From contig JBHGNT010000018.1 in assembly GCA_043228905.1 (NCBI GenBank), forward strand, positions 12,524,001-12,588,000: a stretch of 64,000 nucleotides of DNA, read 5' to 3'. The translations under genes were made by a program, and so were the position numbers. The notes under the pieces were generated by a model. It saw only the letters and a list, made by a program, of their open reading frames with translations. It ran no database searches and had not been told where the DNA came from. Positions 1 to 64,000 of the stretch are shown piece by piece. Source of the DNA: Azolla caroliniana (taxonomy: Eukaryota > Plantae > Polypodiophyta). Numbering within the stretch: the first letter of the stretch is position 1; each line of letters opens with the position of its first letter.

Positions 1-1361
1 GGACGGTGTTCGACACAGGCAGTGCTGAACCAAGGAAACGGAAGGCGGCACAAGGGAGGTGTCGGGAACGAGGTGACGGGTGCATAGTGGACTGCACAGA
101 GTCAGAATCAAGGGGTGACAAGGGAGTCCGGAGGAGGATCCTCCACACCTGCTTCATAGATCTCGACAGACAGCTAGAGTAACGAAGACTGACACGGCAA
201 GCCCGGAATGACAAGCTGGTGGGGGCGAGGGGATGATGGCAAGCGGAAGACTCAGGACCTGTTGCAGCAGTGCAAGACGGAAAGGGCCAAGCAGGCTACT
301 ACGGGGTGTTCCTCGGATGCGGAGGACACCGGTATGTGGATGAGCGGCAATCCACGATCTGGCCGGGAAAGGGGCCGACAAGGAGTGCAAAGAACCAGAG
401 TGCGGCACAGGCAGCGCCAAACGACGAACCAATGGTCAACGGAGGCCAAGCGGGCCACTACGGGCGTTCCTCAAGTGGAGGACATCGGGCATGTGGCGGA
501 GAGTGGAGCGTGCATACGGCCGAACAAGGGCCAGCGGAAGTACGCGTACTATGGAGATCGCGGCGAAGGACCCATCGACGAGTCGAACGAGCCTATGGGG
601 AGGTAAGCGCGAAGGAAGAACCGAAGCCGATGATTCAAACCGACAGCGAGCCGGGATGCGGATTACGGAAGACCAGTTTCTCACCGGCCGAAATCTCTCA
701 CCCTTCACCGGATTTGGCACGTACCGGTGGACGTGCGGTTAGGTGGGGGCGGATGTCGTAAAGAATTTCGGCCAGAGGCGGAAACCGGGAAATATCGGTT
801 ACATCGGCGGAGTGCACTATGTGCACTCACCCTCGTATAATTGTGTGGATAATAGGAGTTAAGTCGGGATGAAGAATCCTATGTAAATCGGGATTTATCT
901 CACATTGTAACGCATCCCTCACCTTGTTCTATAAAAGGAAGGGATGGTCCCTTGTAGAAGGGTTGCCCTTTTTTGTTTTAGTAGGGTATACCGTTAGATG
1001 AAGAGACGTTCTCTGTTCCTCTTTCTCTCTTGTTTTAGGGTTTCTTCTTCTTCTTCTTTCCTCTGCTTCTTCCTCTTCGTCTTTCTGTGCACCAAGCCGG
1101 GACTTCTAGCGTTTCTATTTGCCGCCCCGTCCCCTGTGCAAGACCCCGATCGGCGCGACAAGCCCGAGAGCTCCTCGATCAGCGGCTTGGCAGTAGACGA
1201 TTGTTGCAACCTGAGCTACTTAGGTCGGGTCCGAAGCCGGGGATGTATTCTTTCCCTTGTAATATATACATTTGCGTCTGTCTATGCATATTCGTGTCTC
1301 TGTTGGTGTCGGGTGCTTCCCCTTTCCTGCGTTTCCTGTACATAAGGGCATGAGTTGGGTT

Positions 1362-1397
<36 letters not shown>

Positions 1398-1551
1398 TCG
1401 GTGTCAAGCGGGCGCTCCCTCTCTTTCTCTCTCTCTCTCGTTCGGTTGCTTCCGGAACGCGTCCGGAATCGTCTTCTCGTCTTCCCTCCCTCCCTCGTCC
1501 GAGACCCCCGTGGTCCCGCCCTTCTACACGCACGCGCGTAACAATGTGACA
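1..1551 (+). mobile_element. 3' end of a Ty3/gypsy element (3' internal region, PPT and 3' LTR 754-1551), inserted into the RT/RNase H of the next element
   Basis: PPT-like AGGTGGGGGCGGA precedes TGTCG at 754. The LTR ends TGTGACA at 1551, exactly where the host reading frame (...HAVVHRTP) breaks. The pre-LTR sequence TGGCACGTACCGGTGGACGTGC matches that before the LTR at 46191. The LTR contains TATAAAA and (GT)n/(CT)n tracts. Confidence 0.75.
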
Positions 1552-4475
1552 ACGGAGTACGATGTACTACAGCGTGTAGGGAAGTCACGAAATCCACTAA
1601 GTATCGTAACATACGGTTGTGCCAACGTATTTGCCCAAGGAAGCGACTAAGGGCTTCTACATTACTGGGAGTTTTTGCTTCAATGATCCCCGTAATTTTG
1701 TTGGGATCTACCGCTATCCCCTCCTTACTCACTATGTGATCGAGAAGTGCTCCACTGGTGACCCCAAATGCACATTTAGCCGGATTAAGGCTGAGGCGTG
1801 AGGTATAACATCGTTCCAAATAGAGCCGTAAATGGCCCGAATGTTCGCCTCGCATCCCATACACCGTGAAGTCGTCGAGGAAAACATGCATAAAAGCAAG
1901 TATATATTCACCGAAAATCTCCATAATCGTCCGTTGGAAGGTGGCGGGGGCCGTCTTCAGCCCCAACATCATTACCACAATGACAAACACTCCTAGTCCG
2001 TGACAAACGCAGTCTACTCTTGATCATCCGGGTGCATGCATACTTGATTGTATCTGCTAAAGTCATCCAAGAAACTATACATGTCATGGCCCGCAACCGC
2101 GTCTAGTACGCTATCTGTAAACGATAAGGGAAACGCCTCCGTAATCGTAATGGCGTTTAGTTTCCGATAATCAACACACACGCGTATTTTCCCATTTTTC
2201 TTTGGTACCATGACTATCGGACTCAACCATGTGGCCTGTTTGACTAGTCGGATGAACCCTGCTTTCAAGAGCTTGTCAATTTCTTCCTTTACGCGGGCTG
2301 CGTAATTTAGGTTCATGCGATAGCGTCGCTGCTACACCGGTTTTGCATCCGTGGCCAAGTTAATCTTGTGTTGATAGAATTTTGGGTCCAGGCCTTTCAT
2401 GTCCTCATGTGACCATGCAAAAACATCCTTAAACTCTCGGAGCAGCTCCGTCATAGTTGTTTTCTCCGTTGCCCTGAGGTCCTTAGTGATTGACAGTAGT
2501 CATGGAACCTCTACGGTTCCGACATTAATCTCCTCCAATGCCGACGCAGTAACCCTTTGTGAGATTTCCATTTCTTTCTCAAACGCTTCTCGTGCTTTGC
2601 TTAGCTCTAACATAGACTCGGGATCCGGTTCGTACTCCTCTTCTTGGGGTGTACTCAATAGTGGCCTCGAGAACGTTGATTTCGAATAGTGGTATTATTC
2701 GTGGGTTTTCGTCGAGGTACGCTTCTAGCTCGTATCGTCCAGTCCATCCCGCATATTAATTTCCTCCGTGTATAGTGGTGTTATAGCTTTGGTCAATGCG
2801 GATGTTTCTTGTGTCGGTACGCGGACATTGCTTCGCCCACGTCAGAAACTGATGCAATTATGCTGCCAGTTTTGCTTGATATTAGTGGACTGTAACCATG
2901 GTCTGCCTGACAAATTTGGGTACACCCCTTGGGAATCCAGTGCGAGCACGACCATAGAAATGTCAAAGTGATGACTCCGACTACAATTCCTAGCTTTCGA
3001 ATTAATCCTAGGGATCTAACGGAGCGGGTGTCTGTCATATGGAGCCAAAATGGGCACATTTCCCAGTTTGTAATGCCCAACCGAGTACACGTGGTTTTAC
3101 TGATGACATTTACGTCGGAACCTCCGTCGACGATGCATCCCTGTATTTCTTGGCCCTACAGCACCACTTTTATGGTCAGTCTATGGTGATCTACCATTGC
3201 TGGGCCAATATTGGACTCTATGAAATTGGCCGAGATCTCTAGTCCGGCGGTGCCCCGTATACAATTCGCTACCACCTGTCGGAATCGTGCCTTTATTGTG
3301 CTATGGACATTGTGTAGTGGCCTGGTTGTTGGCACACGAAGCAATGTACGATGGATTCTCCCTTCTCTACTATTGGCAGTGTGGTGGTGTCCAGGGGTGC
3401 AGGTTGCTCTTCCCGTGGTTGTTGAAATCTTCTGTGGTTACGGGGTTTCTGGCAATACTCTCGGCGAGGCTCTTGGCGTCGTTCCTCCTCTGAACTCTCC
3501 TCGTCACTACGTTGGTCCTATGTCTGGTGATTACTGTCATTCTGTCGAGGCCCAACTGGTCATCCACGATTGTTGGTAGGGCGTCCATTGTCATAGTGCC
3601 CGCTCGATAACCATATCCATCGTCTCGCCCTTGACACTCTACGTGGTCAGTGTAGTCCTGAGGGGTCATCGTAAACCTGTCAAAAATGTATCCTTGGCCT
3701 CTTCCTCTATTGGGGCCCGTGTGAGTTGATGTCGTAGACTCGGGAACCGCAAATTGAAATCTGCTACGGATTCCTTTGGAAGTTGCTTGATCATATAAAA
3801 CTCATCGATAACTTCACGCTACAACACACTCTGATGGAAGAACCACAAGAATAATGATTCCAGTTGGTTGAAGGTTGAGAATGCTATTAGATCGACCATG
3901 GAGTGCCAACGCGCAACCCAACCATCCAAGGTTAGCCCGAACTCGGCGACCTTCGATTTGTGGGCTTCCGCCTCTGGCAGCCTTTGTGCCATGTGGTTGG
4001 CATTCCACACGTTCAGGAACGACCGTAGGTGGCTCTTGGCATTGGTTTCTCCGCTAAAACAGGGGTATTAAAGGCCATTCTGGTTGCGACAGTGAAGCTA
4101 GGCAAGGGAAGGTTGATGCTCCCGCGGTGAGGGCTATTGTGAAGCTTCGTCGCACTATATTGGTCTAGGTGCGATAGGACTTCTTGTCCAATTCCGCTTT
4201 GTTCTGTGAGCATAGAGTCTGTTGGGAAATCGGTCTCTCCGGATGGGATCCAGTGATGAATAAAGAGGACCCGGTGAGAACCGGGAGAAATTCGGAAACC
4301 GGATCGGTGCACCCAATGAGAACCGGAAGAGAAGACAGATTTGTAAATATGTCTTGAACAAGCCCATTGAGGCTATCTTTGTAAATAGCCCTAAATTCAA
4401 ATAACTATAAATATGACTTAGGGCAATCACTTTAGGATATAAGAGCGTGTTGTTGTCATATTGTTGTAATTGTTG

Positions 4476-4509
<34 letters not shown>

Positions 4510-5034
4510 CAGAGTGATACTCTATTGTAACCGCCACTGTGCGAAGAAACAGAGCTCGAGGTCGTTGCCTCCGAGTCTCTGATTGTACCTTGTCTTCATA
4601 GTGATAGTTCAGAGGGCTCCCGTGGTTTTTCCCTCCTAGGGTTTTCCACGTAAACATCCAGTGTCATTTTCCCTTGTGTACTCCCCCATTTCCCATTTCT
4701 GTGTTTGATTCTTGAGAAGTGATTTACTACTCGGTTTTAGCTGAGTGATATTCCATTGCATTACTCTTCAGAGTCTACCATGTACTCCTGAAGAGAGGGG
4801 GCGTGGTCGCTAAGGTAGGGTATCCGCGCAACACTTTCTTCTGTCTATCGGGTGATGGATCTAGTCATTGGTCGATCTTGTCGAGTAGGTTCTCTAATAT
4901 GTCGGCAACTAAACATTCGGGCATGCCAAAAGTGTTGCCGTTTAGGAATACAGCCTACCCTCAGTCCTTTGGGGTAGGTATGAAGGTGATCGTGGTGCAA
5001 GGGAGGGGAGGTTGGCGTAGTGTGTAGGTAGTTG
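1552..5034 (-). mobile_element. Degenerate Athila/Tat-like (non-chromovirus) Ty3/gypsy internal region: gag, protease, RT
   Basis: Fragmented minus ORFs: gag (KVAEFGLTLDG), protease region ~2790-3190, RT (WLSPIVMVPKKNGKIRVCVDYRKLN; GLKTAPATFQR; VFLDDF). Stops and frameshifts throughout. Same lineage as the elements at 20577, 30787 and 58733. Confidence 0.85.
4220..4770 (+). mobile_element. Solo LTR of the Tnt1/Tork-like copia lineage (551 bp)
   Basis: TGTTGGG...TTCA flanked by a perfect 5-bp TSD GAGTC (4215-4219 and 4771-4775). Shares its 5' end, the GAGGCTAT.TTTGTAAATAGCCC block and GGGTTTTCCACGTAAACATCC with the LTRs at 51258/56016. Confidence 0.92.
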
Positions 5035-7039
5035 TGGCATTGTGAAGATCACCATCGGTTCTACAATTGTCGGGTCGAGAATGTGAAGGTTTTCCCGTGC
5101 CTCCCGAGCATCCTCTGAAACCGGTCCTCCTCCGCCGGTAGTAGAAAGCCACCCCCACCAATCTTCAGCTCCCGTAGCGTCTCGTCGGTGAACCGGTGCC
5201 CTATGCTGGCCGGATCCTGTAAACTCGGCTCCATCTCGACCCCTTTCGTCCGTTCCCAGCTGTCCTTCCGCAAGGGAGCCACGATTGGCCTCACCTTCCG
5301 GTCCACAGTCTTGTACTTCGTGCTTACTAGGGCCGTCCGATCTTATCCAACCATCCTCCCAAAGTCCGCGATGACTTTGTACATCTCTACGAAATGAGCC
5401 GGAATGAGCCGGTTTTCACTAAGATCCTCGTCAACTACCCTCTTGATCTCCCCGAGGGTGTCGTCGAATGAGACAACCTCCAAAGCGCTATTGATTGATT
5501 CTTCAGGCTCCAAGGCTCCACATGGCTTCAGACATCTCTCCACTTGCTTCTTCTCCCGGCCACCAATGCCGGCTATGGTACAACCTCCATTAACAGAGGG
5601 CCAAATTTTCCTACCTAGTGTACACGTGCAACATTTCTTCCGATTGTCTGAACTATCACAACCCGATGCCTTGATTGTCCTTTCTGAAAATCCTCTCGGC
5701 TCTCGTCGCCGAGAGAATCCCAGTTCCTTTCATGATTCGGTCGTGCTGTCAAGAATTGGACGGAGTGCTTAGCTTCTTGCGTCTTCACCCTTGCATACGT
5801 CGAATTGTTGTCCAGCACCTTAGTCTCCATCCATACCACCATGATGTAAGGTTTGTCGAGTATAATCGGACGTGACAATGACTCCTGAACGAAGAAGTGT
5901 TGGTCTATTTAGACATCATCAGCCGTTACCCGGACGTTCGTGCAAGCCCTGTGAAGCGAGTTGCCGCGTGAATCTTCCAGCCATGCTTGGTGCTGATCGA
6001 CCATTTTCCCTATTTATAGAAGTCCATCGACATCAAATTGATTTCCGATCCGTGGTCAATCAACGTCACCACCGGCTCCTTCAAATCCACGATCCGGACC
6101 AAGGTCTCTGTCGTCGCTCTGGCCAAGTGCGGGTTCATATAATGGCTGTCCAGAAACTCCTCTTCTGCCTTCACTTCGACCGGCTTCTCCGGCTCTAGCT
6201 CCGTCGAAAGACACTTCCTTTTTACCAGGTCCACAATGGAATCGTGGAATTCCCTCTGTGCAATCCCTAGCACCTCCCTCAAGGTGAGCTCCACTCGGCT
6301 ATCGAGGATTCGTTCCTCCAAAACCTTCCGTAGGTCCGTCGCTCTCTCTATCTCCAAGCTCAACCAAAAGCTGGCAACTTCATCTTCTCCTATGAGCTGG
6401 CTGGGCCTCCGTCATTCTTCTTTTGCCCACTCCGGGTCTCATAGACGTTCGAGGGACCAGCCCCTTTGGCCTTTCCGGCCCGCTCATCTTCTACCAGAAC
6501 CTTGTAGTTTTGGCATGCGGCTTCCACAAAGCCAGTTTTCTCTTCTACCAGATCATCCCATCTAGGGCCTGCTTGGACCCGTTTCTCCGCGCGGTCCACT
6601 TCTTCCTTCCTTAGCTTCACGCCGGATAGGCCCTCTAGCAAAAGCGGCCAGAGTCCAATATTGCTTCAAGATCCTACGCCCTTCTCTCCACCTACCCGGA
6701 TCCCTTCCGGCACCTAATAGTGAATGGCCTCGGCGTTCCGGGCCGCAGCTTCCTCCATTATCCTCGTTCGGTATTCACCTTGAGGGGCCTTCATGTATCG
6801 CATGCATGTACGTGTCCGTTCCAGAGGTACACAACATTGTTCTTGAGTGCTTCGGCGAAATCAATGCACTCTTTTCGGATGTGTCAAGACAAAGATAGAG
6901 AGAGAGAGAGAGATAATTGAAAGAGAATAATTATATTGAAGAGTAAAATGGATTATAAAGAGTATATAAAGAGTAGGCTACAAAATGGCGTTGAACCAAT
7001 TAAGGTTTGGGATGAGTGGTAGATCCCTATTTATAAGTA

Positions 7040-7190
7040 ATAGAGAACACTCTAGAATATTCTAGGTTATCCTAGAATGTAGAGTAATCTAGAAGATCTC
7101 TAGAGTATTCTAGAAGGTTCTAGTGATATAGAACACTCTAGAATATTCTAGGTCATTCTAGAATGTAGAGTAATATAGAATATTCCTATA
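7040..7190. promoter_or_regulatory. Heat-shock-element-like array in LTR U3, upstream of the TATA box (second copy ~13600-13750)
   Basis: Phased nGAAn/nTTCn pentamers, e.g. TTCtaGAAggTTC at 7108-7120 and 13669-13681, plus repeated aGAAtaTTCt. Minus-strand TATAAATA at 7028-7035. Confidence 0.6.
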
Positions 7191-7379
7191 ATATTAGATT
7201 TCATATTCTAAAAATTACACATATAAGTATATTAATGCAATGGTTAAGGATTTGACATGTGTACAACAAGGTCTTAGGTTCAAATCCTTTCGAGTCATAA
7301 TGTGAGTGTCATGATCTTTTTGATGCATGATGTGAGTGTAATCATGACACTATCCCCCTTCTTCAACGACACGTCTCAC

Positions 7380-10300
7380 GGGTGGTAGGGTTTGTATTAG
7401 GACATGGTTTACGAGGATATTGGCGATGAAATGCAGTGATGAGTTCTCCAGCATTGGAAAGATTTGCAGCAGGTTCCCAAGTTTGATCATTGGGGGTATA
7501 GGCTAGCTAATCGACTAAGTAATACAACTTGTTGCGCACGATTTTAGAATCGAGAACGGCAACAACTTCAAATTCGGGTCCGTCCAAGAACTCGACAGGT
7601 GGTGGGGGTGTCATAAGACGGCCCGGAATTGAACTTGTAGTATAAGGTTCCAAAATGGATACATGAAACACCGGATGAAGATGCATTTGCGGAGGGAGGT
7701 CAAGATGAAATGCAACATCACTTATCTTACCAGTGATCATGTAAGGGCCAAAACATTGGTAATCCAATTTACTACAAGGTCGAGTGGTTTGGAGAAGCCA
7801 TACATGATCCCCTACACAGAACTTTTTTGAGGAGTCTAAACAATGACGATCGGCAAGCCTCTTGTGTGTAACTTGAGCATCATGCAAATTGTGGAGAATC
7901 GTAGCGTGAATTTCTTGGAGGCGACTAAGACGATCCTCGGCAGCAGGGTTGGTAGGAATGTCTGCATGCACATTCATCGTCCACCAAGTATGACATCCCG
8001 TTGTCATGAAAATCCGTCACTATGTGCAGATTGTGAGGCGGAACCGCCGGGGTTCTGGACTAGAAGGATTTAGTGCAACACGTACAACACAAGCAAAATT
8101 CACATATAAGACGAATAGATGAGAGAAAACGTTAGTTTATTGCATAAGAAAATAGATTCTTTTATAATTCAAGAATCTTGTTACAACGGGTTGGAGATAA
8201 AAATGAGAGATAAATCTTTTAAAGAAAGGAGCCAACAACCATGTAAGGAGTGGTACGATATGATTAAGAGAGATTATTCTTGAAAGGAAGGAGCCAACAA
8301 CCATGTAAGGAGTGGTCCGATATGAGTAAAAGAGATTATTCTTGAAAGGAAGGAGCCAACCACCATGTAAGGAGTGGCCCGATATAATTATGAGAGAGAT
8401 CTCTTCCCCCAAGGAATGAAAGAGAGAAGAAGAAAGGAAAAAAAAAGTAAAGGGAAAAAATGGAACATATATCGAGCTCTTTGTTGATCCCCCTTCCCAA
8501 TGTTATTTTGCATGTCCACTTTTAGTTGCATGGCCTCTACTTTTATTGCATGCTTCCATTTTTAGTTGCATGCCTTTTACTTTTAGTTGCATGGCCTTGG
8601 CTTTTAGTTGCATGCGACCGTCCATATAATTCGGCCAAATGACCGAATCATCCATAAAGTTTAGCCGGTGCGCAATCCGTACACGCATCGCAACCAAACT
8701 GTAGACGCGTCCGTGTGCAAAAGTCTCGACCACGTAGTGTATGCATCCATGCACGCGCGAGTCTCGACCGGGCCGTGTACGCATCCGCGCGCTCGTCCGC
8801 ACACACGCGTCCCTCCGAGCGTCCCAAGAGGCCGTGCATGCATGCGTCCCTCCAAAAACATTCACGTGGCCATGCACATGCGTGTACGCCCAAAGCGTCC
8901 ACACGGTCGTGCATACGCGCGTACGCCCGAAACATCCACGCCACACAATTTAGCCCAAGTCACCTTGAACATTCTATACTCCACACATTGATAGAATGTA
9001 TATGTTTTGGTTTCCCTTATATATCCTGGGTTCCAATGTTGTCCTATCTATGTGAGATATCTCACAGATTTGTCTTTCCCCAATCTTCTCAAACTTTAGA
9101 CTCATATAACTTGATACTTGTTTATCCATTTCATGTGTAGTAAAGTGCGTTATGAAGCTCTTGAAGATATCTATCTTCCCATATCAATCCATTAAGCTAA
9201 TCTTAAATGCTTATTTTACTAGTTTTCATATCGTGTGTGAAAAACCACACGACATCGTATTTGCGAAAAATAGGGAATATCCTATAGAAGAATGGGCTGA
9301 GTTGTTGTAAGTGAATTCCGCCAAGTGCAAAAAATCAACCCAATCATCTTCTTGATAGTTGATGAAACAACAAAGATATTGGTCCAACGTCTGGTTGGTA
9401 CGCTCAGTTTGGCCATTTGTTTCGAGATGATAGCCCGAAGAAAGCTTAACCGAAATGTGGAGAAGTTTGAACATGTGCTTCCAAAACTTTGAGATGAATT
9501 GTGGACCACGATCACTAATAATATCATCCGGCAAACCATGATGCTTAAATACCTCCCGCATAACGAGATCAACCACCTCTTGACTAGTAATCGACTTCGT
9601 ACATGGCAAGAAATGTGCCATTTTGGTAAATCGATCAACCAATGTGAGAATTGCATCAAAACCTTTTGAAACTGGAAGATCAGTAATGAAGTCCAAGGAT
9701 ATATAGACTTCCAAGGAGTTTCCGGAATGGGAAATGTTTGTAGTAAGCCATAGGATCGGTGACGAGAACTCTTTGATCGATAACATATATCACAACTCCG
9801 AACATACTCCTCAACAAAATGACGAAGGCGAGGCCACCAATAGCGTCAAGAAATTAATTCTAGAGTCTTGCGAACTCCAAAATGACCAACCATTGGTGAG
9901 TCATGGCAATGTTGTAAAACTTGTAGTCGTGGGGGACCATCAGGAACATACAATAGATTTTGTCGAAACAAAAAACCACCATGCCAATAGAATTGACGAT
10001 AGTCATTACGAGGATTTTTCGACCGTGAGCAAGAAGCACGATCTGGGAGGATATGATCCAAAACATCCTTGGCAAAATCATTAATGGCCATACGATCTCG
10101 AATGGAATCAAGAAGAGTGGAATTTTCAAGAGTTGTTATGACGTTAACTACCATTAATCGTAAGCAATTGGGACCCAAAAAGATTTGTTTTTTATGCTCA
10201 AATGCAGGTTCCCTTGGACGAAGTTCTATAGAAGAGCGCCGAGAAAGAGCATCTGCTTTGCCTTGCTGCATCCCAGGGCGATATATGATGATAAAGTCGA

Positions 10301-12220
10301 AGTGAGTCAAAAATTGCGCCCATCGGGCTTGTCGCCGACTCAAGACTCGAGCATTTTGGAAATAAGTCAGGTTCTTATGATCATTGTAGACAATGATCTG
10401 CTGAGAAGAACCTTCTAGAAAATGTCGCCATTGTTGAAACGAATCCACAATTGCAAGAAGCTCTTTGTCATGGATCTCGTAGTTGATCTCTGCAGCTTCA
10501 AACTTTCGTGAATGAAAGGCAACACGGTGTAGCTATCCATCATCTCCAATCTACGAGAGGACACTCCCTAGTGCAAAATCGGATGCATCGGCTTCAAGGA
10601 TGAAGCGTTTTGTTGGGTCGACATGTGCTAAGATAGGTGCCGTTGTAAATGCTCGTATTAAGCTTTCGAATGCCTCGGCTGCATCTGAACTCCATATAAA
10701 TGGCTGATCTTTATGTGTGAGTTGAGTAAGCGGAAGCACAACCTTGGAATAATCTTTAATAAATTTTCAATAAAAATTTGCAAAACTGAGAAAACATTGC
10801 ACATCACGCACGGAATGGGGCATTTTCCACTCTAAAATTGCTTGTACCTTCATGGGGTCCATAGCAATACCATCTGATGATACAACATACCCCAAAAATT
10901 CCACTTGATTTTGGCCAAAACTACACTTTTCTAATTTTGCGTAGAGACCATATTCTCGGAGTCGACGTAGTACCTGACGAACATGTTCGTCATGCTCCTC
11001 TTGGGTCTTTGAGTAGATTAAAATATCATCTAGGTAAACTATAGTGAAGATATCAAGAAAATCTCGAAAAATATCGTTCACCATTTGTTGGAAAACAGCA
11101 GGTGCATTCGTGAGACCGAATGGCATCACAGTATACTCAAAATGTCCATAGCAAGTGCGAAAAGTTCTTCCATTCATCCCCCGGGCGAATCCGAACTAGA
11201 TTATATGCTCCGCGAAGGTCCAACTTCGTGAAATATTTTGCACCACTCAGACGTTCCAAAAGATTCGGGATTAATGGTAGAGAATATCTATTTCGGATAG
11301 TCACTTTGTTTAGCCCTTGATAATCCATGACCAACCGAAGAGTCCCATTCTTCTTCGTAACGAAGAAGATAGGTGCACCAGTAGGGGATCTAGAATGCTG
11401 AATGAATCCGTTTTCCAGATTCTCATCAATATATTCCCACAAAGTCTCTAGCTCTACAGGGGAGAGATTAAAAATTGGGCCCCATGGAGGTTCTTTCCCT
11501 GGTTGTAAGTCAATAGGGCAGTCGTATGGCCGATGCTCCAGCAATGTATTGGCCTTCACCTTATCAAAGACATTTGAAACCTCCTTGTATTTCTCTGTTA
11601 GTTTAATGTCCGCTTCACATGAAGTGGATGATGGAGTTGCTACTATTGCCAAGACGAACATGGCTTCGTTCCCCCATTCCTCCTGCAACTATCGTAAAGA
11701 GATGGTCGATAAGTCTGGGGATCTATTATCACATGTAGGAGAGAGGGATGCAGGGTTTGTGCTTTTTTCCCGGGTCTCCTCAATTGTTCTTTTCATCCGA
11801 TCAATCTTCGGGTTATGGAGTTCAAACCAAGGGAGACCTAGATCTATTGAGTGTTCTGGAGTATGAATAATGTTGAAAGAGATTATGCTTGCCAAATCGC
11901 CAAGAACTATCCCAATTGGCTCGGACTCCTCGACTATATCTCCTGATGCTACGGGACGTCCATCAATGACTCCTACGGCTACTGGATGGGAAGCTTATTC
12001 AAGAGGATGTTTTGTGACAAGGCAAATTCACGATCCATGAAACAAGAGTTGGCTCCAGAATCTAGGAGGGCAGAGGCTAGGACTCGATGACATGTAGATG
12101 TGGTAAGCTCGACTTGTGCTGAAAAAACTCTACTCACTTGATTTGATGAAATGGAACCACGACTAGGAACTAACTCTACATAGCTAGGATGGTCCAGCCA
12201 AATGGCTCCTATTTTGGTTG
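7380..12220 (-). pseudogene. pol: Disrupted pol of the chromovirus (PR, RT, RNase H, integrase, chromodomain)
   Basis: LLDSGANSCF (~12060), [16 protein letters not shown] and [60 protein letters not shown]. Several stops and frameshifts; interrupted at 8002-9254. Confidence 0.92.
8002..9254 (-). mobile_element. Solo LTR (1253 bp) of the tRNA-Trp gypsy family, inserted in the chromovirus integrase
   Basis: TGTC...GACA ends; reverse-complement homologous to LTR 48797-50090; 4-bp TSD CCGT/TCGT. Removing it restores the host frame (...FANT-GCH...). Confidence 0.88.
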
Positions 12221-12223
12221 GAC

Positions 12224-13348
12224 TTACTTGTTTAACACATCCTCTAATTGGCTCAAAACATCGAATCTATTCTCATGGCACGGACTATGAGGCTTACTTA
12301 TGTTATTAGAAGTAACAATAGAACTCGATGTAGGGTTTTCATAGGCACTTACTTGGTATACTTGACGCCTAGGTTTATGTGGACAATTTACAGCTATATG
12401 TCCTGGACCGCCACAATACAAGTAGAGGCGATGCACTCGACGTCGTTGCTTCTCAACATCTAATAACAGCCCACGAGGTTGTGTTGACTCTATTTCCATC
12501 AGAGTTGGGTCATCCCATGTAATAGGTCTAGAAACTTGTGGAGGCGTTGTGACTACAGAAGCGTAAGTCTGCTCAGGTTGGCGGCATAACATTTGTTGGT
12601 GCTCATAACATCGTTCAAATAGGCAATTATCACATCGCACAGCTCGACTAATGGCTTCTGTAAGAGACTTCGGATCTTCAGGGAAAGTAAGAAGAAGATC
12701 TTTGACATCATTTCGCAAACCTTGATAGAATTGATCCATTAAGGCCGCCTCATCCCAAGGGATATCGCATGCCAAGAGACGGAAATCGGCTGCATAAGCC
12801 GACGCAGGACGATCTCCTTGTCGGAGCCTTCGAATCTTGTTTATCATTGTCCTAGTGTTGTCGGTGTCTCTGAAACTACCTCGAAACTCTTTAACAAATG
12901 TCTCGAAATCCTCTATCAATGGTGATTTCTTCTCGAGAAGTGGTGCGAACCATGCTAACACCATACCGCATAGCAATGTTCCCACTAATCCCACACGAGC
13001 AGCATCAGTTGGATACCGATTGGGATGTGGCTGAATAACCAGATGAACTTGATTCAAAAAGCCTCGAAATAAAGACCTCGTACCATCAAACTTGGCGGGG
13101 AGGCTGATCTTTGGCTCTCTAGGGGAGTTCGGAACCCCTGAAGCTTGCTCTCGTAATGACAATATAGTCGCCTCGAGTTGATGAACCCGCTGTGATAACT
13201 CTCCATATTGTTGAGCTTTTTCGATGCTCACTTGTTGTAGGTCTCCAAGTAGCCTTTGATTCTCATGCTCTAATGCCACAAATTTATTTGTGAATATGTC
13301 AAGCTCAGAAAGAACATGCATGTATTCTTGTTTGCTCACGGACTCCAT
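12224..13348 (-). CDS. gag: Gag (sushi/PEG10-like capsid with degenerate zinc knuckle), 374 aa, still open
   Basis: Motifs EPKISLPAKFDG, YPTDAARVGLVGTLL, LRQGDRPASAYAADFRLLA, YLYCGGPGHIAVNCP; N-terminal coiled-coil-like segment. Confidence 0.88.
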   Translation of the reverse strand: MESVSKQEYMHVLSELDIFTNKFVALEHENQRLLGDLQQVSIEKAQQYGELSQRVHQLEATILSLREQASGVPNSPREPKISLPAKFDGTRSLFRGFLNQVHLVIQPHPNRYPTDAARVGLVGTLLCGMVLAWFAPLLEKKSPLIEDFETFVKEFRGSFRDTDNTRTMINKIRRLRQGDRPASAYAADFRLLACDIPWDEAALMDQFYQGLRNDVKDLLLTFPEDPKSLTEAISRAVRCDNCLFERCYEHQQMLCRQPEQTYASVVTTPPQVSRPITWDDPTLMEIESTQPRGLLLDVEKQRRRVHRLYLYCGGPGHIAVNCPHKPRRQVYQVSAYENPTSSSIVTSNNISKPHSPCHENRFDVLSQLEDVLNK

Positions 13349-15786
13349 AGCTTACGAGGGGAGAGGAGAAGGAAGAAGAGAACTTGTTAGGGTTTGTGGA
13401 AGACGAAGAAATGAAAGGAAAAAATTGGTTCAAACTGTCAAGACAGAGAGAGAGAGAGAGAGAGAAAGAAAGAGAGATAGAGGGATCATTGAAAGAGAAT
13501 TATTATATTGAAGAGTAAAATGGATTACAAAGAGTAGGCTACAAAATGGCATTGAACGAGTTTAGGTTTGGGATGAGTGGTAGATCCCTATTTATAAGTA
13601 ATAGAGAACACTCTAGAATATTCTAGGTTATCCTAGAATGTAGAGTAATCTAGAAGATCTCTAGAGTATTCTAGAAGGTTCTAGTGATATAGAACACTCT
13701 AGAATATTCTAGGTCATTCTAGAATGTAGAGTAATATAGAATATTCTAATAATATTAGATTTCATATTCTAAAAACTATACATATAAGAATATTAATACA
13801 ATGGTTAAGGATTTGACATGTGTACAACAAGGTCGTGGGTTCAAATCCTTTTGAGTCATAATGTGAGTGTCATGATCCTTTCGATGCTTGATGTGAGTGT
13901 TATCATGATAGGATGTGGCTGACGGCATCGCACCACATGCATCGTTGATTGACCGGAGGCCTCCGATCACACGACTATCCCCCGCCATCTCTCCGAGCTT
14001 GCGCGATCTAGAGATCGCGCACCATCTTCGTCAGTTCCTCCAGAGTTGCACCCCCGAATGGGCCCTTGACCACGTCAATCGGAACCATGCCCAACTCAAG
14101 CCACCTTCATGTCTCTTTTGTTTGTGCTAGAATTGGTTCCTTTGGCTTCTTCCCAGCATCCGGGCCAGTCGTCAACCACCCCCCTTCATGTCTCTTCTGT
14201 TTGTGCTAGACTTGGTTCCTCTGGCTTCTTCCCAACATCCAAGCCAATCGTCAACAACCCCTCATCGTTCCATTCTCGCCGTTTGTCAAAATGGTTATAG
14301 ACCCTCTTTACCACGGCCCAATCGGTCATGAGCCCTTCATCCATCTCAAACAGGAAACCCACCTTTTCTCGGTCGATGGATCAATCAACTTGATAAACAA
14401 TAGGACCTTGCTCGTGTCGAGCATGATCAGTTCTAGAGTCAAGAGCTGCGTGAATCGTCTTTCAAACTCCTAGAGGAGCGTCGATGTGTTCCTCCCTTTT
14501 CCAGGGCTCTTGACCCACTTCATCAGCTCCCTCTTCGATAATCGGAGCGAGTCATCGAAACCGTATCTTTCAAGGACCCGCTCCTTGAACTCCTGCCAAC
14601 TTCGGTAGTCAGGATGCATCTCGAGCACCTCTGCGTGGATGCTTGGCATAACTACCTATGGAAATGCGTAGAACCGTCTATCGTCTGTAACATCTCTCAT
14701 CAGCATCTCGGCCTTGAAAGCCTCCACGTAGTTCGTGACGTCCTTTCCGTTGGCTCAGCCTGTCATGCCCACTACCGTTTCCACAGCCCTATCGAGACCA
14801 CTGGTGCTCTCTCAAGCATTAACCAGGCGGTCGATAGCCACCGCCATCGCTTCAGCGAGTTTGCTTCCCCTCATTTTCGGACTCCTCTGTCGCCCCTTTC
14901 ACATCGGGTTCACCAAGGATGTCATGGATTTCTACGTGTAAGTGTTGAAGTGTGGTGGGACCATAGAGGTCTCGGATTAAGGAACCGGTGGGAGTAGGAA
15001 GGTCTTCTTGATATCTTCGCCGGATCAGTATCTGGTCACATATCCGGTCCGGATCGGTTCGCGGATGTCAGACAACTAGCGCACGGGTTCGGAGATTAGT
15101 CTGCTCCGGACTAGTCGCTGGATAACGAGCAACAAGGATGCGCCTCAGGACTTGGGTAAACACGAGCAACAAACACAAGATGCACACACAAACACATCGC
15201 AACCGGATACAACAAAACGAAATAGATTAAACTCAAGGAAGAATACAACCGGACTCGACCGGTATTAAAGTTGGGCGCTCTCGAAACATGCACACACACA
15301 GATACACAGAATGATGAACCTCTGGTCAGGATCTCATGGGCTTCCTGTGCGAGCAGAGGCTTCACCTTCGTCTTCAGATCGGTACAGGGCACAAGGCAAA
15401 AATAGAGAGAGACAAACAAAGAGAGGAGATGAGCTCGGCACACAAACCGACAACACTTCATCCTCCCAAAACGTGAATCCCTAACACAGTCTCAAACCTC
15501 CCCCTTTTATAGAACAAGTGGAAGGTCGTTACATCACCCATAAAGACTGCCTCTTTCTGTCCTCCTTGATTCTCTCCTCGATTTCCCCACACCAAATCCT
15601 TGTATTCCTCTCTATGTGTGTGGAACTTAAAGTACCCATTAAATCCTACCTCCCCTTAGCACTTTCTAGCCCTATGTTATTTACATAAGTCTATACATAA
15701 AGTCTTAAGTTTGTGTGCATCCATGCATACACCTGTTCATGCGCATCCAGCTTCGTTCCTCTCTATGGCCGGAATCCACCACGACA

Positions 15787-18700
15787 ACATCCTATGTAGC
15801 AGCACTACAATAGTCGATAGCCAGATTTGTCGTCGGCGTCTCGAACACACAATCACGAAGAGTCGCGTGGGTTTAGTGGATGTGTATAAACCACACGCTC
15901 TAATACCATGTTAATAATTAGGTAATTAAGCAAGGGTTAATTAGTAAATAATTATGTGATAAAGTTAAGCAATGGAAGGTTATGTGATATATGTGTGTAT
16001 GTGTGTGAGAGGAAGAGAGAGAGGAAGTTGACACTTATGAACAACGAGACAAGATGGGGGATGATTAACTATCTTAAAAAGCATTATCAAATACAAAAAT
16101 ACCCACAATGAGTTATATATACATCACATGTGCAAGGGTGCACATGTGTGAGTAGAATATAGGTACAATGGTGTAAGTCCTATATTAAATGAACGTGGGA
16201 GTGGAGGATCTACAATATATCCCACTTTTTAAGAATTAGGTGATTAACTACAGTTTAATTAGTACCTAATTATGTGATTAAAATTAAGCGGAAGATTAAG
16301 TGATATGTGTGTGTATGTGTGTGAGAGGAAGAGAGAGAGGAAGATACACTTATGAACAACACAAGATGGGGGATGAGTAACTATATTATAAAACCTCATC
16401 AAATACAAAATTACCCACAATGACGTATATATAGATCTCATGTGCAAGGGTGCACATGTGTGAGGAGAATATAGGTACAAGGGTATAAGTTCTATATTAA
16501 ATGTACTTGGGAGTGGAGGATCTAGAATATCCCACTAAGTAAAAGGTCTTATTTAAGGCGTTATAGTCAACACTTCTAACTAGATTCTGTCTAGGTAACT
16601 ACTAAGTTATGTGGTTGACTAACAAACTAACTATAGTTGAGCTTGATATCTCAAGAAACCCCCTCAAGCTCAAGTGTACGGCATCCAACATCCGGTTTTG
16701 TTTTCAGCGTTGTCCGGCTTTCCATGTCGGCTTCTATGTTGTTTTCGGTGTCGGTATTTTTGTGCCAGTAGTTTCGGTTCCTCCCCCTCAAGCCTGTGAC
16801 AAAGTCTTGGGTCGATAGTTTTCACCCATCATGGGTCGATAGTTTTCTGTAGAGCTCTCGTGCTCTTGTTCGGTCGTTACCTTCATCGTGACGACATAAT
16901 GATCAGCCATGTACTTGTTGTAGCCAAGCCGAGTGACGGTATTCTTCTCTCTTGAAGAACATCAAAGTTTTTCGCTTGCCGATGTGAGCGTCTTCTTTAC
17001 TCTGGGTGTCCGCATGATGGGTACACCAAACTCGTTGTCTAGTGAGGGAGCCGACACATCCGAATCACTATCGTCGGGGTGATAGACTTCGTATTTGGGC
17101 ATCTTACCTATGCCTTTGGCCAAGTTCGGACTTGGACGCGACGTGCTTGGAAGGCTTGAAGGCACATGTGGTCCACTTAGCTCGGTAGAGCTTGGACGGT
17201 CCTTTGGTGAAGGGCTTGGCCGAATATCATCCTCCGAGTTGACATTCAACTCTTCCTCGGTCGTGTCGGGTGTCGAATCGGGTGTCAAATCGGGCTTATA
17301 CCAAGATGTTGATTCGTTGAAGACTACATCTCAACTCACCTGAACCGCTCGGGTTGAAGGGTTATAGCACTTGTATGCCTTCTTCTTGGATGAGTATCCT
17401 ATGAGGATACATTCCTCTGACTTCGCGTCGGGCTTCTGTCGTTGTTCGTTCGGGATGCGTACATTCGCAGTGCTTCCGAACACCTTGAGGTGCAACAGGA
17501 TCGGCTTCCTTCCGACAAGGAGCTCATATGGAGTTAGCTCATGCACTACATTGGTGGTGCATCCATTCATGAGATAGACGGTCATGGATGTCGCTTCAGC
17601 CCAATAGATGTTCAACATGTGCTTCACATGCAACATGGCATGTACTGCCACGAGTATTTGCCGGCAACTCCATTTTGTTGGGGGTGTGTCGGCACGAGAA
17701 TTCTCTCTGAATGCCTTCACTATGGAGGTAAGAGGTGAATTCATCGGAGAAGTACTCCTTGCCTCCCATCCGATCGTAGGCATCGAATGAGCCAACCAGT
17801 TTCTTTTTCGACTTCGCCCTTGAGCTTTTGGAAATGGGAGAACACTTCGCTCTTCTTCTTCATCAGGAAGATCCACGCATAGCGCGAGTAGTTGTCGATG
17901 AATGTGACATAGAATCGGCATCCACCGATCGTCGGCGTTTGAGCCGGTCCCCATACATCCGAGTTTATGATGTCGAGGAGGCCTTTGCTTGCGTAGCTCT
18001 CCTTTGGGAATGGGAGTCGATGTTGTTTGCCGAGTTGGCATGCTTCGCATAATCAATCGACTCGTTTCGACTCAAATGTTGGAAGTCCAATGATGACTCC
18101 ATTTGTTTTCATAGCTCGGAGCCGTTGGAGGTTTATGTAGCTGATTTTCTTGTGGCACAACTCGATGTTTGTCTTGGTTTTGAGACCTTTGGCATACATG
18201 GCCGATTTCACCTCATTCAAATCGAGGATGAAGATGCAACTGTCTCTCCGTCCTGTGGCTATGAGTCAGCCATCTTTCTCGATGAAACAACCTTCATTGT
18301 TGAAGTGGATTTGCATGCCTTGCTCCACGATTTGGCCGACCAAGACCAAATTCTTCGTTATTGTGGGCACGTGCAAGACATTCTTGATGCAAGTTTGCTC
18401 GCCTTCTTTTCTGAATGGGACATTGCCAATGTGCCGAATGGGCTGTGTGGTGTCGTCACCCGTCTCTATGATGCCGGGTCGATCAGGTGTGCACAAATCA
18501 CTGAACCACTCTTCGTGGGATGTCATGTGATGTGAGGCGCCAGAATCGATGAACCACACACGTCTTCTGAGTTGGAGTTTCTTGTGGAGTCAGAGACCAT
18601 CATAGAGTTCGCTCTATGTCTCATTATGGATAGACTACCATAGTCTTCGTATTCGGAGTTGTTGGCATAGTTTGTGAGTTGTCAGCTTGTCAAACCTAAC

Positions 18701-20254
18701 TCACTTCTCTTTTTCCGACACTCTTTGTGGTGGCCGATTTTGCCAAAATAATTACAAGTGATGGGCCACGTTTGCCGACCTTGTTCGGCATGGAGGCTCC
18801 CCCTCCTTCTGAAGGTTCCTCGATGGCTTCCGTCTTGTTGTCGAAGGTTTCAGTGCCCTTCGTTCGATGGGTCGAATTGACCTCTTCTACCGTCAACTTT
18901 GTTCTCGGCCACCATCCGAATTCGAGAAGAACATTTGTCCTTCCGATGCCTTGGTTTTGGTTTCAATGTGGTTCTCTTCAACCAATAGCATTGATTGAAG
19001 GTCGAAGAACAGAGGGTTTTTCCTCACCAAGATTGTCGTCCTCAACGAGTCGAATCGTTGTGCGAGGCCACCCAAGCATACTTGAACTATCTCATCTTCA
19101 TCGACGTTTATGTTGATGGAACCAAGCGGGTAACAAATGCTCCTGAGCTTGGCGGTGTAGTCTGACACGGACATGTCTTTTTGCCGAATCTTGTTCAACT
19201 CTTGTCGGAGTTGAAGCTTTTGGGCGGTCATGTTGGCGGCGAACATTTTCTTTAAGTTCTCCCACGCTTCTTTAGGCGTCTTGGCGTCTCAAATGTGGCT
19301 AAGCATGTGGTCATGGACACATGTTGCCAAGCAATACATGACTTGACTTGCCGCTTTCTCCCATGTTGCGTGGTTGGCGTTCTTTGAATCGGGTCAATTT
19401 TCTTGTGCATCGTTGATGTAGCTCCAATACACTTGGCCGACAAGGTATTGGTTCATCATGTACTCCCAAGATGAATAATTGCTCCGGTCTAGCTTTTCAC
19501 TAGGGAGCGAGCTACCCATTTGCGTGTTCATGTTGATTGTAATGTCTTCCGTTTTTGCTTTCCTTCCTTTGGTCACGTACACGTGCTACGTAGCAGCACT
19601 ACGGTCACCGATAGCCGGATTTTGTCGTCGGCGTCTAGAACACGCAATCATGGAGTCGGGTGGGCTTAGTGGATTTTCTAAACCACGCGCTCTGATACCA
19701 TGTTAAGAATTAGGTGATTAACTACGGGTTAATTAGTACCTAATTATGTGATTTAAGTTAAGCAGAAGATTAAGTGATAAGTGTGTGTATGTGTCTGAGA
19801 GGAAGAGAGAGAAGAAGATACACTTATGAACAACACAAGATGGGAGATGAGTAACTATATTAGAAAGCATCATCAAATACAAAAATACCCACAATGAGGT
19901 ATATAGATCTCATGTGCAAGGGTGCACATATGTGAGGAGAATATAGGTACAAGGGTGTAAGTCCTATATTAAATGTACTTGGGAGTGGAGGATCTAGAAT
20001 ATCCCACTAAGTACAAGGTCCTATTTAAGGCGTTATAGTAAACACTTCTAACTAGATTCTATCTAGGTAACTACTAAGTTACACGGTTGACTAACTAACT
20101 AACTATAGTTGACCTTGATATCTCAACACCACTCAAGTACAAAATCCTATTTAAGGCTTTAAGGTCAACACACGAACTACATTCTATTTAGGTAACTACT
20201 AAGTTACATGTGTAGACTAGCTAACTAAATCTAGTTGAGCATGATATCTCAACA
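15787..20254 (-). mobile_element. 5' LTR and leader of a copia element (LTR 15909-16226 + 20134-20254), split by a same-family insertion
   Basis: PBS GCTCTAATACCA at 15897-15908 followed by TGTTAA. The LTR resumes after the CCACT TSD and ends TCTCAACA at 20254. The leader is homologous to 19580-19700. Confidence 0.85.
16227..20128 (-). mobile_element. Ty1/copia derivative with gag-PR-integrase but no RT/RNase H; LTRs 16227-16656 and 19701-20128
   Basis: TSD CCACT (16222-16226, 20129-20133); iMet PBS GCTCTGATACCA at 19689-19700; PPT at 16657-16668. Fragments KLDRSNYSSW, WFIDSGASHHMT and HLKVFGS...KSEECILIGYS. No RT motifs between integrase and the 3' LTR. Confidence 0.92.
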
Positions 20255-20576
20255 AGTGCATTATCACTTTGTGCGTGAGCGGGTCCTTAGCGGTGAAGTC
20301 GAACTCCGGTATGTTTGCACGAATCGACAGGTTGCCGACATCTTCACCAAGCCACTTGGATCGAACAAGTTGCAACAATTTTCGGCGATGCTTGGACTAC
20401 ATCATCTTGACGTGTGCCGCACTTGAGGGGGAGAAATGGTTCTGGTATAGGGAGAACCGGAACAGAAACCAGAAAGACAGGTAAAGGAACCGAAGAAGCA
20501 ACCGAAGAGCAGGAGGAAATGACCGAAACAAGGAGAGACAAGGATGAAATGAAGCTGAATTTGAACAAGTCAGAAC
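20255..20576 (+). mobile_element. Copia RNase H C-terminus and 3' UTR fragment
   Basis: VHYHFVRERVLSGEVELRYVCTNRQVADIFTKPL, followed by TTGAGGGGGAG. Confidence 0.85.
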
Positions 20577-23245
20577 TGTTGGCCAGAGTATGGAGGATAA
20601 GTGGGGGACAAGTCGGGGACAGATATTAGTATTAATTATTAATTAGTTATAATTATAATAGGAACGGACGGATCTAGAATAGTTGTACCGATCCGGATCC
20701 GGACTGATTCACAGTTGATTGTCGGTATGACACCGTTTTGTAATCAGAATCGGATGCCTATAAAAGGATCCGGAAAGCAATGTAATGAACGCCAAAGTAA
20801 TATAAGTTGAATTTGGATTTCAATATTGTGTATCTTGTCTACTACTGTCTGTGCTTAATTTAATATCTTACACGTGTTAATAAATCGGTGTATATTGTGA
20901 TTTCGGAACCAATCCAGAACAATGATATTAGAATCATATATGTGTCGGTTAACATCCTACCTGTAACCACTCCTCTGTTAAAGTGATTCAGAAGGACATC
21001 CTGTGTTTGTGGCTAGTCCGGCCCAGGATAAACACAGTTTTGAAGACCACGATTCCTGTAGAGTGCAATGAACATCGGGGAATGGATGACTAGACCGACG
21101 AACGACCCAGTCGCCGAACAAGCGAGAAGACTAGCCGACAAACTACGGAGGCGGGAGGCCTACCAGCAGGCGGCCGAGGAGGTCTAACAGGACCGGTGTT
21201 TTCCCTGGGTGATTCGGCGGGTCGCGGAGGAGTCACTTCGGTTGCAAAACCAACAACATTCTGATGAGGGCAATAGCCTGAGCAATTTGCATAAAGCAGA
21301 ATCCATACTACAAACTCTCACCACATGCGGTGGTGAATCGGAAGCATATTCCACCTTGGAGTTGGAATCGGATGGCGAGCACATTGTTCAGTCAAACTAT
21401 CGAAGTAGTCACGACACTCTAGACCACCTGGAGGAAGATGGTTCGGAGCACACACTGACACCAAAATAAATAAAAACAATACCCACACCACTGGCCCACG
21501 AGATAAACCCGGACTAACATTCGGAGAAAACGGTCGTGCACGGACCAACACCACCACCGGACCAGCAATCCAAGGAAAAGAACAATCACGTCCTGACGCC
21601 ATCACAAGACCGGAAGTCGGAGGAAAAAGAGGATCAAGTACCAACACCACACCTAGAACAACTTTCAACAACGACACCATGCCATACCCGTACCCGAAGT
21701 ACCGGGAAGAACTAGACGTAGAGGCACACGTCTATGCTTTAGTATAGACATGGGAAGCAAACCCTAACCCACAACGATTGACAAAAGCAGAGGTAGAGCG
21801 CTCAAAGATCGTGGAGTTCGGAATGACATTGGAAGGCCCAGTAGCTAAGTGGCACAAAAAGCACATTCCGGGTAGCGTTGCCACGTTTGAAGCCTTGTAG
21901 GATAAATTCTTGCGATTGTTTCACCAACAAGTGGAGCAAAGGGAGCTCGTCGACCAATTCTATATAGTTTATCAGGAACCCAACGAGATAGTCCCCCAAT
22001 TTGTTATCTGATTCCAGACACTACATAGTGAACTAACAAGGCACCTCCAGAGGATGAGGTAAAAGCGGTCTTTTTTGTCGCGCTCCGGGAGCCACTCAGA
22101 ACAATGTTGTCTGTATTCGACTTCCGGACCAACACCATTGATCAAGTTATCGACCGGGTGCTGGAAATGGATAGGGCCCAAAATAGTAATTACATGGCGA
22201 TGGGGGCCCTACAACGAGCACTACCGAGAGAGGAAGACTTACAGTTTCGGCATTCAGTCCAATGTACGACATGCCTCAACCCCGGTCACTCCACATTAGA
22301 ATGCATGATGCAGACTCAATGCATGTTGTGTAACTCCCGGTCACACACCATGGATCGGTGTGAGTACAACCTATTAAATCGGCAAGCGGTACCGGTCCGA
22401 CATATTGAGCCCAGAGTGAGCAACAATCGGAAGAGGAACGGTTCCGAAGAGAGGAACCATATCGACCAAAACATGGTTACTGGTATGATGATAGAAGAAG
22501 AGAGGACTAAGACCGAGACCGCAATGACAAGTGAAGAGAGGACTACAACCGAGATTGTTACAATCACAACTACTCCCCATATTATGAGCGAGGGAGAGAC
22601 GACGGAAGGTAACCGGAATGATGGGCATACCCAGAACAGGAGAGATAGTACCTGGAACGCTAGGGGTACTAGAACCACCACCACAACAACCGTAGGGGAA
22701 AGTATCATCGAGAAGAGCGTCTTGAACCGACAATAGACTACCAACAGGAGCCGGATACAAGTACAACAGTCCCACAACCAGAGCAGTGGAGGACGGAAGA
22801 TAATAACCAGACGGAAGACAAGTACAAGTATTAAGCCAGGAATTATGGAAAAAGGAGAATCAAGTAACATCCAGAGGGTTTACTACTACTAGTAGCCAAT
22901 GCCTGGTCAAGTTCAATGAGAAGCAGTCAGCGGTAAACATGGTGATCGCCTGAGTTAGTGAGGTCCAACAAGTCACCACAAGATCCAAAGGAAAAGCTGC
23001 CAAGTGGGAGACCTAGCAGGCCAATGAGGAAGTAAGCCACCGAATGGATAAAGAAAGCAAATGAACGGAACGTGGTTGAAGTACAAGAAGAGATCAAGCC
23101 TCTGGAAGAACCATTAGAGACCACGGACAATGACCCCACCTATCAGGCACTACAACAATGTCAGATCATGTTGCCTCTAGGCCGCCTGTTGCAATTCCCC
23201 GATTTACGGAAGGACTTAAATCGGCATTAACATCACAAAACTCGA

Positions 23246-24732
23246 TGTTGTGTGATTCTTCACACACTATGTAAAAAAATAATGAAATAATTATTTTAGA
23301 TTAGATTAGTGGCTTGATATGGAAAGATAGGTGTCTTCAAGAGCTTCATTTTATAACACATTTTATAACATATTTTACTACACATGAAACGAATAAATAA
23401 GTGTCAAGATATGTGAATATGAAGTTTGAGAAGATAAGGAAAATAGAATTGTGAAATATCCCACATAGATAGGAAACTTTACGATCCATCTATATAAGAA
23501 AATTGAGAACCATTAGTTTTCATCTATGTGTTGAGAGCACAAAACTGGACTTGGACCAATTTGTCTACATGGACAAATGTGGCTAAAGAATTTGCGATCG
23601 GATGGAGCTGGAAACCAGATAGAATCAGCAACCGGATAGAATCGGCAACAAAGCCGGGAACCGGAAACTGCATGGAACCGGCAACAACGCCGGGAATTGG
23701 AAACTGGATGGAGTCGGCAACCGGATAGAACCGGCAACAAAGACGGCAATCGGAAACCGGATAGAACCGGCAACAAAGATGGCAATCGGAAACCGGAAAT
23801 CAGACGGAGCCGGTGATGAAGTTGGGAACCGGAACCGGAAATCGGCGACCTATCGAACGGAGCCGGCAATCGGCAACCAGACAAAACCGGCAATCAGACG
23901 ACGACGAAAAGGAAACCGGACGCGGACCAGATGGATTGGATTGGTGACGGTCGAAATGGACGGATGATAGGATCATGCAACGAATTAAAGTAAAGTAAAG
24001 TAAAGTAAAAGTAAAGGCGAAGCAACTAAAAAAAGAGGCCATGCAACTAAAAGTAAAGGCGAAGCAACTAAAAAAGGAGGCCATGCAACTAAAAATAAAG
24101 GCCAAGCAACTAAAAATGGAGGCCATCCAACTAAAAGGAGATGCATCCAAAGGATCATGGGAGGCTATGATCAACGGAGAACTCCATATATATTCCATTT
24201 TTTCCGGCTTGGGGGGGTCCACTCTCCATTATTTTTCTTTTCCTTCTTGGTTCCCTTATCTCATGGAGCCATAACACTTTATAAACCCTAATTTTCCTTA
24301 TGGAAGCCATATCTCTCATAAACCCTAATTTCCTTACGGAAGCCAAAAACCCTAATTTCCTTACCGAAGCCATAAACCCTAATTTCCTTATGGAAGCCAT
24401 ACACCCTATTTTCCTTACGGAAGCCATATCTCTCAAAAACCCTAAAATTTCTTATCTAAGTTATCTTTCGGATAATCCCTAAATTATTATTTTATCTAAG
24501 CCATATTTCATAAACCTTAATATATTAATCTATTAAACTCAGTAAGCTAAAACTTTTGTAATCCCAATCTTGGGATAGATTGTAATTTTTCTTTTCCTTT
24601 CTTAATGAAATTTATTAAATTTTCTCGTTTCTATTAATTGTTAAAAGTATAAACACACGAATTTTATATCCTCTGGTCAGAGGCCCTAGGGTCCTGCTCA
24701 AGTTCACGTATCCTCGTTGTATTTTCGCGACA
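23246..24732 (+). mobile_element. Solo LTR (1487 bp) of the tRNA-Trp gypsy lineage with internal tandem arrays
   Basis: TGTTGTGTGA...GCGACA; 5' part homologous to the LTRs at 46191 and 48797; flanks TCGA/CCGG fit a decayed 4-bp TSD. The host gag-PR frame resumes after it. Confidence 0.82.
24283..24482 (+). repeat. Telobox-containing tandem array (AAACCCTAATTTCCTTACGGAAGCCAT-type units); similar array at ~47078-47262
   Basis: Repeated AAACCCTAA cores at ~27-36 bp spacing. Confidence 0.85.
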
Positions 24733-26540
24733 CCGGAGCTGGCACCACCATTCTTCTCCAATCCAGAGAAGGACCGGTAGTAGTAGACACTAGCAGTCCG
24801 GCGATTACGGTTATTATTAAAGGAAGAGAGATACCCTGAACAATTGTTGACAGAGGCTCCGGTGTGAACGTGATCAACCAACGAACATGCGATACCCTGG
24901 GTATCAGAGAATGGGAACCGTGCCCATTCTGGCTGAGAATGGCAGATACCAGTTCGGTTCGACCAACCGGACTCATTTGGAACTTAGAGATTACAATTGG
25001 AGGGCACGTGTTCCGAATATCCATAGTGGTCCTGCAACTCAATGCACAAGGGGCTTACCCTTGTTGTTAGGAAGACCATGGCTGCGGATAGCGCATATTA
25101 AGCAAAACTGGCAGAAACATGTAATTATCTTCCGACGAGGGAAGACGAAAGTGCTGGTGCCGACACAACCACGCACGAGTACAAGGACCTGACACCGCTC
25201 TATGTAGAAAGTATTAATATGTTAGATGGTCTGGCGAATGACGAAGTCGATCAATACCTGGAAGAATATCCAAAGATCGTACCGTTATTTGAAGTGGACG
25301 TGGCCGAAGCTGTCACACCATATGTCACACACCAGGAAGGAGAATTTGACGAGCTGGATCCAGAGGCGATCCAGGAACTGCGGCAAGCACAGGAATCACT
25401 AGAGTGGAAAATGGCTGTATCTCAAAGAGTGAAAGCATCCTAGCTAGAAGAGGTGGACCTCGGGACCGATGAAGCACCGAAACTGGTGAACATGGCAAAG
25501 GAATTGCCACGGGAAGAGAAAATGGCAATGATTGAACTTCTCAAAGAATTTCGAGATGTGTTTGCTTGGTCATATGGGGATATGCGAGGATTGGATCCCC
25601 AACTATACCAACACCAGATCCACCTTAGCAAGGACGCAAGGCCGGTAGCATAGCGATGGTACCAGATGAACCCAAACTATGCATAAAAAGTTAAAGAAGA
25701 AATTGATAAGCTGCTAAGAGTTGGTTTTATCCGACCAGTGAAACAAACGGCATGGTTGAGTCTGATAGTTGTCGTACCAAAGAAAAACGGAAAGATTCGG
25801 GTTTGCGTTGACTACTGGAAGCTTAATGTTGCGACGGTGATGGACGCGTTCCCACTACCATTCATGGATGTTGTGTTAGATGCAGTAGCCGGTCATGAGG
25901 TATAAAGTTTCTTAGACGGATTCAGCGGATACAATCAAATTCAGATGCACCCGAGGGATCAGGAAAAGATGGCATTCATCACATAATGGGGAGTGTTCAT
26001 AGCGGTAGTTATGATGTTCGGACTCATTGTTAATATTGATTGAATCTTGCAAAGACTAGAAGATGTTGCTCCGTCCGTTAATGTTTTTAGGGGAGAAATG
26101 AGTGTTCGGGAAATCAAAGCTTTTGGTGGTGGGATGTTTGTGTGGGTCTTGTGGCCGTAAACATTCTCTAGTGAAAGTGAATGCGATGCAATAAATGGAA
26201 GAAGCAGTACAAATCGTAGACGGAAGTGAGGAGGTTTCTAGGGCTTGTGCATTTATCATATTTGGATTCGGCATTACGGTCATGTGGCCAAGCCCTTAAG
26301 AGGGGTAAGAGGGAGTAGTAACTTCTTTGATTAAGAAAGAAGACACTAATGACAGAATTCATACACACAATATATTTACATATATGTATATATTCTTTGA
26401 GGGCAGTTCTAAGATTTAGTTTTAATGAGTAGGAGGAGGGGTATTGGTGATAGTTTTTGCAAAAGTATTAATTAAAAAGAACTAGATTTCTCTCTCTCTC
26501 TCTCTCGCTTTCTCTCTGTGTGTGTGTGTATGTATACACA

Positions 26541-26583
26541 TATATAAAGAGAGATAGATAGAGAGAAGCAACATAAACCCTAA
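26541..26583 (+). promoter_or_regulatory. Putative core promoter of the Alba gene: TATA box and telobox
   Basis: TATATAAA at 26541-26548 and AAACCCTAA at 26575-26583, just upstream of the ATG at 26619; CT/GT microsatellites further upstream. Confidence 0.5.
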
Positions 26584-26618
26584 AAGGATTTTTCTGTTGA
26601 ATTCCCTCTCTGTTGGCG

Positions 26619-26918
26619 ATGGCGCAGCAGCAGCAGCAGAGCAGCAATGGAGGGACGGAGCAGAGTCAAGACGTCGCAGCCGATAATGCCAGAAAGAACA
26701 AAATCCAAGTGTCCAATACGAAGAAACCTCTGTTCTTCTATGTCAACCTAGCAAAGGTACGCATGCGCACGCAGACTCAGAATCTTCTCATCAAGCCTTA
26801 TTTTTAGGCATTTTTGAGAAATCTAGGTACATAAACTTCATGAATTCGCGAGATTTTTTATTTTTCCTCTTCAATGACTGGTAAAGAAGTAAGCGACCTG
26901 TTTAGGAAGGGGGGGCAC

Positions 26919-26955
<37 letters not shown>

Positions 26956-28476
26956 TCTAGTCAGAGAAGAAGTAGATACATCATATGTATAGATGGTAGT
27001 CTTCAGTCAGGGAACAAAACGATACATCATATACGTGGATGGATAGAGAAGCTCCCATATTAGGAAGAAATGCCCTGATAAACTCTTAGTAAATTCTATT
27101 TCACAGACAAAATATCCAATACCCACCTTCATCATTAGAGAAGTAACGGAGACCAATGAAGAAGGAATATATATATATATATATAGTGCAATTACGTTAT
27201 CATACCCACGTCAAAGTAAAATTAAATCAAGAAAATAGAATCACATCCACATATGAAAATTTGAATAGAGAACTTTGTTTGATTCATGATTTCCCATAAT
27301 ATTTAAAGAAAATTTGTGTAGGCTCGATTGCCATGTTTTTGTGTTTTATAGGATATTAACAACATCTTCTCTTTCAGAGGTTTATGCAACAATATGAGGA
27401 AGTGGAGCTGTCTGCACTAGGAATGGGTAAGACACTTCTTAATTCCTGTGAATCCTAAACGTGGCTGTTATGGTTTGAAAATGTACAATCCTAGCTTCTA
27501 GTGCTAGAATTTTTTCATGGCTGATTTTGTGCTCTTATTTTTTCAGCCATTTCTACTGTTGTGACTGTGGTGGAAATATTGAAAAACAATGGGCTAGTTA
27601 TTGTGAAGAGTAAGCAACTCTGTTTCATTTTTTGACTTCAAACATTCAGGTTGTAATTTGGATGCTTCTGTCTATAAAAAGTATTAGTCTTGTCACATGT
27701 AACCATTGAGTAGTTGATGAGACCCTGTTGAAAGAAATAGTTACTTTTTCAGAATTCCTTCTTGAAGTTCGTCAAACAGGTTAATAAGCATGTTAACATA
27801 TCAATTATTCAGATTGAATATGGAACTTGGTTACAGCAATAATTAGTAATCTATATTTCTATAAGTAATTAGATTCTTGCAGTGAGCAACATTCTGACAT
27901 ATTCTGTAAATATGATCAAATTATAACTATTTCCCTTCATTATCACAGAGATATACACATCAACCATTGACATAGGTGATGAGATGCGTGGGCGGATGGT
28001 ACAAAAACCAAAGGTGTGATATTCAGCTTGAGCTTGGTGTTTTCAATTCTTCAAAAAACAAGAACTGAAGAATGATCCTTTTTACCCCTCTATCTAATTA
28101 TATTCGTTGATTCAAGTTGTGTTAGGATGATTTTGCAAGAGTAAGCACAAAAATAAAAAGTTAACTATTATTTTTAATGATATCATTACAAATGAATATT
28201 TTCCTCTTTGATATTTGGCAATGCAAATTGTTTTAGGCTGATTTTAGTTTTGCAAAAAGCAACAAAAATATTTTTCTTCTTACTGTTTTCTTGATAATTG
28301 TGTGTATGAATAATCTAAAACTTAGTGTTGAATTTCTCAGATGGAAATAACATTCTAAAATCTGGTATTGAATTTCTCAGATGGAGATAACATTGAAGAA
28401 ATCAGACAACTTTGATGAGATCATGGCGGCTGCCACTCATGAAGAAAATGGGACCAATGATCAATACGAGCAGTAG
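26619..28476 (+). CDS. ALBA: Alba-domain DNA/RNA-binding protein (Rpp20-like subfamily, AtALBA1/2-like), 5 exons, 136 aa
   Basis: Exons 26619-26756, 27378-27426, 27547-27609, 27949-28013 and 28381-28476, all with GT-AG introns and consistent phase. Spliced protein: ...RKNKIQVSNTKKPLFFYVNLAK RFMQQYEEVELSALGM AISTVVTVVEILKNNGLVIVK KIYTSTIDIGDEMRGRMVQKPK MEITLKKSDNFDEIMAAA..., the plant short-Alba signature. Confidence 0.95.
28314..28393 (+). repeat. 40-bp tandem duplication spanning the last splice acceptor
   Basis: TCTAAAACTTAGTGTTGAATTTCTCAG|ATGGAAATAACAT followed by TCTAAAATCTGGTATTGAATTTCTCAG|ATGGAGATAACAT. Confidence 0.92.
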
Positions 28477-29983
28477 ACTATTAGATCTCTCACCTTTTCA
28501 TAGCTAATCCGGAGCAGTATTTTTGTCGTGTTTCTCTCTACTGCAGGTCTTTTAACCTTTCCTTATTTTCCCTTGAGAATGTTGTATAGACTAGATTTGT
28601 ACTCTCCAACAGAAATTTTCTTGAAAGCCAAGTGGTTTTTTGTCTGTTCTTGTTTTCTTCTCTAGCTTGTTAAATGTTAGTTGATTTTAACATTACAGTA
28701 ACTGTTTGCCTGAATAATTTGTTTTAAATTGTATCATAACACTGTTGGTACATATGTATTCTCTAGATTAGTTCATTTACATATCATATCTACTGGACCA
28801 TGGGTTGCCGCATATCTCATTTTTATGTTTCTCAACAATACATGAAATCATCTCAAGGGTTTATGATTAAGGGAAACTATGTACTTTGCTTAATGGAGAC
28901 GAAAATTTAAACTAGATATTCTTTTATTTTGTGTTCATGACTAGATACTTGTTTTTTGGAGTAACTGATGCATATTTTGGCAAGTTTTTTGGAGTAACCA
29001 ATGTGTAGTTTTTTCTAATTTTAACAGCAAAACCATACTGGAAATTGACACCTGTATATATATGCTTTTTTAGCTAGGAATTCATGCAACAGGTCAGTGT
29101 GGATAGACTTGTAGTAATGTTCTTGCCCTCTAGCAGATAAAACTTACAACGTTATATGTCCATTATGCAAACCTTACGTTTCTTCTTAATCTGAAAAATC
29201 AGGTGCTTGAGGTGCCAATCTATCTTAGCATCTGCTATTTGTTCTCTTGCAGTTTCCCACAATTGGGAAGCTAAATTGTGTTTGCATGTTTGCAATATGG
29301 CTTATAAAACCGATTGGAGTGTGAAGAGGTTAACCTTACCCAATGAGAAATTTGAGGTCCAAGCAAAACTTGTAGGTATTACCCATCTGATCCTTCCTAA
29401 TGATAATACCAAGGGGAAAGTAGGCTATGGAACCAAGCTCATATGATTAAGGAAAATAAAAAAATTTAAATGTCTTTTTCTTAATAAATTCTTTTTAACA
29501 ACTGTTCTAGGTAGTATGATCATCTTTCGTGTGTTGAGTTCAAATTATCATGGAGTACACAATGTTTTTATTATACATATTCACTTGACAAAAAGCCTTT
29601 GCTAGTCACCAATGTAATTTGAAAACCTTCTGAGGGTAATGTAACTAAGATAATTAATTGTATTACAAATTATAGATCAGAGTGAAGCAACCATATTGTA
29701 AAGAGATGATATTGTGAAGAGATGATGATTTATGTGGATAAGTACAGAGGGTCTTCTATAGGTTTTCCAAAGCTCAAATTTTCTCTCAATTTAGCTTAGT
29801 ATATCTAGTTCTCATGCTTTGAAAGTACATCTCTACTTTTCCACCTCAATTAATCTTTTTAAAAAAAGAAAGAATGATATAAAATGTATTAGAAGTTAGA
29901 ACTATGAAAAATAAAAATTTACTTAAGAAAATTAAATAAAGAACAAGATTGAGTTCAAGAAGAGAATGAGAGGCGATTATTAA

Positions 29984-30298
29984 TAGGAATCCGCAATTGT
30001 TCAGTTTGGCTTAACTGGTTTGGCCTTGTCCAAACCAAGGCGATTAAGCTTTAACCGGTTTGAGAGTTTTCAAACTTGAATCGAACTGATTAACTAGTTT
30101 GGCTAAACTAGTTAAGCCTTAACTAGTTTAGGAATTGCTTTGGCCCTAAATGGTTTGGTTCAGCTTGAGCCTTGCCAAACCGAACTCAAATTGGTTAAGG
30201 AGGTTCAACCTTGAACAGAGCTGAGCTGAACCGTTAAACCATTTTAAAGTGGTTTAACGGCTCAGTTCAAGCTTGATTTGAGCTGTTGCCGACTCCTA
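29984..30298. mobile_element. hAT-like MITE (315 bp)
   Basis: Imperfect TIRs (TAGGAATCCGCAATTGTTCA vs reverse complement TAGGAGTCGGCAACAGCTCA, 15/20), many internal AAACC/GGTTT/TTAAC motifs, and 8-bp flanks ATTATTAA/ATTGATAA. Confidence 0.55.
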
Positions 30299-30518
30299 AT
30301 TGATAATGTATAAAAAATAAGAACAAGAAAACAAGAGCATGTCGAAGACTTGCATTGAATCAAAATGTTTCATCAAAATCAGATGACATGCTTATAAAGC
30401 ATGCATGATTTGGACACATGTGCTCGCTATCTCACAACAATGCATGATCACCACTTGATATCTATGAAAGACTTGACTGTCATGAATGAGCTCTATGTGA
30501 GGCATATTGTTAAAAAAC

Positions 30519-30785
30519 GAGTGTTCTACATTTATAATATGTTTTAGAATACTCTTACGTAGTCTACATAGTCATTTTAATTTTTTTTCACATATTCTTA
30601 AGTATTTGATGTATTCAACATATTCTACGTATTTAACTAATATTTAACATTTCAAAAAAGTTTAAAAATTTTAAAAATTTAAGATTATTTAAAAAAAAAT
30701 ATAAACTTTAAGAAGTATGTATTTAAAATATTGTACACTTAGTATTTTAACATACTTAACATATTTTATCTATAGAATACAACTC
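30519..30785. mobile_element. Possible AT-rich foldback/MITE remnant
   Basis: Loosely inverted ends (GAGTGTTCTACATTTATAATATGTT vs reverse complement GAGTTGTATTCTATAGATAAAATATGTT); no clear TSD. Confidence 0.3.
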
Positions 30786-32715
30786 CCTGCCTGTACTTGC
30801 TCGAGGGTGGGTAGGTACCCTTACTTTAGTTTTTCCTCGTTAGAAGGTGATCATGTTTTTCTGCCAGTTTTGTTTGACATGCGCCATTTTTAGCCATGGC
30901 CGGCCCAACAACGGCGGGTAAGCCCCTTGTGCATTGAGTTGGAGAACCACCGCTGAAATGCGGAATGCGTGACCTTCGATAGTTACGTCTAGATCTCGTA
31001 TCAAGGCTCCCATTCCTGGATTCCTGGATTCCCAAGGTATTACAAGTCCGTAGACTGATCACGTTCACGCCCGATCCTCCGTCCACAATTGTTCCTGGTA
31101 GTTCTCGTCCTTTGACGATGGCAGTGATTGCCAGACTGTTCGTGTCTACCACTGTTGGCCCTTCTTTCGGATTTGAGAAGAACGCAGGAGCCGGCAATGG
31201 AATTGATGTGGTCATTCATGATTTCAGCCCTTCTGTAAACTGGGGCACTAGTTGTAATAACCGACCCAATGGCAGCGTAATTTGACATTCTTGTAATGCT
31301 TGCCATGTTGGGTTTTTCGGCTGAATCGTGTCGGTTGCCCCTTTCGGTTTCTCCTTTTGTTGTTCAAGCTCAGCCACATTTTGCTCATTTGCCTTCTTCA
31401 CCCACTTGGTGGCTTGCTTTCGAATTGCCTCCTATGTTTCCCACTCCGTTGTTTTGCCTTTTGCCCTGATGGTGACTTGTTGTATGTCGGCAACTTCTGC
31501 TACCACCATATTTATGGCGGATCTTTTCTCGTAGCTTTTAACTGGACATTGATTACTGTAATGTCCTTCTTGCCGGCAATAGTAGCAGTACGCTTTCCAG
31601 GTATTGCTGGATTTGGCGTTCGCTCCGGTACCCGGTTGAGGTCCTATTGGTGGTCGGTTGGGTGCTTGGCCTTGGTCCGGTTGGGTACTTGAGGTGCCCT
31701 TCTCCGGCCGCCACTAGCGGTCCTCCTTTATAGCGTTCCATTTTTTGTTGAAGCGTTTTTTGTTCCGATAACCTTGTCGGGGCCGGTTTTCATGGTTGCC
31801 TAGATCCTCCCTCCGTTGGTTGTAACCAGGGGAGTGATCCCGATTGTATCGCTCATATCGTTCACCATTGTAATCCCGGTAGCTATCCTGCCGGTCTCGG
31901 TCGTGAGCGTCCTTTCGGTCGCTGTTCCGGGTATCTTGCGCCGGTCGGTAACGCTCATCTCGCTGCCAACGTTCTTCTTCCTGTTGCTCCGGGGTTCGAT
32001 TTGCCTTGCCCGTAAACCTGTTACAGGCATGACCATTTAATATCCTGTGGTGAGAATCTACCATAGTATTCTATACACGTGGATAAGTGTGAGGGTTAAA
32101 CGAGAGTGTAAAGAAGGGGAGGATTACTTTTAATCCTCGGGATTGAGACAACCCATTAGGTCAAGTGTGAACTTGCCTGGGGGCCTTGGGTATCGCTATA
32201 AATAAGAGGCCTAGCTACCCTCATTTGATGATCTTTTGACTACATCGAGACTCTGCTCTTGTGGTGGGTCAACTCTTGTAGCGAGCGCGCTAGCACCAGG
32301 TACGACTCGACGCCATGACGGTGGTATGGGACGCCGATCGAGACTCGAGTCCGTCTCGATCCCTTCGCTCGGGGGTGGTCGGGTGGATCGACACCCTTCT
32401 TTCTCTCTCTCCTTTCTATCTATCATTAGTTTATCCTTATCTTAAGCTTACTTTAGTACCTAGATCTCTAATATTTGGTTTCAGAGCTATGTACTAATGT
32501 TTCTTTGTTTGTCTTTTGTCTTTTGATTGATGGTGATCGATCGATGTGCGGTCGGCCTTGATCCAGACAACGATCAAAAAAGAACTTCGGTAACTCTTTC
32601 CGTAATTTTTTTTTTCTATTCTCTCTTCATTAAGTTTATATGTCATTTTTTTCATTAAGTCAATGATGTTGTGGTGGTCTTTAATTGATTATCTAAAACG
32701 TTTACATATGTGCAC

Positions 32716-32957
32716 GAGGTCAATACCTCGTTTGACATATAAATAATACGTGATGAGTGTCGTATGCGTATGAGGTTAATACCTCAATTATGTATTACGT
32801 TCACAGACATATGTTATGTTTGCGTATGAGTTTAATACCTTGATTTGTTGTAAAGGATATGCGTTTGGTCTCATATCGTAAGAGGTCAATACCTCAATTG
32901 CGTATTACGATGATCTCTTATTTGAGGATGTTTCGTGTGCGTAGAGGTATATACCTC
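32716..32957 (+). repeat. Five regularly spaced 14-bp hairpin motifs GAGGT-N4-ACCTC
   Basis: Copies start at 32716, 32772, 32828 (degenerate), 32882 and 32944. Confidence 0.85.
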
Positions 32958-33119
32958 GATCACACCATTTGTGGCTATTTAATATAACGATATGTTTAAT
33001 CTAGGCATATGTGGTCACGTATATACGTATTTGATCGTATATATGTGATAAGTAAACATATGTGTATATTCGTTATTACGTGATTATATCGAAAGTTGTC
33101 CTTGTCGGGAAAAGGATGT

Positions 33120-35746
33120 TGGTGTCGGTAAAAAAGAAAGAGGGCACATGGCGTATGTGTATTAATTACCGACGCTTGAATAAAGTGACGATCAAGAATT
33201 CGTACCCATTGCCCCAGGTTGACGATCAAATACGAATAAGTGAGGACGATGTTCCTAAAACGACATTTCGTACGCGCTATGGCCATTATGAGTTTTTGGT
33301 TATGCCTTTTGGTTTGACAAATGCTCCGGCTACATTTCAACAAGAAATGAATGACATTTTCCAAGAACAACTTAGAAAATTTGTCGTTATTTTCTTGGAT
33401 GATATTTTAGTTTATAGTTGTACATTAGAAGAACATGCTAAACATGTCCGCTTTGTTTTACAAACATTGCGTGACAAACAGTTTTATGCGAAGATCTCAA
33501 AATGTGAGTTCTTCAAGAAATCAATTACTTATCTTGGACATCTCATAACCGAACGAGGAGTTGAAATTGATCCTTCTCGCATCGAGAAAATCAAGCTTTG
33601 GCCCACTCTTCGGAATATTAGAGAAGTTCTATCATTCCTTGGTTTTGTCGGGTTTTTGCGAAAATCTCTTTGTAATTACTCCCAATTGACGACGCCGTTT
33701 ACTGATCTTTTAAAAGGTCAAACACGTAAGTCTACAAAACCTATTGTGTGGAATGCTACACTAGACCTCGCCTTTAAGGAACTCAAGGACCTGGTTTGCA
33801 AGGCTCCTTCACTTCTTTTACTTGATCCTTCAAAACCTTTTGAGGTTGAAACCGATGCAAGCGATTATGCTATAGGTGCTGTCTTATATCAAGATGGTAA
33901 ACCAATAGCATTCGAGAGTAAGAAACTTGATTCTGCTCAATGTCAGTATACCATTCAAGAAAAGGAATTATTTGCAGTTATACATGCGCTCAAAACATGG
34001 CGCAATTATCTTTATGGAAATCGCTTTGTGGTAACTACGAACCACGAGTCCTTGAAATATTTTTGTGACCAACAAGACCTGAAAGGTCGTAAGGCACGAT
34101 GGGCTGATCTCATCTAGGACTTTGATTTTTCCATACGATATCGTAAAGGTTCCATGAACACTGTCGCTGATGCACTAAGTCGCATCCGTGAAGTTAACAT
34201 GCTTAGCTTCACTGAAATAACATCAGATCTTTATGATCACCTTCGAGGAAAGTATCCTGATGATAGTTATTTTGCAAAATACTGGGCAAGAGTTGAGTCT
34301 GGAACAGACAATACCACATCCTCGAAGGAATACTTCCACATTGCTCACGGTCTGCTCTACCGTAATGGGAAGGTTTGTGTTCCAGATTTACCCGAGGTCA
34401 AAAAGAGGATTCTTTTTGAATGCCATGATGCACCCTCAGTAGGGCACCCTGGAATACATCGTACACTCGTTCTCATCTCCACTCAATTTTATTGACCTAA
34501 GATGCGACCTGACATACATAGCTATGTGACTAAATGTCACCAGTGTCAGGTTAACAAAGCCGAGCGACTTAAAGCCGCAGGACTTTTACATCCCTTGGAC
34601 ATTCCCAATAATAAGTGGGAAAGTATATCCATGGATTTTATTGTTAGCCTTCCTCGCACCCAAAAAGGTCATGATGCCATCTGGGTTGTCGTTGATCGAC
34701 TAACTAAAATGGCCAGATTTATTGCTACTAAAACCACGGTAACAGCTCCTGAATTGGCTTACCAATTCGTTGACGAATTATTTCGTTTTTATGGATTACG
34801 GATGGATATCGTGAGTGATCGAGATCCAAAGTTTACTAGTGACTTCTGAACGCAAGTCTTTAATAAGTTAGAAACTACGTTGAGCATGAGCTCCACAGAT
34901 CATCCTCAATCCGATGGACAGACAGAACGAGTAAATCAAATTATTGAGGACATGCTTCGAGCATACGTTGGTGCAAAACCAACAAAATGGGAACGTTATC
35001 TCCCAATTTTGGAGTTTGCTTATAACAGTTCCAAGCATACATCGACGGGATATAGTCCTTTTATGTTGATGTATGGTTTTCAGCCACGAGCCCCGATTGA
35101 TGTTAATATACATCATGATGAGTTGCGAAGTACGCAAAACTTTCTTCGGGATATGCAAGATATGTTGCATATTGCACAAGATAATATAAAAACTGCTCAA
35201 GATAGAACCCATTTTTATGCCGACCATCATAGGCAACCTCATGTATTCAACCCTGGACAGAAGGTATTTTTACGTGTACCTCACAATTCTAAGACATTGT
35301 CTACGGGTAAGTGCGCTAAGGTAGCCCCATGGTTTTGTGGATCTTTTACAGTCCTCAAACGCATTGGGTCATCAGCCTATCGTCTCGCTCTTCCCGATGG
35401 TGTTGGAATTCATCCAGTCTTTCATGTGAGTCATCTAAAAGAACTTCTAGGTTTTGGCGACAACACAGTTACAACTAAAACTCTGGTTACTTCTGAAGAT
35501 TTATCTTCAAAACCACAAGTACCAGAAAGAATTCTCAATGTTAAAACAAAAAAGTTACGTACTAAAGAAATCTTAGAATTTAAAATTAAATGGATGGACA
35601 AATCTATCAAAGATGCCACATGGGAACGCGAGAATACTCTAAGAACAAACTTCCCTAACTTTCCATTGCAAGAGTCCAATGTTTTAAAGAAGGGAGTATG
35701 TTACGGGCATGACCATTTAATATCCCGTGGTGAGAATTTACCGTAG
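33120..35746 (+). pseudogene. pol: pol remnant: RT, RNase H, integrase, chromodomain, with in-frame stops
   Basis: [72 protein letters not shown]...KW...DATWE. About 19 codons are missing between PLPQVDD and QIRI; the frame runs into the 3' LTR. Confidence 0.92.
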
Positions 35747-38544
35747 TATTCTATACATGTGGATAAGTGTGAGGGTTAAACGAGAGTGTAAAGAAGGGGA
35801 GGATTACTTTTAATCCTCGGGATTGAGACAACCCATTAGGTCAAGTGTGAACTTGCCTGGGGGCCTTGGGTATCGCTATAAATAAGAGGCCTAACTACCC
35901 TCATTTGATCATCTTTTGACTACATCGAGACTCTGCTCTTGTGGTGGGTCAACTCTTGTAGCGAGCGCGCCAGCACCAGGTACGACTCGACGCCACGACG
36001 GTGGTATGGCACGTCGATCGAGGCTCGAGTCCGTCTCGATCCCTTCATTCGGGGGTGGTCGGGTGGATCGGCACCCTTCTTTCTCTCTCTCCTTTCTATC
36101 TATCATTAGTTTATCCTTATCTTAAGCTTACTTTAGTACCTAGATCTCTAATATTACTGGTGCCGCTTGCCGGTTCAGCAAGTTATATTCACATCGGTCC
36201 ATTGTGTGCGTCCTGGAATGGCATAACATGCATTGTGTCTGCATGGTACATTCTATTGCCGAGTGCCCGACATTGAGACAAGTCGTACATTGTGTAGCTT
36301 GCCGAAAACATAGGTCATCTTCTGTCGGTAATGTACGTTGGAGTGCCCCCATTGTTAGCCACGAGCTTGTTTTCTCCATCTCCCTGACCCGTTCTATGAC
36401 TTGGTCGATTGTGCTGGTGCGGAAATTGATCACTGCACATACCATACGCAGGGGTTCCCTGAGTGCAGCTAGGAATATTGCTTTCGCCTCTGCCTCCGGT
36501 GGTGCTCGATTGAGCTGACTGTGCATTCGTTGGAACCAGATTACGAATTGCTGAATGGTTTCTGTAGGTTCCTACCGTATGGTGTAGAATAGGCCGACCA
36601 TCTCCCGTTGATCCACCTCCTTGTGGAAGAACTATCAAAATGTGGTTTTTACATCCTCAAACATCGTGATGGTGCCGAGGGTGTGCGTCAAGCGCCATTG
36701 CGCGACTGGTCCTTCCAAGGTCATGCCGAACTCTGCAATCTTTGAGCGTTCTACTTCGGCGGCGGTCAAGCGTTGCGACACATGGTTTGCTTCCCATGTT
36801 TGCAGAAATGCATAGACATGAGCTTCTGCAACCGGATCATCCCGGTACTTGGGATATTGGAACGGCATGTCGTCGTCCGGTGTCAGAGGTCTCCCCTCCT
36901 CTTCCTTCAGTGTCGGGGGTCTTTGCTCCTCTTCTTTGGGTGTCGGAGGTCTTTGCTCCTCTTCTTTCAGTGTCGGAGGTCTTTCCTCCTCTTCTTGTGA
37001 TGATTCACGTGGCAGTGTCGGAAGTTGATCCGCCACTTGCCAGTCTGGGGCTTCCAGTTCCGTTAACTCTGGTTCTAGTGTCAGCAAGGTATTCGACTGC
37101 TCGTCCTCCGGTCCGTCTGGGTATTGTGGCTGCAACGGTAATTCGAATGGGCGCTTCATTCGCCGTCCGAATCCGATTCGAAGGCCGAGAATGGTTCCGA
37201 ATAGCCTCCCCCTGTCACTAATGCCTGCAGAATGGATTCCACGTCCTGGAGACTGCTCAAGTTGCTTCCTTCGTCCGAATGGGAATTCTGCTGCCCGTGG
37301 AGTGACTCTACGGCCACTCGTCGGATTACTTTGGAAAATGACCGATCCACACGGATCTCTTCTGCCGCCTGTTGGAAAGCCTCTCGCTTTCGCAATCGTT
37401 CTGCAAGTCTTCTTTCTCACTCCATAACTGGGTCGTTTGTTGGTCTAGTCATCCATGCCTGCCGTTGCTCGCTGCGTTTGTGCAGGAATCGTGGTTGCCA
37501 AAAACTATTGTACGTTTTAGGGTTAGGGTTAATATATTACTACGATGATTATTAATGATGATGATAGACATGGCATAATCGTGGAGATGATGAATGGTTT
37601 GATGGTGAGAGAGAACATGAAGAAGCAAGATGAGCATTGAGAAGCATTGCAGGGTGGAGGGTGGTGCCTAGAATGGCTCCAGCCCCCTCCCAAGGGGGTT
37701 CAACGTTAAGGGGAAGGAAGAGAGAGAGAGAGAGAGATGACAAGAGAGAGATTAAGAGAGAAATGTTGCTTCTTGTATTCATTCATTCTGACGGGAACTC
37801 AATGCTCCTTATGCAACGCTCGGCCTCGACCGAGCTTAGAATCATACACAGAAAACAAGAAATGGAAAACACGCGACACAAAGGAGAAGAAAAAATGTAC
37901 ACAGGATGTTTACGTGGAAAACCCAAACTAAGGGAAAAACCACGGCAGCCCACAAGCTGCAAACTATCACTATGTTAGAATGTACAACAGTGAGTTCACG
38001 GAAGCAACGACCTCGTGCTCACGATCTTCGCCACAGGCGGCCGGCGGTTACAACAGAGGCAACGACCTCTTTCTTTCTCTCTCTCTCTGTACACTGTTAC
38101 GCGCTCTCTCTTCTTCTTGCACCAACAAGAATAACAACCACTCCTAAAAGTTTGCCCTAAGTCATATTTATACTAATATGACTTTTCGGCTATCTACAAA
38201 TATAGCCATGATGGACTCTCAGAAACATATTTACGAATATGTCCCCTCATCCGGTGAGCACTTCTCACCGGGTCTGCACCATCCGGCTCTCCGTAACCGG
38301 GTACTCCTCATCCGGTTCTCACCGGGTCTACACCATCCGGCTCTCCATAGCCGGGTACTCCTCATCCGGTTCTCACCGGATCTGCACCATCCGACTCTCC
38401 GTAGCCGGGTACTCCTCATCCGATTCTCACTGGGTCTGCACCATCCGGCTCTCCGTAGCCGGGTACTCCTCATCCGGTTTGTTCATCGGCACTGTTCTTC
38501 TCCCTTCCCATCCGGAGGGACCTGTCTCCCAACAAACTCCCCCT

Positions 38545-41500
38545 TCACTCCGGCATGGGGTGTCTTACTAGTCCGATCCTCTTCCGGCATGCATCCAGCT
38601 TGTCGGGTATCAGCACTTTGGTTAGCATATCTGACCCGTTCTCGGCCGTGTGGATCTTCGTCAGTGCGAACTCTTGGTCATCTACTCTTTCCCGGATCCA
38701 GTGATATCTTCGCTGGATATGCTTCGTCCGGGAATGGTAGGCTGCATTCTTAGCAAGATGGATGGCACTTTGACTGTCGCAATAGAGTTGGTATTCATCT
38801 TGCCGGATACCGAGCTCTCCGATGAAGTCCTTCATCCATAATATTTCCTTGCGGGCTTCCACAACCGCCATGTACTCCGCCTCCATGGTTGACAATGCAA
38901 CCGTCTTCTGCAGCCTCGACTGCCACGAAACAACTCCCCCTGCATATGTCATTACATACCCGGATGTAGACCGGTTGGTATCCACATCAGCCGACATGTC
39001 CGAATCGGTGAAACCGTCAAGTTGAGGTTTTCCGGAGCCGAATCGGAGACACATATTTGAAATGCCCTTCAAATACCGGAGTATCCATTTGACCACGTTC
39101 CAGTGCTCCTTGCCGGGATTGCTCATAAACCGGCTCACCACTCCGACTGGGTATCCTATATCCGGTCGGGTACACACCATTGCGTACATCAAGCTCCCGA
39201 CGACAGAGGCATATGGAATCTTCATCATATCCGCCTTCTTTGCTTTCGTCTTCGGCCTTTGCTTACCGGATAGCCTGGAGTTTGCCAGAAGTGTCGATTC
39301 GACTGGTTTCGCATCTGACATGTTGAACCGGTGAAGCACCTTTGTCACGTACTTCTCTTGTGACAGCCATAATTTCTTCATTGACCGGTTCCGAGTAATA
39401 TGCATCCCCAGCATCTGTCTTGCCGGACCCAAGTCTTTCATTGAGAAGGTCCGGTTGAGAGCCTTCTTTAGCATCCGTATTTTGGCTTGGTCCCGTCCGA
39501 CGATCAACATGTCGTCCACGTACAGAAGCAGTATCAGGAAGTCGCCTCCTTCGAACTTCTTCACAAACACGCAGTGATCGGCCTGCGTCTTGTGGTACCC
39601 TTGATCGGTCATGAAGGAATCGAACTTCCGGTACCATTGTCGGGGAGCCTGCTTCAGTCCGTATAGGCTCTTCTTCAACCAGCATACCAGGTGCTCCTTC
39701 CCTTTCTCCACAAGTCCCTCTGGTTGCTGCATGTAGATCTCCTCTTCGAGGTCGCCGTGAAGGAATGCCGTCTTCACGTCTAGCTGTTCTACCTCGAGGT
39801 CCATGCTTGCCGCTATACTCAGCACCGTCCGGATGGAGGTCATCTTTACTATCGGGGCAAATATCTCATCAAAGTCCATGCCCTTTTTCTGTTGGAACCC
39901 CTTTACCACGATCCTGGCTTTGTATCTTGGGGGGTTGCCGGCATCTCCCGGTTTCAACTTGTACACCCACTTGTTTCGAAGTGCCCGCATTCCTTTCGGC
40001 AACTCCACCAATTCGTACGTATGGTTCTCATGCAGGGAATCCATCTCATCCTGCATGGCACTTAACCATTTGCGGCTGTGGGTGTCATCCTTCGCTTCTT
40101 CGAAGCTTTCCGGCTCCCCCTCATCGGTCAGCAGAACATGCTCTGCATCAGGAAATCTCCGGGGCGCCCTTCTCTCTCTGAGAGGATATCTCCGTCTTCG
40201 GGCTTCGGTAACCGGCTCCTCCATTTGCTCTTCATCCGAATCCGATTCGGGGTCTTGGCCGGTTCCGGTTTCAGCTTCCTCTACTTCTTCTTCAGCCTGT
40301 TCGGTATCCTCACTGTAACCGGCTGGTCCCTCGAGTGCTAACTGGTCTCTTGCCGGTTGGGTCTGCTCATCGTAGAGTCGATCCTTACCGGTCGACTCGG
40401 AGTTCGTTATCTTCTTCTCTGACTCCCAGTCGGCGAGTGTCTTGTCTTCCATGAAGATAATATCTCGACTCCGGAATACCTTCTCGTCGACCAGGTCCCA
40501 CACTCGGTAGCCGAACTCATCGTCACCGTAACCGAGGAATATGCATGGCCGGGTCTTTGGATCTAACTTTCCTCTCCGGTCCTTAACTACATGCACATAC
40601 GCGAGACACCCGAACACCTTCAGATGCCGGTAGGATACTTCCTTACCGGCCCAGACCCTCTGTGGCGTGTCTCCGTCCAAGGGTGCTGAGGGTGATCTAT
40701 TTATCACATATGTCGCCGTCGACAATGCCTCAGCCCAAAACTTCTTGGGTAGTTTTGCATGCGCTAGCATACTCCGGACCCTCTCCATTATGGTCCGGTT
40801 CATCCTCTCGGCTAGTCCGTTTAGTTCCGACGTCTTCGGCACGGTAAATTCGAGTCAAATTCCCTTCGAGCGGCAGTACTCCTCGAACTGCCCTCGGTAT
40901 TCTCCTCCGTTATCTGCTCGAACTGCCTTCAGCTTCCGACCGGCTGTGGTCATCTATGAACATCACGAAGTACTGCGCTCCGGCATGTGACTTCGTGTCT
41001 ACTTGACACACATCCGTATGCACCAACTCCAGTGGTGCATTACGTCTCATCGGTGGCCTTGGTCGGAAGGAGGTCCGGTTTTGCTTACCGGCCAGACAAT
41101 CAGTGCACTTCTCCAAGTGCACGTTCTTCATTGGAATGTGGTTATCGTCTGCAAGCCTCTTCATCCCCTTTTCGCTCATATGACACAGTCTCTTGTGCCA
41201 CAGCTCACCGGCAGCGTCGGATGCCAGGTTCACTTCTTTCGGACATAACCGGGCATTCATCAGGTACAATGTGTTGACCCTCCGGGCCCGAGCCACAATC
41301 AGGCTCCCTTTGCTGAACTTCATGACACCGTTCCGAATGCTACCCGTGTACCCTTCATCATCTAGGCGACCGACTGATATCAGGTTCAGACAAACCTCCG
41401 GAACGTGTCAGACATCCTTCAGCAGCAACTTGCATCCGGTTAGTGTTGTCAGCCACACGTCTCCTATGCCGACAATTCGGCATGTTCCTTCATTCCCCAT

Positions 41501-42505
41501 CCGGACACAGCCGTGATCACCGGCTGAGTAGGATGAGAAGCATTTCCGGTTCGGGGTAAGGTGGAATGACGCTCCGGAGTCGACCACCTAGGTCATCTCG
41601 TCGCCGGCAAGGTTTATCTCACTCTCCTCGGTGATGAGCATCAACTCTTCTTCACTTGCCGCGATTGCCATCGTCCCCTTCCGGTCCATTCCCCTCCGGT
41701 CATTACCGTTCCGGTCCGGGGTCCGCTTCGAATCGGTACTGTCGGTTTCCTTGTCTTTACGGAAATGCCGACAGTTCTTTTGGAAGTGTCCCGGCTTGCC
41801 ACAATAGAAGCAAGTAGGCCTCCCCCTTGACTTTGACCGTGTCCCCGACTTCTCCCGGTTCTGGGGACTACAGTTTCTCTGTCTTCCGCGTTCCGATTCG
41901 GTAAGGAGCGCTTTGGAGTCGGAGCTCGTATCTTTATCTTTCCGACGCGCCTCCTCATCTAGCAAGCTCGACTTTACTCTTGCTAGGGATAACCGCTTTC
42001 CTTCTGGTTCGACGTTGCCCAAAGTGACAACCAACGTCTCCCAGCTATCTGGGAGGGAACCGAGCAGGAGTAGCGCTAGTACCTCGTCGGCGAGAGGTAC
42101 TTCCAATGATGTTGCCTGGTGTATCAGCCCCTGGAAGGCATTCATGTGCTCCGCCATGCTGGAGCCATCTTGGTACCGGAGTCTTACTAGCTTCCGGAAT
42201 ACTGAAACCTGATTAATAGCATTTTTGTTTTGAAACATTATGCCGATCTTCTCCCAAAGCTCATGAGCCTTGCTCTCCTCACTGAAGTTGTTGTACAGAC
42301 TCATGTCGATGAAGCACCGTATGTACGCCGTTGTCTTCATGTTCATCACCTCCCATATCGCGGCGTCGATTTTGTCCGATCTCTTGTCCCCGAACTGAAC
42401 CGGCAGCCAGAGGTCTTTAACCACGAGCATGTCCCTCATCTTCGACTTCCACACCGAATAGTTGGAGCCGGTGAGCTTGAACATGCCTCCTAACAATTCG
42501 TCCAT
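38545..42505 (-). pseudogene. gag-pol: Copia gag-pol with stops and an ~86-bp frameshifting deletion in integrase
   Basis: gag 41588-42505 (CFYCGKPGHFQKNC); IN-RT-RH 38545-40842 still open (LLLYVDDML, TDSD, HSRTKHI); deletion at ~40940 relative to the intact copy. Confidence 0.93.
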
Positions 42506-43005
42506 TTTCTGTGTCGTTTCGCTCTAATACCACTTGACGGGAACTCAACGCTCCTTATGCAACGCTCGGCCTCAACCGAGCTTAGAATCATACACAGAAA
42601 AGAGGAAACGGAAAACACGCGACACAAAGGAGAAGAAAAAATGTACACAACATGTTTACGTGGAAAACCCAAACTAAGGGAAAAACCACGACAGCCCACA
42701 AGCTGCAAACTATCACTATGTTAGAATGTACAACAGTGAGTTCACGGAAGCAACAACCTCGTGCTCACGATTTTCGCCACAGGCGGCGGTTACAACAGAG
42801 GCAACGACCTCTTTCTCTCTCTCTCTCTCTCTGTACACTGTTACGCGCTCTCTCTTCTTCTTGCACCAACAAGAATAACAACCACTCATAAAAGTTTGCC
42901 CTAAGTCATATTTATACTAATATGACTTTTCGGCTATCTACAAATATAGCCATGATGGACTCTCAAAAACATATTTACGAATATGTCCCTTCATCCGGTG
43001 AGCAC

Positions 43006-43327
43006 TTCTCACCGGGTCTGCACCATCCGGTTCTCCGTAACTGGGTACTCCTCATCCGGTTCTCACCGGGTCTGCACCATCCGGCTCTCCGTAGCCGGGT
43101 ACTCCTCATCCGGTTCTCACCGGATCTGCACCATTCGGCTCTCCGTAGCCGGGTACTCCTCATCCGATTCTCACCAGGTCTGCACCATCCGGCTCTCCGT
43201 AGCCGGGTACTCCTCATCCGATTCTCACCGGGTCTACACCATCCGGCTCTCCGTAGCCGGGTACTCATCCGATTCTCACCGGGTCTGCACCATCCGGCTC
43301 TCCGTAGCCGGGTACTCCTCATCCGGT
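43006..43327. repeat. 54-bp tandem repeat in LTR U3 (6 copies; 4 copies at ~38263-38479)
   Basis: Unit TTCTCACCGGGTCTGCACCATCCGGCTCTCCGTAGCCGGGTACTCCTCATCCGG; seen as 18-aa periodicity in the ORF track. Confidence 0.95.
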
Positions 43328-43609
43328 TTGTTCATCGGCACTGTTCTTCTCCCTTCCCATCCGGAGGGACCTGTCTCCCAACACATTCCCCATAAGGGGT
43401 TAAATAGGTACAAAAGGGTAGATACACAAGGGTGCAAGCCCCTTGGGCATTCACACCTAACCACTCACTCACACCTCTTTGTATCCACCACACTCACACT
43501 TACATTCACACTCATAATCGTATAACATTACACATACATATCAACACATTACATCTTTCACCCTCACTTATCACAGTTATCAATCACACGTACGTCTTGT
43601 ACGGTAACA

Positions 43610-45625
43610 CAAGAGTTGAATTTCTGGTACCATTGCCGGGGAGCTTGCTTCAGTCCGTATAAGCTCTTCTTCAGCCGGCACACCAAGTGCTCCTTCCCTT
43701 TCCTCTCAAATCCTTCTGGTTGATGCATGTAGATCTCCTCTTCGGGGTCATCATGGAGGAATGCTGTTTCACGTCCAGCTACTCTACCTCGAGGTCCATG
43801 CTTGCCGTTATGCCCAATACCGTCCGGATGGATATCATCTTTACTACCGGGGCAAAGATCTCATTGAAGTCCACTCCTTTCTTCTGCTGGAAGCCCTTCA
43901 CGAAGATTCGGGCCTTATACCTTGGTGGATTTCCGGCATCTCCCGGTTTCCGCTTGTACACCCACTTGTTCCGGAGTGCCCTCTTTCCTTTCGGTAACTC
44001 CACCACTTCGTATGTGTGGTTCTCATGCAGGGAATCATCTCATCCTGCATGGCACTCAACCACTTGCGGTTGTGGATGTCTACCCTTACTTCTTCAAAGC
44101 TTTCCGGCTCCCCCTCATCGGCTAGCAACACATGCTCTGAATCCGGAAATCTCCGGGGGGCTCTTCTCTCCCGGAGAGGATATCTCTATCCTTTGTTTCT
44201 GACTGCTGGTTCCTCCGTCAGTTCCGAATCCGAATCCAATTCGGGATCTTATCCGGTTCTAGTGTCTTCTTCTTCTTCATCTTTGGTCGGTTCGGTTTCT
44301 TGTCCAAATCTGGCCGGTTCGTCGAGTGTCATCCGGTTACCGGCTAACATCTGGCTTTCAACCGGGTAGGTCCTTGTGTCCTCCAGCCAGTTTTCATTGG
44401 ATGATCCGGAGTTGGTCATCTTCTTCTCTAACTCCCTGTTGGCCATGGTCCTATCTTCCATGAAGACTATGTCCTGACTCCGGAATACCTTCTTGTCGAC
44501 CAGATCCCACACCTAGTAACCGAACTCATCGTCGTTGTATCCAAGGAATATGCATGGCTGGGACTTCGGGTCCAGCTTTGCTCTCCTGTCCTTCGCCACA
44601 TGCACGTATGCGAGACACCCGAACACCTTCAGATGCCGGTAAGATATATCTTTGCTGGTCCATACCTTCTGAGGTGAGTCTCCTCCCAAGGGTACTGAGG
44701 ATGATCTGTTTATCACATAGGCCATCGTCGTCAGCACCTCAGCCCAAAACTTCTTGGGTAATTTGGCATGTGTGAGCATGCTCCGGACTCTCTCCATTAT
44801 GGTCAGGTTCATCCTTTCAGCCAGCCTGTTTAGTTTTGGCATCTTCGGCACGGTAAACTCGAGCCAGATTCCCTTTGACCGGCAGTACTCCTCGAACTAC
44901 CCCCGGTATTCTCGTCCATTATCTGCTCGAACCGCCTTCAGGTTCCAGCCGGTTTTTCTTTCCACTCTCGCATGGAGCTCATTGAAGACGGATAACACTT
45001 GGTCCTTCGTCTTCAACGGTGAGACCCATAGCTTCCAGCTGTGGTCGTCTATGAACGTCACGAAGTACTGCTATCCGGCATGTGACTTCGTGTCGACTTG
45101 ACACACATTGGTATGCACAAGCTCCAATGGTGCATTCTGTCTCATCGGTGGTCTTGACCGGAAGGAGGTTCGGTTTTGCTTGCTGGCTAAGAAATCGGTG
45201 CACTTCTCAAGATGCACGTCCTTCACTGGAATGAGATTGTCATAAGCAAATCTTTTCATCCCCTTCTCACTCATGTGACACAATCTTTTGTGCCACAACT
45301 CACCGGCAGTGTCGGATGCTACATTTGCTTCTTCCCGGCATATCCGGGCATTCATCAAGTACAATGTGTTGATCTTCCGGGCTCGAGCCACTATTAAGCT
45401 CCCTTTGCTGAACTTCATAGCTCCGTTCCGGATGCTACCCGTGTAGCCTTCGTCATCTAGTCGACCGGCTGATATCAGGTTCAGTCGAACCTCCGGAATG
45501 TGTCAGACATCCTTCAGCAGCAACTTGCATCCAGTTGATGTCGTCAACAACACATCTCCTATGCCGACAATTCGGCATGTACCTTCATTCCCCATCCGGA
45601 CACAACCATGATCACTGGCTCTGTA
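43610..45625 (-). mobile_element. Third, older fragment of the same copia lineage (end of PR, integrase, start of RT)
   Basis: Minus fragments MKFSKGSLIVARAR, AERMNLTIMERVRSML, LPKGKRALRNKWVY; cut at 43609 by the gypsy LTR. Confidence 0.9.
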
Positions 45626-47287
45626 GAACACAAAAGCTAATGTGTGCGACAACGAGACTGAGCAAACCTCAAAAAGCAAAGACATGGGCCAATTGGGCCA
45701 AGCGGATCCAAAAGATGTGATCACAAAATCTAACAAGGATAATACTAGCGTAGAAGTCATGGTCAACTCCAAAGTATACCACGAAAGTAGAAAATGTGAG
45801 AAGCATGAAATGTGTTCACTTAAGGACCTCAAGATGAGCATGCAGTTGAAGAATGAACCACTAAGAGTACTCAACAATAGTATTTCGATAAGGCCTTTGA
45901 AAGGCATGCATGGAACAAGAAAGGATGATAAAAGAAAGTTAGATGACCAAGGAGATGGCCGAGACGAAGGTGGCATGTGCACGAGGTGTGAAGCATTATG
46001 CTCAAGAGGAGCAAAGAGAGCCATGACAAACAATCATGGAAATGCAAAAACTAACCGAAGAATATGAAGGATCGGATGGCAACGGTGGTTCGGGTATAAA
46101 GAACAAACATCGATGAAGTAGAATAATCAAAAGAGGAACCTCACTACAATTGGCACATACCGGTGGATGTGCAGGTTTGGTGGGGGTGAATGTCATGTGG
46201 TTTTTCACACATGATATGAAAACTATGTAAAAAAATAATAATGAAATAATTATTTTAGATTAGATTAGTGGCTTGTTATAGAAATATGAATGTACTCAAG
46301 AGCTTCAAAATGCATTTTACTACATATCAAATACACAACTACATATCAAGTTATGTGACCATGAAGTTTCAGAAAATAGGGAAAATAGAACTATGATTTA
46401 TACCACATAGATAGGAAACTTAAGGCTCCAGCTATATAAGCACATTGAGATCCCTCATTTTTCATCTATGTGTCAAGAGCACAAAGAAAATAGTTGGACT
46501 TGAGCCACTTTGTCTAGATGGATAAATGTGGCTAAGTTCTAGGAACCGGCCGTCAATCAAAGCGGAACTGGTTGGCAATCAAAGCGGAATTGGTTGGTCA
46601 TCAAAGCGGAACCAACTGGTTATCAAACTGGAACCGGTCGGGCATCAAACCGGAACTAGCAAAATCAGCAATCGGATGGAGCCGGAAACAGGGCAGAGCC
46701 GGCAACCGGGAATCGGCTACCGAACAAAACCGGTGATCAGGCAGAACCAACGACCAGACGAGGCTGGACAAGGATCAGATGAATTGGATGGGCGGCGATT
46801 GAGACGAACGGATGATTGGATCATGCAGCGAATTAAAGTAAAGTAAAGAAAACTAAAGTAAAGGCCATGTGGACAGTCGCATGCATCTAAAAGAAAAAGC
46901 CATGCAACTAAAAATGGATGCAACTAAAAGTGGGCATACAAAGTAACATTGAAGGCGATGATCAACGGAGAACTCTATATATATTCCATTTTTTTTTCCT
47001 ACACTCATGCTCTCTCTCCATTTTTTATTTTCTTTTCCTTCTTAGCTCCCTTATCTTATCGGAGCCATAACACTCAAAAACCCTAATCTTCCCTACGGAA
47101 ACCATTCAACTCAAAAACCCTAATTTCTTATCGAAACTCAAAAAACCCTAATTTTCCCTACAGAAGCCATAACACTCAAAAACCCTAATTTCCTTACGGA
47201 AGCCATATCTCTCATATACCCTAATTTCCTTATGGAAGTCATATCTCTCATAAACCCTAATTTCTTATTGAACTAAAAAACCATAAT
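45626..47287 (+). mobile_element. 3' internal region, PPT and truncated 3' LTR (from 46191) of a tRNA-Trp-lineage gypsy
   Basis: GGTTTGGTGGGGGTGAA then TGTCATGTGGTTTTTCACAC at 46191; LTR colinear with solo LTR 23246-24732. Confidence 0.8.
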
Positions 47288-47349
47288 TTTCTCACTGGGT
47301 CCTCTATATTCATCACCGGATCCCATTCGGAGAGACCGATTTCCCAACA
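47288..47349 (-). mobile_element. ~60-bp 5'-end remnant of a copia LTR
   Basis: Reverse complement TGTTGGGAAATCGGTCTCTCCGAATGGGATCCGGTGATGAAT nearly matches the start of solo LTR 4220. Confidence 0.85.
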
Positions 47350-48796
47350 TTCTTCACCAATTCTTTTCCTCTTATATTCGACAAGAGCTTCATAGTTGTC
47401 ACACACAACATCCACAAAGCTTGTGTTATCGTCGATTAGATCCGACCATCCGGTAACTCGTTGCACATTTCGATCAACAAGTTTTAGATCCTCCAAATCA
47501 ATTTTGCCTTTTTTCTTGCACTCGAAGACTGTCAGCCAAAACCCAACTCCTGGCTTGATTGTCTTTAGATTCTCTCTTCCAACTCGTATCCTGGCCGTTG
47601 CAACATAGTGCATAACTTCCACATGCCTTGCATCTTCCTCTTCCACAGTCTTTTTCAACCCACCTCTTCCAAAGTTCACTCGTAGTGGCTTCCGGGTCTC
47701 GCTCGAGTGGATCATATTGCCATCCAAATAGACGACGTTCTTGCAAATTGCATCTTGCAAGTTAGCGCACTCCCTTCGTGACTACTAGAAGTTGTCGCAC
47801 CACACGCATCTAAACGCTTCTTTTCCCTTGGGCCTGCGTCGACCTAAGTTGGCCAGCAATACCACTTCAAACTTTTTGGAGAGCTCTTCGATTATAGAGT
47901 CCTCCATCGCCTTCTTGTCGACATTGTTGATCGGCTTGCTAGGTTCGAGCGTCGCAACCGCCTTCCTCCTCCATGATCATGGATTCTCCATGTCAGTTTC
48001 CTCTAGCCATTGTCGACGCTTATCAAGGCGGCTACAAGCCTTCTTCACCAGCGACTAGTATGCTACCAAGCCATTTGGTTGCGTTTCATCATCCAAAAGG
48101 TTGCCCAATTCTCGACAGTCTTTCATATCCTCCAAAAGGTTGCCCAATTCGTGACTATGTGCGGATCATGAGGCAGAATTGCTGGGGTTATGGACTGGAA
48201 GGAATTAGAGCTCACCCGTACAACACAAGCAAGATTTACACAAAAGACACATTGATGAAACAAAACATTAGTTTATTGCAAAATAATATATTCTTTTATA
48301 ATATAAGAATTGTGTTACAACGGGTTGGATATGAAAATGAGAGATTTTTTTTGAAAGAAAGGATTCGGCCACCATATAAGGAGTGGTTTGATATGAATAT
48401 GAGAGATTGTTTTCCCCCAGGAATGGAGAGAAAGAAAAAAACTAGAGAAAAAGAGAGAGGAATATATATGGAGTCCTTGATGTTCAATTCCATGCATCCA
48501 CACATGACCTTACTTTAGTTGCATGGCCTCTACTTTTAGATGCATGTGTCCACACATGACCTTTACTTTAGTTGCATGGCCTCTACTTTTAGATACATGC
48601 ATCCACATATGACCTTTTCTTTAGTTACATGCGATCTTCTGTATAATTCGGTCTCATGATCCAATCATTCATAAAGTTCGGCCCGTGCATGATCCGTATG
48701 TGCGTCCACAACGGACCCACGATGGACCCGTGCGTGTGTCCCGACCGAACCTTGCAAGCATCCGTACATGCGTCCGTGACCGACCCGTGTGTGCGT
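47350..48796 (-). mobile_element. Rearranged gag fragment (47350-48150) and partial LTR (48151-48796) of the tRNA-Trp gypsy family
   Basis: Minus ORF KNVVYLDGNMIHSSETRKPLRVNFGRGG is nearly identical to the + gag at ~51040; the LTR part matches 8016-8700. Confidence 0.85.
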
Positions 48797-50098
48797 TGTC
48801 GTGTGGTTTTTCACACATGATATGAAAACTAGTAAAATAATTATTTATGATTAGCTTAATATATTGATATGGGAAGATATATGTCTTCAAGAGCTTCATA
48901 ATGTATTTTACTACGCATGAATTGGATAAATAAGTATCAAGTTATGTGAGTGAGAAGTTTGAAGAGAAAAAGGAAAAAAATACAAATTGTGCGATATCCC
49001 ACATAGATAGGTCAACATTGGAACGCAGGATATATAAGGGAAACCAAAACATATTCATTTTATCAATGTGTGGAGCATAGAATGTTCAAGGTGACTTGGG
49101 CTACATTGTGTGGTGTGCACGCTTCGGGCGTACGCGCGTATGCAGTCATGTTGACGCTTCGGGCGTACGCGCATATGCACACTCGTGTTGATGCTTTGGG
49201 CGTACGCTCGTATGCACGGTCGTGTTGACACTTCGGGTGTATGCGCGTATGCCCGACCGCGTGGACGTTTTCGAACGTACGCATGTGTGCAAGTTTCGGG
49301 CGTACGCATGCACAGACGCGTGTATGCGGACGAGCACGCGGATGCGTACACGGCGCAGTTGGGATGCGTGTGTGTGCGGATGCGCATACACGGTGCGGGT
49401 TGGACGCGCGCGCGCGTGGATGCATACATTGCGCGGCCGAGACTTTTGCGCACGGACGCGTCTACGGTTTGGTTGCCACGCACGTACAGATTGTGCACGG
49501 GCTAAAATTTATGGATGATTGTGTCATTTGGCCGAATTATACGGACAATCGCATGCAACCAAAAGCCAAGGCCATGCAACTAAAAGTAAAAGTCATGCAT
49601 CTAAAAATGGAAGCATGCAACTAAAAGTAGAGGCTAGGCAACTAAAAATAGAGGCCATGCAACTGAAAGTGGGCATGCAAAGTAACATTGGGGAGGAGGA
49701 TCAACAAAGAGCTCGATATATGTCCCATTTTTCCCCTCTCAGATTCGAGAAACAAATTATCTCACATATTGATATCAAAATCCTAGCTTTGTTTACTTGA
49801 TCTTTCTTGTCAAAAATTATCTCTCGTATTCATATCGAACCACTCTTTGCATGGTTGTTGGCTCCTTTCTTTGAAGAATTAATCTCTCATTTCCATACCC
49901 AACCCATTCTAACACGATTCTGAAATTATAAAGAATCGATTTTCTTTTGCAATAAACTAATGATTTGTCTCTCCCACTTGTCTTATGCTTAAAACTTGCT
50001 TGTGTTGTACATGTTGCACTAAATCCTTCTAGTCTAGAACCCCGGCGGTTCCGTCTCACGATCCGCACATAGTGACGGATTTTCACGACATAATTAAG

Positions 50099-50116
50099 TG
50101 GTGAACCCGATGTGAA
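50099..50116 (+). other. Primer-binding site complementary to the 3' end of plant tRNA-Trp
   Basis: TGGTGAACCCGATGTGAA vs expected TGGTGAACCCGACGTGAA (tRNA sequence recalled from memory); the same PBS occurs on minus at 14898-14915. Confidence 0.75.
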
Positions 50117-51320
50117 AGAGGCGGTAGGGAGGATATCAAGTGCAACGATGGCTTCCACAAGCGGAACTCAAGGAGAGGAATTAACGAAAGGCATGGTCTC
50201 CATAGTGGAATACATGCTGAAGGTGAGAGATCGAGAAGCTTTAATCGACAAAGCTATTGATCCTACGGTCGAGATAGCTAGACGATTTGGTGGCAAGAAC
50301 ATCGCGGATTTTCTTGCTACCTATCGGAACGAGATGCAATAAAGGGATGTCAATGATCTCAAACAATTTTCTAGCTTCAAACGTGTGGTGGAACCAGGGA
50401 TCCGCGATCGCGTCATGGAGATCCAAAATGAGCATGCAACTTGGGCGGAGTTCGAAAAGGTGCTTCTCGCTGAATACATGCTTGAAGACGCATCACGGAT
50501 GACTCGACATACGCTAATGTCTTGGATTGAGAAAAAAAGGAAGAATATGTGTGCCTTTGGAGTTTATGCCAAATTCGACCAGAAGTATAACTGACTTCCA
50601 AGTGTTGATCAACGAGTTCTCGATGGAGATAAAGTCCTACTATTCCTAACAGCAGTGGATGCGAAAGATCGGTGTGAATTGGGTAACTTTTTGGAGGATG
50701 AAACACAACCAAATGGCTTGGTAGCAAACTGGGCGGCAGTGAAGAAGGCTTGTAGTCGTCTTGATAAACGTCGACAATGGCAAGAGGAAACTGATATGGA
50801 GAATCCACAATTGTGGAGGAGGAAGGCACCTGTGACGATTGAGTCTAACCAACCGATCAACAATTTCGACAAGAAAGTGATGGAGGAATCTATAATCGAA
50901 GAGCTCTCCAAGAAATTTGAAGCGGTATCGCTGGCCAACTTAGGTCGACGCGGGCCAAAGGGAAAAGAAGCGTATAGATGTGTGTGGTGCGACAAGTTCG
51001 AGCACTCACGAAGGGAGTGCACTGACTTGCAAGACGTGATTCGCAAGAATGTCGTCTATTTGGACGGCAACATGATCCACTCGAGTGAGACCTGAAAGCC
51101 ACTACGAGTGAACTTTGGAAGAGGCGGGCTAAAAAAGCTCGTGGAAGAGGAAGATGCAAGGCATGTGGAAGCCATGCACTACGCCGCATCGGCGGGAATA
51201 CGAGTCGAAAGAGAGAATCTAAAGACAATCAAGCCGGGAGTTGGGTTTTGGCCAACGTGTTGGGATTTCGGTCCCTCCGGATGGTATGTCCCCGGAGATG
51301 AATGACGGCAAGCCCGGTTC

Positions 51321-51427
51321 CGGTTACGGAGCCGGATGACGAAGACCCCGGCTACGGAGCCGGATGATGAAGACCCCGGCTACGGAGCCGGATGATGAAG
51401 ACCCCGGTTACGGAGCCGGATGACGAA
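51321..51427 (+). repeat. 28-bp tandem repeat (~3.8 copies) in LTR U3; same in the 3' LTR
   Basis: Unit CGG(T/C)TACGGAGCCGGATGA(C/T)GAAGACCC. Confidence 0.95.
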
Positions 51428-51931
51428 TGTACCCGGAGAGAGATCCGGATGCGGGGACATATTTGTGAATATGTTTGCCAAGAGCCCTTGAGGCTATATT
51501 TGTAAATAGCCCGAAAGTCATATGTGTATAAATATGACTTAGGGCAAACAGTTGTTGTTGTTGCTCATTTTTCTGTTGTCCACTAAGAGGGAGCGAAGTG
51601 AGAGCAGCCGAGCGAGAGTGAGAAAAAGAAAGAGAAAGGAAGAGGTCGACGCCTCTGTGTAATACCGCCGCCTGTGGCGAGGATAGCGAGCTCAAGGTTG
51701 TTGCCTTGTAGCCTCACCATTGTACATCTCTGTGTATAGTGATAGTTGGAGTTTGAGAACTCCCGTGGTTTTTCCCATTTAGGGTTTTCCACGTAAACAT
51801 CCTGTGTATTCTTCTCTCTGTTGTTCTTCGTGCATTCTTGTATTTCCCGTTTTCTGAGAATCGATCCTGTTCCTCGGCTGTGGCCGAGCACGGAATTTCA
51901 ACAAGTGGTATCAGAGCGACTGTTGCAGAAA

Positions 51932-54900
51932 ATGGAAGGCGGCGGCAGCGGGCAGCCGGGGATGATGGTGCTAAATGCACAGAATTACGCCGACTGGAAG
52001 ATCAAGATGGAGGATCTTCTGATTGTTCGGGACCTGTACGAACCGATTGACAGGTCGGAAATACCGAAGGGGGTACTTGAGTCGGAGTGGAAGCTCCTGA
52101 ACCGGAAAGCCGTAGCGACGATCCGACAATATGTCGATGTAAGCGTCCTACAACATGTTGCGAACGACACCAACGCATATGAGATGTGGAAGAAGCTGTC
52201 GGGCCTCTACGAGAGGAAGAATGCGTTGAACCGGACCTCCCTGATGAGGAAGATAGTGAATCTCAAGTACCGGGACGGCGAGAGTATGGTGGAACACGTA
52301 AGCACGTTCATGGGATTCGTGAACCAGCTTGCGGCGATCAAGTTCCCGTTGGAGGATGCAATGCAAGCCATCATCTTGATGTGTACTTTGCCGGACAGCT
52401 GGGAGAACTTGGTGGTGACTCTCAGCACCTCCTGCGCCGAAGATAACTTGTCCCTACAAACGGTAAAGACAAGTATTTTGAACGAAGAAGCGCGTCGGAG
52501 AGATAAAGAACCGGTCTCCGACTCGAAGGCGCTGCTTACCGAATCGGAACGCGGAAGACAATGGAACCGGAGTCCGCAAAGACGGGAGAAGTCGGGGACC
52601 CGGTCGCAGTCAAGAGGAAGGCCAACATGCTTCCACTGCGGGAAGCCGGGGCACTTCCGGAAGAATTGTCGGCATTACCGAAAGGACAACGGAGCCGACG
52701 ACACCGATTCGAAGAAGTCACCGGAGAGAAACGGTGCATACCGGGGAGCCACGGACCGGAGAGGTCCGGATCGGCGAGGGCAGGACCGGAAAGGAACGAC
52801 GGCACTCGCGGCAAGTGAAGAAGAGATAATGCTTATTACCGAAGAGAGGGAGCTGAACCTTGCCGGCGTAGAGATGACCTGGGTGGTCGATTCCGGAGCG
52901 TCGTTCCACCTGACCCCGGAGAAGAAATACTTCTCATCCTACACAGCCGGTGAGCATGGCTGTGTCCGGATGGGAAATGAAGGTACATGCCGGATTGCCG
53001 GCATAGGAGACGTGTGGCTGATGACATCAACCGGATGCAAGATGCTGCTGAAGGATGTTCGACACGTTCCGGAGGTTCGATTGAACCTGATTTCGGCCGG
53101 GAGGCTAGACGATGAAGGCTACACGGGTAGCATCCGGAACGGTGTCATGAAGTTCAGCAAAGGGAGCCTGATAGTGGCTCGGGCCCGGAAGGTCAACACT
53201 CTGTACCTGATGAATTCCCGGCTATGTCCGGAGGAGCTGAACGTGGCAGCTGGCGCTGTCGGTGAGCTGTGGCACAAGAGACTGTGCCACATGAGTGAGA
53301 AGGGGATGAAGAGGCTTGCAGAAGACAACCTCATTCCAGTGAAGCATGTGCACCTGGAGAAGTGCACCGACTGCCTGGCCGGTAAGCAAAACCGGACCTC
53401 CTTCCACTCAAGGCCACCGACGAGACGTAGCGCACCATTGGAGCTGGTGCACACTGACGTGTGTCAAGTAGAAATGAAGTCACATGGCGGAGCCCAGTAC
53501 TTCGTGACATTCATTGATGACCACAGCCGGAAGCTGTGGACGGCACCGTTGAAGACAAAGGACCAAGTGTTGTGCGTCTTCAAAGAACTTCACGCGAGAG
53601 TCGAAAGGGAATCCGGCAAGAAGCTGAAAGCGATACGAGCGGATAACGGAGGGGAATACCGGGGGCAGTTCCAGGAGTACTGTCGCTCGAAGGGAATCCG
53701 GCTCGAGTTTACTGTGCCGAAGACGCCGGAACTGAACGGGCTGGCCGAGAGGATGAACCGGACCATAATGGAGAGGGTCCGGAGTATGCTGGCGCATGCG
53801 AAATTACCCAAGGGATTTTGGGCTGAGGCAATGTCGACGGCGACGTATGTGATAAATAGATCACCCTCAGTACCTTTGGACGGAGACACGCCGCAGAAAG
53901 TGTGGACCGGTAAGGAAGTGTCCTACCGGCATCTGAAGGTGTTCGGGTGTCTCGCATACGTGCATGTGGCAAAGGACCGGAGAGGAAAGTTAGATCCAAA
54001 GACCCGGCCATGCATATTCCTCGGTTACGGCGACGACGAGTTCGGCTACCGAGTATGGGACCCGGTCGACAAGAAGATATTCAGGAGTCGAGATATCATC
54101 TTCATGGAGGACAAGACACTCGCCGACTGGGAGTCGGAGAAGAAGATGAAGAGCTCCAAGTCGACCGGTGAGGATAAACTCTACGAGGAGCAGTCCCGAC
54201 CGGCAAGGGACCGGTTAGCACTCGAGGACCCGACCGAAGACGGTGAAGAAACAGAACCGGCCGAGGAAGATGAAACTGATACCGGAACCGGCCCCGATCC
54301 CGAAATGGATTCGGATGAAGAGGAAACGGAGGAGCCGGTTACCGAAGCTCCGGAACGGAGATATCCTCTAAGAGAGAGAAGGGCCCCCCGGAGATTTCCG
54401 GAACCAGAGCACGTGCTACTAACCGACGAGGGGGAGCCGGAGAGCTTTGAAGAAGCAAAGCATGACACCCAGAGCCGCAGGTGGTTGAGTGCCATGCAGG
54501 ACGAGATGGATTCCCTGCATGAGAACAACACATATGAGCTTGTGGAGTTGCCGAAAGGAAAGCGGGCACTTCGAAACAAGTGGGTATTCAAGCTGAAACC
54601 GGGAGATGCCGGAAACCCCCCGAGATACAAAGCCAGGATCGTGGTGAAGGGGTTTCAGCAGAAGAAGGGCGTCGACTTCGACGAGATATTTGCCCCGGTA
54701 GTGAAGATGACCTCCATCCGGACGGTGCTGAGCATAGCGGCAAGCATGGACCTCGAGGTAGAACAGATGGACGTGAAGACGGCATTCCTTCACGGTGACC
54801 TCGAAGAAGAGATCTACATGCAGCAACCGGAAGGATTCGAGAAGAAAGGGAAGGAGCACCTGGTATGCCGGTTGAAGAAGAGCCTTTACGGACTGAAGCA

Positions 54901-56005
54901 GGCTCCCCGGCAATGGTACCGGAAGTTCGACTCCTTCATGACCGACGAAGGGTACCTCAAAACGCAGTCCGACCACTGCGTGTTTGTGAAGAAGTTCGAA
55001 GGAGGAGACTCTCTAATACTCCTCCTGTACGTGGACGACATGTTGATCGTCGGACGGGACCAGGTCAAGATACGGATGCTGAAGAAGGCTCTTCACCGAA
55101 CCTTCTCAATGAAGGACCTGGGTCCGGCGAGGCAAATACTAGGGATGCACATCATCCGGGACCGGAAGAAGAAGCAGTTGTGGTTGTCACAGGAGAAGTA
55201 CGTGACGAAGGTCCTTCACCGGTTCAACATGTCGGAAGCGAGACCGGTCGGATCGTCCCTCCCGACAAACTGCAAGCTGTCCAGCAAGCAAAGTCCCAAG
55301 ACAAAGGCTGAAAAGGAGGACATGATGAAAGTACCATATGCCTCTGCCGTCGGAAGCTTGATGTACGCAATGGTGTGTACAAGACCGGACATAGGATATG
55401 CAGTTGGAGTGGTGAGCCGGTACATGAGCAATCCCGGCAAAGAGCACTGGAACGCGGTCAAATGGATACTTCGATACTTAAAGGGCACTTCGAACATGTG
55501 CCTCCGATTCGGCTCCGGTAAGCCCGAACTCGATGGATTTACCGATTCGGACATGTCGGCTGATGCGGATACCAGCCGGTCTACATCAGGGTATGTAATG
55601 ACATATGCAGGGGGAGCCGTTTCGTGGCAGTCGAGGCTGCAGAAGACGGTTGCGTTGTCAACCACGGAGGCGGAGTACATGGCAGCTGTTGAAGCCGGCA
55701 AGGAAATAATATGGATGAAGGACTTCATTAGAGAGCTCGGTATCCGGCAGGAGGAGTACCGACTCTACTGCGACAGTCAGAGTGCCATCCACCTTGCGAA
55801 GAACGCGGCCTACCATTCCCGGACGAAACACATCCAGCGTAGATACCACTGGATCCGGGAGAGGATAGAAGACGAGGAGCTCGTGCTGACGAAGATCCAC
55901 ACGGACGAGAACGGGTCGGATATGCTGACCAAGGTGCTCACACCCGACAAGCTGGAAGCATGCCGGAAGAGGATTGGATTGGAGAGACATCCCATGCCGA
56001 AGTGA
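51932..56005 (+). CDS. gag-pol: Copia Gag-Pol polyprotein (gag, CCHC knuckle, protease, integrase, RT, RNase H), 1357 aa
   Basis: First ATG after the PBS. Motifs CFHCGKPGHFRKNC, WVVDSGASFH, LWHKRLCH..CTDC, VHTDV/FIDD/NGLAERMN, LLLYVDDML, TDSD, TKHI. Confidence 0.97.
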   Translation: MEGGGSGQPGMMVLNAQNYADWKIKMEDLLIVRDLYEPIDRSEIPKGVLESEWKLLNRKAVATIRQYVDVSVLQHVANDTNAYEMWKKLSGLYERKNALNRTSLMRKIVNLKYRDGESMVEHVSTFMGFVNQLAAIKFPLEDAMQAIILMCTLPDSWENLVVTLSTSCAEDNLSLQTVKTSILNEEARRRDKEPVSDSKALLTESERGRQWNRSPQRREKSGTRSQSRGRPTCFHCGKPGHFRKNCRHYRKDNGADDTDSKKSPERNGAYRGATDRRGPDRRGQDRKGTTALAASEEEIMLITEERELNLAGVEMTWVVDSGASFHLTPEKKYFSSYTAGEHGCVRMGNEGTCRIAGIGDVWLMTSTGCKMLLKDVRHVPEVRLNLISAGRLDDEGYTGSIRNGVMKFSKGSLIVARARKVNTLYLMNSRLCPEELNVAAGAVGELWHKRLCHMSEKGMKRLAEDNLIPVKHVHLEKCTDCLAGKQNRTSFHSRPPTRRSAPLELVHTDVCQVEMKSHGGAQYFVTFIDDHSRKLWTAPLKTKDQVLCVFKELHARVERESGKKLKAIRADNGGEYRGQFQEYCRSKGIRLEFTVPKTPELNGLAERMNRTIMERVRSMLAHAKLPKGFWAEAMSTATYVINRSPSVPLDGDTPQKVWTGKEVSYRHLKVFGCLAYVHVAKDRRGKLDPKTRPCIFLGYGDDEFGYRVWDPVDKKIFRSRDIIFMEDKTLADWESEKKMKSSKSTGEDKLYEEQSRPARDRLALEDPTEDGEETEPAEEDETDTGTGPDPEMDSDEEETEEPVTEAPERRYPLRERRAPRRFPEPEHVLLTDEGEPESFEEAKHDTQSRRWLSAMQDEMDSLHENNTYELVELPKGKRALRNKWVFKLKPGDAGNPPRYKARIVVKGFQQKKGVDFDEIFAPVVKMTSIRTVLSIAASMDLEVEQMDVKTAFLHGDLEEEIYMQQPEGFEKKGKEHLVCRLKKSLYGLKQAPRQWYRKFDSFMTDEGYLKTQSDHCVFVKKFEGGDSLILLLYVDDMLIVGRDQVKIRMLKKALHRTFSMKDLGPARQILGMHIIRDRKKKQLWLSQEKYVTKVLHRFNMSEARPVGSSLPTNCKLSSKQSPKTKAEKEDMMKVPYASAVGSLMYAMVCTRPDIGYAVGVVSRYMSNPGKEHWNAVKWILRYLKGTSNMCLRFGSGKPELDGFTDSDMSADADTSRSTSGYVMTYAGGAVSWQSRLQKTVALSTTEAEYMAAVEAGKEIIWMKDFIRELGIRQEEYRLYCDSQSAIHLAKNAAYHSRTKHIQRRYHWIRERIEDEELVLTKIHTDENGSDMLTKVLTPDKLEACRKRIGLERHPMPK

Positions 56006-59000
56006 AGGGGGAGTTTGTTGGGATTTCGGTCCCTCCGGATGGTATGTCCCCGGAGATGAATGACGGCAAGCCCGGTTCCGGTTACGGAGCCGGATGACGA
56101 AGACCCCGGCTACGGAGCCGGATGATGAAGACCCCGGCTACGGAGCCGGATGATGAAGACCCCGGTTACGGAGCCGGATGACGAATGTACCCGGAGAGAG
56201 ATCCGGATGCGGGGACATATTTGTGAATATGTTTGCCAAGAGCCCTTGAGGCTATATTTGTAAATAGCCCGAAAGTCATATGTGTATAAATATGACTTAG
56301 GGCAAACAGTTGTTGTTGTTGCTCATTTTTCTGTTGTCCACTAAGAGGGAGCGAAGTGAGAGCAGCCGAGCGAGAGTGAGAAAAAGAAAGAGAAAGGAAG
56401 AGGTCGACGCCTTTGTGTAATACCGCCGCCTGTGGCGAGGATAGCGAGCTCAAGGTTGTTGCCTTGTAGCCTCACCATTGTACATCTCTGTGTATAGTGA
56501 TAGTTGGAGTTTGAGAACTCCCGTGGTTTTTCCCATTTAGGGTTTTCCACGTAAACATCCTGTGTATTCTTCTCTCTGTTGTTCTTCGTGCATTCTTGTA
56601 TTTCCCGTTTTCTGAGAATCGATCCTGTTCCTCGGCTGTGGCCGAGCACGGAATTTCAACACAACGGTATTCGAGTGTGAAAAGAAAGAAAAAATAGATT
56701 TGGAGGCTCTAAAACATGTTGATTGGAATGTGCGACAAGTTACCGGATGGTTGGATCTAGTCGACGATAACACAAGCTTTGCGGAGGTTGTGTGTGACAA
56801 CTATGAAGCTCTTGTTGAAGAGAAGAGGAAAAGAACTGGTGAAGAAGATGGCACATCAAAGTGTCACAATACGAGGAATGTAGGGAAAGAAGGACAAGCC
56901 CAACCTACGCCACGAAAAGAGATGGGAGAAACAAGCATGAATCCCGGTGGATCAAGCCAACCTTCTCGGATGGAAGTCGATGAATCTGTGAAGAAAGGAA
57001 AAGAACGAGCGGCGCCGACTTACAAGCTAAGGTCGGACATAGAACAAACAACCGACTTGCGGAAGGTCCTTGAGGAGAAGGTTTTAGACAGTCATGTCGA
57101 CCTTACTTTGAGAGAGCTACTTGGGATCGCTAAAAAGGAGTTCCACGATACTATCGTGGACTTGATTAAGCGGAAGCGGCAACAATCGGATGAAGAGGAG
57201 GTGAAAACAAGTACCATAACCATGTAAAGATCGGAAGAGGAGGAGGAAGAAGAAGTGACGGAAGAGCGACAACGGAGACGCCGGTGAAGATTGGAGAGAA
57301 GAAAGAGACCGTGGTAGCCTTGATTGCCCATGCTTCAGAGATCAACCTCATGTCGACCGAATTCTACAAGAAAGGAAGATGGCCGATCAACACAAACCAC
57401 AGATGGAAGATACGAGCGGAAACGAAGGCCACAGAAGACCTGTACGAAGCTTGCCCCAATGTTAAAGTCACGATTGGAGATGTGGAGATGGATCAACGCT
57501 TCTTCGTGCAAGACTCGGCTTCACATCCCGTCATCCTAGGACAACCATATATCACATCATCCCGGATGGAGACTAAGGTGTTCGATAATGAAGCGGCCTT
57601 CGCGCGAGTCAAGAGCCTTAACAATCAAAGGTTTGTTCAATTCCTTACGGTGTGGGCTAATCACGAAAGGAACCGAGATAGCCTTGGAGGCGAATCCTTG
57701 GATTTTTAGAGCGGACTATTGAAGCGTGGGGCACAAATAGTTCGAGCAATCATAAGTTGCCACAAGGAAGCAAAATAAGTGGATCGCAAGGAGAAGCAAC
57801 ATGTGTGAAACCTAGTGGTGCATGTAAACTAACACTACTCAACAAGAAGGACAAGCGGCGGATACAAGACTTCGAGAAGATGCTAAAAGAAGAAAGCATA
57901 ATCGAAGAGGAAGAATTTGTGTCTCATATTCTAGAGGAAGCCTCATTTAGCGACACCATCGGCAAAATCGAGGAAGTCGTGGACTTGAGCTACCTTCACG
58001 AGAAAAATGTGATTTCGGTTAACTCCGTCAACATGTACGTTATCATCGATGAATATCATTGGGGCATCTTGATGGAGGAAGATGAAGTCAACACAAAATA
58101 TAAAATGGTGGATAAGAAGATCAAGCCAGTTGCGGTTTTGCTACCGGAAGATAGCTGGTAGAAGATGAAGGAAGTTGTTAATGATCCGAGCCTAAGGGAT
58201 CCAAAGGCAATAGGTCATGTCTTCACCAAAGAGACAAAAGGAAAGCTACAAGTTGGAAGGGAAGATTTCCTTCTCCCTGAAGAGGAGAGAATGTTCCGCG
58301 GAATGCTTGACGGACATGGGAAAGCCTTTGCCTATTCTCCACAAGAGATCGGATGTGCCAACCCGAAGATAATAGAGCCGATGGTGTTTTTTACGGTACC
58401 GCATGTAGCATGGAACCTCAAGCCAATACCGGTTCCAAGAGCTCACATTCCGAAGTTGATTGAGCTTCTAAAAGAAAAGGTTAGGATGGGAATACTTGAG
58501 CCGTCCAATGCTCCCTAGTCCAATAGATGGTTTACGGTGCCGAAGAAGAACCGGTCCTTACGCTTTATTCAAGATCTCCAACCCGTCAACAAGGTGACAA
58601 TCCGAAATGCCAGAATTGGTCCAAGTGTAGATGAATTTGCTGAAGCCTTCGCGGGAAGATCAATCTATTCCATTGGTGATCTCTACTTGAGCTATGATCA
58701 ATTTCAATTGGCCGTCAATAGTAGAGACATAATGTTACCGGCCGGCAAGGAGTCCAAAATACGGAGTGAAGGAATTAATTAGATATGGTTGTAAATGAGC
58801 ATAGTGTGGACGGACGGACTGTAAACGGTATGCCGTTCCAGATCCGGACGGATCCCGAATAGGTGCGAGAGGCACCGTTTTGTACTACGGGCCGGAAACC
58901 TATTTAAAGGCCCGGACCCCATTGTAATCGCAGCGGATAATTAATAGAGCTTATGTTGTTTATACTTCTGTCTTGATTTCCGTTCTGTAATTACTGTTAT

Positions 59001-59155
59001 ATCTTACGCGTGTAATTAACCGAAGCATTCTAATCGTGTAACCTATGTAAGTCGGTGTAATCGTTGAATCTTAATCCTATGCCGTAATCACCCTTTGGTG
59101 AAGTGTCTCCGTGACACCTTGTGTTAGGCCTTGTCCGGCTAGAGAATAACACAGT

Positions 59156-60078
59156 TTTTAGTCCTTCTGTGAATCGCGGCACGAGCTGCAAGAGTCTTCC
59201 TAATGGTAACGTGATCTGACATTCTTGCAGTGCTTGCCATGTCTCGTTTTCTGGGTGGCTACCGCCGGCACTCCCTATGGTATTCGCCTTTTGCCGTTCC
59301 GCGTCCGCGACGTTCCTTTCATTGGCTTCCTTCACCCATTCCGTCGCCTGTTTTCGTATGGCCTCTTGTGTTTCCCATTCTTTGGCCATGCCTTTCGACC
59401 GTGTGGTTACTTGCTGTAAATCCGCCACTTCCGAAACCACCATATTAACTGCTGGTCGTTTCTCGTAGCTCTTTACCGGGCACTGGTTACTGTAGTGGCC
59501 TTCCTGCCTGCAGTAGTAGCAGTACTCTTTACGGGTATTGCTGGATTCAGCATTGCTGGTAGCCGGAGTTGGTCCCGTAGTGAGTGGTGCGTTCTGTGCC
59601 GGTTGGCTCCTTGGGGTTCCCTGTTCCGGGTCCCTAGTGTGACCACCTTTCTTAAAATTACGTTTCTTATTATTCTTATTTTTATTTCGGTAGTCCGGTC
59701 GTGGTAGATCGTAAAATCGGCCGTAGTCCTCCTGGTGCCTTCGGTAACCCGGGGAATGGTCTCTGTCGTATTGCTCGTGTCGTCTGTTGGGCTCCCGATA
59801 ACGGTCCGATCGCTCATACCGGTCGTAGTTATCACGCCGATTCCCGTACCGGCCATCATTCTCTTGCCTGTCCCCGTACCGGACATCCTGTGCCGGTGGG
59901 TACCGGTTCATTCTTTGCCAACGATCGTCATCTTCGTCTCGGCTGCTTCTTGGCTCGATCCGTCGGACGGGTGGTGCTTGTCGATTTAACAGGTTGTACT
60001 CGCACCGGTCCGTTGTATGACTCTTGGATTGACAAATCACACACTGAGTGCGCATGGTGCACTCTACTGCCGAGTGTC
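59156..60078 (-). pseudogene. gag: Inverted C-terminal gag fragment (open reading frame, zinc knuckles intact)
   Basis: HSAVECTMRTQCVICQSKSHTTDRC...CYYCRQEGHYSNQC...LGRLLQLVPRFTEGLK; homologous to the sense gag at 22290-23220, but antisense to its own LTRs. Confidence 0.9.
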
Positions 60079-60122
60079 ATCACCACTCTACCTCGCCATC
60101 TTTCCTCGACCTCGAAGCAGAC

Positions 60123-62822
60123 ATGGAACCACAAACGCTGTCGGAAGCGGCCAGGAAATGGTTCAGGCAACACGGACTGGAGGGCTTCTTGGCCATCATG
60201 GAAGCACCACCGCACAGAGAAGCCGACTAGGTCATCAAGGAGCTCGACAAGGAAGTCATCACCGAGGAAGCGATCCGTGCGCTAACAGGCCTTCCGGAGG
60301 GAGGAATTTTTCAGATTGATAATCCAACCTCGGAGCAACTCACCCGATATTTCGGTGAGTACTCTGTTGCCGGCAAAGGCTATCAAACGCAGGGCGGCGA
60401 AGATCCGCTGTTCAGGGAGATAGCTCGAGTGCTCCATGAGTACGACCACGTGTACCCCCGACCCCCTGTCATGCCAAAAAATCGGGCAGGGATGATCATA
60501 GCCACCTATGAAGGGACCAAGGTGGATTGGCCGGTGTTGATTGCAGACGGTTTGTGCGTGGCAATCGACATGGTACGAGGAAAGGACGGCAAGGAGGGCC
60601 GGAAGCTGTGGCATGCCGTCGCTCAGTGGATAACATTGCTCGTGCCGCCGGTCGAGACCGTTCAGCCAAAGAAGCGGCCAAGAGTATCGGAAGGAAGCAC
60701 CTCGAAGCCGGCGTCCAAACGACAGCAGCTGTTGGCGTCGAAGGCGACGAAAGGGAAGAAACGGGTCCCAGAACCGGAGGAGGTGTCACCGGTCCGACCC
60801 GTCAAGATAACCTTACGGAGACCGGGACAGAAGGAACCGGAACCCTTGATGGCACAGAAACATGCCGTGACACAGGAAGAGGAAACGGAGGAGCCAGAAG
60901 AGCACCTCCAACGACGGTCAAGAAGTAGGGCCGCCAAGACAGGAGGGGAGCGGTCGTACCCGCGAGAGGCAGAAACGCCCCCAACTCAACCTGAGCAAAC
61001 CACAAGGGAAGAACCGGAACCGGTGCGTAGGGAACCGGTCTTGTCGACTTCTATAGAAGAAGTCAGTCCAACGGCTCCGGAGACGGCGAGAACCGGAACT
61101 CAACAGCCGGCGAGCCCAGCCAGAGCACACGGCGGCCAAGGAGTAGAACCAGAACGGCATATGCAGGCACTCAGGCCAGACAATTCCACAGGGAATGAGC
61201 CGACCCGACCAGTACAACAACAAGGCACCAGTAGCATGTGGCTACGGTGGGTAGGCGAGCAAATCGCCGGAGCGGTCGAGTATATAGAGGCGGAAGAGAG
61301 AGCGCACCAGGAACGGTTGCTCGTCACAACCGTAGATCTAGAGACGGCCCGGTCCAGAATCCGGAGCCTTGAACAAGACTTGGACAGGGTCACAAGGGAA
61401 ATGGCTCAATTCGCTTTGACAACACAAGTCCAAGCACCGGTGACTCCGGGCAATGTACAGAATAAAGTGTCAAATCAACCTGTACATAGCAATCAGACCC
61501 CGGCAACGGAAACCGTTCCGGAGAGAAATGTGGCACAAGCCCAAGAGCTTGCGGATTTAAAGGATGAGCTAGCTGCCCAAGAAGCGCTGAGGAGCCGCGA
61601 AAGAGAATTGAAGACGGCAGCGGAGGCAGAACTCAAAAAGACTGCTGAGAATCTACGCCGGGCCGAGGAGAGCTTACGGAAAGGCCACCAAGCGTACGAC
61701 CGGCTCAAGGAGGAGAAGGAGAAAATGCTGCAAGAGAAGGAGAGGCTCCGGAGGAACGCCGAAACAGAAGTAGAGCGCCTGAAAGAGGAACTCCGGCAGG
61801 TAAAGGACCGGGAGGACCGGAACCATCGCCAGATCAACGACAAGCTCAAACAAAAAACGGAGGAATTTGAGCAATTGCACCGGGAGTATAAACAGTTGCA
61901 AACGGAGCACAAGGAACGGACGGATGAGCTCCGGCAAGCAGTTGATCGGACCGCAACCGCATTCGCCAAGGAACAAGCGGAAAATAGAAGACGGTTGGAA
62001 GAGGCGGAGAAGGTTCGGACAGAGCTCCTCAGGCAACAGCAGGTGGAAAAAGAAAGAGCGGCGGAGGTACTGCAGAGGCTGCAAACGACATATCAAGGGC
62101 AGCTGACGCGCTACAGAGAGCAGGCGGAGGATACGACAAACCTCATCAAGCAGTTGAAGGAGGAGCGACAAGTGGTGGAAAGCAGAGCGCAAATGGGAGC
62201 AAGTCGCATCCAGGATATAATGCGGGCCTGGTTGAACCAGACCAAGAGCTTGATTGACAACGGTTCCGTCAAATGGTGGACCAAGTGGGCCACGAACGCG
62301 GCGGAACTCCAATTGCTCCGGGCCGATGTAGAGAATCGGCGGAAGGAGGGAGATGATTGCTATATGCTGAATTCTGAAGATTTCACCGGCATAAGAGATG
62401 AGCTGGCCGAAGACTTTCAAGCCTTGGTAGAGGACCAACTAGAGCAAGTCCGGCAACTTGTAGCTCAGCTGGACGACGACAGGCTGGAGGCGCAGATCCA
62501 GTTTGAAAGCTACGAGAGGTCCCGGATCCGGGAAGAGAAAGAACGAGAACCAGTTACGGTCAACCTCAGTGATGAGGAACCCTTACTGGAAGGAGACCGG
62601 ACCGGAAGCAGTCAAACGGAGATGCCGGAGCCAGAGAGACAAACGGAGCAGCCGGAGTCAGCGAAACAAACGGAGCAGCAGCAGCAAGCAGAGCAGCCGG
62701 AGCAGCCTCAGTCCCAACCGCAACCACAGCAGCAGCAGCAAGCACAGCCGCAACAACCACAACCGGAAGAACAAGTGGAAATTCTTGAACAAAGTAATTT
62801 GGACAATTTGGGTGAACAATGA
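60123..62822 (+). CDS. Retrotransposon 3' extra ORF of unknown function (globular N-terminus, disordered linker, long coiled coil, Q/E/P-rich tail); one in-frame TAG at 60228-60230
   Basis: ORFs 60048-60230 and 60429-62822 are in the same frame, and the frame is open from 60231 to 62822. E/K/R/Q-rich heptad-like segment at ~61280-62540. Confidence 0.75.
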
Positions 62823-64000
62823 AGGGGCCGAGAAGGGTTCGACGTACAAGGTACTGTCCCACGGGCGTGCCATGTGTTACCGGCCGGCAAGGAGTCCAAA
62901 ATACGGAGTGAAGGAATTAATTAGATATGGTTGTAAATGAGCATAGTGTGGACGGACGGACTGTAAACGGTATGCCGTTCCAGATCCGGACGGATCCCGA
63001 ATAGGTGCGAGAGGCACCGTTTTGTACTACGGGCCGGAAACCTATTTAAAGGCCCGGACCCCATTGTAATCGCAGCGGATAATTAATAGAGCTTATGTTG
63101 TTTATACTTCTGTCTTGATTTCCGTTCTGTAATTACTGTTATATCTTACGCGTGTAATTAACCGAAGCATTCTAATCGTGTAACCTATGTAAGTCGGTGT
63201 AATCGTTGAATCTTAATCCTATGCCGTAATCACCCTTTGGTGAAGTGTCTCCGTGACACCTTGTGTTAGGCCTTGTCCGGCTAGAGAATAACACATAAGA
63301 ACAATGAGGACGCCGATCGGGTTGGTAAGGATGTGCACCTTACCCCAAGGTGTGACAAATTCCGTCGCCCACATGGTGAATGCCATGAACAAAGTGTTGA
63401 GGGATTGTATCCCTGATATCACAATGACCTTCTTAGATGACATTCCAATCAAAGTATGCTTGGTGGAAGAGAAAGATGAATCGAAAGATGACAATGGTTG
63501 CCGAAGATTCGTCATCGATCATATAAAGAATAGAGAGAAGGTGTTGCAAAAGCTTGAGGATGCGAATCTCACGCTTTTGGGATAGAAGTCTGCATTCGGT
63601 CAACCAGAAATATTGGTAGTGGGACACTTATGTGGGTCTTATGACCGGAAGCCATCTCCATCCAAGGTGAACGCTACTCAAGAGATGAAAGAAGAATGTG
63701 TGTCTCAAACAGAGGTGCGTAGATTCTTGGGAGCATGTGCATTCTATCACATATGGATTCCACATTATGCCCATGTTGCTAAACCATTGTATGGACTATT
63801 AAAGAAAAGGAAGAAGTTCGAATGGGAAGATGAGCATACCTACGCGATTCGAAAGCTAAAGAAACTATTATTGGAAGCTCCAGCACTACGCAAAGCCGAC
63901 TACACCGATGGTACCCCGATATATGTGACGGTGGATACGAGCCCAACCAGAATTGGATGGGTGATAAACCAAGAAGACAAAGAAAAGAATCGGTATGCAA

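Follow-up and report, generated by a model that had tools for sequence, protein, structure and literature searches.

The LTR retrotransposon at positions 58733-63293 of the window (the whole stretch of 64,000 nucleotides of Azolla caroliniana DNA that was analysed) is an ordinary copy, and the finding lies in how its family primes DNA synthesis. We consider it moderately probable that this window copy, a single insertion with a rearranged structure, belongs to an abundant non-chromovirus Ty3/gypsy family, was produced by one reverse-transcription accident and is now inert, and that the plus strand of the family is primed by host tRNA-Arg(UCU) at a cassette in the place of the polypurine tract (PPT). 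What our analysis newly adds is four independent loci with true host tRNA-Arg(UCU) sequence to the left of a 5′ LTR.

The structure of the window copy (Table 1) is present in the assembly, and its confirmation is at assembly level only. As the preliminary description had stated, the two LTRs are identical (419/419 nt, TG...CA) and CATAA stands at both flanks. The insertion interrupts the RT gene of another gypsy element, whose frame is readable on both sides. Compared with one 9,863-bp relative, the window copy follows positions 1-426, then 2601 back to 1683, and then 6647 to the end, so that ~1.26 kb (PBS, leader and N-terminal part of gag) and 4.05 kb (protease, RT, RNase H and integrase) are missing, as had been reported for the leader, the gag N-terminus and pol. 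Given that gag, the LTR and the extra ORF share one strand in all eight relatives first fetched, the ~920-bp gag piece of the window copy is truly inverted, also as described; it shows 99.0-99.6% identity to the closest sister copies. The direct join through microhomology seen earlier at junction 1 consists of 5 nt (GTTTT, 59154-59158), and junction 2 has 2 nt (TC). The PBS of the relatives, a 13-nt match to host tRNA-Arg(UCG), is absent from the window copy; of the two examples cited before, the one near 37500 is recognisable and the one near 21035 is degenerate. An element on the minus strand, using the PBS-like site at 62872, was ruled out, as gag-pol and the extra ORF share the plus orientation of the LTR in all relatives. 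Regarding the extra ORF, it gave no Pfam match, and its Atlas matches (0.90 at most) were to unnamed clusters; one look-alike at 0.83, with PF03078 (Athila ORF-1) on 17% of its members, is a lead only. A premature stop at 60228-60230, found in none of 18 relatives, leaves an open frame of 783 codons that starts with the Met at 60471.

Table 1. Features of the rearranged copy and its insertion site (positions of the window).
Feature	Position	Strand
Left target-site duplication (TSD), CATAA	58728-58732	
5′ LTR, 419 bp, TATA-like site at 58900	58733-59151	+
LTR-to-PBS spacer remnant with the first base of the PBS (junction 1)	59152-59158	+
Inverted C-terminal gag segment with zinc knuckle	59154-60078	-
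Junction 2 (2-nt microhomology), found once in the genome	60077-60078	
3′ extra ORF, low-complexity, charged	60123-62822	+
tRNA-Arg(UCU) cassette at the place of the PPT	62835-62872	+
2-nt spacer between cassette CCA and LTR start	62873-62874	+
3′ LTR, same sequence as 5′ LTR	62875-63293	+
Right TSD, CATAA	63294-63298	
Host, divided in two by the insertion: decayed pol (RT, RNase H) of a different Ty3/gypsy element	58162-64000	+

The non-purine stretch before the 3′ LTR, previously described as an unclean PPT, is real, but it is not damage: it is a family-wide cassette formed by a tRNA-Arg 3′ end. It comprises a T-arm piece (62835-62842), a 13-nt insert with a 4-bp hairpin between tRNA positions 58 and 59 (62843-62855), and 17 of the last 18 tRNA bases (62856-62872), with a terminal CCA that stands two bases ahead of the 3′ LTR. 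The cassette matches tRNA-Arg(UCU) genes of the host. We found it in seven of the eight relatives first fetched and, among 16 further copies examined, in all 11 for which the 10 kb retrieved extended to the 3′ LTR; a genome-wide search for the motif returned 1,620 matches (reversed control, 0), and all 1,620 deviate from the tRNA by the same single base. A PPT is absent, the last 20 nt before the LTR being 45% purine with a longest run of 3. Read on the minus strand, the cassette would constitute a tRNA primer-binding site located 2 nt from the LTR. The tRNA-cassette duplex reaches -49.4 kcal/mol, and none of 1,000 shuffles was equally strong. The hairpin is 98% paired in 26 element sequences (21 of 30 motif loci used, near-repeats left out), with 6 double changes and 0 of 500 shuffles as good, although the double changes fall at one pair only in this own-genome alignment and related sequences can beat a shuffle control. 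In metagenomes, where at least 120 matches were obtained and 45 dropped for having no LTR-like start after them, five different perfectly paired stems occur among 48 variants from the matches listed.

Ten exact tRNA matches were found in the genome. Three of them were set aside because they correspond to ordinary 5′ PBSs in reverse (L097, L098 and L102, with L098 judged solely by its similarity to L097), and the other seven fall in four independent loci, in which the tRNA-Arg(UCU) sequence is fixed directly to the left of a 5′ LTR that is then followed by its PBS. At C16:17527334 and C20:881280 the tRNA match ends at exactly 18 nt, at C2:12742725 there is read-through with a T at A58, and at C2:12014875 the match extends over ~55 nt. 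The join at C16 reads LTR-spacer-T, tRNA 18-mer, AG, LTR, and occurs twice within one AATAG duplication. At C16 and C20 the cassette of the element itself differs from the attached tRNA piece, and the footprints carry host tRNA bases not present in cassettes, from two different isodecoders. The base m1A58 is reported as a stop when a tRNA primer is copied (PMC11251516). Priming of the plus strand by a tRNA would be expected to leave just such footprints: stops at 18 nt, a substitution at A58 and an LTR-LTR junction within a target duplication. With four such loci among more than 1,600 copies, they are rare products of error. At C2:12014875 the array is tandem and chimeric, with a tRNA piece also at a 3′-LTR position, so that this locus does not separate the models. 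Another conceivable source of the same footprints is a switch to a real tRNA while cassette RNA is being copied, by way of the 10-nt end that the two share.

According to these results, it seems probable that the real tRNA is the plus-strand primer of the family. Minus-strand synthesis would be primed by tRNA-Arg(UCG) at the PBS; tRNA-Arg(UCU) would then anneal to the new minus DNA through 17 bp, a looped-out hairpin at A58 and 8 further bp, and would prime the plus strand two bases before the LTR. A primer that was not removed would be copied, usually up to m1A58, and retained at the left end. One could argue instead that the cassette in the element RNA is itself a tRNA-like, RNase H-resistant primer, the real tRNA being captured occasionally. 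The conserved hairpin, the CCA end in the sense of the genomic RNA and the fixed one-base difference from the tRNA would all suit such a self-primer. We regard it as unlikely, since the host bases of two isodecoders to the left of 5′ LTRs are lacking in cassettes and since the position of the insert, precisely at the 58/59 step, is the one to be expected for accommodating a modified tRNA.

Quite improbable, in our opinion, is a mirror replication in which antisense transcripts are packaged and the cassette serves as their first-strand PBS, with both strands still primed by tRNAs. On the minus strand the cassette makes a good PBS, and at the C2 tandem locus a tRNA read-through replaces the internal 3′ end via 4-nt microhomology. 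The lack of correction of the cassette to the exact tRNA is also compatible with an antisense-RNA template, because the Ty3 PBS is described as not rewritten from the tRNA (PMC5371799). Against it, the TATA-like site and gag-pol point the opposite way, and an exact 18-nt tRNA match, common at 5′ PBSs, was found at an ordinary internal 3′ position in none of the 10 exact matches mentioned above or of 14 exact read-through matches (10 of the 14 set aside as 5′-PBS side, two, L296 and L300, on the spacer alone).

Regarding the origin of the window copy, it is highly probable that it was made during reverse transcription. Junction 1 coincides with the edge of the PBS; we estimate that a random break would fall in a ~10-nt window there in ~0.2% of cases (two tries, 9,025 internal nt). 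In Ty3, transferred plus-strand strong-stop DNA is reported to end at the point of tRNA removal, without a PBS copy (PMC5371799). The left break lies at the very position where such a transferred strand ends, which points to one reverse-transcription accident. Minus-strand synthesis would have stalled just upstream of the extra ORF, leaving the strong-stop DNA (LTR and spacer, without a PBS copy) with no normal acceptor. This DNA could have paired through GTTTT with gag on still intact genomic RNA, copied ~920 nt of it into antisense gag, and then joined the stalled minus strand through TC, giving a product with normal ends that integrase would insert. Both microhomologies, of 5 and 2 nt, are short, which is a weakness of this origin. 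As for a possible origin of the gag piece and the extra ORF from two different donors, the nearest copies differ by private changes only. Mispriming of the minus strand by a gag RNA fragment in place of the tRNA was rejected, with no extended pairing to the leader (rank 7,981 of 8,925 20-nt windows). Template switching is described as a source of rearranged plant elements with matching LTRs and TSDs (PMC1950507). The elements of Sabot and Schulman (2007) likewise keep matching outer LTRs and a TSD, through a reverse-transcription error followed by normal integration, although those described there are three-LTR fusions and ours combines an internal inversion with a pair of deletions and a break located at the edge of the PBS (PMC1950507). 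The preliminary description offered two options, rearrangement right after insertion or a mobilised structure, and omitted this likeliest one, rearrangement during reverse transcription before insertion.

A rearrangement of an intact insertion by later DNA repair, with two deletions and one inversion, is improbable. Short microhomologies at both junctions suit end joining, and 15 private substitutions show that the copy or its donor has been resident in the genome for a while; yet four break ends within one element would be required, one of them exactly at the PBS edge, with both LTRs and the TSD untouched. These 15 substitutions (in 3,714 internal nt) are within the 7 to 41 spanned by 14 sister copies, three of which also have identical LTRs. 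Hence, the identical LTRs, from which a very recent insertion had been proposed before, do not make the copy unusually young. All 15 are C-to-T or G-to-A changes, and 13 of the 14 checked are in CG or CHG context, in comparison with a 49% background, which is the pattern of a methylated copy. Judging from this mutation pattern only, the window copy is likely inert.

TRIM and LARD are labels for non-autonomous LTR families. The genome search for both junctions that had been suggested earlier gave one occurrence of each in 523 Mb, with 23 sister copies normal. The exact LTR end plus spacer was followed by a non-G base once (the window copy) and by G in the other 23 of 24 matches, while junction 2, searched with at most one mismatch, gave 1 match (control, 0). 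Among the 40 best-scored candidates per junction search, the window copy alone spans either junction, and the parental neighbour is present at all 29 other gag loci and at all 29 other extra-ORF loci. The same internal structure was not found at further sites with other TSDs in the genome searches. With junctions unique in the genome, a mobilised non-autonomous type, as had been considered, is not supported, and the window copy lacks the PBS and leader, cis features of a non-autonomous LTR family.

We find it very unlikely that the copy is either such a mobilised type or an active trans-silencer of its family through antisense gag RNA. The LTR promoter does face the inverted piece, which is 99%+ identical to young family members, and RNA driven by it would be antisense to family gag, as previously proposed, judging by the TATA-like site and the parent orientation. 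Besides, on the minus strand one LTR is followed by a tRNA site and the other is preceded by a stretch with 70% purines, and if two tRNAs prime the family this strand may still resemble a primable element. These features are outweighed by the single genomic copy, the lost PBS and leader, the methylation-type mutations and the absence of a hairpin, the longest inverted match within the element being 17 bp. Since the sister copies show the same type of decay, silencing of the family would not need the window copy. The likeness drawn before to Mu killer, also a rearranged family member with an inverted coding fragment, does not hold: Mu killer is described as an inverted duplication giving a ~4-kb hairpin RNA, and the window copy is a plain inversion (PMC3440606). 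The window copy more likely stems from an error of copying than serves to silence genes. Finally, an assembly artefact is extremely unlikely: contigs of seven sequencing runs showed parental loose ends only, with no bridging piece among those shown (uninformative, as contigs drop rare variants), and against it stand the perfect TSD, the continuous host frame, a private base at 58822 in both LTRs (in none of 43 LTRs of relatives), private bases of the inverted piece, such as those at 59434 and 59654, found in 0 of 21 relatives, and a break on a biologically defined point.

In a full-length relative, Pfam identified gag, protease (a weak match, E 0.037), RT, RNase H and integrase, in this order. 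The family also has the TG...CA LTRs and the 4-5 bp TSD of Ty3/gypsy elements. The integrase of the relative gave no Chromo match (a chromodomain was found in another element of the window), and no archaeal-type RNase H (Tat clade) was matched in its two scanned ORFs, a ~550-bp stretch between them being outside the scan. Among named proteins, the closest come from liverworts, a conifer and a fern (40-46%). The family resembles the Athila-like non-chromoviruses of the OTA superclade (no chromodomain, no extra RNase H detected, a 3′ forward extra ORF, a 5-bp TSD), and tRNA-Arg is among the primers described for non-chromoviruses, but the sections of that work consulted mention no PPT-less lineage, and our comparison relies on a homologue list, not a reference tree (Neumann et al. 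2019, PMC6317226). With yeast Ty3 it shares the domain order and a tRNA-primed minus strand, and in the account consulted Ty3 also offers parallels in repeated plus-strand priming, a transferred strand without a PBS copy and tRNA contacts beyond a short PBS (PMC5371799). Drosophila gypsy, too, carries a further tRNA-related site close to the 3′ end of its genome; however, both its tRNA-Lys sites are described as binding tRNA on genomic RNA, with only the 5′ one needed, whereas the 3′ site of our family has the tRNA's own sense, replaces the PPT and could be bound by tRNA in no other form than minus DNA or antisense RNA (PMC1635307). A full-text literature search, with subscription journals mostly outside its coverage, found no account of plus strands primed by tRNAs or of elements lacking a PPT.

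PPT priming of the plus strand is presented as a step shared by retroviruses and LTR retrotransposons (PMC5371799, PMC6894440). We have moderate confidence that this is a large plant Ty3/gypsy lineage without a PPT, in which host tRNAs prime both strands, a bipartite hairpin site steps over m1A58, tRNA copies appear on U3 ends, and the head-to-head symmetry of the tRNA sites would yield inverted products such as the window copy. The rearranged copy alone matters little, being one dead-end product that marks where plus strong-stop DNA ends. The tRNA fossils turn a sequence resemblance into a sharp prediction on plus-strand 5′ ends. If the reading is true, LTR annotation based on scoring a PBS together with a PPT would overlook the family or assign it the wrong orientation, the host's tRNA supply and its tRNA fragments would control both strands, and a recently active, successful family using a second tRNA would show that the plus-strand priming step is exchangeable.

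Comparison with eight relatives fetched from the genome gave the parental layout as LTR, PBS, gag, pol, extra ORF and LTR, all on one strand. Aligned to one 9,863-bp relative, the rearranged element (the window copy) keeps positions 1-426, then runs from 2601 back to 1683, and resumes at 6647. Given the parental order in the relatives and the segments retained, the preliminary description of its structure holds: PBS, leader, the N-terminal part of gag and pol are lost, and ~920 bp of gag are inverted. Its insertion site lies within the RT gene of a second gypsy element, and the frame of that host element can be followed on either side of the insertion. We searched the 523-Mb genome for both junctions, and the window copy was the only junction-spanning copy among the best 40 of 2,937 and the best 40 of 1,748 DNA-search candidates, with the parental neighbour present at 29/29 other loci on each side of the rearrangement. 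For its subfamily, exact-pattern counts over the whole assembly gave 23 LTR-spacer ends of normal form and a single rearranged one, and the junction 2 pattern, with one mismatch allowed, matched once. Within this assembly the rearranged structure has not multiplied and each junction is single, contrary to one of the two options raised beforehand, that the structure itself transposes.

Junction 1 lies at the PBS edge. In Ty3, as described in PMC5371799, transferred plus strong-stop DNA ends at the cut-away point of the tRNA primer. By this rule the end expected in the parent family is LTR, spacer and T. The window copy retains just these parts, and they are also seen where two LTRs are naturally joined in a sister family. 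The simplest account, we infer, is that the minus strand stalled near 60077, while plus strong-stop DNA would have annealed to gag RNA at a five-base match and been extended over 920 nt of it; a 2-nt join would then have connected the extended DNA to the stalled minus strand, and the product would have integrated normally. Template-switch products with matched LTRs and target duplications are known from cereals (PMC1950507). In L146, an element of a related family, spacer and first PBS bases of an inverted LTR continue into unrelated sequence.

Regarding its age, the window copy carries 15 private substitutions in 3,714 internal bases, every one C-to-T or G-to-A; of 14 whose context was read, 13 fall at CG or CHG sites (49% background). 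The copy, or its donor, appears to have been methylated. One private change interrupts the extra ORF with a premature stop. The copy does belong to a young burst, but its presumed special recency did not stand, as 14 sister copies overlap with it (7-41 private changes, 0-5 LTR differences, three with none). Rearrangement by repair after insertion is unlikely. An active silencer of the family is still less probable: RNA driven by its LTR would, as anticipated, run antisense to gag, but the likeness to Mu killer fails, since that locus acts through an inverted duplication and long hairpin (PMC3440606), whereas the longest inverted match here is 17 bp. An assembly error is the least credible reading. 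The window copy is likely a one-off, inert copying accident.

The sequence before the 3' LTR had been described as no clean polypurine tract (PPT). It is indeed not purine-rich, but the same stretch occurs family-wide, in 7/8 relatives and in all 11 further relatives readable to the 3' LTR, and it matches host tRNA-Arg(UCU). Its core has 1,620 matches in the genome, against 0 for the reversed control. This cassette aligns to the host tRNA genes over the T-arm and over 17 of the last 18 tRNA bases including the terminal CCA, which stands two bases before the LTR; a 13-nt insert separates the two parts, placed exactly between tRNA positions 58 and 59. The insert forms a hairpin of 4 bp. Across 26 sequences its stem is 98% paired, and one of the pairs shows double changes; 48 metagenome variants, on contigs of unassigned host, contain five different perfectly paired stems. 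In the predicted duplex between the tRNA and the minus strand, 17 + 8 bp form and the hairpin is looped out. The 5' PBS is a 13-nt match to a different tRNA, tRNA-Arg(UCG). Among the derivatives in the table, L150 is a better candidate than the window copy for a mobilisable non-autonomous form.

If a tRNA primed the plus strand and was not removed, tRNA sequence is expected left of the 5' LTR. The corresponding pattern (the tRNA end without mismatch, then CCA, two bases and TG) had ten matches in the genome, three of which were set aside as ordinary PBSs read backwards. The remaining seven fall at four loci, independent of one another and each from a different LTR family, with the tRNA piece abutting the left of the LTR and a PBS after it. 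At C16:17527334 and C20:881280 the match stops at exactly 18 nt, in agreement with m1A58, a known stop (PMC11251516), and the piece differs from each element's own cassette. At C2:12742725 the copy passes A58 with a T, as do two 5'-PBS read-throughs; an assembly gap cuts the 3' LTR at this locus. C2:12014875 is ambiguous as a priming footprint. The m1A58 stop is evidently read through frequently in these families.

Coordinates of the features described (window positions unless a contig, C, or fetched locus, L, is named)
Feature	Location	Description
Window copy	58733-63293	Identical 419-bp LTRs; CATAA duplication
Junction 1	59154-59158	LTR/spacer to inverted gag; GTTTT
Junction 2	60077-60078	gag to extra ORF; TC
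Premature stop	60228	Extra ORF
Copia element	51258-56661	Near-identical 646-bp LTRs; polyprotein frame open over 1,402 codons
Decayed relatives of this copia element	37789-45626	Opposite orientation
Gypsy element with chromodomain	32019-36155	457-bp LTRs 97% identical; nested in gag of older relative (30759-37500)
Dispersed repeat	8002-9257, 23987-24462, 46706-47295, 49187-49888	21-bp + 36-bp tandem units; several copies, in both orientations
L146	C1:26324279-26327575	ATTGG duplication; second inversion broken at PBS edge; 5' LTR, gag start, ~1 kb other sequence, inverted LTR with cassette, fold-back ~115 bp, cassette, 3' LTR
Young copy (L069, L070)	C10:6883215-6892091	CTGTG duplication; ~1 kb deletion removes whole cassette, reaching 3' LTR
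L150	C1:35722218-35723700	1.48-kb deletion derivative; CTCGC duplication; both LTRs, PBS and cassette kept
Small LTR family	L134:750-3300, L084, L136	~2.5 kb, apparently non-coding; same PBS type and 3' cassette
Chimera	C2:12017973	Small LTR family with main family's LTRs
Sister families	L102/L144 (C22:10737516-10744926), L140/L285 (C16)	tRNA-Arg(UCU) at both 5' PBS and 3' cassette; 2-nt spacer different
Footprint	C16:17527334	Three consecutive LTRs joined by spacer-T, tRNA 18-mer, AG; one AATAG duplication encloses all
Possible footprint	C2:12014875	tRNA piece ~55 nt; tandem chimeric array
5'-PBS read-throughs	L083, L084, L075, L293-L301	Many PBSs with 25-70 nt of reverse-transcribed tRNA
L297	C10:14180230	Reverse U3 end, long tRNA-Arg(UCU) read-through, reverse U5 end of same family; head-to-head type; looks like an integrated LTR-LTR junction still holding the minus-strand primer
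L086	C597:1-540	Palindromic LTR-end pair: full 18-nt PBS, sense tRNA-Arg(UCG) read-through, reverse LTR end; could be an artefact, given the small contig

According to these sequences, the parent family probably uses two-tRNA priming, although the footprint loci are few (four) and are error products. Alternatively, cassette RNA could prime the plus strand and then switch to the tRNA through 10 shared bases, or antisense RNA may serve as template in a mirror-image model. The parent belongs to the Ty3/gypsy non-chromoviruses. Its extra ORF lies at the 3' end in forward orientation, and no extra RNase H was detected; it is Athila-like by the features described in PMC6317226 rather than by reference-tree placement, and it lacks the usual PPT. 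Its closest named proteins are those of liverworts, a conifer and a fern. Drosophila gypsy, as described in PMC1635307, has two tRNA sites, but both are on genomic RNA. Full-text literature searches turned up no account of a plus strand primed by tRNA or of an element lacking a PPT. Two-tRNA priming, if true, would be a new variant of LTR replication, with footprints in the genome.
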